The notes below the pieces were generated by a model. It did not search any database. It had not been told where the DNA came from and was given only the letters and a program-made list of their open reading frames with translations. 32,000 nt of DNA, taken from contig NZ_CACRUY010000011.1 in assembly GCF_902652685.1 (NCBI RefSeq), positions 38,562 to 70,561 on the forward strand. The letters are read 5' to 3'. This document shows, piece after piece, positions 1 through 32,000 of the stretch (its first letter is position 1; every line of letters starts with the position of its first letter). The stretch is from Mycobacterium sp. Marseille-P9652. GTDB lineage: Bacteria; Actinomycetota; Actinomycetes; Mycobacteriales; Mycobacteriaceae. The position numbers were made by a program, and so were the translations under genes.

Positions 1-28
1 ACGCCCGAATGGATGAGATGAGGACGGC

Positions 29-1042
29 ATGACCGACGTCAGCCTCACCGATGTCTCGACCTACCTGCCCGGCGAGCCGATCGGCGCCGAGTACTACGCG
101 GGCCACGCCGAATCCGACGACCTGCGCGACAACGTGATGTTTCGCGCCCCGAGGTTCCGCCATCACGTCGGGCCGGACGAAACCGCGACCGACATGGTCG
201 AGCGCGCCGCGCAAGGGCTGATCGACCGGCACGGCCGCGAGGTCGTCGAAGGCGCCGACGTGTTGATCACCCACACCCAGATGCCGGACATGCCGTTCTA
301 CGGCGGCGGGGGTGCGATCGCCCACCGGCTGGGCATGCGTCCGTCGTGGGTGCTCGACCTGCACAACGGCGGATGCGCCGCGTTCGTGCTGGGGCTCAAC
401 GTCGCTCGCACCCTGCTCAGCTCGGGCCAGGGGCGCACCGCGCTGGTCGCGATCGCGCAGAACGCCGCGGGCCAGGTGTTCGACCAACCCGGCGTGCGGC
501 GCAAGGCACAGGCGGCGATACCGGGCGACGGCGCCGCCGTCGGCCTCGTCACGGTGTCCGATCGGTCGCCGATCCTGGACATCGAGTGCCGCACCTACGG
601 CGAGTACGCCGGGGACATGACGCTCGCCGTCGACCCGCCCCGCAAGTGGTGGCAACCCGGTCCCGGCGAGGGTTGCATCGGTTTCACCGAGACCAAGATC
701 ACGAAGGTCCTGGCCCGCGGCAACCGCCAGGTGCCGGAGGTGGCGCTCGCGGTCTGCGACCGGATCGGGTTGCCGGCCAAGGACATTGGCCTGCTCGTCA
801 CCAACCAGCCCAACCGCGTGTTCCTGCGCAACTGGCGTGAGGCGCTCGAGTTGCCGCCGGAGCGGCACCGCGACACCTTCGAGCAGTGCGGCAACCTCTT
901 CGGCGCCGGTATCCCGGTCAACCTCGATCGCGCGATCTCCGACGGCCAGGTCAAGGAGGGCGACGTCGTGATGATGGCCGCCTTCGCGCACGCGGGGGAC
1001 TTCGCCGGCGCCGCGGCGATCCGCTGGGGAGGGCGGGGATGA
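29..1042 (+). CDS. 3-oxoacyl-ACP synthase III (FabH/KAS III)-like thiolase-fold enzyme
   Basis: 337-aa ORF with ATG at 29. KAS III layout: nucleophile Cys in LHNGGCAAF (Cys116) and the C-terminal Asn motif CGNLFGAGIP (Asn289). Where FabH has the HQAN histidine, this protein reads LVTNQPN (Asn259, codon 803-805). The stop overlaps the next gene's start (ATGA at 1039-1042). Confidence 0.8.
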   Translation: MTDVSLTDVSTYLPGEPIGAEYYAGHAESDDLRDNVMFRAPRFRHHVGPDETATDMVERAAQGLIDRHGREVVEGADVLITHTQMPDMPFYGGGGAIAHRLGMRPSWVLDLHNGGCAAFVLGLNVARTLLSSGQGRTALVAIAQNAAGQVFDQPGVRRKAQAAIPGDGAAVGLVTVSDRSPILDIECRTYGEYAGDMTLAVDPPRKWWQPGPGEGCIGFTETKITKVLARGNRQVPEVALAVCDRIGLPAKDIGLLVTNQPNRVFLRNWREALELPPERHRDTFEQCGNLFGAGIPVNLDRAISDGQVKEGDVVMMAAFAHAGDFAGAAAIRWGGRG

Positions 1043-2094
1043 TGCAACCCGTGCGCGGGCCGGTGGGCGGCGACATCGTGGACGCGTTCCCGAATGCGAT
1101 CGACCCGCTTGCGTTGTCGCTCAACGAGAATCCGTTCCCGCCGCTGCCGTCCGTGCGGTCGGCGCTGATCCGCTCGGTCTATGCGGCCAACCGGTATCCG
1201 GAGTTCCTGCCTGAACGGCTGCGGGGGCTGATCGCCGAGCACGTCGGGGTGCCGGCCGAGCGGGTGGTGCTGGGCGCCGGCGCGACCGGTGTCGTGCTGC
1301 AGGCCCTGCAGGCGCTGACCGTGCCGGGCGACACGATCGCCATGGCGATGCCGACCTTCGACGGCTACCCGATCGCGGCGCGGATGGCGAGGCTGAACTC
1401 GCTGATCGTCCCGCTCGACGAGCACGGGCACAACGACCTCGACGCGCTGGCCGACGCGGCCGCCGACGCGCGGGTGGTGGTCGTGTGCCGGCCCCACAAC
1501 CCGACCGGAACGCTGGAGCCGGTGCCCGCGCTGATGAGGTTCCTGCGGCGCGTTCCCGACGACACCGTCGTGCTGCTCGACGAGGCGTACATCGAGTTCG
1601 CGGCGCCCGAGCACCGGATCGACATGCCGGCGCTGATCGAGCAATTCCCGAATCTCGTTGTGGTGCGCACCTTCTCGAAGGCCTACGGCCTGGCGGGGTT
1701 GCGGATCGGGTACGGCGTGGCGTCGCCCGACCTGGCGCCGGCGCTCTGGGCCCAGCAGGTCCCGTTCGGCATCGCCGTCACCGGTCTGCTCGCGGTCGCG
1801 GCGTCCTACGACGCCGAAGCCGAACTGCTGCAGCGGGTTCGGGCGATCAACGCCGAGCGCCGCTACCTTCGCATGCGCCTGAGCGCGATGGGGGTCTACA
1901 CCACCGACGCGCACGCCAATTTCCTGTACCTTCCGCCGGGCGACCGGCCGTGGCAGGAGGCGCTCGCGGCCACCCGGCTGCACGTGCGGCAGTACCCGGA
2001 CGGCGGCGCGCGCATCACCGTGGGCAATCGCACCTCGACGCTCGCGGTGCTGTCGGCGCTCGGAAAGGATAAGCGGCGGTTCCTCGTGCGCTGA
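1039..2094 (+). CDS. Class I/II PLP-dependent aminotransferase (histidinol-phosphate aminotransferase-like)
   Basis: The track ORF 886..2094 is trimmed to the ATG at 1039, which overlaps the upstream stop (ATGA). It has the N-terminal LSLNENPFPP motif typical of HisC-type enzymes and the PLP-lysine motif RTFSKAYGLAGLRIGY. About 351 aa. Confidence 0.85.
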   Translation: MMQPVRGPVGGDIVDAFPNAIDPLALSLNENPFPPLPSVRSALIRSVYAANRYPEFLPERLRGLIAEHVGVPAERVVLGAGATGVVLQALQALTVPGDTIAMAMPTFDGYPIAARMARLNSLIVPLDEHGHNDLDALADAAADARVVVVCRPHNPTGTLEPVPALMRFLRRVPDDTVVLLDEAYIEFAAPEHRIDMPALIEQFPNLVVVRTFSKAYGLAGLRIGYGVASPDLAPALWAQQVPFGIAVTGLLAVAASYDAEAELLQRVRAINAERRYLRMRLSAMGVYTTDAHANFLYLPPGDRPWQEALAATRLHVRQYPDGGARITVGNRTSTLAVLSALGKDKRRFLVR

Positions 2095-2119
2095 GAATCC
2101 CCGTGCGGTAAGAAAGGGC

Positions 2120-2623
2120 GTGCCCGCCGCAACACCCAAACGCGACCCGATCGCCGCCGCGCGCGCCAACTGGGAGCGCGCCGGATGGGGCGACGTGTCG
2201 CAGGGCATGGTCGCGGTCACCTCCGTGATGCGGGCTCACCAGATCCTGCTCGCCCGGGTCGAAGCCGCCTTGCGCCCCTACGATCTCAGCTTCTCCCGCT
2301 ACGAGTTGTTGCGGCTGCTGGCGTTCAGCCGGACCGGGGCGTTGCCGATCACCAAGGCCTCCGACCGGCTGCAGGTGCACGTCACCAGCGTCACGCACGC
2401 CATCCGCAGGCTGGAGGCCGACGGCCTGGTGAAGCGCCTGCCGCACCCCACCGACGGCCGGACCACGCTGGTGCAGATCACCGACCTGGGCCGCTCCACC
2501 GTCGAGGACGCGACCGTCACCCTCAACGAGCAGGTGTTCGCCGACATCGGCATGTCCGACAGCGAGTCTCGCGCGCTGGCGTCGTCCATCGAGACCCTGC
2601 GGCGCAATGCGGGGGATTTCTAA
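2120..2623 (+). CDS. MarR family transcriptional regulator
   Basis: 167 aa, GTG start. Winged-helix region [14 protein letters not shown]...[50 protein letters not shown] is typical MarR. Confidence 0.85.
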
Positions 2624-2720
2624 GCGGCGATCGCGAGCCAGCGCGTGTAACCCGCCCTCCTATCTGACAGCGACCGCCCCGACCGGCGGCGCCGTCGACC
2701 GATCAGGAGGTACACCCGCG

Positions 2721-3188
2721 ATGGACCCATCGCACGAGCCGCGCGCGGCCGGCATCCGCGACATCGAGGCGACTCGACGCCGCGTCCTCATCGGCTCGTG
2801 CGCGGTGGGCGCCGCGGCCGCGATCGCGGCGTGCGGACCGCAGCAGACCAAGGCGGCGCCCGGCGGCCCGACCGGGGGCGACCAGGCCGCCCCGCCGGCC
2901 GCACCGCAGGTGCTGCACCCCGCTGACGTCCCCGTCGGCGGCGGGGTCATCCTCGCCGACCAGGACACCGTCGTCACCCAGCCCCAACCCGGGCAGTTCC
3001 GGGCCTTCAGCGCCACCTGCACCCACCTCGGTTGTCAGGTCGAGCGGGTCAGCGACGGCACGATCAAGTGTCCGTGCCACGGCAGCCAGTACAGCGTCAC
3101 CGACGGTTCCGTCGTCCGCGGCCCCGCACCAAAACCGTTACCGGCCAGGACCGTGACGCTCAACAACGGCGCCCTGACGATCTCCTAG
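2721..3188 (+). CDS. Rieske [2Fe-2S] domain protein with twin-arginine signal and lipobox (predicted exported lipoprotein)
   Basis: ATG at 2721 is preceded by AGGAGG (2705-2710). Tat-like ATRRRVLIG motif, then a hydrophobic stretch ending in lipobox IAAC-G. Rieske cluster ligands are CTHLGC and CPCHGS. The track ORF begins earlier (2607), but that start has no RBS. Confidence 0.85.
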
Positions 3189-3222
3189 CGCCGATTCCCT
3201 TCCGAACGAGAGGCTTTCAGAC

Positions 3223-4155
3223 ATGCAACCCGAACGCGACCCGCGCGGCATGACGCGCCGGCAGCTGATCCGCCACACCGCGTGGTTCGGCGCGGCGGTG
3301 GGCTTCGCCGTCGCCGGCGGCGAAGTCATCTCGCACATGGCCGGCAGCGCCACGGCGACGGCACCGGTCCGGCCGACGCTGCGCTTCGCGCAAGTCAGCG
3401 ACAGCCACATCGGGTTCGACGGCAAGGCCAACCCCGACGTGGCCGGCTCCTTCGACCGGGCGATCGACCAGATCAACCACCTCGGCTACACCCCCGATTT
3501 CGTCATCCACACCGGCGACCTCACCCACCTGGCCACGCCGGAACAGTTCGACCAGGTCAAGCAGATGATGACGCGGTTCTCCACCCCGCACGTGTTCACC
3601 GTTCCCGGCGAACACGATTCCTCCGACGACGGGGGACGGCGGTACCTGCAGATGTTCGGGGCGGGCACCAAGGGCAACGGCTGGTACAGCTTCGACATCA
3701 ACGGCGTGCACGTGATCGCGCTGGTGAACTCGCTGAACCTCGACAAGCTCGGCCATCTCGGCAACGACCAGCTCGATTTCGTCCAGAAGGATGTTGCCGG
3801 GTTGTCGAGCGACACACCGATCATCGTCTTCAGCCACATCCCGTTGTTCGCCATGTACCCCCAGTGGGGATGGGGTACCGACGACGCCGGCCAGGCGCTG
3901 AGCTATCTGCGGCGATTCTCGTCGGTGACCTGCCTCAACGGCCATGTGCACCAACTGTTCTCGAAAACCGAGGGCAACATCACCTTCTACTGCGGCACCA
4001 CGACGGCCTACCCGCTGCCGCATCCCGGCGACGGGCCCGCGCCCAAGCCCGTGACGCTGCCGGCCGGGAAGCTGCACGACGCGCTGGGCATTCGTGAGGT
4101 CAGCTACGTCAAGGGCCGGCAGGCGCTGGCGCTGAAGGAGGAGAACCTGCAATGA
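3223..4155 (+). CDS. Calcineurin-like metallophosphoesterase with twin-arginine signal
   Basis: 310 aa. N-terminal MTRRQLIRHTAWFGAAVGFAVAGG is Tat-type. Metallophosphoesterase motifs are VSDSHIG (DxH), HTGDLTH (GD), VPGEHD (a GNHD variant), FSHIP and LNGHVH. Confidence 0.85.
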   Translation: MQPERDPRGMTRRQLIRHTAWFGAAVGFAVAGGEVISHMAGSATATAPVRPTLRFAQVSDSHIGFDGKANPDVAGSFDRAIDQINHLGYTPDFVIHTGDLTHLATPEQFDQVKQMMTRFSTPHVFTVPGEHDSSDDGGRRYLQMFGAGTKGNGWYSFDINGVHVIALVNSLNLDKLGHLGNDQLDFVQKDVAGLSSDTPIIVFSHIPLFAMYPQWGWGTDDAGQALSYLRRFSSVTCLNGHVHQLFSKTEGNITFYCGTTTAYPLPHPGDGPAPKPVTLPAGKLHDALGIREVSYVKGRQALALKEENLQ

Positions 4156-4562
4156 GTTTCACCAACATGGCGCTGCGGGCCGGGCTCGCGATCACGCTCG
4201 CGGCCAGCGGTGTCGACCACGCCTACCTGTACCTGGACGGGTACCGCAATGTCCCGGTCGTGGGATTCGGCTTCCTCGCGCAGGCCAGCGTGTTCTGCGC
4301 GCTCGCACTCCTCATCGCGGTCGGCGGGCCCGACTGGCTTGTGTGGGCCGCGGGCCTGCTGGCCGCCGGCGCGCTGGGTGCGTTCGTGCTGTCGCGCACC
4401 GTCGGGTTGTTCGGCTTCGTCGAGCACGGGTGGGAGCCCGCGCCGCATCCCGCGATCAGCGTCCTCACCGAGGCGGCGACCGTCGCGCTGTGCCTGGCGT
4501 GGGTGTTCCGTCACCGGGTGCCGCGCACCGCGGCCGCCACGGCCGGGGCCGCTTCGCTCTGA
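4152..4562 (+). CDS. Small integral membrane protein (about 4 TM helices), function unknown
   Basis: 136 aa. The ATG overlaps the upstream stop (ATGA at 4152-4155). There are four hydrophobic segments (LAITLAASGV, VVGFGFLAQASVFCALALLIAV, LVWAAGLLAAGALGAFVL, ISVLTEAATVALCLAWVF). The frame has high GC3. Confidence 0.6.
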   Translation: MSFTNMALRAGLAITLAASGVDHAYLYLDGYRNVPVVGFGFLAQASVFCALALLIAVGGPDWLVWAAGLLAAGALGAFVLSRTVGLFGFVEHGWEPAPHPAISVLTEAATVALCLAWVFRHRVPRTAAATAGAASL

Positions 4563-5371
4563 GGGTAGTGGCCGACGCCCGGCAGCGTCGTGACGGTCGC
4601 GCGCGGCAGCGCTTTGGTGGCCCGCTCGAGGACGTGCCCGCCCGACACCGGGTCGTCGAGGCCCCACACCAGGTGCAAAGGCCCATCCCAGCGGGCCAGC
4701 GCGGCCTCCCACCGGCCGTGGTGGGCCGCCCGTTCGGCGTTGTACTTGATCAGCAGGTGTCCGAGCTTGTGGCCGCCGTCGCGCGACATCCCCACCCACA
4801 GGTCGTCGAATTCGTCGTCGGCGAGCGGCTTTCCGCGGACCCCGTCAAGCCCGGAACGGACCCGTGACGCGTCGACACGAGAGGCCAACGCTTTACCCAC
4901 GACCGGGAACGCCAGCAGCTTCTGCAGGCGTGTCGGGCGGTACGCGCTGTAGACGATGCCGGAGTTGAGGAGAATGAGCCTGTCGATCGTGAAACTCAAC
5001 ACCCCCCGGTTGGCTCGGTCGGCGAGTTCCTGCCCGACGATCCCGCCGTAGTCGTGGGCCAGCACGCTGGCGTTGCCGACCGCGAGCCGCGCGGCGAGAT
5101 CCTCGACCACGTCGGCGGATTCGGCCACGGAGTACTCGTACGGGTTCGGCTTGTCCGATGCGCCGTAACCGAGGAAATCGAGCGTGACGACGTCGTGGTC
5201 GCGGGCGAGATCGGCCGCGAGCGCGGCGTAGTCGTACGACCAGGTGGGGAAGCCGTGCAGCAAGAAAATCGTCGGGCCGGTCCCGCGCCGCCGGTAGGCG
5301 ATCCGATGCCCCCGCCGGCTGGTCATCATCTCGTTCTCGGCGATCCATTCCTGGGCCCGAGGGACTTTCAT
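4511..5371 (-). CDS. Alpha/beta hydrolase, Asp-nucleophile class (epoxide hydrolase / haloalkane dehalogenase-like)
   Basis: Track ORF 4511..5590 trimmed to the ATG at 5371 (MKVPRAQEW...). HGFPTWSYDY oxyanion motif, nucleophile elbow VLAHDYGG, catalytic His in GVGHYPQSE. About 286 aa. Confidence 0.85.
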   Translation of the reverse strand: MKVPRAQEWIAENEMMTSRRGHRIAYRRRGTGPTIFLLHGFPTWSYDYAALAADLARDHDVVTLDFLGYGASDKPNPYEYSVAESADVVEDLAARLAVGNASVLAHDYGGIVGQELADRANRGVLSFTIDRLILLNSGIVYSAYRPTRLQKLLAFPVVGKALASRVDASRVRSGLDGVRGKPLADDEFDDLWVGMSRDGGHKLGHLLIKYNAERAAHHGRWEAALARWDGPLHLVWGLDDPVSGGHVLERATKALPRATVTTLPGVGHYPQSEAAPAVAAAVRGTR

Positions 5372-5423
5372 GACAAGGCGCCCCTTCGTCTGATGCACTG
5401 ATATATTCGGATACAGTTGCGTA

Positions 5424-5453
5424 TGACAATGCAGTTCTGTCACCCTATTGTCA
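5424..5453. promoter_or_regulatory. Candidate TetR operator: 7-bp inverted repeat TGACAAT-N16-ATTGTCA
   Basis: TGACAAT at 5424-5430 and ATTGTCA at 5447-5453. It lies in the AT-richer divergent spacer between the alpha/beta hydrolase gene (start 5371) and the TetR gene (start 5478, or 5448). Confidence 0.3.
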
Positions 5454-5477
5454 AGCGCACAGACGAGGAGGCCGCGA

Positions 5478-6083
5478 GTGGCTCGCTTGACCCGTGCCGA
5501 GCAACGCGAACAAACCCGCCGGCGTCTGATCGAGGCCGCCGGCCGGGTGTTCTGCCGGGTGGGATTCGAAGCGGCGCCGATCGACGTCATCGCCGAAGAG
5601 GCCGGATTCTCCCGCGGCGCTTTCTATTCGAACTTCGAGTCCAAGGACGACCTGTTCCTCGAACTCCTTTGCCGCCACCTCGACGCGGAGCTCGAGACCC
5701 TGGGCCGCGCGCTCGATCGCATCACGTCCGCCGCCGAGCTGGCGCCTGCGATCGAGCGCCGGTACCGGGTCCTGGGGGAGGACGGCAGCTGGTGCCTGCT
5801 GACCACCGAGTTCCAGCTCTACACGATGCGAGGCGGCGCCCGCGCCGGCGAATTCGGAAAGATCTACGAGTCCTACCGGCGACGGCTCGGCGACCTCATC
5901 GCCCACCACTTCGACCGCCTCGGGATCGAATCCGCGCTGACGCCTTACGAGTTCGGCGTCGCGCAGATCGCGCTGTCGCACGGACTGGCGCTGCAGCGGG
6001 CGGCGAACGGGTCGCTGAAGGCGAACCTGCCCGCGCGGGCCCTCGCAACCTTCGTGCGCGGCGCCCTGGCGGGGGATCGGTGA
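5478..6083 (+). CDS. TetR/AcrR family transcriptional regulator
   Basis: HTH region RRRLIEAAGRVFCRVGFEAAPIDVIAEEAGFSRGAFYSNFESKDDLF. GTG at 5478 sits 6 nt after GAGGAGG (5465-5471). An alternative in-frame ATG lies at 5448. The gene is divergent from the hydrolase gene. Confidence 0.85.
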   Translation: MARLTRAEQREQTRRRLIEAAGRVFCRVGFEAAPIDVIAEEAGFSRGAFYSNFESKDDLFLELLCRHLDAELETLGRALDRITSAAELAPAIERRYRVLGEDGSWCLLTTEFQLYTMRGGARAGEFGKIYESYRRRLGDLIAHHFDRLGIESALTPYEFGVAQIALSHGLALQRAANGSLKANLPARALATFVRGALAGDR

Positions 6084-6084
6084 A

Positions 6085-6453
6085 TCAGCCGGCGGCCCAC
6101 TGCGTGGCGCGGTCGAGTTCGTCGAGCCCGAAGACGCGGATCTCGCCCGGCACGATCCACGCCAGCGCGTGCAGGGTATGGGCGATCCACTCCTTGTCGG
6201 TGACGACCGCGATCCGCTTGAACGCCGAGTGATGCGGCCAGACGGTGCCGAAGCCGAGCTTCAGGTCCTCGAGGAGGCCGCCGGGCCCGAAGCCCTCGTA
6301 GTCGCCGGCGATGACCTCCACGATCCGGATCTCCCCGGTTTTGAGCAGATCCGTCAGGGCGGGTTCGAGTTCGCGCAGTTCGTCACCGCGCAACCGGCCG
6401 GACACGCGGATGCCGATCAGGCCCGGGGGCATGTCGGGCAGCAACTCGATCAT
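6085..6453 (-). CDS. STAS / SpoIIAA-like domain protein (DUF3478-type)
   Basis: Track ORF 6085..6822 trimmed to the ATG at 6453, whose codon overlaps the mmsB stop (ATGA). The 122-aa protein MIELLPDMPPGLIGIRVSGRL...FKRIAVVTDKEWI... resembles SpoIIAA-like STAS proteins. Confidence 0.7.
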   Translation of the reverse strand: MIELLPDMPPGLIGIRVSGRLRGDELRELEPALTDLLKTGEIRIVEVIAGDYEGFGPGGLLEDLKLGFGTVWPHHSAFKRIAVVTDKEWIAHTLHALAWIVPGEIRVFGLDELDRATQWAAG

Positions 6454-7337
6454 CAGCTGTCGCGCAGCATCTCGATGACCGCGCTGAAGTCCTTGTCGGC
6501 GTGGTCGGCGGCGAATTTGGCGTAGATGTCGGCGGCGTGGCTGCCCAGCGGCGCGGACGCACCCGTCGAGGCGACGGCATCCATCGCCAGGCCGAGGTCC
6601 TTGTTCATCAGGGCTGTCGCGAAGCCGGGCTTGAAGTCGTTGTTCGCGGGGGAGGTCGGCACCGGGCCGGGCACCGGGCAGTTGGTGTGCACCGCCCAGC
6701 AGTTGCCGGTCGCGCCGGTGATGACGTCGAAGAGGGCCTGGGCCGACAGGCCGAGCTTCTCGGCCAGGACGAACGCCTCGCCGACCGCGATCTGCTGCAC
6801 CGCCAGCACCATGTTGTTGCACACCTTGGCCGCCTGCCCCGCGCCGGCGCCGCCGCAGTGAATCACCTTGCCCGCCATGGGTTCCAGCACGGGGCGCGCG
6901 CGCTCCAGCGCCTCGTCGTCGCCGCCCACCATGAACGCCAGCGTGCCGGCCACCGCGCCCTTCACGCCGCCCGACACCGGTGCGTCGAGCTGCGCGACGC
7001 CGTGGGACTCCGCCAGGGCGTGCACCTCGCGGGCGTCGGTCACCGAGATCGTCGAGCTGTCGATGAACAGGGCACCCCGCTGGGCGGCGGGCAGGATGTC
7101 GGCGTAGCAGCGTTTGACCACGTCGCCGTTCGGCAGCATCGTGATGACGACGTCGGCGTCCTCGACCGCGTCGACGGCGCTGTCGAACACGGCGACGCCG
7201 TGGCCCGTCGCATCGGCGGCGGCCCGCGACACCGGATCGAAGCCGCGCACCATGTAGCCCGCTCGCACGAGGTTGGCCGACATGGGCGCGCCCATGTTGC
7301 CCAGCCCGAGGAAAGCAATGCTTGCAAGGTCAGCCAT
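6453..7337 (-). CDS. mmsB: 3-hydroxyisobutyrate dehydrogenase
   Basis: 294 aa. N-terminal Rossmann motif IAFLGLGNMGAPMSANL and the typical HIBADH core. It is the last enzyme gene of an mmsA-fadE9-mmsB arrangement, as in M. tuberculosis Rv0753c-Rv0751c (from memory). Confidence 0.9.
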   Translation of the reverse strand: MADLASIAFLGLGNMGAPMSANLVRAGYMVRGFDPVSRAAADATGHGVAVFDSAVDAVEDADVVITMLPNGDVVKRCYADILPAAQRGALFIDSSTISVTDAREVHALAESHGVAQLDAPVSGGVKGAVAGTLAFMVGGDDEALERARPVLEPMAGKVIHCGGAGAGQAAKVCNNMVLAVQQIAVGEAFVLAEKLGLSAQALFDVITGATGNCWAVHTNCPVPGPVPTSPANNDFKPGFATALMNKDLGLAMDAVASTGASAPLGSHAADIYAKFAADHADKDFSAVIEMLRDS

Positions 7338-7382
7338 GGTCGCCTTTCTCAGCGGTCGTCTTTCCTGAAGCGGGTGTCGCCC

Positions 7383-8543
7383 CTAAGCGGTGTTACGGAA
7401 CCGCCCGGCTTCGGCCCGACCGATGACCACCCGCATGATCTCGTTGGTCCCTTCCAGGATCCGATGGACCCGCAAGTCGCGGACGATCTTTTCCAGGCCG
7501 TACTCCCGCAGATAACCGTAGCCGCCGTGCAGCTGCAGCGCCTTGTCGGCAACCTCGAAGCACGTGTCGGTGACGTAGCGCTTGGCCATCGCGCACAGCT
7601 GCATCTTGTCCGAGTCGTCATTGTCCAGCGCGTTCGCCGCCCGCCAGAGCATCATCCGCGACGTCTCGAGTCCGGTGGCCATGTCGGCCAGCGCGAACCG
7701 CACCGTCGGCTCGTCGAGCAGGGGCGAGCCGAAGGCCTGCCGGTCGCGCACGTAGGCGCCCGCCTTCTCGAACGCGGCCTGGGCGCCGCCGAGCGAGCAG
7801 GCCGCGATGTTGAGCCGGCCGCCGTTGAGGCCGTTCATCGCGATGCCGAAACCGGCGCCCTCGCCGTCGGCGCCGCCGAGCATCGCGTCGGCGGGAACCC
7901 GCACGCCGTCGAGGATCACCTGGGCGGTCGGCTGCGCATGCCAGCCCATCTTCTCCTCGGGTGCGCCGAAACTCAGTCCCGGCGAACCCTTTTCGACGAC
8001 GAAGGCGGAGATGCCACGCGGGCCCTCACCGCCCGTTCGTGCCATCACCACGTAGACGTCCGAAGCACCCGCGCCGGAGATGAACTGCTTGACGCCGTCG
8101 AGCACGTAGTCGCCACCCTCCCGGACGGCGCGCGTGCCCAGCGCGGCGGCATCGGAGCCGGCGTTCGGCTCGGTGAGGCAGTAGCTGGCGATCACGTCCA
8201 TCGAGGCGAGCCGCGGAACCCAGGCCTTGCGTTGTTCCGGCGTGCCGAACGTGTCGATCATCCACGCGCACATGTTGTGGATCGACAGGAACGCCGCGAC
8301 CGTCGGGCAGGCGGTGGCCAGCTGCTCGAAGATGCGGACCCCGTCGAGGCGCCGCAGGCCGCTGCCGCCGACGTCCTCGCGGCAGTAGATCGCCGCCATG
8401 CCCAGCTCGGCGGACTCGCGCAACACGTCGGTGGGGAAGTGCTTGGTGGCGTCCCATTCCAGGGTGTGCGGCGCGAGGCGTTTCGCGGCGAACGCGGCGG
8501 CCGTCTCGGTGATGACGCGCTCGTCGTCGTTGAGGGTGAACAT
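7383..8543 (-). CDS. fadE9: Acyl-CoA dehydrogenase (isobutyryl-CoA dehydrogenase-like)
   Basis: 386 aa. ACAD motifs are CLTEPNAGSD, the FISGAG region and the C-terminal LQLHGGYGYLREYGLEKIVRDLRVHRILEGTNEIMR. It lies between mmsA and mmsB. Confidence 0.9.
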   Translation of the reverse strand: MFTLNDDERVITETAAAFAAKRLAPHTLEWDATKHFPTDVLRESAELGMAAIYCREDVGGSGLRRLDGVRIFEQLATACPTVAAFLSIHNMCAWMIDTFGTPEQRKAWVPRLASMDVIASYCLTEPNAGSDAAALGTRAVREGGDYVLDGVKQFISGAGASDVYVVMARTGGEGPRGISAFVVEKGSPGLSFGAPEEKMGWHAQPTAQVILDGVRVPADAMLGGADGEGAGFGIAMNGLNGGRLNIAACSLGGAQAAFEKAGAYVRDRQAFGSPLLDEPTVRFALADMATGLETSRMMLWRAANALDNDDSDKMQLCAMAKRYVTDTCFEVADKALQLHGGYGYLREYGLEKIVRDLRVHRILEGTNEIMRVVIGRAEAGRFRNTA

Positions 8544-8549
8544 ACTCGC

Positions 8550-10070
8550 CTAATTCATTGTGGGGATGACGAATTCAGCGCCGTCCTTGATGCCGGACGG
8601 CCACCGCGACGTCACCGTCTTGGTCTTGGTGTAGAACTGGATCGACGTGGGTCCGTGCTGGTTGAGGTCGCCGAAGCCGGAGCGCTTCCAGCCGCCGAAG
8701 GTGTGGTAGGCCACCGGAACCGGGATCGGCACGTTGACGCCGACCATGCCGACCTGCACGCGGGCGACGAAGTCGCGCGCGGTGTCGCCGTCGCGGGTGA
8801 ACACCGCGACCCCGTTGCCGTACTCGTGCTCGGACGGGAGCCGCAGCGCCTCCTCGTAGTCGTGCGCGCGGACGATGCACAGCACGGGACCGAAGATCTC
8901 GTCGGTGTAGATCGACATGTCCGGGGTGACGTGGTCGAACAGGGTGGGGCCGATGAAGAAGCCGCCCTCCAGGTTGGCGTCCCCGAAGGTCAGGTCGTCG
9001 CTGCGGCGTTCGCGTCCGTCGATGACGATCTCGGCCCCCGCGGCCACGCCCTGGTCGATGTAGTCGCGCACACGGTTCAGGGCGGCCTCGGTGACGAGTG
9101 GGCCGTAGTCGGCCTTGGGGTCCAGGCTGTGGCCCACGCGCAGGTTGTTGATCCGGTCGATGAGCCTGGCGCGCAAGCGTTCCGCGGTCTTCTCGCCGAC
9201 GGGCACCGCCACGCTGATCGCCATGCAGCGTTCGCCGGCGCTGCCGTAGCCGGCGCCGATCAGCGCGTCGACAGCCTGGTCCAGGTCGGCGTCGGGCATC
9301 ACGATCATGTGGTTCTTGGCGCCGCCGAAGCACTGCGACCGTTTGCCGTGGGCCGCCGCGCCGGAGTAGATGTACTGCGCGATGTCGGAACTCCCGACGA
9401 ACCCGACCGCCTGGATGTCGGGGTGCTCGAGGATGGCGTCGACGGCCTCCTTGTCGCCGTGCACCACCTGGAACACCCCGGGCGGCAGCCCCGCCTCCAA
9501 GAACAACTCGGCCAGCCGCACCGGCACCGACGGGTCGCGCTCGCTGGGCTTGAGGATGAACGCGTTCCCGCACGCCAGGGCGGGCCCGGCCTTCCAGAGC
9601 GGGATCATCGCCGGGAAGTTGAACGGGGTGATACCCGCGACCACTCCCAGGGGCTGGCGCAGCGAGTAGACGTCGATGCCGGGCCCGGCGCCCTCGGTGT
9701 ACTCGCCCTTGAGCAGGTGGGGGATCCCGACGCAGAACTCGATGACCTCGATGCCGCGCTGGATGTCGCCGCGCGCGTCGGCCAGCGTCTTGCCGTGCTC
9801 GAGCGACAACTGCTCGGCGAGCTCGTCAGCCGCGTCGTTGACCAGGTCGATGAAGCGCATCATGACGCGCGCCCGGCGCTGCGGATTCCATGCGGCCCAA
9901 CCCTTCTGGGCCTCGACGGCCGACGCCACCGCCGCGTCGATGTCGGCCTTGCCGGCCATCGGCACCTGCGCTTGCACCTGGCCGGTGCTGGGGTTGAAGA
10001 CGTCCGCCGTGCGGGTCGACCGGCCCGCGGTGCGCTCGCCGTCGATGAAGTGCGGGATCTGTGTGGTCAT
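8550..10070 (-). CDS. mmsA: Methylmalonate-semialdehyde dehydrogenase (CoA-acylating)
   Basis: Track ORF trimmed to the ATG at 10070 (MTTQIPHFIDGER), which has GAGGA 5 nt upstream. Aldehyde dehydrogenase fold with catalytic Cys in GSAGERCMA. The CoA-acylating subtype follows from context with mmsB and the ACAD. About 506 aa. Confidence 0.9.
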   Translation of the reverse strand: MTTQIPHFIDGERTAGRSTRTADVFNPSTGQVQAQVPMAGKADIDAAVASAVEAQKGWAAWNPQRRARVMMRFIDLVNDAADELAEQLSLEHGKTLADARGDIQRGIEVIEFCVGIPHLLKGEYTEGAGPGIDVYSLRQPLGVVAGITPFNFPAMIPLWKAGPALACGNAFILKPSERDPSVPVRLAELFLEAGLPPGVFQVVHGDKEAVDAILEHPDIQAVGFVGSSDIAQYIYSGAAAHGKRSQCFGGAKNHMIVMPDADLDQAVDALIGAGYGSAGERCMAISVAVPVGEKTAERLRARLIDRINNLRVGHSLDPKADYGPLVTEAALNRVRDYIDQGVAAGAEIVIDGRERRSDDLTFGDANLEGGFFIGPTLFDHVTPDMSIYTDEIFGPVLCIVRAHDYEEALRLPSEHEYGNGVAVFTRDGDTARDFVARVQVGMVGVNVPIPVPVAYHTFGGWKRSGFGDLNQHGPTSIQFYTKTKTVTSRWPSGIKDGAEFVIPTMN

Positions 10071-10106
10071 CGGTGTCCTCGGGTGAGTTTCGGGGGATAC
10101 TTGCAT

Positions 10107-10135
10107 ATCCTAGTAACTGCCCCCGGCAGTGGCAA
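10107..10135 (-). promoter_or_regulatory. Candidate SigA-type promoter of the mmsA-fadE9-mmsB operon
   Basis: The minus strand reads TTGCCA (10135-10130), a 17-nt spacer, then TAGGAT (10112-10107). The -10 element fits TANNNT and lies about 37 nt upstream of the mmsA ATG. The spacer contains inverted repeat CTGCC-CCC-GGCAG (10117-10129). Confidence 0.3.
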
Positions 10136-10146
10136 GGAGGCCGCCG

Positions 10147-10467
10147 TCAGCCGCCGCCGTCGTTCCGCCACACCCCCCGCGCACGCATGTCGTCCTCGGC
10201 CGCCTGGCATTGGGCCGCCAGCTGCCGGTACGCCGCGGCGTTGTCGGGGTTGCGGAACCGCTCGCCCGATCCGGCGGTGGCCAGCCGGATCAACTCCAGG
10301 ACGAACTGCAGCGACCGTCCGCTGCCCAGCGATTCGCCGATCGCGTTGACGACGTCACCGAACTCCAGGTCGTTGTTGCTCGCCGCGGCAAGACCGAGTG
10401 TCACGGCGGCGCGACGGGTGTCGTCGGGCCAGACGGACTCGTCGTGCGGGGGTATCACGCGTGACAT
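10147..10467 (-). CDS. Hypothetical protein (about 106 aa)
   Basis: ATG at 10467 (MSRVIPPHDESVW...). The track gives an upstream TTG at 10494. GC3 in this frame is very high, consistent with coding. I recognised no motif. Confidence 0.5.
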   Translation of the reverse strand: MSRVIPPHDESVWPDDTRRAAVTLGLAAASNNDLEFGDVVNAIGESLGSGRSLQFVLELIRLATAGSGERFRNPDNAAAYRQLAAQCQAAEDDMRARGVWRNDGGG

Positions 10468-10519
10468 TGTCGTCAGCCGCGAAAAGTTCGACAACGGGTG
10501 AGGCTAGCCTGACAGCGGT

Positions 10520-11938
10520 ATGCAGACCATCGAGGCGGACTACCTGGTCGTCGGCGCGGGCGCCATGGGCATGGCGTTCCTCGACACGCTGGTGACCGAG
10601 ACCGGGGCCAGCGTGGTCGTGGTCGACCGCAACCACCAGCCGGGCGGCCACTGGACCATGGCCTACCCGTTCGTGCGGCTGCACCAGCCCTCGGCCTTCT
10701 ACGGCGTGAGCTCGCTGGACCTGGGTAGCGGGACCATCGACGAAACGGGCTGGAACGCGGGCCTTTTCGAGCTCGCCACGTCCGGTGAGGTATGCGCGTA
10801 CTACGACCGGGTCATGCGCCGGCAGCTCCTGCCGACCGGCCGGGTGCGCTACTTCCCGATGAGCGAATACCGCGGCGACGGCCGCTTCACCACGCTGGGC
10901 GGCGGCGACTACACCGTCGACGTGACGCGCCGCATCGTCGACGCCACCTACATGCGGGTCAGCGTCCCCGCGATGCGGCCGCCGCCCTATCCGGTGGCGC
11001 CCGGCGTGGAGTGCGTGGCACCGAACGAGCTGCCGCGGCTGGGCCCGCGCGACCGGTACGTCATCGTCGGCGCCGGCAAGACCGGCATCGACACATGCCT
11101 GTGGCTGCTGGCCCACGGGGTGGCACCCGAACGGCTGACCTGGATCATGCCGCGCGACGCGTGGCTGCTCGACCGGGCGACGATCCAGCCCGGACCCCTC
11201 TTCGCCGACACGATCAAGGCCAATTTCACCGCGCAATTGGAGGCCATCCGGGACGCGGTCTCGCTCGATGACCTGTTCGCGCGGCTCGAGGACGGCGGTG
11301 TCCTGCTGCGCCTGGACGGCACGGTCCGGCCCACCATGTACCGCTGCGCGACCGTCACCCGCGCGGAGCTCGAGCAGCTGCGACGCATCCCCGGCGTCGT
11401 GCGGATGGGTCACGTGCGCCGCGTCGAAATCGACAGGTGCGTGCTCGACGGTGGTGAGGTGGCGTCCGGCGGCTCGGCGCTCTATGTCGACTGCACCGCC
11501 GACGGGGCCGAGAAGGTGCCCGCGACACCGGTTTTCGAGGACCGGCGGATCACGCTGCAGAGCGTGCGTGGTTGCCAGCAGGTGTTCAGCGCCGCGTTGA
11601 TCGCTCACGTCGAGGCGAACTACCCCGACGATTCGGCGCGCAATGAGCTGTGTCGGCCCGTCGAGCACCCCGATACCGACCGGGACTGGGCGCGCAACAC
11701 GCTGGCCGACTACCGCAACCAGCTGCGGTGGTTCGACGACGAGGACCTGACGGCGTGGCTGGCCGGGACGCGCCTGGACCTGTTCGGGCACCTGATCGGG
11801 CACCGGCTGGCGGGGGCGTCGGCGAAGCCGCGGGTGCGCGAACGCCTGATGAGCATGACCAGGACGGCGCTCACCGCCACCGCGGAGAAGCTGGAGCGGC
11901 TGCTCGCCGACGACACGTGTAACCCGACCCGATATTGA
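10520..11938 (+). CDS. FAD/NAD(P)-binding oxidoreductase with two dinucleotide-binding motifs (flavin monooxygenase-like)
   Basis: 472 aa. N-terminal DYLVVGAGAMGMAF...VVVVDR...PGGHW (FAD GxGxxG) and a second Rossmann motif YVIVGAGKTGID near residue 190. Confidence 0.8.
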   Translation: MQTIEADYLVVGAGAMGMAFLDTLVTETGASVVVVDRNHQPGGHWTMAYPFVRLHQPSAFYGVSSLDLGSGTIDETGWNAGLFELATSGEVCAYYDRVMRRQLLPTGRVRYFPMSEYRGDGRFTTLGGGDYTVDVTRRIVDATYMRVSVPAMRPPPYPVAPGVECVAPNELPRLGPRDRYVIVGAGKTGIDTCLWLLAHGVAPERLTWIMPRDAWLLDRATIQPGPLFADTIKANFTAQLEAIRDAVSLDDLFARLEDGGVLLRLDGTVRPTMYRCATVTRAELEQLRRIPGVVRMGHVRRVEIDRCVLDGGEVASGGSALYVDCTADGAEKVPATPVFEDRRITLQSVRGCQQVFSAALIAHVEANYPDDSARNELCRPVEHPDTDRDWARNTLADYRNQLRWFDDEDLTAWLAGTRLDLFGHLIGHRLAGASAKPRVRERLMSMTRTALTATAEKLERLLADDTCNPTRY

Positions 11939-11953
11939 TCGGGTGGAGGACAA

Positions 11954-12514
11954 GTGACCGCACGCAACGAACCCGTCGGCCCGCGACCGCTGCGCGCGGT
12001 GCCCGACCACGGCTCTTCGGGGAGCGACAGCGGCTATCCCGACTGGGAGGCCGTGTACGCCGACAACGCGGGCTGGGTGTACCGCACGCTGTTCGCGCGT
12101 GTCGGCAACCGGGCCGACGCCGAGGACCTCACCGCCGAGGTGTTCCTCGCGGCGTTGCGACCGCTGCGCCTGACGGCGAGCACCGGGGAGGTGCGCGCTT
12201 ATCTGCGCGCGACCGCCCGCACGGTGCTGGCCGCGCACTGGCGCGAGACCCTGGGACGGGAGATAACCTCGATCGACGACATCGAGCAGCCCCCCGATAG
12301 CGAGGAAGCGATCAGCACCGCGCCCCAGCGTGTCGCCCGGGTCCTGGACAACCTGCCCGACCGATACCGCCGGATCCTGGAATTGAGGTTCCTGCAAGGC
12401 AGTTCGATCAAGGAGTCGGCCACGGAACTCGGCATCAGCGTCGCCAACGCCAAGGTGCTCCAGCACCGCGCCCTGAGGCTGGCGGCCCAGGTCAACGACG
12501 GAGGTGCGCCATGA
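11954..12514 (+). CDS. ECF (group 4) sigma-70 family RNA polymerase sigma factor
   Basis: 186 aa. GTG at 11954 is preceded by GGAGGA (11945-11950). Region 2 reads VYRTLFARVGNRADAEDLTAEVFLAAL. Region 4 HTH reads LPDRYRRILELRFLQGSSIKESATELGISVANAKVLQHRALRRL-like. Confidence 0.85.
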   Translation: MTARNEPVGPRPLRAVPDHGSSGSDSGYPDWEAVYADNAGWVYRTLFARVGNRADAEDLTAEVFLAALRPLRLTASTGEVRAYLRATARTVLAAHWRETLGREITSIDDIEQPPDSEEAISTAPQRVARVLDNLPDRYRRILELRFLQGSSIKESATELGISVANAKVLQHRALRLAAQVNDGGAP

Positions 12515-13209
12515 ACGCGCGTGGATTGCGGCGCTACGTCGACGACCTGCTGCGGGGCCGGCGCCCCAAGGCGTTCGAGCCGGACGACTTCGAGGCGGCA
12601 CAGATTCGCACCGCGATCGAGATGCGCGCGGCCCGTCCCGGGCCCGACCCGGACGCCGCGCCGCGGCAGGAGTTCCTCACCGACCTGCACCGTCGCCTCG
12701 CGGAGCAGATGTCCGGTCCCACAACCGAACCGGCGTCCGCGTACAGCAGTACACGCCGCCAGGTCATCGTCGGCACGTCGGCGGCCGCTGCCGCCGCCGT
12801 CGCGGCGGTGTCGATCGACCGGGCCGTGATTGGTGCCACCACCGTACGCTCCGATGTCGCGGCCGGGCAGTTGACGCCCAGCGACGGAAGCTGGCAGCGC
12901 GTCGCCGCCAGCTCGGACGTGCCCGACGGGGGCATGCATGCCTTCGATCTCGGATCGGTCAACGGCTTCGTCCGTCGTGTAGACGGCAAGCTCGAGGCCG
13001 TGTCGGGTGTCTGCACTCACCAGGGATGCCGGCTGTGGTTCGATGCGCCGGACAACAGGTTGCGCTGCCCGTGCCACTCGACATCCTTCTCGCCGACCGG
13101 CCAGGTGGTCACCCATCAGCTGCCGATCGCGCCGAAGCCGTTGCCCACGTTGATGGTTCGCGAGGCCAACGGTGCTGTCGAGGTGTTCGCCCCGGTCAAG
13201 GAGACGTAG
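12511..13209 (+). CDS. Membrane-anchored Rieske [2Fe-2S] domain protein; candidate anti-sigma factor
   Basis: 232 aa. The ATG overlaps the sigma gene stop (ATGA 12511-12514). It has a roughly 75-aa charged N-terminal domain, then an internal twin-arginine-like STRRQVIVGTSAAAAAAVAAVSI anchor, then a C-terminal Rieske domain (CTHQGC ... CPCHST). The anti-sigma role is inferred from position only. Confidence 0.8.
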   Translation: MNARGLRRYVDDLLRGRRPKAFEPDDFEAAQIRTAIEMRAARPGPDPDAAPRQEFLTDLHRRLAEQMSGPTTEPASAYSSTRRQVIVGTSAAAAAAVAAVSIDRAVIGATTVRSDVAAGQLTPSDGSWQRVAASSDVPDGGMHAFDLGSVNGFVRRVDGKLEAVSGVCTHQGCRLWFDAPDNRLRCPCHSTSFSPTGQVVTHQLPIAPKPLPTLMVREANGAVEVFAPVKET

Positions 13210-13216
13210 CCCGGGC

Positions 13217-14653
13217 TCAGGTATCGAAAACTATTGTGCCGTAACCGGTCGGGCTGTACGACAGGTAGATCGGGTGCTGCAGGAACGGGGCGATCCCGGT
13301 GTTGAAGAACCCGCCGAGGGTGCTCGACGAGATGGCCGTCTGTTGGGAACCGACGGTGGTGGTGTACAGCAACTTGCTGCCGTCGCTGGTGTAGACGGCC
13401 ACGCTGGTTCCGGCGGGCAGGTATCCACCGGCGTTCGGCGGCCCGAGGTTGTCGGGCACCGTCCCGCCCAGCCCGCCGGAATCGATGTACGCGCCGGTGG
13501 TCTGCTGCAGTCCGCCGCCGTTGATCCGGATGTCCAGGGTGGTGATCGGCGCCCCGGTCACCGACGCGTATGGGGTCAGCGGGTTGGGGCCGAATTGCAC
13601 CGTTCCCGTGGGCTCGTCAATCAGCAGACCCTGACCGAAGGCGCCCGGCAATGCGGTCACGGGACTGCTCGCGGGACCGTAACCATTGGCCCCCACACCC
13701 AGAATGGCGGGCGCCTGGGATGCGGGATAGGAAAAGACGAAATTCTGGGTTATCGACGTGACGACGGCAATAGTGGTCGGCTGGGTGACAAGGCCGTTTC
13801 CGAAATTCACCGTTGTCGTGTACGTGTTGTAGTTCTCGACGAGCAAATTCCCCAATCCGCCGTAGGTGACGGACCCTTGCCCGGTGGGAGCGCCGAGGCT
13901 CGCGAGATTGACGTCCTGCGGGGGAAGGATCAGACCCCGTGATCCGGTGTCGACAATGACCGGCACGCTCGGTCCGCCGCCCACCGAGACGTTGACGTAC
14001 AGGTCCTGACCCTGCAGTTGCAGGGGCACGGTGGCCAACCCCAGCGGGCCGCTGGCCCCGGGGGACCCGAAAAGGCCGCCGGGGCCGCCGGGACCGCCGA
14101 GCGCGGCCGGGCCACCGGCCCCGCCGGGGCCGCCGTTGCCGATCAACCCCGCGGGCCCGCCGGCGCCTCCGGGCGCCCCGGCGGCGGTGCTGTTTCCGCC
14201 ATGGCCGCCGTTGCCCATCAGGATGCCGCCCGGACCACCGGGCGTGCCGACCCCCCGGGCGTTGGTGACGCCGTCGGCGCCGTCACCGATCAGCGGCCGC
14301 CCCAAAAGCATGTTGGTCGGCGCGTTCACGACCGCGAGGATGTCCTGCTGCAGGATCTGCAGCGGGTCGGCGCTGGCGGCCTCGGTCGCCGCGTACATCC
14401 CGGCGCCCGAATTCAGTGCCTGGACGAATTGCGTGTGCATTGTGGCGGCCTGAACGGCCAGCGCCTGATAAGAGGACGCGTACGCGGAAAAGATCGTCTT
14501 GATGGCTCCCGATACCTCGTCAGCCCCCGCCGTGAGTATTTCGGTTGTCGGTGCGGCCGCCGCGGCGTGCGCCGCGCCAATCCACGACCCGATGTTCGCC
14601 ACTTTTGTCGCCGCGTCGGACACGAATTCCGGCGCAGTGATCACAAAAGACAC
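13217..14653 (-). CDS. PE-PGRS family protein with C-terminal pepsin-like aspartic protease domain (PecA / PE_PGRS35 type)
   Basis: 478 aa, GTG start at 14653 with GGGAAGAGG upstream. The PE domain is [10 protein letters not shown]...AAADEVS-like. A Gly-rich GGxGG linker covers residues about 121-205. Catalytic motifs are VIVDTGSRG (D235) and AYIDSGGLG (D391). Confidence 0.9.
14039..14293 (-). repeat. PGRS-type low-complexity GGC/GCC-rich coding repeat inside the PE gene
   Basis: Encodes [61 protein letters not shown]. The DNA is reiterated GGNCCNCCNGG units. Confidence 0.8.
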
Positions 14654-14714
14654 GCGACACCTCTTCCCGCAAAGAAGCAGTCGCCCCGATTGGAGGCAAT
14701 CGGAATGATAGGCC

Positions 14715-14736
14715 GAAATTAGCCGGAAATTAGCCG
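14715..14736. repeat. Perfect tandem direct repeat, 2 x 11 bp (GAAATTAGCCG)
   Basis: GAAATTAGCCG at 14715-14725 and again at 14726-14736. It lies in the relatively AT-rich 108-bp spacer upstream of the PE gene start and downstream of rmlC. Confidence 0.9.
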
Positions 14737-14761
14737 TTTTCGGTTGCGCGTCTATTCAGGG

Positions 14762-15370
14762 TTAAGCATCGCGCAATGCGGCGATGAATTCCTGCGTTTC
14801 TGCCCACGTGGGGAGCAGGCCAGCGGTGCGCACCTCGTCCAGGCTGGGGGCCGCAGCGTCGCGGTCGGACATGCACGGGGCGGCGCCGTCGATGAGTGGC
14901 CAGTCGATCGCAAGGGCCGGGTCCGTCGGGCAGATGGTGTGCTCACGTTGCGGGTTGTACTCCGCTGAGCACAGGTACATCATCGTCGAATTGTCTTGCA
15001 GCACATAGAAAGCATGCCCGAGCCCCTCGGACATGTAGATCGTCCGGCGGTCCTTGTCGTCGAGCAGGACCGAGTCCCACTGGCCGAAAGTCGGCGAGCC
15101 GACGCGGAGGTCAACCGCAACGTCGAAGACGGCACCGGACACGCAGGTGATGTATTTCGCCTGACCCGGTGGCACCTGGGCGAAATGCAGTCCGCGCAGC
15201 ACGCCGGCCGACGACACCGAGCAGTTGACCTGGACGACGTCCAACCGGTGACCGGCGAACCCGGTGAATCCCCGGTTGGTGAACCACTCGAAGAGCAGGC
15301 CACGCGAATCGCCGTGGACTGTCGGGGTGATTTCCCAGGCGCCGGGGATTTTGAGCTCGCGCACTTCCAT
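14762..15370 (-). CDS. rmlC: dTDP-4-dehydrorhamnose 3,5-epimerase
   Basis: Track ORF trimmed to the ATG at 15370 (MEVRELKIPGAWEITPTVHGDSRGLLFEWF...), giving 202 aa. Cupin epimerase motifs are VLRGLHF and YMSEGLGHAFY. It starts 1 nt after the rmlB stop. Confidence 0.9.
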   Translation of the reverse strand: MEVRELKIPGAWEITPTVHGDSRGLLFEWFTNRGFTGFAGHRLDVVQVNCSVSSAGVLRGLHFAQVPPGQAKYITCVSGAVFDVAVDLRVGSPTFGQWDSVLLDDKDRRTIYMSEGLGHAFYVLQDNSTMMYLCSAEYNPQREHTICPTDPALAIDWPLIDGAAPCMSDRDAAAPSLDEVRTAGLLPTWAETQEFIAALRDA

Positions 15371-15371
15371 G

Positions 15372-16394
<1,023 letters not shown>

Positions 16395-17255
16395 TCATTC
16401 GGGCCGGGTTAACCCCAGTGGTCCGGCCAGTTCACTCAGCGCGCTCAGCAGGGTGCCTTCGTCCCAGCCGCCCACCACCTGGATCGCGACGTGGTCGGCG
16501 CCGGCCTCGTGATGCTGCGCGAGGCGCCGCGCGACCGCCTCCGGGGTGCCGTGGGCGACGACCGCATCGACCAGCCGGTCGCTGCCGGGCTTGCGCACGT
16601 CGTCCTGCGTGAACCCCAGCCGCAGCCAGTTGTTCACGTAGTTGGCGAGGTCGAGGTTGAGTTGCAGTTGGTCGCGCCCCAACGCGCGGGCCCGCTCGGC
16701 GTCGGTCGTCACGATCACCTTGTGCTCCGGCGCAAGGAACACCGCGTCGCCGACCAATTCCCGCGCCTTCGCGGTGTGTTCCGGGGTGGTCAGGTAGGGG
16801 TGGGCGCCCGCGGAGCGTTCGGCGGCCAGCCTGAGCATCTTCGGGCCGAGCGCCGCCAGCACCCTGCGGCTCGTCGGAATCCCGCGGACGTCCAGCTCGT
16901 CGAGGTACCCGACCACGGCGTCGTACGGCTTCACGTAGGCCTGGTCGACCTCGCGGTGGCCGGCGCCGACGCCCAGCAGGAACCGGCCCAGGTGGGCGCT
17001 TTCGATGCGCGCGAACGAGTCGGCGACGGCCGGGGCGGGCGCGGACCAGATGTTGAGGATCCCCGTCGCCAACTGCAGCGAGGTCGTGCGTTCCAGCGCC
17101 GGCTCCACCCACGCCAGGTCGGCGTCCGGTGACGCGCCGATCCAGACCGCGCCGTACCCGAGCGACTCGATCTTTGCCGCCAGCTCCGGCGTGACCGACC
17201 GGGTGGGCAGCCACACGCCGAACCGGCCCAGGTCGGGCTTGAGCGACACGGTCAC
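16395..17255 (-). CDS. LLM-class (luciferase-like) F420-dependent oxidoreductase, Rv3463-like, copy 2
   Basis: Track ORF 16395..17987 trimmed to the GTG at 17255, which overlaps the upstream stop (GTGA). The 286-aa protein VTVSLKPDLGRFGVW...GAHPYLTTPEHTAKAR... is a paralog of the upstream gene. Confidence 0.85.
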   Translation of the reverse strand: MTVSLKPDLGRFGVWLPTRSVTPELAAKIESLGYGAVWIGASPDADLAWVEPALERTTSLQLATGILNIWSAPAPAVADSFARIESAHLGRFLLGVGAGHREVDQAYVKPYDAVVGYLDELDVRGIPTSRRVLAALGPKMLRLAAERSAGAHPYLTTPEHTAKARELVGDAVFLAPEHKVIVTTDAERARALGRDQLQLNLDLANYVNNWLRLGFTQDDVRKPGSDRLVDAVVAHGTPEAVARRLAQHHEAGADHVAIQVVGGWDEGTLLSALSELAGPLGLTRPE

Positions 17256-18094
17256 CGAAGCCCCAGCGGGCCCGCCAGCTCGGCCAGGGCCGAGACCAGG
17301 TTCTCGTCCTTGGTGAGGACCTGCACGGGGACGTGGTCGGCGCCGGCGTCGAGGTGTTCGTTCAGCCGCGCGGCGATCTGGTCGGGGGTGCCGTAGGCGA
17401 CGACGGAGTCGACCAGCCGGTCGCTGCCCGGACGGGCGACCTCCTCGTCGGAGAAGCCGAGCCGCTTCCAGTTGTTGCGGTAGTTGGCCAGGTTGAAATA
17501 GATGTCGAGCGCCCTGCGGCCGACCGCCCGCGCCTTCTCGGGGTCGGTGGTCAGGACGACCTTGTGCTCGGGGGCCAGGAATGCCGACGGACCGATCAGC
17601 GCGCGGGCCCGCGCGGTGTGCTCGGGCGTGGTCAGATAGGGGTGCGCGCCCGCGGCACGCTGCGCCGAGAGTTTGAGCACCCGCGGCCCGAGGGCGGCCA
17701 CGACGCGCCGGTGGGCGGGGACCCCGTATTCGTCCAGCTTGTCGAGGTACTCCACCAAGGCGTCGTAGGGCTTGCGGTACTCGCTGTGGGCCTCGGGATG
17801 GCCGACGCCGATGCCGAGCAGGAAACGGCCCGGGTACGCCCCGTCGATGCGGTGGAACGACTCGGCGACCGGGCCCGCGGCCGCCGTCCAGATGTTGACG
17901 ATGCCGGTGGCCACCTGCAGCGTGGTCGTCGCCTCGAGGAGTGGCTCGACCCAGGCGAGCTCGGCGGGCGGCGAACCGCCGACCCACACGGCCCCGTAGC
18001 CCAGGGACTCGATCTCTTTGGCTTGCTGGGGCGTGACGCCGCGTCCGAACGATCCGAACCGGCCGAGGTTGGGCTTGCTGGCTGCATCCGTCAT
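17252..18094 (-). CDS. LLM-class (luciferase-like) F420-dependent oxidoreductase, Rv3463-like, copy 1
   Basis: Track ORF trimmed to the ATG at 18094 (MTDAASKPNLGRFGSFG...), giving 280 aa. It shares long colinear blocks with copy 2 (LGYGAVW.G, AELAWVEP, GRFLLG.G.GH, AGAHPYLTTPEHTA.AR, FLAPEHKV, LANY.NNW.RLGF, PGSDRLVD.VVA.GTP). Confidence 0.85.
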   Translation of the reverse strand: MTDAASKPNLGRFGSFGRGVTPQQAKEIESLGYGAVWVGGSPPAELAWVEPLLEATTTLQVATGIVNIWTAAAGPVAESFHRIDGAYPGRFLLGIGVGHPEAHSEYRKPYDALVEYLDKLDEYGVPAHRRVVAALGPRVLKLSAQRAAGAHPYLTTPEHTARARALIGPSAFLAPEHKVVLTTDPEKARAVGRRALDIYFNLANYRNNWKRLGFSDEEVARPGSDRLVDSVVAYGTPDQIAARLNEHLDAGADHVPVQVLTKDENLVSALAELAGPLGLR

Positions 18095-18123
18095 GGTTGT
18101 TCCCAACCCGGCGGGTCGGGGCG

Positions 18124-19608
18124 CTATTCCTCGGCGGGCGTCAGCTCCAGGGGCAGCAGAACGATGAAGCGGGTGTCGCCGGGCGCCGATTCCACGCGCA
18201 GGTCGCCGCGGTGTTTCTTGACGACGATGTTCCACGCCAGGTCCAGCCCGAGGCCCGTGCCTTCCCCGACCGGCTTGGTGGTGAAGAACGGCTCGAAGAT
18301 CCGGCTTCGGACGTCGTCGGGGATTCCGGGTCCGGTATCGCAGATCTCGACGCGCGCCATCTTTTCGCCGTCGCGGCGGGTCCGGATCGTCAGCGTGCCG
18401 CCCTTTGAATCGGGACCGGCGCCCATCGCGGCGATCGCGTTGTCGATGATGTTGGTCCACACCTGGTTGAGATCGCCGGGGTAACAAGGGATCTGCGGCA
18501 GTGAGGTGTCGAACTCCTTCACCACCGCGATGGCGGCGTCTTTTCGTGCGTGCGGGCCGATCCGGTCGGCGAACATCGTGAGCGTGCTGCGCAACAGGTC
18601 GTGGACGTCGGCCACCTGGAACGGGGCGCGGTCCATCTGCGAATACTGCTTGGCGTCGGCCACCAGCGCCGAGATCCGCTTGCTCGCCTCCAGGACCTGG
18701 TTCAGCAGCAGCTCACCTTCGACGGTGTAGGTCAGCCAGCGGATGGCCTTCTCCAGTGAGGTCGACGCGCCCATCTCCTCGGTCGCCGCCGCGATGCGTT
18801 CGAGCCAGTCGGTGTCGATGCCGCCCTCGACGAACGTCGGCGCGATGTCCCACCCGCCCTCGATGCCGTGGTCTTCGAGCCATTCCCCGACGGCGTCCTC
18901 CCGGTCGGCCGTCTCGATCGCGCTCAGGTTCGCCGACGCCGACTTGATGACCTGGGCCGCGACCTCCTCCTGCAGGCGCACCAGCGCCCGCAGCGCCTCC
19001 GGGGTGACGGTCCCGTCCGCGAGCATGGCGAGCTTCTGGCGCATGCCGGCGACCCGCTCCCGCAGCTCGGCCGCGGCCCGGACCGTGGCGGCGGCAGGGT
19101 TGTTCAGCTGGTGGGTCAGCCCGGCGGACAGCTGGCCCAGGGCGAGCAGTTTCTCCCGGTTGCCGATGATCCGCCGCGTGCGCTCCTGACCGACCGCCAT
19201 GCCGTCGAGCAGGTGAACGGCCATCGGGAACTGGTCCTTCATGAAGCGGGCGAAGGCCGGCGCGTCGAGCACGAAGAACCGCGACGGCTTGGTGACGTAC
19301 ACCGTCGCGTCGTAGCTCTGGTGTTCCGACTGCCCGGTGAAGGCCCGCCAGGCGCCGCAGTAGACGCCGCGCTGCGAGGTCCGGTTGGTCTCGATCTCCT
19401 GGCCGCCGGAGAGCTTGGACATTGCCAGCTCGCCCTCGATGAGGACGTAGAAGCACGTCGCGGGTTCGCCCTCGACGCAGATCGGGCCGGGCTCGTAGTG
19501 CTGGATGTGCCCGCTGGCGCACAACTCCCCGAGCTGCTCGTCGGTGAGGGCCTCGAAGAGGAACAGGCTGCGCAGCTCGCCGGGATCGCACGGCTGTGCG
19601 GTGGTCAT
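18124..19608 (-). CDS. Sensor histidine kinase with N-terminal cyclic-nucleotide-binding-like domain (soluble)
   Basis: Track ORF 18124..20910 trimmed to the ATG at 19608, which overlaps the upstream stop (ATGA 19605-19608). 494 aa. The CNB-like beta-roll is LFLFEALTDEQL...FYVLIEGEL. Kinase motifs are H-box LSAGLTHQLNNP (H166), N-box QVWTNIIDNAI, G1 ICDTGPGIP, F-box IFEPFFTTK and G2 GTGLGLDL. No TM segment is seen. Confidence 0.9.
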   Translation of the reverse strand: MTTAQPCDPGELRSLFLFEALTDEQLGELCASGHIQHYEPGPICVEGEPATCFYVLIEGELAMSKLSGGQEIETNRTSQRGVYCGAWRAFTGQSEHQSYDATVYVTKPSRFFVLDAPAFARFMKDQFPMAVHLLDGMAVGQERTRRIIGNREKLLALGQLSAGLTHQLNNPAAATVRAAAELRERVAGMRQKLAMLADGTVTPEALRALVRLQEEVAAQVIKSASANLSAIETADREDAVGEWLEDHGIEGGWDIAPTFVEGGIDTDWLERIAAATEEMGASTSLEKAIRWLTYTVEGELLLNQVLEASKRISALVADAKQYSQMDRAPFQVADVHDLLRSTLTMFADRIGPHARKDAAIAVVKEFDTSLPQIPCYPGDLNQVWTNIIDNAIAAMGAGPDSKGGTLTIRTRRDGEKMARVEICDTGPGIPDDVRSRIFEPFFTTKPVGEGTGLGLDLAWNIVVKKHRGDLRVESAPGDTRFIVLLPLELTPAEE

Positions 19609-21272
19609 GATTCGGCGAGGTAGCGGTGCACGAGCATGACGGCCATGGAGCCCTCGCCGACCGCGGCCGCCACCCGCTTGGCCGACGACGAGCGCACGTC
19701 GCCGGTGGCGAACACCCCGGGCACGCTGGTCTCCAGGTGGTGGGGCGGCCGGTCCAGGGTCCAGCCGCAGACGTTGCGCAGATCGGGGCCGGTGAGGATG
19801 AACCCGCGCTCGTCGCGCGCGACCACCCCGTCGAGCCAGTCGGTGCGCGGCGCGGCGCCGATGAAGATGAACATGCGGTCGCACGTGACGTCCTCGGTGT
19901 CGCCGGTGCGGTTGTCGACCAGGGTGAGCTTCTCGAGGTGCTCGGTGCCGGTGGCGCACTGGACCTCGGTGCAGGTGCGGACGGTGATCTTCGGGTTCCG
20001 CTCGATCTGCTGGATCAGGTAGTAGGACATCGACGCCTCCAGCGAGGCGGCGCGGACGACGATCGTCACCGACTTCGCCTCGCGGGACAGGTGCATGGCG
20101 GCCTGGCCGGCCGAGTTGGCGCCGCCGACCACGAACACGTCTTCGTCCCTGCACTCCGAGGAGATGGACGTCGCAGCGCCGTAGTAGACGCCCTTGCCGG
20201 TCAGTTCCTCGCAGCCGGTCGCCGCCAGCTGGCGGTAGGCGACACCGGTGGCCAGGATGACGGCGTGCGCGTCGATGGAGCCGCCGTCGGCGAACCGCAC
20301 GGTGCGCGCGGACCCGTTGACCTCGAGCGCGGTGGCGGTGCGCGCGGTGATGAGCTCGGCCCCGAACTTCTCGGCCTGCCGGCGCGCGCGGTCGGCGAGC
20401 TGGCCGCCCGACAGCCCGTCTGGGAAGCCCAGGTAGTTCTCGATCCGCGAGCTCTGGCCGGCCTGGCCCCCGGTCGCGGTGCGCTCGATGAGCACCGTGC
20501 GCAGGCCCTCCGACGCGCCGTAGACGGCTGCGGCGAGGCCGGCGGGGCCGCCGCCGATGACGACCAGGTCGTAGAAGTCCTGCGACGGCGTGGTGGTCAG
20601 GCCCAGCGTGTCGGCGAGTTCGGCGTCGCTGGGTTCGACCAGCGTGGTGCCGCGTTCGGTGACGACGACCGGCAGGCGCAGGCCGTCCTCGCCGGCGGCC
20701 TGCAGCAGCCGCTGGCCCGCGGGATCGTCGGACATGAACCAGGTGTAGTAGAGCCCGTTGCGGGCCAGGAAGTCGCGGACCTGCCAGGACCGCGCCGACC
20801 AGCGGTGCCCGATCACCTTGGTGTGCGGGATGGGCCGTTCGGGCGTGCGCCGCCAGGCTTCCAGCAGCGCGTCGACCACCGGGTAGAGCTTTTCCTCGGG
20901 CGGGTCCCACGGCTTGAGCAGGTAGTGGTCGAGGTCGACGACGTTGATCGCGTCGATGGCGGCGTGGGTGTCGGCGTAGGCGGTCAGCAGGATGCGCCGC
21001 GCCGCCGGGTAGAGGTCCATCGCCTGCTCGAGGAACTCGATTCCCGTCATCTGCGGCATCCGGTAGTCGGCGATCAGCGTCGCGACCGCCTCGCCGCGCA
21101 GCTTGAGCTCCTTGAGGGTGTCCAGCGCCTCGGGCCCGGATTCGGCCCGCACGATCCGGTGGTCCTCGCCGTAGTGGCGGCGCAGGTCGCGGGCCACGGC
21201 CCGGGACACCGAGGGATCGTCGTCGACGGTCAGCATGACGGGCTTGCGGGGCTGTCCAGCGGGATTCGTCAT
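19605..21272 (-). CDS. Fused response-regulator receiver / glutaredoxin-like linker / thioredoxin-reductase-like FAD-dependent pyridine nucleotide oxidoreductase
   Basis: 555 aa.
- REC domain: acidic pocket LTVDDDPS, phospho-acceptor IADYRMP (D69), LLTAY (T97), YLLKPW (K120).
- TrxR-like part: FAD motif DLVVIGGGPAGLAAAVYGA, TGGQAGQSSRIENYLGFP, second Rossmann motif VFVVGGANSAGQAA, and GVFATGDVR.
- Where TrxB has CATC, the sequence reads GVYYGAATSISSEC (nt 20151-20192). Confidence 0.9.
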   Translation of the reverse strand: MTNPAGQPRKPVMLTVDDDPSVSRAVARDLRRHYGEDHRIVRAESGPEALDTLKELKLRGEAVATLIADYRMPQMTGIEFLEQAMDLYPAARRILLTAYADTHAAIDAINVVDLDHYLLKPWDPPEEKLYPVVDALLEAWRRTPERPIPHTKVIGHRWSARSWQVRDFLARNGLYYTWFMSDDPAGQRLLQAAGEDGLRLPVVVTERGTTLVEPSDAELADTLGLTTTPSQDFYDLVVIGGGPAGLAAAVYGASEGLRTVLIERTATGGQAGQSSRIENYLGFPDGLSGGQLADRARRQAEKFGAELITARTATALEVNGSARTVRFADGGSIDAHAVILATGVAYRQLAATGCEELTGKGVYYGAATSISSECRDEDVFVVGGANSAGQAAMHLSREAKSVTIVVRAASLEASMSYYLIQQIERNPKITVRTCTEVQCATGTEHLEKLTLVDNRTGDTEDVTCDRMFIFIGAAPRTDWLDGVVARDERGFILTGPDLRNVCGWTLDRPPHHLETSVPGVFATGDVRSSSAKRVAAAVGEGSMAVMLVHRYLAES

Positions 21273-21523
21273 CGGAACTAAGTATGCGCCCGCGGGGGCC
21301 CCCGCGAGAGGTGAGCGGATCGCCCTGAGCGAACGGTCGGCCGTGATTTTGGCCGCGGCGAAAGACCAGGTATCGTGGGGTAACGGTGCGGCGAACGCGC
21401 CGGCTTTTGTGTGCCCAGTCCCCAGGAATTTCCGGTTACCGGCTCACGTTTGAAGTCGGGGTATGTCGCGCCGATCCGGGCGAGACGACAAACGAGACGC
21501 AAGACGAGGATTTTCAAGGACTT

Positions 21524-21745
21524 ATGGCCAAGAAAGACGGTGCCATAGAGGTCGAGGGCCGCGTGGTGGAGCCCCTGCCCAATGCGATGTTCCGCATTGA
21601 GCTGGAGAACGGCCACAAGGTGCTCGCCCACATCAGCGGCAAGATGCGGCAGCACTACATCCGCATCCTGCCCGAGGACCGGGTGGTGGTGGAGCTGTCT
21701 CCCTACGACCTGTCCCGGGGCCGCATCGTGTACCGGTACAAGTAA
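21524..21745 (+). CDS. infA: Translation initiation factor IF-1
   Basis: 73 aa, [78 protein letters not shown] lies 3 nt upstream of the ATG. The track ORF starts too early (21386). Confidence 0.97.
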
Positions 21746-21793
21746 GCAAGCCCGAACCACACCACCGAGAAGACAGAACAGGATCGAACCGCC

Positions 21794-21907
21794 GTGAAGG
21801 TCAACCCGAGCGTCAAGCCAATCTGTGACAAGTGCAGGGTGATCCGTCGGCATGGGCGGGTCATGGTGATCTGCTCCGATCCGCGCCACAAGCAGCGCCA
21901 GGGCTAG
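21794..21907 (+). CDS. rpmJ: 50S ribosomal protein L36
   Basis: Not in the ORF track because it is under 60 aa. GTG at 21794. Translation is [37 protein letters not shown], with stop TAG at 21905-21907. It has the zinc-ribbon CxxC...C...H pattern of L36. Confidence 0.9.
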
Positions 21908-22087
21908 CCAGGCGCATCCAGCACAACTGAATGATGACCTCCCAGCACCACTGAGCTGCCCGGGCGCGTCAAGCGCCAAAAAGACGTATCAGCGCCGCTC
22001 ACCACGCCCGGACGGAGGCCGGGCCCCGACCAGATCGGGAACGGGCTGGGATCAGACCTCCGCTTAGAAAAAGAGGAAACGCCACCT

Positions 22088-22462
22088 ATGGCTCGACTAG
22101 TAGGCGTCGATCTCCCGCGCGACAAGCGGATGGAGATCGCGCTGACGTACATCTTCGGCGTCGGCCGGACCCGTTCGAACGAGATCCTCGAAGCGACCGG
22201 CATCGACAAGAACCTGCGGACCAGGGACTTGACCGACGACCAGCTGACCCACCTGCGCGACTACATCGAGGCCAACCTCAAGGTCGAGGGTGACCTGCGC
22301 CGCGAGGTGCAGGCCGACATCCGTCGCAAGATCGAGATCGGCTGCTACCAGGGCCTGCGGCACCGCCGCGGCCTCCCGGTGCGCGGCCAGCGGACCAAGA
22401 CCAACGCGCGGACCCGCAAGGGCCCCAAGCGCACCATCGCGGGCAAGAAGAAGGCCAGGTAG
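22088..22462 (+). CDS. rpsM: 30S ribosomal protein S13
   Basis: 124 aa, [30 protein letters not shown]... This is canonical S13. Confidence 0.97.
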
Positions 22463-22468
22463 AACCCG

Positions 22469-22888
<420 letters not shown>

Positions 22889-22890
22889 TC

Positions 22891-23496
22891 ATGGCTCGTT
22901 ACACCGGACCCATCACCCGCAAGTCGCGCCGCCTGCGCACCGACCTCATCGGCGGCGACCAGGCGTTCGAGAAGCGTCCCTACCCGCCCGGCCAGCACGG
23001 CCGCGCGCGGATCAAGGAGAGCGAATACCTGCTGCAGCTGCAGGAGAAGCAGAAGGCGCGCTTCACCTACGGCGTCATGGAGAAGCAGTTCCGCCGCTAC
23101 TACGAGGAGGCCGTGCGCCAGCCCGGCAAGACCGGTGAGGAGCTGCTGCGCATCCTGGAGAGCCGGCTGGACAACGTCGTGTACCGCGCCGGCCTGGCGC
23201 GCACCCGCCGCATGGCCCGCCAGCTCGTCAGCCACGGCCACTTCGCGGTCAACGGCGTGAAGGTCGACGTCCCGAGCTACCGGGTGTCGCAGTACGACAT
23301 CATCGACGTGCGCGACGGCTCGCTGAACACTGTGCCGTTTCAGATCGCCCGCGAGACGGCGGGCGACCGCCCGATCCCGAGTTGGCTGCAGGTCGTCGGG
23401 GAGCGCCAGCGCATCCTCGTCCACCAGCTGCCCGAGCGGGCGCAGATCGACGTGCCGCTCACCGAGCAGCTGATCGTCGAGTTCTACTCGAAGTAA
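22891..23496 (+). CDS. rpsD: 30S ribosomal protein S4
   Basis: 201 aa, MARYTGPITRKSRRL...YGVMEKQFRRYYEEA...LESRLDNVVYRAGLARTRRMARQLVSHGHF. This is canonical S4. Confidence 0.97.
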   Translation: MARYTGPITRKSRRLRTDLIGGDQAFEKRPYPPGQHGRARIKESEYLLQLQEKQKARFTYGVMEKQFRRYYEEAVRQPGKTGEELLRILESRLDNVVYRAGLARTRRMARQLVSHGHFAVNGVKVDVPSYRVSQYDIIDVRDGSLNTVPFQIARETAGDRPIPSWLQVVGERQRILVHQLPERAQIDVPLTEQLIVEFYSK

Positions 23497-23542
23497 GACT
23501 CCCCGCGCCGAACCCGGCGCTGGGCCCAACGGCATCAAATAG

Positions 23543-24616
<1,074 letters not shown>

Positions 24617-24684
24617 AAGTCGTAACAGAAGTCCGTCCCGGCCCTACCTGATACGGGGGTCGGCCCCACTGAGGAGATAGTGCA

Positions 24685-25356
24685 ATGCCCAAGCCCACCA
24701 AGGGGCCCCGTCTCGGCGGGTCGTCGTCGCACCAGAAGGCCCTGCTGGCCAACCTGGCCACCTCGTTGTTCGAGCACGGCCGGATCAAGACGACCGAGCC
24801 GAAGGCGCGCGCGCTGCGGCCGTATGCCGAAAAGCTGATCACGCACGCGAAGAAGGGCACGCTGCACAACCGCCGCGAGGTCATGAAGAAGATCCGCGAC
24901 AAGGACGTGGTGCACGCCCTTTTCGCGGAGATCGGGCCGTTCTACTCCGACCGCAACGGGGGTTACACCCGCATCATCAAGGTCGAGCCGCGCAAGGGCG
25001 ACAACGCCCCCATGGCCGTGATCGAACTGGTGCGGGAGAAGACCGTGACGGCCGAGGCGGATCGGGCGCGTCGGGTCAAGGCCTCCAAGAAGGCCGCGCC
25101 CGAGGCTGCGGCCGCGGCGCCGCAGGCCGCGGTCGAGCCCGAAGCGGTGGACGACACGGCGCTCGACGAGTCGGCGGACGCCGCCCCCGAGGCGGGGGCG
25201 GCGGCCCCGCAGGCCGCGGTCGAGGACGCCCCGGAACCGGCTGACGGTGGGGTGACCGAGGCCCAGGCGAAGGCCGAAGAGCAGCACGACAAGGCCATGG
25301 AGGCCCGGGCCGACGCCGAGCGTGCCGCCGAGTCCGACGAGGCTGACGAGAGTTAA
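24685..25356 (+). CDS. rplQ: 50S ribosomal protein L17 with long acidic/Ala-rich C-terminal extension
   Basis: 223 aa. The core is [53 protein letters not shown]. The tail from about residue 125 is low-complexity ([17 protein letters not shown]...[14 protein letters not shown]...). Confidence 0.95.
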
Positions 25357-26206
25357 CGACGTCGTCCGTCTGCGGCTCGACATCGCCTACGACGGAACCG
25401 ATTTCGCGGGCTGGGCGGTCCAGTCCGGGCAGCGCACCGTCGCCGGCGTCCTCGACGAGGCGCTGACGACGGTGTTCCGCACGCCGGTGCACCTGCGCGC
25501 GGCCGGACGCACTGACGCCGGCGTGCACGCCACCGGGCAGGTGGCCCACGTGGATGTGCCCGCAGACGCGTTGGCGAACGCCCAGTCGCGCTCGGCGCGC
25601 GCCGGTGACCCCGAATTCCCGCCGCTGATCCGCCGGCTCGGCCGGTTTTTGCCCACCGACGTCCGGGTCACCGAAATCGCGCGCGCTGCAGCGGGTTTCG
25701 ATGCGCGCTTCTCGGCGTTGCGGCGGCATTACGTGTATCGGCTGTCGACGGCCCCGTTCGGCGCGCTGCCGCAGCAGGCGCGCTACGTCACCGCCTGGCC
25801 GCGTGGCCTGGACGTCGAGGCGATGAATTCCGCGTCGCGAGACCTGTTGGGGCTGCACGACTTCGCGGCGTTCTGCCGCCAGCGCGAGGGCGCCACCACG
25901 ATTCGCGAGCTGCAGCGGCTCGACTGGTCGCGCGACGGCCACCTCGTCACCGCGCACGTCAGCGCCGACGCGTTCTGCTGGTCGATGGTGCGGTCACTTG
26001 TCGGCGCGCTCCTGGCGGTCGGCGAACACCGGCGACCCCCGTCGTGGTGCCGCGAGTTGCTCTCGGCCACGGAACGTTCCAGCGATTTCGCGGCCGCGCC
26101 GGCGCACGGTTTGACGCTGGTGGCCGTCGACTATCCGCCCGACGACCAACTGGAAGCGCGGAATCTGATCACCCGCGACCTGCGGACGCGCCCCCCTTCG
26201 CGGTGA
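25322..26206 (+). CDS. truA: tRNA pseudouridine(38-40) synthase
   Basis: [20 protein letters not shown] and the catalytic [17 protein letters not shown]. The only canonical in-frame start upstream of the conserved core is the GTG at 25322. That start overlaps the rplQ 3' end by 35 nt and is uncertain. Confidence 0.88.
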
Positions 26207-26286
26207 TCGGTCAGGCCTGGTTGCGTGCGCCGCGCCTACGTTGCGTCGCAACACCACCACCGCTTCGGGTCGCAACACTCTGAATC

Positions 26287-26321
26287 TCGGATGCGATATC
26301 ACCGGTGATATCGGTATCCGA
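26287..26321. repeat. Imperfect 35-bp palindrome with a perfect 20-bp core, CGATATCACCGGTGATATCG (26294-26313)
   Basis: The core is its own reverse complement. The outer arms TCGGAT (26287-26292) and ATCCGA (26316-26321) also pair. It lies in the truA/cutinase convergent spacer. Confidence 0.9.
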
Positions 26322-26376
26322 AGGCACCTATGCACCTGGAGACTCCCCGGGGGCTCTCTGGGGTGTGGGGTGTTTG

Positions 26377-26418
26377 TCGAATGCGATAGCGCCGGCGATA
26401 TCGAATCTGACCGGTCAG
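26377..26418. repeat. Second copy of the palindromic motif (TCGAATGCGATAGCGCCGGCGATATCG, 26377-26403) followed by a perfect 12-bp palindrome CTGACCGGTCAG (26407-26418)
   Basis: The 27-bp stretch matches 26287-26313 at 23 of 27 positions and sits 90 bp downstream of it. CTGACCGGTCAG is self-complementary. Confidence 0.85.
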
Positions 26419-26549
26419 GAGTTGGCGATGAGCGAACTGGTCCACGACTAAAACCGTGTCGCAGTTGCTGATCGGCCACGTCCGCTACCGCGACTGCTAC
26501 GGCGGAACCCGCGAACCGGGACAGTTGCTTCAGTGGGGGCCAGCGACGA

Positions 26550-27185
26550 CTAGACCTTGCCAGCGACGAACTTCGCGGCCTGGTTCGTCAACCCGGGGAC
26601 GTAGCCGAGGTGCGCGCTCCACTGCGTGCCGTTCGAGCAGATCGGGTCGCCCGTGTTGCACAGGTCGATGGTCTTCCCGTCGAAGTTCGGGGTCAGGGCG
26701 CTCATCAGCCCGCCCGCGCGGGTGGACGGATTGCCGAAGAGGGCGACGGCGGCCACGTGGTCGGCGGCGTCGGCGGGCAGGGGCTGGCGGAAGCCGAGGC
26801 CGGGAAGCGGTGACGCGGTGACGATGTCGACGACGGCCGCGCCCTGCGAGTAGCCGCCCAGCACCTCCTTGGTGTTCGGGCAGTTGCGGGCCATCTGCTG
26901 CACGTGGTTGCTCGCGTCGTTCGCCCCGTCGGTGGCGGCCAGGAAATCCTTGCTCGCCGGGTAGTTGACCGCATACGAACCCACGCTCTTGCGGGTGTTC
27001 TGGCGCAGCGAGCTGACGAACGCCTGACCGACCTTTCCGACGCCGGGCGGCTCGTCGGTTCCGCGCGCGAACACCACCTCGACGTCGGGGCACGACGCCG
27101 AGGCCAGCGGCATCAACTTGGGGACGACGAACAGCGCCACCGCCACGAGCAGCGCGGCGGCCAGCCCCAGCCGGATCAGCCTCAC
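26550..27185 (-). CDS. cut4: Secreted cutinase-family serine esterase
   Basis: 211 aa, GTG start. Signal peptide MRLIRLGLAAALLVAVALFVVP...ASA, CPDVEVVFARGTDEPPG, nucleophile GGYSQGAAV, and C-terminal D...H (GDPICSNG...SAHLGY). The symbol is assigned from synteny with M. tuberculosis eccB4-cut3-cut4 (from memory). Confidence 0.85.
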   Translation of the reverse strand: MRLIRLGLAAALLVAVALFVVPKLMPLASASCPDVEVVFARGTDEPPGVGKVGQAFVSSLRQNTRKSVGSYAVNYPASKDFLAATDGANDASNHVQQMARNCPNTKEVLGGYSQGAAVVDIVTASPLPGLGFRQPLPADAADHVAAVALFGNPSTRAGGLMSALTPNFDGKTIDLCNTGDPICSNGTQWSAHLGYVPGLTNQAAKFVAGKV

Positions 27186-27237
27186 ACCACGAGGCTATGG
27201 GCCCTTGATACGCGAATGATCAAGCGGCGGTAACGAT

Positions 27238-28092
27238 TTAGACCAGCGGAGCCTGCGGCGCGGGCGTGCTGGGCACGTTGGGTGCGGGCACCGTGGGGCC
27301 GCTGCCGGGCGTCTGCGGTGCATAACCCGGGTTTTGGGGGCCATTACCCGGCGTCTGCGGACCGGTGCCGGGCATCTGCGGGGCGTACGCCGGCGTTTGC
27401 GGTCCGTATCCGGGCACCTGCTGGCCGGAGCCGGCCAGCAGCTTGGACGCGACGAACTTGGCCGCCTCGGTGGTGTAGACGGGGACGTATCCCTCGGTGT
27501 GCCCGGTCCACTCGTTGCCCTGACCCGCGTGGCAGATCGGGTCTTGTGGGTTGCACAGGTCGATCGCGTTGGCGCCGAGCAGCGCGCTCTGCGTGGGCAG
27601 GGTGCCGCCGGCGCGGTCGGCGACGTCACCGAAGGTGGCGACGGCCGCGATGTTGCTGGCGTACTGCGGCGGGAGCGAGTTGCCCCAGTTGATGCCTCCA
27701 ATGGGCACGCCGGCCACGATGTCCATCACCGATGCGCCCTGTGAGTAGCCGCCCAGCACGATCTTGGTGTTCGGGCACTTCTCGACGCTCTTCTTGACGC
27801 GGTCGATGGTGTCGTTGGCGCCGTCGCCGCCGTGCAGCTGCAGCTTGCTGGCGGCGTAGTTCACCCCGTACGGCAGGATGTTCAGGCCCGGGGCCTGCTG
27901 GCGCAGGGAGTCGACGAACGCGTCCCCGACCCGCCCGAGGCCGGGCGGCTCGTTGGTGCCGCGCGCGAAGATGACCTCGACGTTCGGGCAGTCGTCGGCC
28001 GAGGCCGTTGGTGCCGCGACGGGGGTGACGAGGGCGGCGGCGGCGAACGCGGCGCTCGTCAGGCCGACCCAACGACCGGCTGACCGCGCCAT
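27238..28092 (-). CDS. cut3: Secreted cutinase-family serine esterase with Pro-rich heptad-repeat C-terminal tail
   Basis: ATG at 28092 ([32 protein letters not shown] signal). The track start is a GTG at 28140. Motifs are [26 protein letters not shown] and DPICHAG...TGHTEGY. The tail is (PGxGPQT)n. Confidence 0.85.
27241..27414 (-). repeat. Degenerate 21-nt (7-aa) tandem coding repeat, about 8 units
   Basis: Encodes [56 protein letters not shown]. On the plus strand, GTCTGCGG-like cores recur at 27311, 27353, 27374 and 27394. Confidence 0.8.
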
Positions 28093-28198
28093 ACCCTCTC
28101 GAGGGCCCCCCCGTGGGCCACGTGTCCGCTGAAGAGTCACCCCGAGATCTTAACCGCAGGTGGCGGGGACCGAAAATTCGCTGACCTGTGGATAAGCG

Positions 28199-29602
28199 GT
28201 GCCGGCCCAGCGGGCAGCGCCCTACCGTGGGCGAAAGATCAGCAGATCAGGGGGGTCCGTGCCGCGTCCGCCGTCCGTTTGGCTGCAGGTCTCGGGCTAC
28301 CGGTTCCTGCTGCGTCGCCTGGAGGCGGCGTTGCTGACCGGAGACGCGAGCGCGCCCGTGCGGGGGCGCTCGGCGGCCCTGGCGTTCGGGTACCTGGTCG
28401 CCGCCCTCGCCGCGGCGGGCTGCGCGCTGCTGGCCGTGCTGCGCCCGCATCCGGCGTTCGCGCAGGAGCGGCTCGTGATGACGCGAGAATCCGGCGCGCT
28501 GTACGTGCGGGTGGGCGACACCTGGCACCCAGTGCCGAACATTGCCTCGGCGCGGTTGATCGCCGGGGCCGACCTGAACCCACGGCCGGTGCGCGGGTCG
28601 GACCTGGCCCGTACGAGGCGCGGACCGCTGCTCGGCATCCCCGGCGCACCGGAGTTCCTCGGTGCCCCGCTGTCCGGGGGCGAGTCTGTGTGGACGATCT
28701 GTGACGCAGACGGGGTGACGACGGTGGTCGCCGCCCCGGCCGTCGGTTCGCCGGCCGGGGTCCTGGCTCCCGACGCGGGCGTGCTGGTCGCGCCGGTGTC
28801 GGGCTCGCCCACCTATCTGCTCTACAACGGGCTGCGGGCCGTCGTGGACCTGGCCGACCACTCGGTGGTGCGGGCCCTGCGGCTCGAGGGCAGGGCGCCG
28901 AGGCCGGTGTCGCAGTCGTTGCTCGACGCCGTTCCCGAGGCGCCCGCGATCGCGGCGCCTCGCGTGCGAGACGCGGGGCGCCCGGTCGCCGGTTTGCCGG
29001 GGTTCGCGGCAGGGAGCGTGCTGCGCATCGCCCGGGCCGACGGCGACGAGTATTACGCCGTGCTGACCGGGGGCGTCCAGCGCATCGGCCAGGTGGCGGC
29101 CGACATCCTGCGCTTCAGCGACTCGCGGGGCACCGCCGGCGCGACCACGGTGGCGCCGGATGCGATTCGGGCCATTCCGACGGTCGACTGGTTGCCGGTC
29201 GGGACCTTCCCCGACCGCCCACCCATGCCGGCGCGGGCGGGCGGCGTCGTCTGTGCCGCGTGGGGCCCATCGGGTGTCACGTTGCTGGCGGGTGGCGAAC
29301 CGCCGCTGCAGCCGGGCCAGGCCCCCGTCGCGCTGGCGCAGGCCGACGGGCGGGGCCCGGCGCTCGACGCCGTCTACCTGCCACCCGGCCGCAGCGCCTA
29401 CGTCCGCGCGGGCGGGATCCGCTTCCTCATCATCGACACCGGGGTGCGGTTCGCGGTCCGCGACGACGAGGACGCGCGCGACCTGGGCCTGCCGGCGCCG
29501 CTGCCCGCGCCCTGGCCGGTGATCGCCGCCCTGCCGTCCGGGCCGGAACTGAGCAGGCAGGGCGCGTCAGTCGCGCGCGACGCCGGCGGGGTGCCGCCGT
29601 AA
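28199..29602 (+). CDS. eccB4: ESX-4 type VII secretion system core component EccB
   Basis: 467 aa from the GTG at 28199. An alternative GTG at 28259 follows AGGGGG. It has the EccB signature VWLQVSGYRFLLRRLEAALLTGD followed by a TM helix (ALAFGYLVAALAAAGCALLAVL) and a large extracytoplasmic domain. Its neighbours are mycP and eccD. Confidence 0.85.
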   Translation: MPAQRAAPYRGRKISRSGGSVPRPPSVWLQVSGYRFLLRRLEAALLTGDASAPVRGRSAALAFGYLVAALAAAGCALLAVLRPHPAFAQERLVMTRESGALYVRVGDTWHPVPNIASARLIAGADLNPRPVRGSDLARTRRGPLLGIPGAPEFLGAPLSGGESVWTICDADGVTTVVAAPAVGSPAGVLAPDAGVLVAPVSGSPTYLLYNGLRAVVDLADHSVVRALRLEGRAPRPVSQSLLDAVPEAPAIAAPRVRDAGRPVAGLPGFAAGSVLRIARADGDEYYAVLTGGVQRIGQVAADILRFSDSRGTAGATTVAPDAIRAIPTVDWLPVGTFPDRPPMPARAGGVVCAAWGPSGVTLLAGGEPPLQPGQAPVALAQADGRGPALDAVYLPPGRSAYVRAGGIRFLIIDTGVRFAVRDDEDARDLGLPAPLPAPWPVIAALPSGPELSRQGASVARDAGGVPP

Positions 29603-30835
29603 TCGACGGGCGCCTGAGCAGGCCAGCAGCACCAGGAGGCAGACGCCCGCGCCCCGCAGGGCGACGCGCCGGGACCCGGGGCCCCGGGGGCCGGGCGGTG
29701 CCGGTGTGGTGATCGGCACGGGCGCCGGCGTGGACGTGGCGGCGGGTGGCGGCGACCCGGTGCTGACCGCGGCCACGGCGTCGACGGTGCCGTGACCGAC
29801 CAGCGGATCGCGCCCGGTGGTCGCGCGGTGGGCCGTGGACTCGATGCGCCGTATCACCTGGCGGGCCGTCAGGGCGGGGAGGCGGGCACGGATCAGCGCC
29901 GCCAGTCCGCTCACCACGGGTGCGGCGTAACTGGTGCCGGACACCGGCGGCGAGCCGAGCGGCGTGACCCCCTCCCCGGGGGCGGCGACGTCCACCCAGG
30001 GGCCGGCCAGGGTGAAGGCCGACGGGGTGCCGTCCGCGCCGACGGATCCCACCGTCAGCACGTAGTCGTCGTACCAGGCCGGGCTGACCGCGACCGTGAC
30101 CGTGTCCCAGGTGGCGCCCGGCCGCTGGGGCGGGCACGGCGCGGAGCCGCCGGCGTTGCCGGCCGTGTTGCCGGCCGGCGCCACCACGACCGCGTTCTTG
30201 ACGTCGACGGCGTAGGCCAGCGCCGCTCCCAACGCGCGGTCGTCCAAGCCGGCCGCGGCGCACGCCACCGTCGAGATGTTGATCACCGAGGCGCCGAGGT
30301 CGGCCGCCGTCCGGACCGCCTTCGCCAGGGTGTCGACGTCGCCGACCCCGGTGTGGGACGGGTCGCTGGCCGGGGCGAATCTCGCGCTGGACTGGCGGAT
30401 GCTCAGCACGGTCGCGTCGGGCGCGGTCGCGGCGATGACGCCGGCGACCAGCGTTCCGTGCGCGTCGCAATCCTGCGTGCCGTCGCCGGTCGACACGAAA
30501 TCGCCGCCGGCCACCACATCGGGCAACCCGCGATGCCGGGCGACGCCCGTGTCGATCACCGCCACCCTTTGCCCGGCGCCGCGGGTGAGTTGCCAGGCGC
30601 GCGACAGGTCGGGGGAACCGGCGACCCCGTTGCCGGCCGGTGGCGCGTCGGCCGGCAACGGGGCGCACGCCTCGCGCTGCACTGTCGGCCATGGCGGCGC
30701 CGGCGCGGCGGGCCGGGGCAGCCATCGGTCGTCGATCGCGGGCGGCGAAACCGCCTGCGCCACCGGCGTTGTGCACTGCGACAGCGCCGCGACGGCCGTG
30801 ACGATCACGAGCCGCACGGCGCGCGTCGCTGTCAC
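29567..30835 (-). CDS. mycP4: ESX-4 mycosin (membrane-anchored subtilisin-like serine protease)
   Basis: Track ORF 29567..31834 trimmed to the GTG at 30835, which overlaps the eccD4 stop (GTGA). Signal peptide VTATRAVRLVIVTAVAALSQC...AQA. Catalytic residues are VAVIDTGV (D), DAHGTLVAG (H) and SGTSYAAP (S). There is a Pro-rich linker and a C-terminal TM anchor VCLLVLLAC. Confidence 0.88.
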   Translation of the reverse strand: MTATRAVRLVIVTAVAALSQCTTPVAQAVSPPAIDDRWLPRPAAPAPPWPTVQREACAPLPADAPPAGNGVAGSPDLSRAWQLTRGAGQRVAVIDTGVARHRGLPDVVAGGDFVSTGDGTQDCDAHGTLVAGVIAATAPDATVLSIRQSSARFAPASDPSHTGVGDVDTLAKAVRTAADLGASVINISTVACAAAGLDDRALGAALAYAVDVKNAVVVAPAGNTAGNAGGSAPCPPQRPGATWDTVTVAVSPAWYDDYVLTVGSVGADGTPSAFTLAGPWVDVAAPGEGVTPLGSPPVSGTSYAAPVVSGLAALIRARLPALTARQVIRRIESTAHRATTGRDPLVGHGTVDAVAAVSTGSPPPAATSTPAPVPITTPAPPGPRGPGSRRVALRGAGVCLLVLLACSGARRLRRHPAGVARD

Positions 30836-32000
30836 GGCGGGCCGAATCCGCGCACGGCGGCGTAGATTCCGCAAATTTCGAAGGTCAACGGCACCGTCGC
30901 GACCAAGGCCGACCACTCCAGCACCTCGGCCGCTCGGCCGGCGAGCGGTGACGTCGTCGGGGCAACGAACCCCAGGCCCATCGCGGCGGCGGCCAGCACC
31001 GCGGTCGCGGCGGCGACTAACGGTCCACGATCGGTGGCATGTGCGGCAGACACCGCGAATGTCGTTGCGATGACGGCGGTTCCGCCCACGACGAACACGA
31101 CGGCGCGCCTGATGTCCGCGCCGCGGGACCGGAGAAGCAGAAGCGCCCCGGTGAGGACACCGAAGGCGATGCAGCTCAGGCACGGGGCGCCGGCGAGAAC
31201 GGTGGCGACGGCCGCGGCGGCGGCTGACGCGCCGAAGGCCGCGAGCAGGACGGTGAGCCAGCGGTCGGCGCGCCGCGCCGCGGCGTGCACGCCGGGCCCG
31301 ACGCTCCCGGCGTCCAGGCGCGGCGACAGACCGGCCAGCATGATCGATACCCGGCCCGCCGCCCCGAGCAGGCCGAGGCACGCGAGCGTGGACACCGACG
31401 CGATCGTGCGCAACGGGGCGCCGGTGATCGCGCCCGCCAGCGTCGCGGCCGCGACGATGACCGACAGGCACGCGACGGCGCTGAGCGTGACGCCACCGCG
31501 GCCGCCCGCGAGCGTCGCCAGAACCGCGGTGGCGGCGGCCGCCGACGCGGCAAGCGCCGAGTGGGCGACATCGGGCGGTCCCGGCACGGCGAGAACTCCG
31601 GCGACCGCGGCGAACAGGACGGCAAGGATGTTCAGCGCGAGCGCGGCCGCCCGGTCTCGGCATGACCGCTGCGCGATCGCCGCGCCGAGCAGGGCAGCGG
31701 TCGCGGCCGCCGCCGCGATGGCCGCGGTAATCGCGTTGTGGCTCAGCGCGTTCAGCCCCAGCACCATGCCACCGACACCGGTCAGGCACGCCGCCGCGGT
31801 GGCGCGGGCGAGCCGCGACTGGGCGCTGCCCCACGGCCGGGCCACGCCCGCGAGCGTCGCGGACACCGCGCCGGCCGGGTCGTGGTGCCGTGGGACGGCT
31901 TGCGGGGCGGGCCCGGGGGCGAGCACCAGGATGTCGCCGTCCCGGATCTCGTTGTCGGACAATGTCGTCGCGGCGTCCATCGCCGGATCGCCCAGCCGGG
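30832..32000 (-). CDS. eccD4: ESX-4 secretion system membrane channel component EccD (5' end outside the window)
   Basis: Polytopic membrane protein with many Ala/Leu/Gly-rich TM helices. The frame stays open upstream of the M at 31980 (..RLGDPAMDAATTLSDNEIRDGDILVL), which looks like the end of the EccD ubiquitin-like domain. The true start therefore lies beyond nt 32000. Confidence 0.8.
   Translation of the reverse strand, partial: RLGDPAMDAATTLSDNEIRDGDILVLAPGPAPQAVPRHHDPAGAVSATLAGVARPWGSAQSRLARATAAACLTGVGGMVLGLNALSHNAITAAIAAAAATAALLGAAIAQRSCRDRAAALALNILAVLFAAVAGVLAVPGPPDVAHSALAASAAAATAVLATLAGGRGGVTLSAVACLSVIVAAATLAGAITGAPLRTIASVSTLACLGLLGAAGRVSIMLAGLSPRLDAGSVGPGVHAAARRADRWLTVLLAAFGASAAAAAVATVLAGAPCLSCIAFGVLTGALLLLRSRGADIRRAVVFVVGGTAVIATTFAVSAAHATDRGPLVAAATAVLAAAAMGLGFVAPTTSPLAGRAAEVLEWSALVATVPLTFEICGIYAAVRGFGPP

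Follow-up and report, generated by a model that had tools for sequence, protein, structure and literature searches.

A mycobacterial ECF sigma factor gene translationally coupled to a candidate anti-sigma factor with an extracytoplasmic Rieske domain

Most single-pass membrane proteins encoded at position +1 relative to an ECF sigma factor gene are inhibitors of that sigma factor. The mycobacterial single-pass anti-sigma factors RskA, RslA, RsmA and RsdA are of class I or ZAS type and are cleaved by the site-2 protease Rip1. RsmA of Streptomyces coelicolor, the [2Fe-2S] anti-sigma factor of sigma-M, is a soluble, cytoplasmic, kinase-like (RsbW-type) protein acting on a group 3 sigma factor. 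Rieske proteins are Tat substrates whose Rieske domains cross membranes already folded, and in actinobacterial QcrA the RR motif lies away from the extreme N-terminus. To our knowledge, signal perception by ECF anti-sigma factors is known for a few sensor types only. In Streptomyces venezuelae, sigma-BldN is inhibited by RsbN, a single-pass membrane anti-sigma factor with a class III domain (PMC6101532, PDB 6DXO). The cytoplasmic domain of RsbN consists of three helices without sequence likeness to other anti-sigma factors, the long third helix being clamped between sigma2 and sigma4; its signal is presumed to be extracytoplasmic, its outer domain is of a type not known and has no reported cofactor, and homologues were reported only in Streptomyces (PMC6101532).

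Here we analysed a stretch of 32,000 nucleotides from Mycobacterium sp. Marseille-P9652, hereafter the window, in which an ECF sigma factor gene is followed by a gene encoding a membrane-anchored Rieske protein (Table 1). We consider that the two probably form a sigma factor and single-pass anti-sigma factor pair with a Tat-exported Rieske sensor domain, linked to copper/redox functions of the envelope (rough probability 0.7).

Table 1. Positions of the features discussed, numbered from the first nucleotide of the window
Feature	Position	Strand	Details
Promoter-like motif, target operon (second copy)	2646-2664	+	TGTAAC 2646-2651, N7, CCTATC 2659-2664
Rieske Tat-lipoprotein, probable regulon member	2721-3188	+	155 aa; PF00355, E 3e-15
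Tat-signal metallophosphoesterase, probable regulon member	3223-4155	+	310 aa; Pfam Metallophos
Small membrane protein, last gene of target operon	4152-4562	+	136 aa; no Pfam match
FAD/NAD(P)-binding oxidoreductase-like gene	10520-11938	+	Variable neighbour, not core
Promoter-like motif, sigma operon	11918-11936	+	TGTAAC 11918-11923, N7, GATATT 11931-11936
ECF sigma factor gene	11954-12514	+	GTG start, 186 aa; Pfam Sigma70_r2 and Sigma70_r4_2
Candidate anti-sigma gene (N-domain, RR anchor, Rieske domain)	12511-13209	+	232 aa; ATGA-coupled to sigma gene
Cytoplasmic N-domain, candidate sigma-binding (anti-sigma) domain	12511-12720	+	aa 1-70; three predicted helices
Internal twin-arginine-like motif and signal-anchor	12745-12828	+	S-T-R82-R83-Q-V-I-V, then Ala/Gly-rich aa ~84-106
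Extracytoplasmic minimal Rieske [2Fe-2S] domain	12868-13194	+	aa 120-228; bc1/b6f-type with disulfide cysteines

The sigma factor and its Rieske partner

Pfam searches with the sigma factor identified Sigma70_r2 (aa 35-97) and Sigma70_r4_2 (aa 126-175) and nothing else; the presence of these two regions without region 3, and also without region 1.1, assigns the protein to the ECF type (group 4). Among NCBIfam models, TIGR02937 was matched with 64.5 bits, above its cut-off of 42.9. TIGR02952, representing the BldN family, was the top match of many below threshold, its 67.5 bits comparing with a cut-off of 206.45. A PDB search gave sigma-BldN (6dxo_A) as the nearest solved relative, aligned over sigma2 and sigma4. 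As judged by its sequence, the sigma factor is thus BldN-like, yet outside the BldN family (TIGR02952/ECF121). An earlier interpretation made from the DNA alone (the sequence-only reading) had described an ECF sigma gene overlapping its partner by ATGA, and this was borne out, with the start codon of the partner at 12511-12513 and the TGA of the sigma gene at 12512-12514.

The partner has a single hydrophobic stretch, STRRQVIVGTSAAAAAAVAAV, at aa 80-100 (Kyte-Doolittle 19-aa mean 1.8). R82 and R83 were invariant in 25 of 25 sequences of the family alignment, and STRRQVIV with the Ala-rich stretch fits the Tat motif pattern (S/T-R-R-x-hydrophobic and a weakly hydrophobic h-region), the RR motif being internal, 80 residues from the N-terminus, and not at the N-terminus itself. 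The sequence-only reading had likened this internal RR to Tat-assisted insertion; its invariance, together with that of the anchor, is consistent with Tat export, which we predict because the RR is invariant and Rieske domains generally cross membranes folded. The same reading had claimed a complete Rieske domain and suggested an hmmscan search, which located PF00355 at aa 127-201 (E 1e-15, 57.8 bits against a cut-off of 20.3). All four ligands were present, C168/H170 in CTHQGC and C186/H189 in CPCHST, as was the disulfide pair C173/C188, and these six residues were invariant in the 25-sequence family alignment. The Rieske domain was modelled with a pLDDT of 94-98, and its top Foldseek matches were three soluble Rieske domains, 8hn2 (E 6e-10), 9rk4 and 5cxm, and the arsenite oxidase AioB. 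Scores against the respiratory families were far below the NCBIfam cut-offs (QcrA 25.7 bits against 275, PetC 34.7 against 250), and no cytochrome genes were found in the sigma/Rieske loci examined. In databases, proteins of the partner type carry no annotation beyond 'Rieske protein' or 'cytochrome b6-f subunit'.

In the structure models, the N-domain contained helices at residues 3-14, 26-41 and 53-68, with A35, P51, F55, L59 and L63 as invariant positions. No Pfam or NCBIfam family was found on aa 1-87 (no Pfam match at E<=5), and neither the single sequence nor a 29-sequence profile of the N-domain matched a PDB entry, including RsbN (6DXO chain B). Since the first cysteine of the protein is C168, the HxxxCxxC (ZAS) zinc motif is absent, in line with the earlier remark that this N-terminus has none of the usual anti-sigma signatures. 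Class I/ZAS domains have four helices, whereas three are predicted here, and the zf-HC2, RskA and RsdA models gave no match. The modelled topology is typical of membrane anti-sigma factors, as three N-terminal helices bearing the hydrophobic invariant residues F55/L59/L63 are followed by a single anchor and, at the C-terminus, by a globular domain.

Conservation of the gene pair and of the N-domain

About 200 related loci were compared, among them 80 Mycobacterium genome loci, metagenome loci and paralogue loci; the genome scan gave close Mycobacterium loci only, and the breadth of the pairing was therefore assessed by protein searches and a scan of metagenomes. Across the 80 genome loci the sigma factor was 73-90% identical, and in 79 of them its gene was directly upstream of the Rieske gene on the same strand. 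The 4-nt overlap recurred in 76/80 genome loci and is therefore beyond chance. Among metagenome loci with enough upstream DNA, a script identified an adjacent sigma gene in 46 of 50 (~46-48 overall). The exceptions were L087, which looks like a frameshift artefact, L156, with the sigma gene ~100-200 nt upstream, L097, in which a second Rieske copy is beside the sigma gene, and L100, with the sigma gene on the opposite strand; loci in which the two genes were not co-directional were few (L078, L100). Homologues in Ktedonobacteraceae (Chloroflexota) with 27-32% identity had a homologous N-domain, an SRRALL anchor, CTHMGC/CPCH boxes and an adjoining sigma gene. The sequence-only reading had made itself dependent on conservation of the pairing in other genomes, and the pairing proved to be kept at these frequencies and in two phyla. 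No alternative anti-sigma factor or regulator candidate was conserved near the sigma gene in the 80 Mycobacterium genome loci. The oxidoreductase gene upstream was rejected as an operon member, being full-length in only ~45/80 Mycobacterium loci and separated from the sigma gene by the promoter-like motif; a 1282-aa ORF at 6501-10349 was dismissed as spurious, since it runs antisense to mmsB-like, acyl-CoA dehydrogenase and aldehyde dehydrogenase genes.

The N-domain sequence family comprised 187 representative clusters among 1.8 billion proteins. Paralogues of the Acidimicrobiales type had only the N-domain in common with the Rieske partner (44% identity over 66 aa) and carried a different C-domain, in which neither a Pfam family nor Rieske-type Cys/His motifs were found. 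Their genes overlapped by 4 nt with a preceding sigma gene whose product is 58% identical to the sigma factor of the window, and they gave weak matches to the NCBIfam 'anti-sigma factor' models NF052375 and PRK13920. Mirror-tree correlations with the sigma factor were 0.96 for the N-domain and 0.97 for the Rieske domain, values that cannot tell the two domains apart because all follow the species tree. It is mainly the co-inheritance of the N-domain with one sigma clade, independent of the sensor domain, that argues for an anti-sigma role of the partner; the proposal of the sequence-only reading that this protein is a candidate anti-sigma factor gains support at the sequence level, as the N-domain follows the sigma clade even where the Rieske domain is replaced.

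Promoter-like motif and neighbouring genes

A motif with the consensus TGTAAC-N7-nnTA had two matches in the window, compared with 0.05 expected. The copy of the sigma operon overlaps the final codons and the stop (11936-11938) of the oxidoreductase gene; transcription is predicted to start at ~11943, and a Shine-Dalgarno (SD) sequence, GGAGG, is located at 11945-11949. For the second copy the predicted start is ~2671, with the SD AGGAGG before the ATG at 2721. Motif-like sites on the minus strand were rejected at 24961, which is without the TA element, and at 22902, which lies on the antisense strand of the ribosomal protein genes rpsK/rpsD. The motif occupied the same position in all ~79 Mycobacterium loci, with or without the oxidoreductase gene, and was found in other Actinomycetota as well as, in the form TGTAAC-N7-CGTA, in Ktedonobacteraceae. 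In many lineages it precedes both the sigma gene and the adjoining target operon, paralogue loci included. We also considered a canonical ECF reading, with GTAACC as the -35 element and a -10 element 16-17 nt downstream, where some sites have a weak GG(T/C)GA at the expected place. Under this reading the cupredoxin lipoprotein would lose its conserved start codon and the conserved SD of the sigma gene would serve no purpose, and we therefore prefer the short-spacing reading of these sequences. Since this spacing is shorter than that of canonical ECF promoters, we infer, rather than observe, the assignment of the motif to the sigma factor. If confirmed, the compact promoter would call into question the fixed -35/-10 geometry that is assumed for ECF sigma factors.

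In relatives, the target operon adjoins the sigma locus with the motif in front and encodes a cupredoxin lipoprotein, a Tat-metallophosphoesterase and a membrane protein. The operon of the window (2646-4562) is 9 kb upstream of the sigma gene and has a Rieske lipoprotein in the slot held by the cupredoxin in at least 76 of the 80 genome loci. This second Rieske Tat-lipoprotein had been pointed out in the sequence-only reading and was confirmed by its PF00355 match, a Tat-like motif (TRRRVLIG) and a lipobox (IAAC); it is without the N-domain of the sigma partner. Having the same promoter motif upstream, it is a probable regulon member and no coincidence. The metallophosphoesterase is 79% identical to the product of the gene after the cupredoxin gene in L093; such a gene was in the post-cupredoxin position in 93 loci and was followed by the small membrane protein gene in 83. 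Genes near related loci encode cupredoxins, a CopC-CopD fusion and YtkA-like proteins, and the neighbour genes indicate copper at least as much as iron or oxygen.

Proposed role and relation to known systems

In the reading we favour, the 70-aa three-helix N-domain would retain the sigma factor at the membrane. The RR motif and the weakly hydrophobic anchor would use the Tat pathway, placing a folded, cluster-loaded Rieske domain outside the cytoplasm, where it may act as the sensor module. A change in this domain would free the sigma factor; the trigger might be that copper, oxidants or a shortage of iron remove or damage the cluster, that its redox state shifts, or that cluster assembly, and with it Tat export, fails. 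Release would most likely proceed via regulated proteolysis, as with other mycobacterial membrane anti-sigma factors. From TGTAAC-N7-nnTA promoters the sigma factor may then drive the operon that encodes it, along with a small regulon of envelope genes, a step based on motif conservation. This regulon would consist of a one-electron carrier lipoprotein (cupredoxin mostly, Rieske here), the Tat-exported metallophosphoesterase and the small membrane protein, and its gene neighbours hint at envelope copper/redox homeostasis as the physiological theme.

The Rieske partner might instead be a co-transcribed regulon member only, a membrane-anchored one-electron carrier that acts together with the metallophosphoesterase and with either lipoprotein, cupredoxin or Rieske; control of the sigma factor would then be exerted otherwise, for example by transcription only or by an unlinked regulator. 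An electron-transfer role is conceivable beside target genes for redox and copper proteins, a soluble Rieske lipoprotein can stand in for the cupredoxin, and the N-domain is unlike any known anti-sigma domain. We nevertheless regard this as unlikely, as it is hard to see why a cytoplasmic helical domain of 70 aa should be conserved in an electron carrier, this domain is common to non-Rieske proteins encoded with a 4-nt overlap behind the same sigma clade, tight translational coupling is kept in two phyla and no alternative regulator is conserved at the loci. A Tat-related function of the N-terminal extension without a sigma role, for instance as a chaperone/proofreading dock or as a device for insertion of cofactor proteins, would suit its position directly before the invariant RR motif of a Rieske protein, a kind of protein that is a Tat substrate. 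This appears highly improbable given that the same N-domain precedes a non-Rieske C-domain in the paralogues and is distributed with one sigma clade and not with Rieske proteins at large, the lipoprotein of the target operon being without it.

The sign of regulation has to be weighed separately, since the comparative evidence gives partnership and not sign, and the N-domain is in no known inhibitory class. It could be a positive or two-way sigma module, either a FecR-like 'pro-sigma' or a tether for activity or stability, with the Rieske domain still acting as sensor. We think this distinctly unlikely, as inhibition is the rule among +1 single-pass partners. Moreover, the closest characterised sigma factor, BldN, is inhibited by the three-helix membrane anti-sigma factor RsbN (PMC6101532).

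Returning to the anti-sigma reading, a broader and more tentative proposal, which we hold to be possible, is that these proteins may constitute a Tat-inserted anti-sigma family in two phyla, Actinomycetota and Chloroflexota, in which an extracytoplasmic Rieske cluster senses, an unclassified three-helix domain binds members of a BldN-like ECF clade, this clade reads a compact promoter (TGTAAC at ~-26 to -21, one helical turn nearer the -10 element than canonical), and the system governs envelope copper/redox carriers. If true, an iron-sulfur centre exposed on the external side of the membrane would represent a new way in which transcription is coupled to the redox, copper or iron state of the envelope, the partner would be the first anti-sigma factor needing folded export by Tat, tying sigma control to cofactor assembly, and the N-domain would be a further anti-sigma domain family. 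The regulon provides a handle on the ill-understood extracytoplasmic handling of electrons and copper in non-tuberculous mycobacteria.

No description of a sigma/Rieske anti-sigma arrangement was found in the literature searched (full text; reviews and classifications of ECF sigma factors), and the main text of the ECF classification of Casas-Pastor 2021 makes no mention of Rieske. A system close to that of the window is RsbN/sigma-BldN: no solved sigma factor is more similar than sigma-BldN, and both partners are single-pass proteins with three helices, here predicted. However, the N-domain profile has no sequence similarity to RsbN, the sigma factor is far below the BldN cut-off, and RsbN lacks both a Tat-type RR anchor and a reported cofactor, whereas the partner of the window has an RR motif and a Rieske domain. 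With RskA, RslA, RsmA and RsdA the locus shares the order of sigma and anti-sigma genes, a cytoplasmic N-domain, one span and an extracytoplasmic C-domain, the Ala/Gly-rich span being compatible with intramembrane proteolysis; it differs from them in the absence of HxxxCxxC and of zf-HC2, RskA and RsdA matches, in three predicted helices rather than four, and in a cofactor-bearing sensor domain that should need Tat and not Sec. Like QcrA and PetC, the partner has a Rieske fold, CTHxGC/CPCH boxes, a disulfide and an RR directly before the last membrane span, but genes for a cytochrome b or c partner are absent, its Rieske domain is a minimal one of 105 aa, and it has a helical soluble N-domain, no extra spans and nearly always a place beside a sigma gene. 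S. coelicolor RsmA offers the parallel of anti-sigma activity that requires an iron-sulfur cluster, for which the partner is a candidate; here, the putative centre is of the His/Cys Rieske type, outside the membrane and on the partner of an ECF sigma factor.

Conserved pairing of the sigma and Rieske genes

The sequence-only reading had described an ECF sigma gene coupled through an ATGA overlap to the gene of a Rieske protein with CTHQGC and CPCHST boxes, an internal twin-arginine-like anchor and no ZAS motif (HxxxCxxC), and each element of this description was recovered. The two open reading frames and their Pfam matches confirmed the gene pair, and the partner protein, which shares 100% identity with a database entry for Mycobacterium sp. 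Marseille-P9652, matched PF00355 at aa 127–201 (E 1e-15), with both boxes present. Its first cysteine is C168 and it therefore lacks a ZAS motif. A single weakly hydrophobic, Ala-rich segment (aa 84–102, Kyte–Doolittle 1.8) lies right behind the residues S-T-R-R. Scores far under the NCBIfam cut-offs for QcrA and PetC show that it is not a respiratory subunit; the nearest solved folds of the Rieske domain were the small soluble Rieske domains 8hn2, 9rk4 and 5cxm, and arsenite oxidase AioB. An AlphaFold model based on the family alignment (25 sequences) contained N-terminal helices at 3–14, 26–41 and 53–68 (pLDDT about 66–91), a low-confidence anchor helix and a Rieske domain with pLDDT of 94–98. 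Residues invariant in the 25-sequence alignment were A35, P51, F55, L59 and L63 of the cytoplasmic N-terminal domain (aa 1–70, hereafter N-domain), R82 and R83, and all six Rieske Cys/His residues.

Features of the window by position
Feature	Position	Strand	Remarks
Motif copy 2	2646–2664		the Rieske Tat-lipoprotein gene starts 57 nt downstream
Rieske Tat-lipoprotein gene	2721–3188		in the place of the cupredoxin gene
Metallophosphoesterase	3223–4155		79% identical to the one after the cupredoxin in locus L093
Small membrane protein	4152–4562		same as third target-operon gene of relatives
SpoIIAA-like (STAS-type) domain ORF	6085–6822	-	PF11964, E 2e-21
3-Hydroxyisobutyrate dehydrogenase-like	6453–7337	-	valine-catabolism-type trio
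Acyl-CoA dehydrogenase	7383–8543	-	valine-catabolism-type trio
Aldehyde dehydrogenase	8550–10106	-	valine-catabolism-type trio
Motif copy 1	11918–11936		overlaps stop codon of oxidoreductase gene
ECF sigma gene	11954–12514	+	GTG start, 186 aa; Pfam Sigma70_r2 and Sigma70_r4_2 only
Partner ORF (Rieske protein)	12511–13209	+	232 aa; ATG overlaps sigma stop codon (ATGA)
PE-PGRS gene	13217–14653	-	478 aa; C-terminal aspartyl-peptidase-like domain PF20729, E 1e-94

Conservation of the pairing, which the earlier reading had named as a check, was evident in two scans. A genome scan with one genome per species yielded 80 Mycobacterium loci (70–82% identity), including M. colombiense, M. triplex, M. 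genavense, M. scrofulaceum, M. europaeum, M. interjectum and M. angelicum. A sigma gene whose product is 73–90% identical to that of the window lay directly upstream on the same strand in 79 of these, and the 4-nt overlap was present in 76. The upstream FAD/NAD-binding oxidoreductase gene (10520–11938) was full-length in only about 45 of the 80 loci and is thus placed outside the unit. A further 80 loci came from a metagenome scan seeded with distant members; 50 of them had a full-length match and enough upstream DNA; 46 of these carried an adjoining same-strand sigma gene. The four exceptions were L087, which resembles a frameshift artefact, L156, where the sigma gene ends about 100–200 nt upstream, L097, which has a second Rieske copy beside the sigma gene, and L100, with a divergent sigma gene. 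The remotest group, from Ktedonobacteraceae (Chloroflexota; 27–32% identity, 53% G+C), retained the full design, comprising a homologous N-domain (…YIEELQAGR…RMAALFRSA.PE…PRPEFAAELQARLEQEL), an SRRALL anchor and CTHMGC/CPCH boxes.

The N-domain as a candidate sigma-binding module

The N-domain belonged to no family in Pfam or NCBIfam, matched no PDB chain even as a 29-sequence profile at E<=10, and gave no Foldseek match when modelled in isolation. An exhaustive HMMER search with aa 1–87 against 1.84 billion representatives found 187 clusters, mostly Rieske proteins or frameshifted fragments. The N-domain and anchor were also found joined to an unrelated C-terminal domain, with no Pfam family and no Rieske motifs, in a subfamily from Acidimicrobiales metagenome-assembled genomes (P0222, P0224, P0241, P0248 and P0250) that weakly matches the NCBIfam 'anti-sigma factor' models NF052375 (down to 2e-8) and PRK13920. 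These non-Rieske genes follow, with a 4-nt overlap, an ECF sigma gene whose product is 58% identical to that of the window. The likeness of their products to the window's partner is confined to the first 66 residues (44% identity). The N-domain is thus inherited together with this sigma clade, and the outer domain is swapped. Such swapping would be expected if one sigma-binding module were combined with different sensors, and this comparative observation is the strongest evidence here.

Promoter-like motif and target operon

The motif GTGTAACCCGnnCCGATATTGATCGG or a near variant was present directly upstream of the sigma start in every Mycobacterium locus, whether or not the oxidoreductase gene preceded it, which points to a promoter of its own for the sigma/Rieske operon. 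In most relatives the form TGTAACCC-N6-CTATCT recurred downstream of the Rieske gene, ahead of a lipoprotein gene. The window contains two matches to this motif, whose spacing (TGTAAC-N7-nnTA) is unusually short, against 0.05 expected by chance. The second match lies ahead of the Rieske Tat-lipoprotein gene that the sequence-only reading had pointed out. Further copies were found at other Actinomycetota loci; at the non-Rieske paralogue loci they precede both the sigma operon and the gene after it, and Ktedonobacteraceae sigma genes have TGTAAC-N7-CGTA(G/A)T upstream. At L078, L100 and L107, the sigma and Rieske genes do not run in the same direction, and the Rieske gene has its own motif copy; L078 has three copies, one ahead of a small secreted protein.

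In most relatives, the lipoprotein gene behind the Rieske gene encodes a plastocyanin/azurin-family cupredoxin (PF00127, PF13473), in which a type-1 copper site pattern (His/Cys/His/Met) can be recognised by eye. Next come genes for a Tat-signal metallophosphoesterase (conserved in 93 loci) and a small membrane protein (83 loci). In about all relatives, this target operon comes right behind the Rieske gene. The window contains no cupredoxin gene, and a PE-PGRS gene, convergent with the Rieske gene and ending 8 nt past it, abuts it at the site of the relatives' target operon (13210–14760). The motif, the closely related metallophosphoesterase and the same small membrane protein at 2646–4562, 9 kb upstream and behind a MarR gene (2120–2623), indicate that in this genome the operon was moved 9 kb and the copper carrier replaced by an iron-sulfur carrier. 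Among distant loci, two cupredoxins (L082, 4694–5889), a beta-propeller lipoprotein together with a CopC-CopD fusion (L116, 2198–5452) and, in Ktedonobacteraceae, YtkA-like proteins (one at L152, 3329–3742) follow the Rieske gene, giving a recurrent copper theme as judged from gene content.

Six non-mycobacterial metagenome loci (L109, L119, L125, L126, L130 and L131) have a shorter second Rieske gene directly after the first, an additional, more distant sigma-like ORF immediately ahead of the cognate sigma gene, and a Lipoprotein_15 gene (PF03640) preceded by TGTAACG-N6-ATATCT. In the window, a 1282-aa open frame without family match at 6501–10349 (+) was rejected as an antisense artefact, the real genes being on the minus strand. 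Between the target operon in its new place and the valine-catabolism genes is the SpoIIAA-like ORF; an overlap of about 370 nt with the gene call at 6453–7337 leaves its 5' end uncertain.

Of the cupredoxin genes with the motif, 57 of 86 have an in-frame ATG/GTG exactly 6 nt (55) or 7 nt (2) past the xxTAxx hexamer, which starts a normal lipoprotein signal peptide and leaves no space for a Shine-Dalgarno sequence; several other genes share this spacing. Leaderless transcripts with the hexamer at -10 are thereby implied, and TGTAAC would then lie at about -26 to -21, roughly one helical turn nearer than the canonical ECF -35 element. This may reflect a compact promoter read by this sigma clade, recognition of TGTAAC by another factor or an incorrect leaderless inference.

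Proposed mechanism and comparison with known systems

The results establish the gene order and coupling, the domain architecture and the conservation of cluster ligands and RR; they also show that the N-domain is inherited as a module with the sigma factor, that the motif is shared and that the target operon is conserved. In the mechanism we propose, the N-domain would sequester the sigma factor, and Tat would export the folded Rieske domain, with the uncleaved signal serving as its anchor. If the cluster changed, through damage by copper or oxidants, a lack of iron, its redox state or an assembly failure that would also prevent export, the anti-sigma factor would be inactivated, probably by proteolysis, and the freed sigma factor would transcribe its own operon and that of the carrier and phosphoesterase. 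Least secure in this scheme are the sign of the regulation and the signal itself.

Database names are all generic ('Rieske (2Fe-2S) protein', 'cytochrome b6-f iron-sulfur subunit', 'hypothetical'). The full-text searches, and the reviews and classifications consulted, described neither a Rieske-containing anti-sigma factor nor this sigma/cupredoxin module; supplementary classification data may still list the pairing among the context features of one of the ECF groups.

Of the solved structures, sigma-BldN of Streptomyces came closest to the sigma factor, in both sigma2 and sigma4. The sigma factor scored far under the BldN family cut-off. RsbN, the single-pass anti-sigma factor of BldN, has a three-helix cytoplasmic domain that forms its own class and is unlike every other anti-sigma factor in sequence (PMC6101532). 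The secondary-structure layout predicted for the N-domain is comparable, but its sequence has no similarity to RsbN, and class III is a possible assignment for it. The plan of an ECF sigma factor with a single-pass anti-sigma factor is a known one; we rate as unusual the unclassified candidate sigma-binding domain, the Tat-type anchor and the putative iron-sulfur sensor domain.

Follow-up and report, generated by a model that had tools for sequence, protein, structure and literature searches.

A predicted two-gene signaling cassette with a thioredoxin reductase-like flavoprotein output at the infA-rmlB locus of Mycobacterium sp. Marseille-P9652

Six genes on the minus strand occupy positions 14762-21272 of the window, the 32,000-nucleotide stretch of the Mycobacterium sp. 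Marseille-P9652 genome analyzed here, and the ORF listing and translations place them in the order RR, HK, LLM1, LLM2, rmlB, and rmlC. RR (19605..21272) encodes a response regulator of 555 aa with an enzymatic output, recognized from Pfam, NCBIfam, an AF2 model, and Foldseek, and HK (18124..19608) encodes a soluble histidine kinase of 494 aa, recognized from Pfam and alignments. The remaining genes are LLM1 (17252..18094), an F420-dependent LLM-class oxidoreductase of family TIGR03620 (381 bits versus a cut-off of 219.8); its tandem paralog LLM2 (16395..17255; 362 bits against the same cut-off); rmlB, for dTDP-glucose 4,6-dehydratase (15372..16367; TIGR01181, 475 bits versus 365); and rmlC, for dTDP-4-dehydrorhamnose 3,5-epimerase (14762..15370; TIGR01221, 166 bits versus 156). 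The array is bounded by a divergent neighbor on the plus strand, infA (21524..21745), identified from sequence and ORFs, which encodes the 73-aa IF-1, lies 251 nt from the RR start, and heads the cluster infA-rpmJ-rpsM-rpsK-rpsD-rpoA; the exact IF-1 protein occurs in many mycobacterial genomes. The GC3 of the region (0.94) resembles that of its flanks.

RR and HK overlap by 4 nt (ATGA), 29 nt separate the HK stop from LLM1, LLM2 starts with a GTG whose GTGA overlaps the LLM1 stop by 4 nt, and the gaps are 27 nt from LLM2 to rmlB and 1 nt from the rmlB stop to rmlC. This array, its gene identities, and these junctions had all been described in the original prediction; the former two are borne out by ORFs, translations, Pfam, and NCBIfam, and the latter by the junction sequences.

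The response regulator combines a REC domain (aa 12-125, nt 20898-21239, minus strand; Pfam Response_reg, 52 bits), a cysteine-less glutaredoxin-like fold (aa ~150-223, nt 20604-20825, minus strand), and a thioredoxin reductase (TrxR)-like FAD/NAD(P)H flavoprotein domain (aa 233-555, nt 19608-20576, minus strand; Pfam Pyr_redox_2, 125 bits). The REC catalytic residues D17, D18, D69, T97, and K120 are invariant in an alignment of 42 sequences, and neither Pfam nor the AF2 model gives a DNA-binding domain in the protein. Residues 151-222 fold as beta-alpha-beta-alpha-beta-beta-alpha in the AF2 model, which is of moderate confidence (pLDDT 79, with residues 265-287 low). An identical NCBI protein, P0001, begins at Met13 (nt 21236). 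The start at 21272 is favored because a GCATACT, containing the -10-like hexamer CATACT (21281..21286, minus strand), is kept 8 nt upstream of that ATG in 13 of 13 species, slow and fast growers alike.

Database names present the protein as a genuine thioredoxin-disulfide reductase (JGI, “thioredoxin reductase (NADPH)”; NCBI, “fused response regulator/thioredoxin-disulfide reductase”), which, switched by phosphorylation, would provide signal-controlled thiol-redox homeostasis. TrxRs are indeed its best PDB sequence and fold matches, the TrxR part reaching a TMt of 0.91 in Foldseek against the L. lactis enzyme in the FR conformation (5mh4), and the protein has motifs for binding FAD and NAD(P)H. 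However, every family member examined has GAAT/AATS in place of the CxxC, as seen in PDB alignments, in 24 mycobacterial sequences, and across phyla from Streptomyces to Nostoc; RWS stands at the CxxC position of the Trx-fold domain; and the 42-sequence alignment contains no invariant Cys pair, the sole near-invariant cysteine, C374, being missing in Deinococcus. The TIGR01292 score of 224 bits is likewise below the cut-off of 343. Since both redox-active CxxC centers are missing, the protein cannot, on our reading, be a thioredoxin-disulfide reductase, and we give that view almost no weight; it would more likely use NAD(P)H to reduce, by way of FAD, a non-disulfide substrate.

Known flavoproteins resemble RR in part. 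AhpF is its best global Foldseek match (4xvg, 4o5q, 1hyu) and follows a similar overall plan, in which a TrxR-like FAD/NAD(P)H module is preceded by a thioredoxin-fold domain; TIGR03140 and TIGR03143 match RR partially. However, AhpF combines two Trx folds bearing a CxxC with an NADH domain that contains another, whereas RR has one Grx-like fold, no CxxC at either place, an added N-terminal REC domain, no ahpC neighbor, and scores far under the cut-offs (170 versus 503). With the low-molecular-weight TrxB proteins (M. tuberculosis Rv3913, E. coli TrxB) it shares the two-domain FAD/NADPH fold, the GxGxxG motifs, and 30-34% sequence identity, but it lacks the CATC/CAAC redox center, adds REC and Grx-like domains, and falls below the equivalog cut-off. 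A cyanobacterial census (PMC9953108) lists “TrxB” among the output classes of response regulators, and RR has the corresponding REC and pyridine-nucleotide-disulfide-oxidoreductase domains, although domain composition is all that defines that class. We found no experimental work on the REC-TrxB class in the literature; the present analysis adds to it the absence of CxxC, the cysteine-less Grx-like middle domain, and the constant pairing with one CNB-domain kinase.

That kinase carries an N-terminal CNB/CAP-effector-like domain (aa ~17-130; Pfam cNMP_binding, 36 bits), an H-box with His166 (LTHQLNNP), a conserved insert of about 130 aa, and a HATPase_c domain (aa 379-488; Pfam, 79 bits); the HisKA match, at 19.9 bits, is under the cut-off. 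The protein would be cytoplasmic, its CNB-like domain probably sensing a small ligand or redox state, and because the residues of its phosphate-binding cassette are non-canonical, the ligand is probably neither cAMP nor cGMP. Autophosphorylation at His166 would be followed by transfer of the phosphate to Asp69 of RR, where REC phosphorylation may alter the activity or oligomeric state of the AhpF-like flavoprotein module. The same flavoprotein is tied to a CNB-type sensor in CNB-domain–TrxR-like fusions (H12-H25), which are 48-51% identical to RR from aa ~145 to its C terminus, across the Grx-like plus TrxR-like module. In the fusions the CNB domain is joined directly, whereas here it is part of another protein, the histidine kinase, and His-Asp phosphotransfer would relay the signal. 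These fusions go by the name [quoted passage not shown]

Among 31 species-level Mycobacteriaceae loci, which were anchored on RmlB so that pair copies elsewhere in these genomes would be missed, the RR-HK pair stands at this position in 25, from both fast and slow growers; many of the latter are among them, as are Mycolicibacterium setense, aurum, austroafricanum, and pyrenivorans. Recurrence of the same order in 25/31 loci means that the six-gene arrangement is not a matter of chance. The region is collinear with three other loci (L001, L003, L006) at 83-86% DNA identity. M. smegmatis MSMEG_1510-1519, in which MSMEG_1516/1515 is the counterpart of the pair, matches in order, protein descriptions, and sizes (RR 552, HK 490, LLMs 298 and 283, rmlB 331, rmlC 201, and infA 73 aa), and the RR and HK of fast-grower loci align over their full length with those described here. 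Unlike the present locus, where RR is directly divergent from infA, those of M. smegmatis and other fast growers have NfeD and flotillin genes (MSMEG_1518/1517 in M. smegmatis) between infA and RR.

The pair is absent from M. tuberculosis-type and M. abscessus-type loci. In L084 and L086, which we take to be M. tuberculosis from their H37Rv-like gene order, the block divergent from infA, immediately beside it, is one LLM followed by rmlB and rmlC, with neither the pair nor a second LLM, just as had been predicted for that species. The single LLM of L086 is 82% identical to LLM1 and 64% identical to LLM2 (about 65% separates the two paralogs from each other), which identifies LLM1, by sequence comparison, as the ortholog of the Rv3463-like gene kept in M. 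tuberculosis-type genomes. L002, L005, and L012 have LLM2 but not the pair; L008 and the M. tuberculosis-type loci have no LLM2.

The original prediction took the pair and second LLM for extra genes inserted beside infA, in a six-gene array compatible with one transcript, and suggested a regulatory link of redox signaling to F420-type oxidoreductases and dTDP-rhamnose synthesis. Stated in full, this model makes the insertion recent and the array one operon. The tight junctions, which contain no terminator-like site, the M. tuberculosis-type genomes without pair and LLM2, and the mobility of the cassette on an evolutionary scale (it also lies on plasmids and megaplasmids in several phyla) would all suit such a model. 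The mycobacterial RRs, however, form one clade in an NJ tree, and their divergence tracks that of their neighbors (r=0.74; Mantel, 0/2000 permutations), so that the pair is inherited; the collinearity and GC3 of the region also speak for vertical descent. Given its presence at 25/31 loci, M. tuberculosis therefore represents a derived loss state: the synteny comparison upheld the absence of the pair from that species but not the idea that it is extra here. Moreover, the genes that M. tuberculosis lacks are not one block, because LLM1 sits between the pair and LLM2.

Transcription data argue against the operon as well. In M. smegmatis, separate primary transcription start sites (pTSSs) are reported for MSMEG_1516, 1514, and 1513, corresponding to RR, LLM1, and LLM2; MSMEG_1512 (rmlB) has a leaderless pTSS only; and the only high-confidence operon here is 1512-1510 (PMC6448022). 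A TAGGGT (TANNNT) -10 box (16375..16380, minus strand) lies 7 nt upstream of the rmlB ATG, and a TANNNT ends 6-8 nt before that ATG in 32/32 Mycobacteriaceae sequences, even in genomes without the pair and without an LLM; together with the M. smegmatis start site, this marks a conserved leaderless promoter of rmlB-rmlC. LLM2 and rmlB are also parted by ~4.6 kb in L025 and by ~0.8 kb in L031. A single transcript of all six genes is thus not borne out, and the insertion and operon model, which we regard as very improbable, is already largely refuted by synteny and the M. smegmatis start sites. The check at the junctions, as performed on M. smegmatis, gave LLM1, LLM2, and rmlB each a start of its own, but the 29-nt HK-LLM1 gap contains neither a recognizable promoter nor a terminator, and transcripts of the pair may run on into LLM1 and LLM2, even rmlBC. 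For RR itself, the CATACT hexamer is the probable promoter element of an RR-HK transcript with little or no leader; the MSMEG_1516 pTSS precedes the annotated start of the short form by 34 nt (PMC6448022), which would put it about at the long-form ATG.

Outside mycobacteria, RR homologs with 50-71% identity were found in Streptomyces, Tsukamurella, Nocardia, Nonomuraea, Deinococcus, Caballeronia, Gloeothece, and Nostoc. In 9/9 contexts (Streptomyces, Tsukamurella, Deinococcus, Caballeronia, cyanobacteria, and metagenome contigs) RR is followed by a homologous HK amid unrelated neighbors, and none of the nine has an LLM or rmlBC as neighbor. These contexts bear on the possibility that the pair and both LLMs are one redox module, in which the phospho-controlled flavoprotein supplies the LLMs through reduced flavin or deazaflavin recycling and rmlBC is a bystander. 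At least one LLM lies immediately downstream of the pair in 25/25 pair-bearing mycobacterial loci, an adjacency that may have a functional and not a historical cause, the HK-LLM1 gap is short, and many luciferase-like enzymes depend on a second enzyme, a flavin reductase. Against this stand the missing LLM neighbors elsewhere, the persistence of LLMs without the pair (L002, L005, L008, L012, M. tuberculosis-type, and M. abscessus-type), the individual pTSSs of LLM1 and LLM2 in M. smegmatis, and the assignment of TIGR03620 as a predicted F420-dependent family, as we know of no precedent for a TrxR-fold F420 reductase. We consider a joint module unlikely.

We favor instead, with a probability of about 0.72, the reading that this variable locus upstream of infA has here the layout standard for Mycobacteriaceae, passed on vertically and not inserted in this genome alone, with at least two adjacent, independent units: a two-gene signaling cassette, RR-HK, whose output would be enzymatic and non-transcriptional, and LLM1-LLM2-rmlB-rmlC. 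The conserved -10 box just before the RR ATG makes it very probable that the cassette has its own leaderless promoter, and rmlB-rmlC would be transcribed from theirs, which is how we infer transcription to proceed in this organism. RR-HK is, in this account, a self-contained, widespread, and uncharacterized module, and there is no sign that it controls rhamnose synthesis. The proposed regulatory link to rhamnose and F420 enzymes finds no support in a regulator lacking a DNA-binding output, in rmlBC and LLMs that persist without the pair, or in the nine outside contexts.

The cassette probably entered the interval from flotillin to the LLM once Mycobacteroides had split off, or, alternatively, the oldest event may have been its loss in Mycobacteroides. 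A later loss of NfeD-flotillin in slow growers would have left the cassette beside infA, and the pair would then have been lost in M. asiaticum, M. shimoidei, and the M. tuberculosis type, the last two being without LLM2 too.

We found no published function for MSMEG_1516 or MSMEG_1515, the literature being confined to oxidation of the kinase and co-precipitation of the regulator with the toxic phage protein Wildcat gp145. MSMEG_1515, described as a two-component sensor histidine kinase, is oxidized at Cys5 under NaOCl (PMC5430705). MSMEG_1516, of about 60 kDa, is described as a thioredoxin disulfide reductase, although its best M. tuberculosis homolog, Rv3913, is only 36% identical (PMC7474061). 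In fast growers, the NADPH domain of RR is longer by an insertion of 9-10 aa (WNDPDNP...).

Open reading frame listing, translation and inspection of the junction sequences, with identities assigned by Pfam and NCBIfam, bore out the original prediction of six minus-strand genes, together with the identities and junctions it had given them. The array begins with a response regulator gene (RR; 19605-21272; Pfam REC and Pyr_redox_2) and continues with a histidine kinase gene (HK; 18124-19608; Pfam cNMP_binding and HATPase_c) that overlaps RR by 4 nt (ATGA). It is followed after 29 nt by LLM1 (17252-18094; TIGR03620, 381.1 bits against a cut-off of 219.8), the first of two tandem LLM oxidoreductase genes, and then by LLM2 (16395-17255; TIGR03620, 361.8 bits against 219.8), which has a GTG start and a 4-nt GTGA overlap. 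The last two genes are rmlB (15372-16367; TIGR01181, 475 against a cut-off of 365), after a 27-nt gap, and rmlC (14762-15370; TIGR01221, 165.8 against a cut-off of 155.75), after a gap of 1 nt. The junctions are thus all short and on the same strand (-4, 29, -4, 27, and 1 nt), and none of them contains a terminator-like site. The TIGR03620 family name is itself a prediction, and F420 use by LLM1 and LLM2 is predicted in the same sense. On the plus strand, infA (21524-21745) lies 251 nt from the RR start and leads into rpmJ, rpsM, rpsK, rpsD, and rpoA; downstream of rmlC is a PE-PGRS gene, which marks the source as a slow-growing Mycobacterium.

This array is the usual layout in mycobacteria; its M. 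smegmatis counterpart is already annotated and has had its start sites mapped, and the locus is ordinary and effectively catalogued; the earlier description of it was accurate, but the evolutionary direction and the regulatory coupling attached to that description are unsupported. An RmlB-anchored scan of one genome per species gave 31 informative Mycobacteriaceae loci, which were scored by tblastn. RR-HK-LLM(s)-rmlB-rmlC occurred in the same order and orientation in 25 of the 31, including those of Mycolicibacterium setense, M. aurum, M. austroafricanum, M. pyrenivorans, and many slow growers. By tblastn, the RR-HK pair was absent from six loci in this RmlB-anchored sample: three of these (L002, L005 from M. 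asiaticum, and L012) kept both LLM genes, M. shimoidei (L008) had LLM1 as its sole LLM gene, and in the remaining two (L028 and L034) infA immediately adjoined rmlB. A second set of loci, drawn independently around the exact IF-1 protein, yielded two further locus types. The 4.41-Mb, M. tuberculosis-type chromosomes carry bpoA-like, ilvB2-like, and mhpE-like genes, REP13E12, rmlC, rmlB, one LLM gene, and infA, which we take to be the H37Rv order; the pair and LLM2 are both missing from these chromosomes, as had been predicted. In genomes of ~5 Mb, judged partly from gene order to be of the M. abscessus type, secY-adk-map is followed by rmlC-rmlB-LLM-flotillin-NfeD and then infA, and the pair is again absent. 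The M. smegmatis pair is MSMEG_1516/1515, with matching gene sizes, and in M. tuberculosis, MSMEG_1516 has TrxB2 (Rv3913) as its best homologue, at just 36% identity (PMC7474061).

Absence from M. tuberculosis had been taken to mean that the pair consists of extra genes in this genome, an idea contradicted by its presence at the same site in most loci and by its monophyly and codivergence with its neighbors. Mycobacterial RRs form one clade relative to those of Streptomyces and Tsukamurella, and RR plus HK pairwise distances correlate with those of four neighboring genes (r = 0.74; 0/2000 Mantel permutations). The composition of the array is that of its flanks, without anomaly, no tRNA was found, and 8.7 kb is collinear with three related species at 83 to 86% DNA identity. 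A recent horizontal insertion was rejected on these grounds. The pair is vertically inherited, and M. tuberculosis represents a loss state; the synteny comparison across Mycobacterium speaks against insertion and upholds the absence of the pair from M. tuberculosis-type loci.

The single LLM protein of the M. tuberculosis type is the LLM1 orthologue (82% identity to LLM1 versus 64% to LLM2), so the genes "missing" there are not one contiguous block. Relative to that type, there is one breakpoint immediately before the LLM1 ribosome-binding site and another some 100 nt ahead of the RR start. In fast growers, NfeD and flotillin genes (MSMEG_1518/1517) sit between infA and RR. In the most economical history, the cassette would have entered between flotillin and LLM after the Mycobacteroides split, NfeD-flotillin would then have been lost in slow growers, and the pair would later have been lost in several lineages, some of which would also have lost LLM2. 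Loss of the pair in M. tuberculosis, M. shimoidei, and M. asiaticum adds a further example of reductive loss of sensing capacity.

In the left flank (6453-14653) lie mmsB-fadE9-mmsA homologues, a gene for an ECF sigma factor (11939-12514), and one for a PE-PGRS protein whose C-terminal domain is aspartyl-peptidase-like (13217-14653). The M. tuberculosis counterparts of this flank are presumably located close to secY-adk-map (Rv073x-075x), at a distance from infA. M. abscessus-type loci keep secY-adk-map beside the rml block and infA, and the interval between map and infA therefore appears to be an old rearrangement hotspot. Within rmlB, the tract from 15500 to 16200 has 93 to 96% DNA identity to Mycobacterium sp. 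1245805.9 (L001), against about 85% over the remainder of the 8.7-kb collinear region; the RmlB proteins are 98% identical and the neighboring proteins 77 to 89%, and the tract looks like a short recombination or gene-conversion event. In one metagenome-assembled genome (MAG; L025, 5467-10000), about 4.6 kb that includes a second, divergent rmlB-like gene (33%) and an rmlC-like gene (47%) separates LLM2 from the canonical rmlB-rmlC, showing that the LLM-rmlB junction is not fixed. On another MAG contig (L007/L081) the RR frame is interrupted and rpoA, too, has been called as two separate genes, most likely because of long-read assembly indels and not because these are pseudogenes.

The six genes had also been described as compatible with one transcript. 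The tight, terminator-free junctions favor this, and neither a promoter nor a terminator signal was found in the 29-nt HK-LLM1 gap; read-through from HK into the LLM genes may occur in this organism. Against a single transcript stand the start sites mapped in M. smegmatis (PMC6448022, Table S3), where primary transcription start sites (TSSs) lie 34 nt before the annotated start of MSMEG_1516, 105 nt before that of MSMEG_1514 (LLM1), and 155 nt before that of MSMEG_1513 (LLM2), and MSMEG_1512 (rmlB) has a leaderless TSS only. Among the genes of the locus, only 1512-1510 and 1518-1517 appear in the high-confidence operons of that study (PMC6448022). The internal sites are joined by a conserved box before rmlB: the window has TAGGGT 7 nt ahead of the rmlB ATG, and TANNNT ends 6 to 8 nt before the ATG in 32/32 sequences examined, the window included. 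The box is kept in M. tuberculosis-type, M. abscessus-type, and LLM-less loci even though the surrounding spacer is unconserved, which argues for a conserved leaderless promoter; from this conservation and the M. smegmatis TSSs, rmlB-rmlC is predicted to be an autonomous transcription unit. By analogy with the orthologous M. smegmatis locus, transcription of the array as one obligate message would thus not be supported.

At the other end of the array, GCATACT stands 8 nt before the RR ATG (21272) in 13/13 species, and we infer that the M. smegmatis RR start site maps at about this long-form ATG. Together these observations favor the RR start of the original prediction over the shorter NCBI model, and they suggest that the RR-HK message is leaderless. 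A sigma-70 consensus scan, a method uninformative for mycobacterial promoters, gave 1 match against 0.5 expected, and Rfam returned no RNA element or riboswitch anywhere in the window. On the plus strand at 21384-21402, some 120 nt before infA begins, a terminator-like GC-rich hairpin is followed by GCTTTTGTGT. This portion of the spacer (21369-21523) can still be aligned with the M. tuberculosis-type locus, and M. smegmatis infA has five primary TSSs located 61 to 208 nt upstream. The hairpin could be left over from the terminator of a gene, map, that lay upstream in an ancestor, or it could be a leader element.

The remaining interest lies in the cassette itself, including the reported partnership of MSMEG_1516 with a phage protein, gp145 (PMC7474061). 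RR begins with a receiver domain (Response_reg, 52 bits against 30.2 in Pfam) whose residues D17, D18, D69, T97, and K120 do not vary across 42 sequences, and it has no DNA-binding domain. The middle domain matches no Pfam family, and its fold was resolved solely by the AF2 model (pLDDT 79), in which residues 151 to 222 form the beta-alpha-beta-alpha-beta-beta-alpha pattern of the glutaredoxin/thioredoxin fold; this domain is free of cysteine, with HRWS at the CxxC position. The C-terminal 320 residues are thioredoxin reductase (TrxR)-like, with the two-domain fold (Foldseek TMt up to 0.91 to TrxR structures), and the Rossmann motifs that bind FAD and NAD(P)H (GGGPAGLAAA and GGANSAGQAA) are intact and invariant. 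By alignment, GAAT/AATS replaces the TrxR CxxC (CATC/CAAC) in the NADPH domain. None of 24 mycobacterial and 6 distant RR homologues, from mycobacteria to Nostoc, has that CxxC, and the family has no alternative conserved cysteine pair. A genuine thioredoxin reductase, as the fold and the database names would have it, was rejected, because proteins of the REC-TrxB class cannot be thioredoxin reductases without the CxxC; the TIGR01292 score (223.8 bits) also falls below the equivalog cut-off of 343.45. The AhpF model TIGR03140 scored 170 against a cut-off of 503, and RR has the Trx fold of AhpF but without the electron-shuttling CxxC found there. Taken together, sequence and structural model identify RR as a probable AhpF-like flavoprotein stripped of both dithiol centers.

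HK has an ATP-binding catalytic domain (HATPase_c, 79 bits against 26.4) with conserved N, G1, F, and G2 boxes (NIIDNA, DTGPGI, FEPFFTTK, and GTGLGL), and its H-box, LSAGLTHQLNNPA (His166), is invariant across phyla. Pfam HisKA reached just 19.9 bits against a threshold of 26.9 and was the only match to the segment formed by the H-box helix and a family-specific insert of ~130 aa, which separates that helix from the catalytic domain and breaks the usual DHp-CA spacing. The insert region (18499-19161; aa ~150-370) is conserved from mycobacteria to cyanobacteria, with the motifs DRED..WL, AP.LV.AG, and RIS.LV.A.K.YS..D, and the insert itself matches no Pfam family. The cyclic nucleotide-binding family PF00027 (cNMP_binding) matched HK with 36.2 bits against a gathering threshold of 27.5, and its matches to the partner kinases of other phyla were weak or normal. 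In the canonical CNB phosphate-binding cassette, Gly-Glu ... Arg-Ser/Thr-Ala contacts the cyclic phosphate; HK reads CGAW...SYDATV, and relative to this consensus, the Glu and Arg are replaced family-wide. No membrane segment was evident in HK. Its N-terminal Cys is conserved in Actinobacteria and is equivalent to Cys5 of MSMEG_1515, which is reported to be oxidized under hypochlorite (PMC5430705).

Searches of plasmids by tblastn returned full-length RR homologues from several phyla at 50 to 71% identity, in Streptomyces, Tsukamurella, Nocardia, Nonomuraea, Deinococcus, Caballeronia, Paraburkholderia, Gloeothece, and Nostoc. A homologous HK gene followed RR in 9/9 nonmycobacterial contexts (six annotated, three metagenomic or genomic), and in most cases the two overlap by 4 nt; in Nostoc they are separated by a transposase gene and one other gene. 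The two genes were adjacent or overlapping in all 25 mycobacterial contexts as well. Most of the nonmycobacterial kinases are 33 to 57% identical over their full length, and in that of Nostoc only the C-terminal two-thirds (residues 151-487) aligns. None of the nine cassettes was adjoined by LLM genes or an rmlBC pair, their neighbors being unrelated from case to case. The N-terminal half alone (REC plus Grx-like) retrieved 477 cluster representatives at E<=1e-30. The cassette stands on its own and is widely distributed. A "TrxB" output class is already listed in response-regulator censuses (PMC9953108); our literature search found incidental mentions, no functional study of the cassette, and no paper using the NCBI name for the fused regulator.

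We put at roughly one in three the probability that RR and its CNB-domain kinase are a cross-phylum, uncharacterized two-component system in which the output is a phospho-switched flavoenzyme lacking the cysteine centers of AhpF and TrxR, with a chemistry so far undescribed for the fold. Under that reading, the loss of both ancestral redox centers would make the chemistry new for the AhpF/TrxR fold, candidates being electron transfer to a nonthiol acceptor or a purely regulatory, redox-sensing flavin. In the mechanism proposed for the pair as such, HK would sense a cytoplasmic ligand or redox cue, autophosphorylate on His166, and phosphorylate Asp69 of RR; the phosphorylated receiver would alter the activity or assembly of the flavoprotein, which would take electrons from NAD(P)H and hand them via FAD to a nondisulfide acceptor. 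What the data themselves establish is limited to the list of components, the conservation of that list, and the coupling of the two genes, and it is this coupling, across the 25 mycobacterial and 9 other contexts, from which phosphotransfer between HK and RR is proposed. The original prediction had suggested a regulatory link from redox signaling by the pair to F420-type oxidoreductases and dTDP-rhamnose synthesis, a link that finds no support: rmlBC and the LLM genes are also present where the pair is missing, the pair is found in other settings that lack them, and no observation connects the output of RR with rmlBC.

MSMEG_1516 was the main protein coprecipitating with gp145 of mycobacteriophage Wildcat, a toxic protein of 55 aa whose expression gives branched filaments (PMC7474061). 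This coprecipitation raises the prospect that the module, and RR in particular, may feed into cell growth or division, or may be targeted by phage. The binding of the orthologue by a phage protein also prompted consideration of a known defense system; this was rejected, as no PADLOC model matched RR, HK, LLM1, or LLM2. The result is a modest lead, a class of REC-TrxB regulators that are routinely annotated as thioredoxin reductase and always accompanied by one specific cytoplasmic kinase, for which a tractable orthologous pair, MSMEG_1515/1516, and a binding phage protein are already to hand.

The cassette itself varies in composition. In Streptomyces and Tsukamurella, a UBP-type zinc-finger gene (L091, 8122-8475; L092, 8140-8490) forms a third member, overlapping the kinase stop by 4 nt; neither the window nor any of the mycobacterial loci retrieved contains it. 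Some genomes have two paralogous CNB-kinase copies beside one REC-flavoprotein gene, in tandem in two Mycolicibacterium-type loci (L018, 6025-8916; L031, 4582-7464) and upstream of RR in Deinococcus and Caballeronia (L093, 1029-2426; L094, 3478-4908). Finally, plasmid tblastn hits H12 to H25, from Deinococcus, Streptomyces, Paraburkholderia, and Cupriavidus, match RR only from ~aa 145 onward (Grx-like plus TrxR-like), and several are named [quoted passage not shown] with CNB fused directly to the flavoprotein module; there are thus two ways in which the same module is connected to a CNB sensor, namely direct fusion and a kinase acting with a REC domain.

Follow-up and report, generated by a model that had tools for sequence, protein, structure and literature searches.

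Two overlapping genes on the minus strand were analyzed in the window, the whole 32,000-nucleotide stretch of DNA under study (Table 1). One encodes a response regulator of 555 amino acids, and its coordinates are exactly those given in the initial annotation. The identical RefSeq protein is WP_156687300.1, an 'FAD-dependent oxidoreductase' of Mycobacterium sp. Marseille-P9652. The start codon of the second gene, which encodes a soluble histidine kinase, overlaps the regulator stop codon by 4 bp (ATGA, 19605-19608).

Table 1. Features of the regulator and kinase genes, in window positions.
Feature	Coordinates	Strand	Basis
Response-regulator/flavoprotein gene, WP_156687300.1, 555 aa + stop	19605..21272	-	ORF list, Pfam, NCBIfam, exact-sequence look-up
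Receiver (REC), residues 11-141	20850..21242	-	Pfam Response_reg 14-125, AF2 secondary structure, PDB REC matches 2rjn, 6swl
Acidic pocket D17-D18-D19	21216..21224	-	Codons checked, orthologue alignment
Phospho-acceptor Asp D69 (IADYRMP)	21066..21068	-	Codons checked, orthologue alignment
T97, conserved Thr at end of β4	20982-20984	-	Codons checked, orthologue alignment
K120-P121, end of β5	20910..20915	-	Codons checked, orthologue alignment
Glutaredoxin-fold adaptor, residues 150-223, without Cys	20604..20825	-	AF2 topology, Foldseek
S159-A-R-S162, at CxxC position of Grx-like domain	within 20787-20801	-	Register inferred from secondary structure
cis-Pro P201 of Grx-like domain	20670-20672	-	P201 invariant
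Low-Mr TrxR-type FAD/NAD(P)H module, residues 233-555	19608..20576	-	Pyr_redox_2, TIGR01292, HMMER, Foldseek
FAD-binding GxGxxG, G240-G-G-P-A-G245	20538..20555	-	Invariant, 65-sequence family alignment
TrxR redox-active CxxC position, reads G365-A-A-T-S369	20166..20180	-	HMMER alignments, 7jyp (CAAC), 5uth (CATC)
C374, only semi-conserved Cys	20151..20153	-	Orthologue alignment; equals Cys376 of ATII-TrxR
NAD(P)H-domain dinucleotide motif G383-G-A-N-S-A-G389	20106..20126	-	G383, N386 invariant; S387-A392 nearly invariant
V406-R-A-A-S-L-E412 at HRRxxxR site, then M415-S-Y-Y-L419	20016..20057	-	HMMER and family alignments
GD motif G524-D525	19698-19703	-	Invariant, 65-sequence family alignment
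Histidine kinase gene, WP_156687299.1, 494 aa + stop	18124..19608	-	Gene overlap, Pfam, synteny
Kinase sensor domain, CRP/FNR-type (cNMP_binding-like), residues 1-140	19189..19608	-	Pfam 6e-09
Predicted phospho-accepting His166, kinase H-box LSAGLTHQLNNP	19111..19113	-	Codons checked; H-box shared by orthologues

Domain organization of the response regulator

WP_156687300.1 consists of a receiver, a cysteine-free glutaredoxin-fold domain and a low-Mr thioredoxin reductase (TrxR)-type FAD/NAD(P)H module, and its AlphaFold model has high confidence (pLDDT 93.3, pTM 0.89). The profile search placed Response_reg at residues 14-125 (8.5e-14) and a TrxB-like Pyr_redox_2 domain at 234-541 (3.6e-36) on the same polypeptide, and these E-values exclude chance matches. 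As the initial annotation stated, there is no DNA-binding domain. The name given there, 'fused response regulator/thioredoxin-disulfide reductase', is carried by homologues at 88% identity (NCBI/UniRef). The architecture is already the 'TrxB' type of response-regulator censuses (PMC5847659, PMC9953108); together with the NCBI product names, this makes WP_156687300.1 an additional member of a known family that is widespread and catalogued but hardly studied. The searched literature contained no experiments on REC-fused members, and no report on the substrate, signal or phosphorylation effect of TrxB-class response regulators. The 'TrxB' class resembles the CheB, PleD, RpfG and RsbU types in that the receiver acts on a fused enzyme and not on DNA binding. 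Those outputs are methylesterase, cyclase, phosphodiesterase or phosphatase domains, whereas the output here is a redox flavoprotein.

The receiver scores 52.1 bits against Pfam PF00072 (cut-off 30.2) and folds in the AF2 model as five β-α units across residues 12-141, the (βα)5 topology. Its nearest relatives are receivers of the RpfG/HD type (2rjn; NF053512, 4.5e-29). The receiver had been described as intact, and the acidic pocket, D69, T97 and K120-P121 are indeed all present. These residues are kept in all 39 aligned kinase-linked orthologues, with D19 read as Glu in two of them. In family copies without a kinase, by contrast, the catalytic residues are degenerate, and roughly half of the distant 50%-identity representatives lack D69.

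The linker between the receiver and the flavoprotein module has no Pfam match. AlphaFold models residues 151-222 as a β-α-β-α-β-β-α fold with pLDDT >90, and the structural neighbors found with Foldseek are without exception glutaredoxin, NrdH, mycoredoxin or GST-N folds: cGrx1 (7c10; TM 0.72/0.84, rmsd 1.7), NrdH (4fiw), Mrx1 (2lqo) and the Grx domain of human TrxR3 (3h8q). A weak GST-N match was also obtained. These results bear out the earlier assignment of a Grx/Trx-fold segment without CxxC, and amend its size from roughly 75 to about 73 residues (150-223) and its conserved Trp to W158. No Cys occurs in residues 150-223, and S159-x-x-S162 stands in place of CxxC in the register inferred from secondary structure.

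The flavoprotein module and its CxxC site

The module was correctly recognized as complete: TIGR01292 aligns over its full length (234-552), alongside the Pyr_redox_2 match, and the best solved relatives are 7jyp (7.7e-47) and 5uth (9.7e-45). The TIGR01292 score of 223.8 bits is, however, below the curated equivalog cut-off of 343.45. The protein shares the two-domain FAD/NAD(P)H fold of the low-Mr TrxRs of M. smegmatis (5uth), T. africanus (7jyp) and E. coli (1tde) at about 30-34% identity and retains all of their GxGxxG, GGQ, GxGxxA and GD motifs. It differs from them by lacking CxxC, by keeping a single Arg at the HRRxxxR site, by a two-residue 'MS' insertion, by the invariant Tyr364 and by its N-terminal REC and Grx-fold domains.

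HMMER alignments place the CAAC or CATC of solved TrxRs opposite G365-A-A-T368 or A366-A-T-S369, and neither register has a Cys. The catalytic dithiol is absent, as had been concluded by eye. The loss extends over the family, with CxxC found in 0 of 150 representatives covering the site and in 0 of 48 aligned full-length genomic orthologues. The family-wide motif around the site is instead G.GV[YF]YGA..xEA, in which Y364, just before G365, is invariant. The loss of HRRxxxR also held on alignment: the site corresponds to V406-R-A-A-S-L-E412, followed by M415-S-Y-Y-L419, a family-specific 'MSxYL' insertion. R407 is the one NADPH 2'-phosphate arginine retained of three, which leaves the cofactor preference uncertain.

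TrxRs adopt an FR state in which NADPH faces the flavin. The predicted structure fits FR-state TrxR structures at 1.6-2.9 Å, with 5mh4 superposing at TM 0.95 and rmsd 2.2 Å, and 3cty, 3r9u and 5usx also among the Foldseek matches. The 5mh4 enzyme in its FO state fits poorly (5mjk; TM 0.64, rmsd 7.6 Å). The FR state of the AlphaFold model may reflect modeling bias.

C374 is the only Cys with any conservation. Of the 39 kinase-linked orthologues, about 30 have Cys at this position and about 9 have Tyr; most 50%-identity representatives carry Met, Leu or Phe there, and many cNMP-fused members have Cys. The remaining Cys residues (354, 434, 439, 464 and 502) are not conserved.

Partner kinase and sister class

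The kinase carries the Pfam domains cNMP_binding (42-125) and HATPase_c (379-488). Its sensor scores 36.2 bits against PF00027 (cut-off 27.5), and among solved structures the haem/NO sensor DNR is its closest relative (9.6e-11). The canonical phosphate-binding Glu and Arg of the cNMP cassette are not evident in an alignment to the E. coli CRP sequence, in which these cNMP-contacting positions read CGA and YDA. Kinase orthologues have the same H-box (AHELNNP), and some give HisKA matches. A co-occurrence survey, which the initial annotation had proposed for Actinobacteria, placed a kinase gene next to the regulator, on one side or the other, in 40 of 43 canonical loci. These loci come from Actinomycetota, Chloroflexota, Cyanobacteria, Acidobacteriota, Bacteroidota, Gemmatimonadota, Verrucomicrobiota and Burkholderiales, and the synteny spans eight or more phyla. 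Seven of the eight distant partner kinases tested combine cNMP_binding with HATPase_c. The kinase is predicted to be the cognate kinase of D69 from the gene overlap and this synteny. The two overlapping genes are predicted to constitute a cytoplasmic two-component system; the pair is conserved as a unit across phyla.

Elsewhere in the family, cNMP_binding, EF-hand or SnoaL domains are joined to the Grx-like and flavoprotein core. A sister class carries a cNMP-like domain fused directly where the receiver would stand, and its member ATII-TrxR is the only relative studied biochemically. The initial view that no function had been defined experimentally stands for REC-fused proteins and does not extend to the wider family, as ATII-TrxR was purified and assayed (PMC6544261). 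It is an FAD-containing dimer that reduces DTNB with NADPH (Km 5.2 μM) or NADH (Km 4.2 μM) at several turnovers per second, and reduction of thioredoxin was reported, with a kcat of 28 per s in an NADPH assay coupled to insulin (PMC6544261). That assay followed NADPH at 340 nm, and the accessible part of the report describes no minus-thioredoxin or Cys-mutant control (PMC6544261). Cys206-Cys223 and Cys376-Cys467 were proposed as redox centers; the assays included neither cNMP nor Cys mutants, and the missing CxxC draws no comment (PMC6544261). ATII-TrxR and its C. metallidurans CH34 homologue share the Grx-like domain and CxxC-less flavoprotein core. The CH34 protein reads GVYYWASPVEAKLC at the CxxC site and is 44% identical to WP_156687300.1 over residues 165-554, and the motifs GVYY...EA..C and VRG..L...MSxYL are common to this class and the mycobacterial protein. 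The class differs by its fused CRP-like domain in place of REC and its lack of a partner kinase, and ATII-TrxR has the additional Cys206 and Cys223, which WP_156687300.1 lacks.

Proposed function and alternative explanations

Our favored interpretation, held with about as much confidence as doubt, is that WP_156687300.1 serves this two-component system as an NAD(P)H:acceptor flavoenzyme gated by phosphorylation and is not a classical disulfide reductase. The kinase, with its CRP/FNR-type ligand-binding domain, H-box His166 and intact ATPase domain, would phosphorylate D69, its activity being set by a ligand that need not be cAMP. Phosphorylation of D69 would alter the packing of the receiver and the Grx-fold adaptor on the flavoprotein or its dimer, with the conserved α5 residues L137 and W140 as predicted receiver contacts, and the change in packing would turn an NAD(P)H-dependent oxidoreductase activity on or off. 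From the flavin, electrons would go directly to the acceptor in a diaphorase- or ferredoxin-reductase-like manner, bypassing a dithiol. The sister class, with its CRP-like domain in place of REC, would be a one-component version of the same switch. The initial annotation had suggested that phosphorylation controls a flavoenzyme and not transcription; we infer the same, and the view is strengthened because the kinase gene overlaps by 4 bp, because it adjoins in 40/43 canonical loci across phyla and because the sister class fuses a ligand-binding domain in the receiver's place.

The working model for direct electron transfer is the YumC-type ferredoxin-NADP+ reductases (FNRs; 2zbw, 3ab1 and 5xhu), which have a TrxR fold without CxxC and whose flavin hands electrons straight to an external acceptor. 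Their NADPH domain begins with a G-x-G-V-[HY]-Y motif, which WP_156687300.1 shares. The similarity of WP_156687300.1 to these FNRs is far weaker than to TrxRs (1e-16 to 1e-18 versus 1e-47), and the FNRs lack regulatory domains. Two observations count against the direct-acceptor reading: no conserved ferredoxin or flavodoxin gene was found near family loci, and the extension that stacks on the flavin at the C terminus of TrxR-type FNRs is missing, the sequence of WP_156687300.1 stopping one residue past the last helix (H534-554) of the AF2 model. The thioredoxin reduction reported for ATII-TrxR, if real, also counts against it and would mean that some thiol chemistry persists without CxxC (PMC6544261).

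An alternative we consider unlikely is that the module is chiefly a sensor or a platform for interactions and not a turnover enzyme. It would respond to NAD(P)H/NAD(P)+ or to the redox state of the flavin and, with receiver phosphorylation, control partner binding (for example of a zf-UBP protein) or the lifetime of REC~P as a redox-gated phosphate sink. Such a role fits the loss of the catalytic disulfide from both the reductase and the Trx-fold domain with strict retention of the cofactor sites, the lack of a conserved substrate gene accompanying family loci, and a zf-UBP gene that adjoins 18 of 80 loci of the REC-fused and cNMP-fused classes alike; the many family pseudo-receivers without a kinase are as expected of scaffolding or sensing. 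However, the zf-UBP gene is absent from the window and from the other mycobacterial loci, and signals in response regulators generally run from the kinase through the receiver to the C-terminal domain. Turnover of NAD(P)H by ATII-TrxR with DTNB likewise argues against a sensor (PMC6544261).

Retained thiol/disulfide reductase activity is rather unlikely; it would have thioredoxin, mycoredoxin, mycothiol disulfide or a partner of its own as substrate, use non-canonical Cys residues and be tuned by phosphorylation. C374, for example, could form a mixed disulfide as the single redox-active Cys, in the manner of CoA-disulfide reductase, YpdA and NADH peroxidase. The reported activities of the cNMP-fused homologue toward DTNB and thioredoxin point this way, as does the equivalence of C374 with Cys376 of a proposed ATII-TrxR redox center (PMC6544261), and C374 is kept in most kinase-linked orthologues and many cNMP-fused members. 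The module is also far nearer TrxR and AhpF (1e-47) than TrxR-type FNRs (1e-17), and a Trx-fold domain remains covalently joined N-terminal to the reductase, as in AhpF, NTRC and TGR/TrxR3; AhpF aligns with WP_156687300.1 over 515-559 columns. In these enzymes, however, the Trx-fold domain takes the electrons directly and both partners carry redox-active CxxC (or Sec), whereas WP_156687300.1 has neither and no AhpC-like partner gene lies near the regulator. C374 is moreover replaced in the remaining kinase-linked orthologues and most 50%-identity representatives, a second conserved Cys is lacking, and neither the Grx-like domain nor the positions of ATII Cys206 and Cys223 offer one. C374 lies about 6 residues, or nearly two helical turns, past the CxxC position and is probably away from the flavin. 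The published 340-nm insulin assay, as described in the accessible part of the report, also weakens the case (PMC6544261).

A decaying fusion of a dead TrxB paralogue to a receiver, with no selected function, would account for the lost catalytic Cys and NADPH-specificity motif but is very improbable and contradicted by family conservation: >150 clusters at 50% identity conserved over the full length, strict invariance at 28 columns of the 65-sequence family alignment and near-invariance at 54 (the family-specific Y364 and MSxYL among them), dedicated-kinase synteny over eight or more phyla, and an intact reading frame translationally coupled to the kinase.

A more speculative and quite unlikely extension of the flavoenzyme interpretation is that the kinase-REC and direct-fusion forms are two wirings of one undescribed output, a ligand-gated, disulfide-less flavoenzyme. 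The CRP/FNR-like domain would sense the signal, which might be a cyclic nucleotide or haem/NO instead of cAMP, and this small-molecule signal would be converted into electron flow. A dedicated acceptor, for which the Cys/His-rich zf-UBP protein is a candidate, would receive the electrons. If true, the family would represent a 'redox-output' branch of two-component signaling with its own partner protein.

Architecture of the receiver-flavoprotein

The 555-residue product of the regulator gene is identical in sequence to RefSeq WP_156687300.1 of Mycobacterium sp. Marseille-P9652, named 'FAD-dependent oxidoreductase'. Profile searches set the domain borders: Pfam Response_reg spans residues 14-125, and Pyr_redox_2 covers 234-541. 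Pfam finds no DNA-binding domain in the protein, as the initial annotation had proposed, and the residues between the two domains are also without a match. The NCBIfam thioredoxin reductase (TrxR) equivalog TIGR01292 aligns end-to-end over residues 234-552, yet its score of 223.8 bits stays below the 343.45-bit cut-off. The nearest solved proteins are low-Mr TrxRs (7jyp, 7.7e-47; M. smegmatis 5uth, 9.7e-45), followed by AhpF, and the TrxR-type ferredoxin reductases are far weaker (1e-16 to 1e-18). These results identify the carboxy-terminal half as a low-Mr TrxR-type FAD/NAD(P)H module. The receiver (REC) residues are all in place: Asp17-Asp18-Asp19, Asp69 within IADYRMP, Thr97 and Lys120-Pro121. 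The database copy P0001 has 543 residues and starts at Met13. The K-P-V residues preceding Met13 are kept among homologs, so the longer 555-residue RefSeq start is favored.

The linker alone has no significant match to Pfam or to PDB sequences, and its fold became visible only through structure prediction. An AlphaFold2 model of the regulator built with a 65-sequence family alignment (pLDDT 93.3, pTM 0.89) folds residues 151-222 as β-α-β-α-β-β-α, and the domain modeled separately has a pLDDT of 90.7. Its structural neighbors are exclusively glutaredoxin-type folds, with cGrx1 (7c10) at TM 0.72/0.84 and an rmsd of 1.7 Å; the others are NrdH (4fiw), mycoredoxin-1 (2lqo), archaeal glutaredoxins, GST N-domains and the Grx domain of human TrxR3. 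Cysteine is absent from the linker domain. In the model, Ser159-Ala-Arg-Ser162 probably occupies the site of the glutaredoxin CxxC at the loop/helix-1 junction, a register based on secondary structure, and the cis-Pro of the fold, Pro201, is invariant.

Features of the window and of related loci. L-numbers are genomic loci carrying family members; P-numbers are database homolog sequences.
Feature	Sequence	Position	Strand	Remarks
Regulator gene	window	19605..21272	-	555-aa ORF
Alternative-start region	window	21237-21272	-	
Partner histidine kinase, WP_156687299.1 'ATP-binding protein'	window	18124-19608	-	494 aa
Kinase CRP/FNR-like sensor	window	19189-19608	-	kinase residues 1-140
Overlap of regulator stop and kinase start	window	19605-19608		ATGA
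Two tandem luciferase-like (LLM) oxidoreductase paralogs	window	16395-18094	-	29-nt gap downstream of kinase; own stop/start codons overlap
PE-PGRS protein	window	13217-14653	-	PE, PGRS-repeat, C-terminal aspartyl-peptidase-like PF20729
Two cutinase genes, then ESX genes	window	26550-31980		eccB (+), subtilase mycP (-), eccD (-); 76% G+C; window end
Partner kinase with REC in place of the cNMP-like sensor	L038 (Chloroflexia)	4446-5864		
C. metallidurans CH34 homolog	L081	4001-5632		chromid ORF
zf-UBP genes (part of the 18 loci)	L003	9118-9486		
	L004/L005	9107-9460		
	L007	9200-9562		
	L015	9124-9378		
	L017	3497-3751		
	L044	7283-7546		
	L052	7308-7574		
Pseudo-receiver copies without adjacent kinase	L039, L040, L041, L054, L057, L061, L064, L066, L067; many of P0128-P0263			

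The redox site across the family

HMMER alignments to solved TrxRs place the CAAC/CATC redox site opposite Gly365-Ala-Ala-Thr368 or, shifted by one residue, Ala366-Ala-Thr-Ser369, and neither register contains a cysteine. The NADPH motif H-R-R-D-x-F-R pairs with Val406-Arg-Ala-Ala-Ser-Leu-Glu412, in which one of the three arginines survives. The GxGxxG, GGQ, G-G-x-N-S-A-G and G-D motifs are all kept and are invariant or nearly so in the 65-sequence family alignment. The initial reading of this gene as an intact receiver joined through a glutaredoxin/thioredoxin-fold-like segment without CxxC to a TrxR-type module that lacks the catalytic dithiol and has an altered HRRxxxR region thus holds in every point.

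An exhaustive HMMER scan returned 150 family representatives at 36-75% identity. Members of this large family occur in many phyla, among them environmental mycobacteria, Nocardia and Streptomyces. The disulfide is missing throughout the family: every representative that covers the CxxC site shows G-x-G-V-[YF]-Y-G-A-x-x-x-E-A there. In the NADPH-motif region the sequence is V-x-l-v-R-G-x-x-L-x-x-x-M-S-x-Y-L, with a two-residue insertion peculiar to the family. 'Thioredoxin reductase' in the classical sense is almost certainly the wrong name for these proteins; homologs at 88% identity carry the NCBI/UniRef label 'fused response regulator/thioredoxin-disulfide reductase', as the initial annotation had stated.

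The Grx-like and flavoprotein core lies behind REC in most members. A sister class carries a CRP-like domain instead: cNMP_binding is directly fused in place of REC in P0200, P0241 and P0243, and the matches in loci L043-L080 begin at about regulator residue 145-153. Other forms add a carboxy-terminal cNMP_binding domain to REC-Grx-flavoprotein (P0127, 714 aa), SnoaL_2 amino-terminal to REC (P0135, ~700 aa), SnoaL_2 with no REC found by Pfam (P0137, ~700 aa) or carboxy-terminal EF-hands (P0226, 707 aa).

The TrxR module of the model superimposes on the FR state of the L. lactis enzyme (5mh4; TM 0.95, 2.2 Å) and also on 3cty, 3r9u and the NADP complex 5usx. It fits 5mjk, which shows the L. lactis enzyme in the FO state, only poorly (TM 0.64, 7.6 Å). 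The nicotinamide site is directed at the flavin in the FR state. A disulfide-free enzyme would not need the FO state, and the FR conformation of the module is a predicted one.

The biochemistry of the family comes from one cNMP-fused protein, ATII-TrxR (552 aa; Crp/cNMP 13-146, TrxB 234-522), which shares 87% identity with a protein of C. metallidurans (PMC6544261). According to that study, the enzyme is an FAD-containing dimer with Km values of 5.2 μM for NADPH and 4.2 μM for NADH, and kcat values of 5.6 per s for DTNB reduction and 28 per s for thioredoxin reduction in an insulin-coupled NADPH assay. The authors class it as a high-Mr TrxR and, guided by a model, propose Cys206-Cys223 and Cys376-Cys467 as redox centers; the available text contains no cyclic-nucleotide assay and no cysteine mutants (PMC6544261). 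The C. metallidurans CH34 homolog, a member of the cNMP-fused class, is 44% identical to the regulator over residues 165-554 and reads GVYYWASPVEAKLC at the TrxR site, where CxxC is absent. The domain coordinates of this homolog and the numbering of its Cys206/223/376 agree with PMC6544261 at an offset of 28, and this ORF is a candidate for the C. metallidurans accession cited there. ATII-TrxR belongs to the cNMP-fused class and lacks the TrxR CxxC, an absence that the paper leaves undiscussed. Unlike ATII-TrxR, the regulator has no counterparts of Cys206 and Cys223. The ATII-TrxR data, the only biochemistry of the family, show cofactor use and diaphorase-like DTNB reduction, and the thioredoxin-reduction claim needs controls before it is generalized. 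The earlier statement that these proteins have no experimentally defined function stands for REC-fused members, on which full-text searches of limited depth found no study, and gives way for the cNMP-fused class, where ATII-TrxR has been assayed (PMC6544261).

The partner kinase and its neighborhood

In the kinase encoded next to the regulator, Pfam places cNMP_binding at residues 42-125. The protein also has the H-box LSAGLTH166QLNNP and a HATPase_c domain that is intact, and no membrane segment was detected in it. The sensor scores above the Pfam cNMP_binding threshold, and its best solved relative is DNR, a heme-binding, NO-responsive CRP/FNR regulator (9.6e-11; 2z69/3dkw, ~1e-10). In an alignment with CRP, the canonical phosphate-holding Glu and Arg appear to be replaced in the kinase sensor and likewise in the cNMP-fused class. 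A reading of the sensor as a cAMP receptor was not adopted, given these apparently missing phosphate-binding cassette residues and the DNR match. Kinase orthologs of Bacteroidota, Acidobacteriota and Gemmatimonadota have a common, distinct LPFSRM motif at the phosphate-binding site.

The suggested survey of kinase co-occurrence drew on a single genome for each species and yielded 80 loci. An ortholog of the window kinase core lies directly beside the regulator in 40 of the 43 loci with a canonical receiver, and two of the three exceptions are interrupted by contig ends. The kinase is downstream in Actinomycetota, most Chloroflexota, Cyanobacteria, Acidobacteriota, Verrucomicrobiota and Burkholderiales; in Bacteroidota, Gemmatimonadota and one Chloroflexia locus (L038) it lies upstream. 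Of eight partner kinases taken from distant phyla, seven combine cNMP_binding with HATPase_c; the eighth, from the same Chloroflexia locus, has REC in place of the cNMP-like sensor. Asp17, Asp18, Asp/Glu19, Asp69, Thr97, Lys120 and Pro121 are kept in all 39 alignable kinase-linked regulators. Receivers of copies without a neighboring kinase are degenerate, with Thr97 replaced by Val or Ile, the acidic pocket lost and Asp69 replaced by Glu, and Asp69 is absent in about half of the distant representatives. No kinase gene stands beside cNMP-fused members in the 80-locus survey. The kinase is thus dedicated and the phospho-acceptor site conserved. From this pattern of adjacency and receiver conservation we infer that the regulator receiver is a working phospho-acceptor with the kinase as its partner.

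The LLM genes may be co-transcribed with the kinase-regulator pair. Farther downstream lie rmlB and then rmlC; upstream of the regulator, infA and the rpsM-rpoA-rplQ-truA cluster are divergent. LLM and infA adjacency recurs only in two other mycobacterial loci (L001 and L002), so these genes were rejected as parts of the module. We take the surroundings to be the M. tuberculosis Rv3448-Rv3465 neighborhood with the kinase-regulator pair inserted beside infA, and the cutinase/ESX stretch presumably resembles the M. tuberculosis ESX-4 neighborhood. In 18 of the 80 loci, a gene for a small Cys/His-rich protein of the zf-UBP type (PF02148; 84-120 aa) lies beside the kinase-regulator pair or beside a cNMP-fused member; it is absent from the window and all three mycobacterial loci. 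The encoded protein may be a partner or acceptor. ORF clustering of high-GC loci gave spurious alternative-frame clusters, which were discounted.

Proposed mechanism and significance

Phosphorylation of Asp69 would move REC and the Grx-fold adaptor to new positions, and this repositioning would gate an NAD(P)H-dependent oxidoreductase activity in which the flavin hands electrons straight to an acceptor. Leu137 and Trp140, conserved at the end of REC α5, are a candidate coupling surface.

A rival to direct electron transfer is a thiol reductase of a non-canonical, single-cysteine kind. The regulator has six cysteines (354, 374, 434, 439, 464 and 502), and only Cys374, which shares a helix with the CxxC position and follows it by about six residues, has any degree of conservation; residue 374 is Cys in ~30 and Tyr in ~9 of the 39 kinase-linked orthologs, and in distant members Met, Leu or Phe prevails. 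Alternatively, the flavoprotein may act as a redox or NAD(P)H sensor or scaffold. A dead fusion is contradicted by the conservation and is therefore excluded.

The novelty of the receiver-flavoprotein combination is limited because 'TrxB' is already a response-regulator type in censuses (PMC5847659, PMC9953108), the REC-TrxB combination has a standing product name in the databases and assays exist for a protein of the sister class. Current database names are 'thioredoxin reductase' or the uninformative 'FAD-dependent oxidoreductase', and the only published 'TrxR' of the family is without the TrxR active site. Nearly all understood response regulators act on transcription, c-di-GMP turnover, chemotaxis or protein phosphatases. 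Control of a redox flavoenzyme by a receiver would, if true, tie phosphorelay signaling directly to the flow of electrons in the cell or to its NAD(P)H balance, and the function of a broad signaling module with a cysteine-less TrxR descendant as its output is now testable.

Follow-up and report, generated by a model that had tools for sequence, protein, structure and literature searches.

A soluble histidine kinase with a variant CRP/FNR-type sensor and a predicted acidic helical module at its DHp hairpin, encoded beside a receiver-flavoprotein regulator in Mycobacterium

What could a histidine kinase sense through a beta-roll that resembles cyclic nucleotide receptors but has unusual residues in its binding site, and what role might a long acidic segment play in the middle of its DHp domain? 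Both questions are raised by a gene in the window, i.e. the whole 32,000-nucleotide stretch of DNA from Mycobacterium sp. Marseille-P9652 analysed here.

18124..19608, minus strand: sensor histidine kinase gene, 494 aa, with the architecture CNB - DHp[insert] - CA (open reading frame, Pfam, NCBI identity)
18145..18621, minus strand: catalytic ATP-binding (CA, HATPase_c) domain with intact N, G1, F and G2 boxes (Pfam, 79 bits)
19018..19161, minus strand: DHp helix 1 with the H-box LTH(166)Q(167)LNN(170)P (Pfam, PDB alignment, conservation)
19111-19113, minus strand: codon of H166
19108-19110, minus strand: codon of the H+1 Gln, Q167

The sequence identifies the gene product as a soluble kinase of the HisKA type, in which the phospho-acceptor, His166, is invariant and the ATP-binding domain is intact. 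It matches the NCBI "ATP-binding protein" of the strain at 100% identity. The profile scan proposed in the first-pass annotation of this DNA gave matches above cut-off for cNMP_binding (PF00027, residues 42-125, 36.2 bits against 27.5) and HATPase_c (PF02518, residues 379-488), and a partial match for HisKA, which covers helix 1 only (residues 157-184, profile positions 2-29 of 66, 17 bits against 26.9). The CRP/FNR-type beta-roll is the only recognisable sensor, and the protein has no transmembrane segment (its Kyte-Doolittle 19-residue mean peaks at 0.85), both as first described. We compared 85 kinase loci, 83 regulators and a separate pool of 240 proteins. H166, which lies within LSAGLTHQLNNP and aligns to the H-boxes of ZraS and CckA, is found in 85/85 loci, as are Asn170 at H+4 and each of N390, D424, G426, G428, G450, G452 and G454, which belong to the invariant ATP-binding boxes N390, D424-x-G-x-G, FFTTK and G450-x-G-x-G. 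A gene fusion, a frameshift or a mis-annotation is ruled out because thousands of full-length homologues have the identical architecture.

The kinase core is of a familiar kind. It shares with NtrB, AtoS, ZraS and CckA (PDB 9jfj for ZraS, 5idj for CckA) an H-box of the h-A-G-L-(T/A)-H-E-L-N-N-P type, the Asn at H+4, and helix 2 with the complete HATPase_c domain, which align at E-values of 1e-19 to 1e-20. It differs from them in having a beta-roll as sensor instead of a PAS, GAF or periplasmic domain, a helical module instead of the hairpin of 5-18 residues (106-108 additional residues by alignment, ~85 by structure), and, in the clade of the window's protein, a Gln at H+1 where they have Glu or Asp.

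19189..19587, minus strand: CRP/FNR-type beta-roll sensor, residues 8-140, with a long C-helix running into DHp helix 1 (Pfam, PDB, AF2)
19294..19368, minus strand: variant phosphate-binding cassette (PBC), residues 81-105, GVYCGAW...SYDATVYV, with A86 for Glu and Y99 for Arg (alignments)

The sensor seems to have given up canonical nucleotide binding across the family. AF2 predicts the strands of the roll and a helix over residues 128-158 that continues into helix 161-197. In the usual PBC pattern, G-E-x-x-x...P-R-[ST]-A-T-V, the Glu contacts the ribose 2'-OH and the Arg the cyclic phosphate. G85-A86-W aligns with the G-E-x of PKG II and with the G-E of the non-actinobacterial family members, and Y99 occupies the canonical Arg position according to the alignment to those members and the known pattern. 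The loss of both residues reported in the first-pass annotation is thus borne out, with no intact PBC Arg/Glu in the alignments. Position 86 is Ala in 80 and Ser in 5 of the 85 loci, all of which are actinobacterial, and Ala in 240/240 pooled proteins; position 99 is Tyr in 84 loci and His in one, and Tyr in 239 of the 240. The Glu is kept only in the non-actinobacterial clade (Cyanobacteria, Chloroflexota and Acidobacteriota), where Ala, Tyr or Ser is found at the Arg position. To call the domain degenerate, as was done at first, is right insofar as the canonical Glu and Arg are absent, but misleading because the replacing residues are nearly invariant themselves; the sensor is a conserved variant and not a decaying domain. 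Its near-invariant residues are Y83, A86, Y99, M129 and H132, to which the main actinobacterial clade adds C7, C30 and C52.

The closest solved match to the sensor domain in the PDB is DNR (E 1e-10), a haem/NO-sensing CRP/FNR protein and not a cNMP receptor. CRP/FNR-type rolls bind many other ligands, e.g. haem, 2-oxoglutarate and Fe-S clusters. The family-wide absence of the PBC Arg, the fixed Tyr and the match to DNR support the earlier suggestion of a ligand other than cAMP or cGMP and argue against canonical cNMP binding. As an alternative hypothesis, a non-canonical pocket of the roll could accommodate cAMP, cGMP or some other cyclic (di)nucleotide, placing the kinase under second-messenger control. 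Such binding would fit the passed Pfam threshold for cNMP_binding, the PBC Gly-Glu retained by the non-actinobacterial clade and the general richness of mycobacteria in cAMP signalling. We consider it improbable, since the cyclic-phosphate Arg is missing from every clade examined and the Glu from 85/85 actinobacterial loci, DNR as the best structural relative is a haem sensor, and so many other ligands are established for such rolls. The likeness to DNR, CooA, NtcA and FNR lies in the beta-roll and C-helix and in the missing cyclic-phosphate Arg. The kinase differs from them in its output, a histidine kinase rather than a helix-turn-helix, and its invariant set (Y83, A86, Y99, M129 and H132, with or without C7, C30 and C52) is its own, with none of the known ligand residues shown to be conserved.

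Fe-S or disulfide sensing through the three cysteines was considered as a family trait and downgraded to a clade-specific possibility at most, because the trio is not universal. Over the 85 loci C7 and C30 co-vary perfectly and have been lost together at least twice independently. Of 15 divergent representatives, however, three retain just one of the two and several have no C52; Kribbellaceae and several divergent representatives are without one or more of the three.

18757..19017, minus strand: acidic four-helix module, residues 198-284, in place of the DHp hairpin loop (split alignments, AF2, conservation)
18895-18906, minus strand: conserved motif D235-R-E237-D238 of the insert
18634..18756, minus strand: DHp helix 2, residues 285-325, by homology contiguous with the CA domain (NCBIfam and PDB alignments)

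The DHp domain is split by a conserved insert. The hairpin between the DHp helices normally has few residues; its geometry sets cis versus trans autophosphorylation, and the surface for receiver docking and specificity lies next to it. Short loops are the norm here (PMC6798134), and the window's kinase lacks the short hairpin of HisKA kinases. H166 and the N-box N390 are 224 residues apart, the spacing that had first drawn attention to the protein, and no second His is canonically placed (the kinase has His at 34, 37, 96, 132, 166, 247, 336, 353 and 466). In phmmer alignments to CckA (5idj) and ZraS (9jfj), query residues 151-178 and 149-194 match helix 1, and 302-487 and 307-491 match helix 2 with the CA domain, respectively. 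Therefore 106-108 extra residues lie between the two helices, in agreement with the ~110 residues (~190-300) proposed at first, and they explain why the full Pfam HisKA model is unmatched. The extra residues would fall outside the hairpin if helix 203-222 took the place of DHp helix 2, with residues 230-325 forming a linker domain towards CA, as the ordinary short-hairpin geometry of a five-residue gap after helix 1, which ends at 197, might suggest. However, the helix-2 homology of CckA, ZraS, AtoS, HK853 and others falls at ~300-330, the NCBIfam and PDB alignments run ungapped from ~residue 300 through the CA domain, and residues 203-222 have no profile similarity to DHp helices, so we regard this arrangement as highly improbable.

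With helix 2 placed at 285-325, the hairpin is replaced by a conserved and strongly acidic module of ~85 residues, which is predicted to fold autonomously into four helices. Modelled alone by AF2, residues 190-300 reach pLDDT 87 and pTM 0.78, consistent with the independent domain thought possible at first, with helices at 203-222, 230-246, 252-261 and 266-278; in the full-length monomer the domain placement is of low confidence (pTM 0.43, DHp pLDDT 40-58). The acidic character noted earlier amounts to a net charge of -13 over residues 190-300 of the window's protein, and across the family the insert has 81-92 residues and a net charge of -8 to -17 (median -13). Q213, E232, D235, E237, W243, W253 and W268 are invariant, and the motif [S/A]-D-x-E-D...W is kept across four phyla; the non-actinobacterial clade, which has no PBC Arg, has the insert too. 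The insert has no Pfam, PDB-sequence or Foldseek match, and nothing but noise came from searching PDB sequences with a profile or from scanning 28 inserts against Pfam. A DHp duplication or internal repeat was rejected (hhalign probabilities of 3% or less). If the DHp hairpin does hold a conserved domain with no detectable relative, it would be a new way of wiring an input or partner recognition into a kinase.

The insert is unlikely to be an inert spacer. A purely structural role, in which it extends or caps the dimeric bundle and stabilises the dimer or fixes the loop handedness with no part in partner binding or sensing, would agree with its compact all-helical form joining the ends of helix 1 and helix 2 and with its three invariant Trp, which resemble core residues. 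One Leptolyngbya paralogue, a kinase in the same cassette type, is without most of the insert, which is therefore not essential to the kinase fold. We also rejected electrostatic complementarity between insert and regulator: the three domains of the regulator are all net acidic like the insert, which leaves no simple charge complementarity for docking and is again compatible with a scaffold. On the other hand, four phyla share the [S/A]-D-x-E-D motif, presumably surface-exposed, as well as Q213 and E232; the net charge stays within -8 to -17, and the length is tightly fixed. Such a conserved acidic motif and charge are more than a scaffold would demand, and we find the purely structural role rather unlikely. 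In mirror-tree partial correlations REC is the best partner of the insert, yet the values are hardly better for insert and REC (r 0.82, partial 0.66) than for CNB and REC (0.79 and 0.61), and not specific.

19605..21272, minus strand: cognate response regulator, 555 aa (profile and alignment)
20868-21239, minus strand: REC domain of the regulator, with the D69 codon at 21066-21068
20589-20825, minus strand: Cys-less glutaredoxin/mycoredoxin-like domain of the regulator, with WSARS at 20787-20801
19608-20582, minus strand: TrxR-like flavoprotein domain of the regulator, without CxxC, with GAAT at 20169-20180
20151-20153, minus strand: invariant C374 of the regulator
19605..19608, minus strand: ATGA, in which the kinase start codon overlaps the regulator stop codon (sequence)

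The partner of the kinase is a receiver-flavoprotein and not a true thioredoxin reductase. It had been described as REC-TrxR, a name that does not hold for its output because the CxxC is missing in 83/83 regulators, where G-[AS]-[AST]-x is found instead; GAAT aligns to CATC/CAAC, with Gly at the first Cys position in 83/83 and never a Cys at the second in the 83 sequences, and the NCBIfam TRX_reduct model stays at 224 bits, below its cut-off of 343. These regulators retain the glycine motifs for FAD and NAD(P)H, and C374 is invariant among them. Like low-Mr TrxR, AhpF and NTRC, the regulator has the TrxR-type two-Rossmann fold with GGGPAG and GGANSAG (E 1e-47 to PDB TrxRs), and its fusion to a Trx-fold domain recalls AhpF and NTRC, but it lacks the redox-active CxxC and has an N-terminal receiver domain. 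Between receiver and flavoprotein lies a Grx-like domain whose SxxS motif, WS(A/P)xS, stands in place of the WCGYC of mycoredoxin-1. The regulator thus combines a Grx-like and a TrxR-like domain, with the redox cysteines lost from both.

Kinase and regulator probably form a cognate pair, as had been proposed from their translational coupling. The ATGA overlap lies where it was first seen, and the genes overlap by 4 nt in 45/83 and by 1 nt in 6/83 loci (51/83 in total). The regulator gene is found just upstream of the kinase in 84/85 loci, with ~1.4 kb between them in three Mycolicibacterium loci, and the adjacency extends to Cyanobacteria, Chloroflexota and Acidobacteriota. The receiver residues D17, D18, D69, T97 and K120 are present in 83/83 regulators, and phosphotransfer between the two proteins is predicted. 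Many taxa have a gene for a small zf-UBP protein as the third member of the cassette.

The cassette is a multi-phylum, probably ancient and thus far uncharacterised two-component system. Among the matches listed it occurs in more than 600 species-level genomes of Actinomycetota, Cyanobacteria, Chloroflexota and Acidobacteriota; they include mycobacteria, many of them environmental or opportunistic, as well as Nocardia, Rhodococcus and Streptomyces. It is common, yet its kinase and its unusual flavoprotein regulator are both uncharacterised. The downstream LLM genes were considered as functional partners and set aside; they are conserved neighbours in Mycobacteriaceae only, and their adjacency probably reflects position rather than function, because the entire infA...LLM region is syntenic there.

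Taking these results together, we give a probability of roughly 60% to the reading that the protein is the sensor kinase of a REC-Grx-like-TrxR-like flavoprotein cassette, that it responds to a non-nucleotide cue, and that its insert serves as a platform for a partner or a second input. The beta-roll would read the cue, most plausibly a redox-related or thiol-reactive one, which we favour because of the pocket of Cys, Met, His and Tyr and the flavoprotein output. The cue would reposition the C-helix, continuous with DHp helix 1, and this shift would tip D69 of the regulator towards phosphorylation or dephosphorylation; the state of the regulator may in turn switch the NAD(P)H/FAD-dependent activity of the flavoprotein. 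The insert would stand out at the far end of the DHp bundle, beside the receiver-docking surface, where its most likely contact would be the regulator's bulky output domains, the zf-UBP protein or a cation. In the Mycobacteriaceae clade that includes the window's kinase, with Glu replaced and fixed as Gln at H+1, the kinase is predicted to be strongly biased to phosphatase activity.

This change at H+1 is an observation beyond those of the first-pass annotation. Where other clades have Glu, 26/26 Mycobacteriaceae loci and 119/119 close homologues have Gln, so the window's kinase does not have the acidic H+1 residue of HisKA kinases. In such kinases the acidic H+1 residue is needed for autokinase activity and a Thr or Asn at H+4 for phosphatase activity, and the Gln therefore predicts weak or absent autokinase. 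CrdS E372Q is kinase-dead and phosphatase-competent, and Glu-to-Ala changes at H+1 in HK853, HK4262 and HK1190 likewise abolish the kinase but not the phosphatase activity (PMC3510030). The window's H-box resembles these engineered kinase-minus/phosphatase-plus forms, e.g. CrdS E372Q and HK853 E261A, in being non-acidic at H+1 with the H+4 Asn intact; in Mycobacteriaceae the Gln is natural and fixed across a family-level clade, and its effect is predicted. The clade is thus a ready-made test of the rules for separating kinase from phosphatase activity that came from engineered mutants.

One may go further and suppose that the Mycobacteriaceae protein is no longer a kinase but serves the receiver solely as a signal-regulated phosphatase (or as a pseudokinase scaffold), with phosphorylation left to another donor. 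The fixed Gln, the behaviour of the H+1 mutants, the invariant phosphatase residue N170 and the loss of the zf-UBP gene from the same clade are all in favour of it. However, H166 and every ATP-binding box are invariant in the Gln clade, which argues that some phosphoryl chemistry or nucleotide binding persists, the tolerance of Gln at H+1 may vary among kinases, and no candidate for an alternative phosphodonor was found. We regard the loss of all kinase function as possible, though doubtful.

We speculate, with little confidence, that the insert is an undescribed signalling domain that binds the output module of its own regulator, the zf-UBP protein or a cation, making the cassette a closed-loop redox two-component system that is phosphatase-only in mycobacteria. 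The Cys-less Grx-like and CxxC-less TrxR-like output module would then be the target of the insert, the output enzyme would feed its redox or flavin state back into the kinase/phosphatase balance, and the mycobacterial change from Glu to Gln would be a rewiring to a phosphatase-only controller.

The literature searched on cNMP-binding kinases, TrxB-type regulators, DHp insertions and SCO7297/SCO7298 yielded catalogue entries and expression data only, with nothing on the kinase, its insert or its ligand. The pair SCO7297 (HK) and SCO7298 ("TrxB-type" RR, "trxB3") of Streptomyces coelicolor, catalogued in P2CS-based lists, has the same order of RR then HK and the TrxB-type output (PMC9739842). 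It is probably the orthologue of the window's pair, since the RR-then-HK arrangement is found in all Streptomyces loci examined. Sulfane sulfur and acid shock both induce SCO7298 (PMC9952706, PMC2631018), which we count among the hints for the reading proposed above.

The kinase clearly operates inside the two-component paradigm; its insert, its sensor variant and the Gln next to its phospho-acceptor His make it a variant within that known paradigm. An NCBI 'ATP-binding protein' from Mycobacterium sp. Marseille-P9652 matches the 494-aa product at 100% identity. The first-pass annotation had claimed that the kinase start overlaps the stop of the regulator gene, and the overlap is present:

18124-19608, minus strand: kinase gene, an ORF of 494 codons
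19605-21272, minus strand: regulator gene, 555 aa
19605-19608, minus strand: ATGA, kinase start ATG overlapping the regulator stop

Our data show that the enzyme is soluble and of the HisKA type, and that both its His and its ATP site are intact. The top 19-residue Kyte-Doolittle mean is 0.85, hence there is no membrane segment, as had been read from the sequence. The profile scan proposed at that stage found both outer domains, i.e. cNMP_binding at residues 42-125 (36.2 bits, above the cut-off) and HATPase_c at residues 379-488 (79 bits), while HisKA matches only with its profile positions 2-29, which are helix 1 (residues 157-184). H166 and N390 are 224 residues apart, as had been noted, and no second canonically spaced His was found among the His residues of the kinase. 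H166, N170 (H+4) and all ATP-binding boxes are invariant in the 85 loci encoding a homologue, including those with Gln at H+1. The window kinase departs from a standard HisKA DHp domain in two defining features: its hairpin is not short and, like the rest of its clade, it has no acidic residue at H+1.

According to a review of kinase structure, the two DHp helices are normally "connected by short hairpin loops" (PMC6798134). The phmmer alignments of the kinase with CckA (5idj; query 151-178 to chain 4-31, then 302-487 to chain 49-239) and ZraS (9jfj; 149-194 to chain 16-63, then 307-491 to chain 68-239) are both split, and hence the kinase has 106-108 residues where these two have 5-18, in line with the roughly 110-residue insertion already proposed. 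With the NCBIfam kinase models, too, the aligned part begins only at about residue 300. We modelled the full-length kinase with AlphaFold2 from a 52-sequence alignment (mean pLDDT 80.7, pTM 0.43), with helix 1 at 161-197 and helix 2 at 285-325. The prediction is poor for these two helices, which is what one would expect when an obligate dimer is modelled as a monomer. The insert helices (203-222, 230-246, 252-261 and 266-278) have pLDDT 81-95, and residues 190-300 modelled alone reach pLDDT 87.1 and pTM 0.78, so the insert is predicted to be an autonomous folding unit.

No relative of the insert was found by Foldseek against the PDB (best E 1.1), by its profile against PDB sequences or among the Pfam families. 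A duplicated DHp hairpin was considered and rejected by comparison, and there is no internal repeat either. We searched 1.84 billion representative proteins with the insert only, using phmmer, which gave 538 proteins at E ≤1e-3 and 137 at ≤1e-10. The full-length matches have about 460-500 aa with the insert in the same place, and the proteins of about 970 aa (some metagenomic, e.g. P0179, P0220 and P0261) are head-to-tail tandem fusions of two such kinases. The insert therefore appears to be confined to this kinase architecture. Across the 85 loci it has 81-92 residues and a net charge of -8 to -17 (median -13), with Q213, E232, D235, E237, W243, W253 and W268 at least 98% conserved; the motif [S/A]-D-x-E-D...W-L-[ED]-x-H is also found in Cyanobacteria, Chloroflexota and Acidobacteriota. 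The hairpin aligns about 30 residues past the His in ZraS-type kinases, which would place the insert at the bundle's distal tip, past the receiver-docking surface. There it could touch the large output domains of the regulator, the zf-UBP protein encoded after many of these kinases, or a cation. Charge complementarity between insert and regulator was looked for and is absent, and the mirror-tree signal between them is unspecific.

The sensor had been called degenerate for lacking the Glu and Arg of the phosphate-binding cassette (PBC). Both are indeed absent, but the substituted positions are near-invariant, and the domain is a conserved variant rather than one in decay. G85-A86-W lines up with G-E-x of PKG II and with G-E of the non-actinobacterial family members, and Y99 takes the place of the cyclic-phosphate Arg. 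Position 86 is Ala in 80 and Ser in five of the 85 loci (Ala in 240/240 pooled actinobacterial proteins); position 99 is Tyr in 84 and His in one (Tyr in 239/240). The non-actinobacterial clade retains the Glu, but its Arg position is filled by Ala, Tyr or Ser. Since this position is never Arg in either clade, the cyclic-phosphate Arg is missing family-wide. With neither ligand-contact feature of cNMP receptors in the window kinase, its sequence shows a beta-roll that would be unable to bind cNMP canonically. Among solved structures the nearest is that of DNR (E 1e-10), a CRP/FNR regulator that senses haem/NO. Y83, M129 and H132 are invariant, the latter two within the conserved 'FPMA-HLLEG' helix. 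The sensor carries three Cys codons:

19453-19455, minus strand: C52
19519-19521, minus strand: C30
19588-19590, minus strand: C7

All 85 loci encode C52. C7 and C30 occur jointly in 79 and are jointly missing in six, with none split, and the double loss occurred in at least two independent events; single-Cys exceptions appear among more divergent representatives. These residues could form a clade-specific thiol or metal site. The C-helix (128-158 in the AlphaFold2 model) leads straight into DHp helix 1, which would be the expected signal route.

The receiver-flavoprotein is the conserved, translationally coupled partner of the kinase. In a genome scan for kinase homologues (at least 600 rows), a regulator homologue lies just upstream in 84 of the 85 loci, with about 1.4 kb between the genes in three Mycolicibacterium loci; the sole exception is a locus without upstream DNA. 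The taxa include Mycobacterium, Mycolicibacterium, Nocardia, Rhodococcus, Streptomyces, Pseudonocardia, Kribbella and Frankia. The regulator stop and the kinase start share 4 nt in 45/83 loci and 1 nt in 6/83. Of the two proteins the regulator is the better conserved, with 66-87% identity versus 54-86% for the kinase. The pairing also occurs in Tolypothrix and in a Phototrophicaceae (Chloroflexota) and a Thermoanaerobaculia (Acidobacteriota) genome. Leptolyngbya has a single regulator with three kinase paralogues behind it; in one of these paralogues (415 aa) most of the insert is missing. Two to three tandem kinase paralogues stand behind one regulator in the cyanobacterial loci L086 (5001-9119) and L087 (5001-7833).

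A gene for a small zf-UBP (PF02148) protein comes after the kinase in the majority of non-mycobacterial loci, among them most of those from Nocardia, Streptomyces, Rhodococcus and Pseudonocardia, with a 4-nt overlap in 32/47 loci, and lies near the pair in one cyanobacterium (Tolypothrix) and one acidobacterium. None was found in the window, nor in the Mycobacteriaceae, Kribbella, Frankia and Williamsia loci examined. Examples in four homologous loci are:

L001, 7467-7817: zf-UBP gene
L002, 7442-7789: zf-UBP gene
L087, 7898-8152: zf-UBP gene
L089, 4033-4299: zf-UBP gene

The receiver of the regulator has D17, D18, D69, T97 and K120 in 83/83 sequences. At the C-terminus of the regulator lies a TrxR-like domain (E 8e-47 to solved TrxRs), which retains the glycine motifs for FAD and NAD(P)H. 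The other features are:

20589-20825, minus strand: glutaredoxin/mycoredoxin-like domain between receiver and flavoprotein domain
20169-20180, minus strand: G-A-A-T in place of CxxC
20151-20153, minus strand: C374, an invariant single Cys

Where TrxRs have their C-A-T/A-C redox centre, the regulator has G-A-A-T; the first Cys position is Gly in 83/83 homologues, none of which has the CxxC, and C374 lies at a different position. The best solved match of the middle domain is M. tuberculosis mycoredoxin-1 (2lqo, E 8e-4), whose WCGYC pairs with WS(A/P)xS (WSARS in the window, WSPxS in cyanobacteria), and Pfam Glutaredoxin scores about 22 bits, just under threshold, in four of five regulator sequences. 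This weak but consistent signal suggests a glutaredoxin-like domain. With no CxxC, no Cys pair in the middle domain and a score under the NCBIfam TRX_reduct cut-off, the earlier label 'REC-TrxR' is a misnomer. Judged by its residues, the output flavoprotein is one in which the two dithiol centres have been lost.

The window H-box reads H-Q-L-N-N-P, with the codon of the H+1 residue at

19108-19110, minus strand: Q167

The first-pass annotation did not remark on this residue. At H+1, all 26 Mycobacterium and Mycolicibacterium loci and all 119 close homologues have Gln, and Glu is found in 59/59 other loci and 117/119 other actinobacterial proteins; the matching proteins of the non-actinobacterial clade have Glu (114/115) or Asp (1/115). 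The window kinase thus naturally carries the residue of the CrdS E372Q mutant, in which, as with A, D and G, autophosphorylation is abolished and the phosphatase is intact; E-to-A mutants of HK853, HK4262 and HK1190 likewise lose kinase and keep phosphatase activity (PMC3510030). Together with the invariant H166, N170 and ATP boxes, this predicts that the mycobacterial kinase would be phosphatase-biased or slow.

We propose that the beta-roll would read a non-nucleotide cue. The conserved Cys, Met, His and Tyr residues, along with an output that is a flavoprotein, make a redox-related or thiol-reactive cue possible. The cue would pass via the C-helix to the DHp domain and set the phosphorylation state of D69, which would switch the flavoenzyme. 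A literature search for characterisation of the kinase, its sensor ligand, the insert or the regulator chemistry found none. SCO7297/SCO7298 of S. coelicolor is listed as a pair of an unnamed kinase and a 'TrxB-type' regulator (PMC9739842). Sulfane sulfur (PMC9952706) and acid shock (PMC2631018) induce SCO7298 ('trxB3'), which is probably the orthologue of the regulator in Streptomyces.

Its neighbours place the kinase gene in the infA region of the mycobacterial chromosome, a conserved region, with rpoA, rpsD, rpsK, rpsM, ESX-4 eccB, subtilase, cutinase, rmlB/rmlC, two luciferase-like oxidoreductase genes and a PE-PGRS protease nearby:

17252-18094 and 16395-17255, minus strand: luciferase-like (Bac_luciferase) oxidoreductase genes, tandem paralogues
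13217-14653, minus strand: PE-PGRS protein whose C-terminal domain is aspartyl-peptidase-like (PF20729, 317 bits; DTGS motif)
28199-29602, plus strand: ESX EccB gene
27238-31834: right-hand window end, G+C about 0.76, with cutinase, EccB gene and subtilase (mycosin-like) ORF

The order of infA, regulator, kinase and the two luciferase-like genes is kept in all 25 other Mycobacteriaceae loci, which probably reflects regional synteny and not a functional link. M. tuberculosis presumably lacks the pair, with Rv3462c infA directly followed by Rv3463. The gene set of the right-hand end is consistent with an ESX-4-type locus. The first luciferase-like gene begins 29 nt past the kinase stop, and the PE-PGRS aspartyl-peptidase-like gene adjoins rmlC and rmlB.
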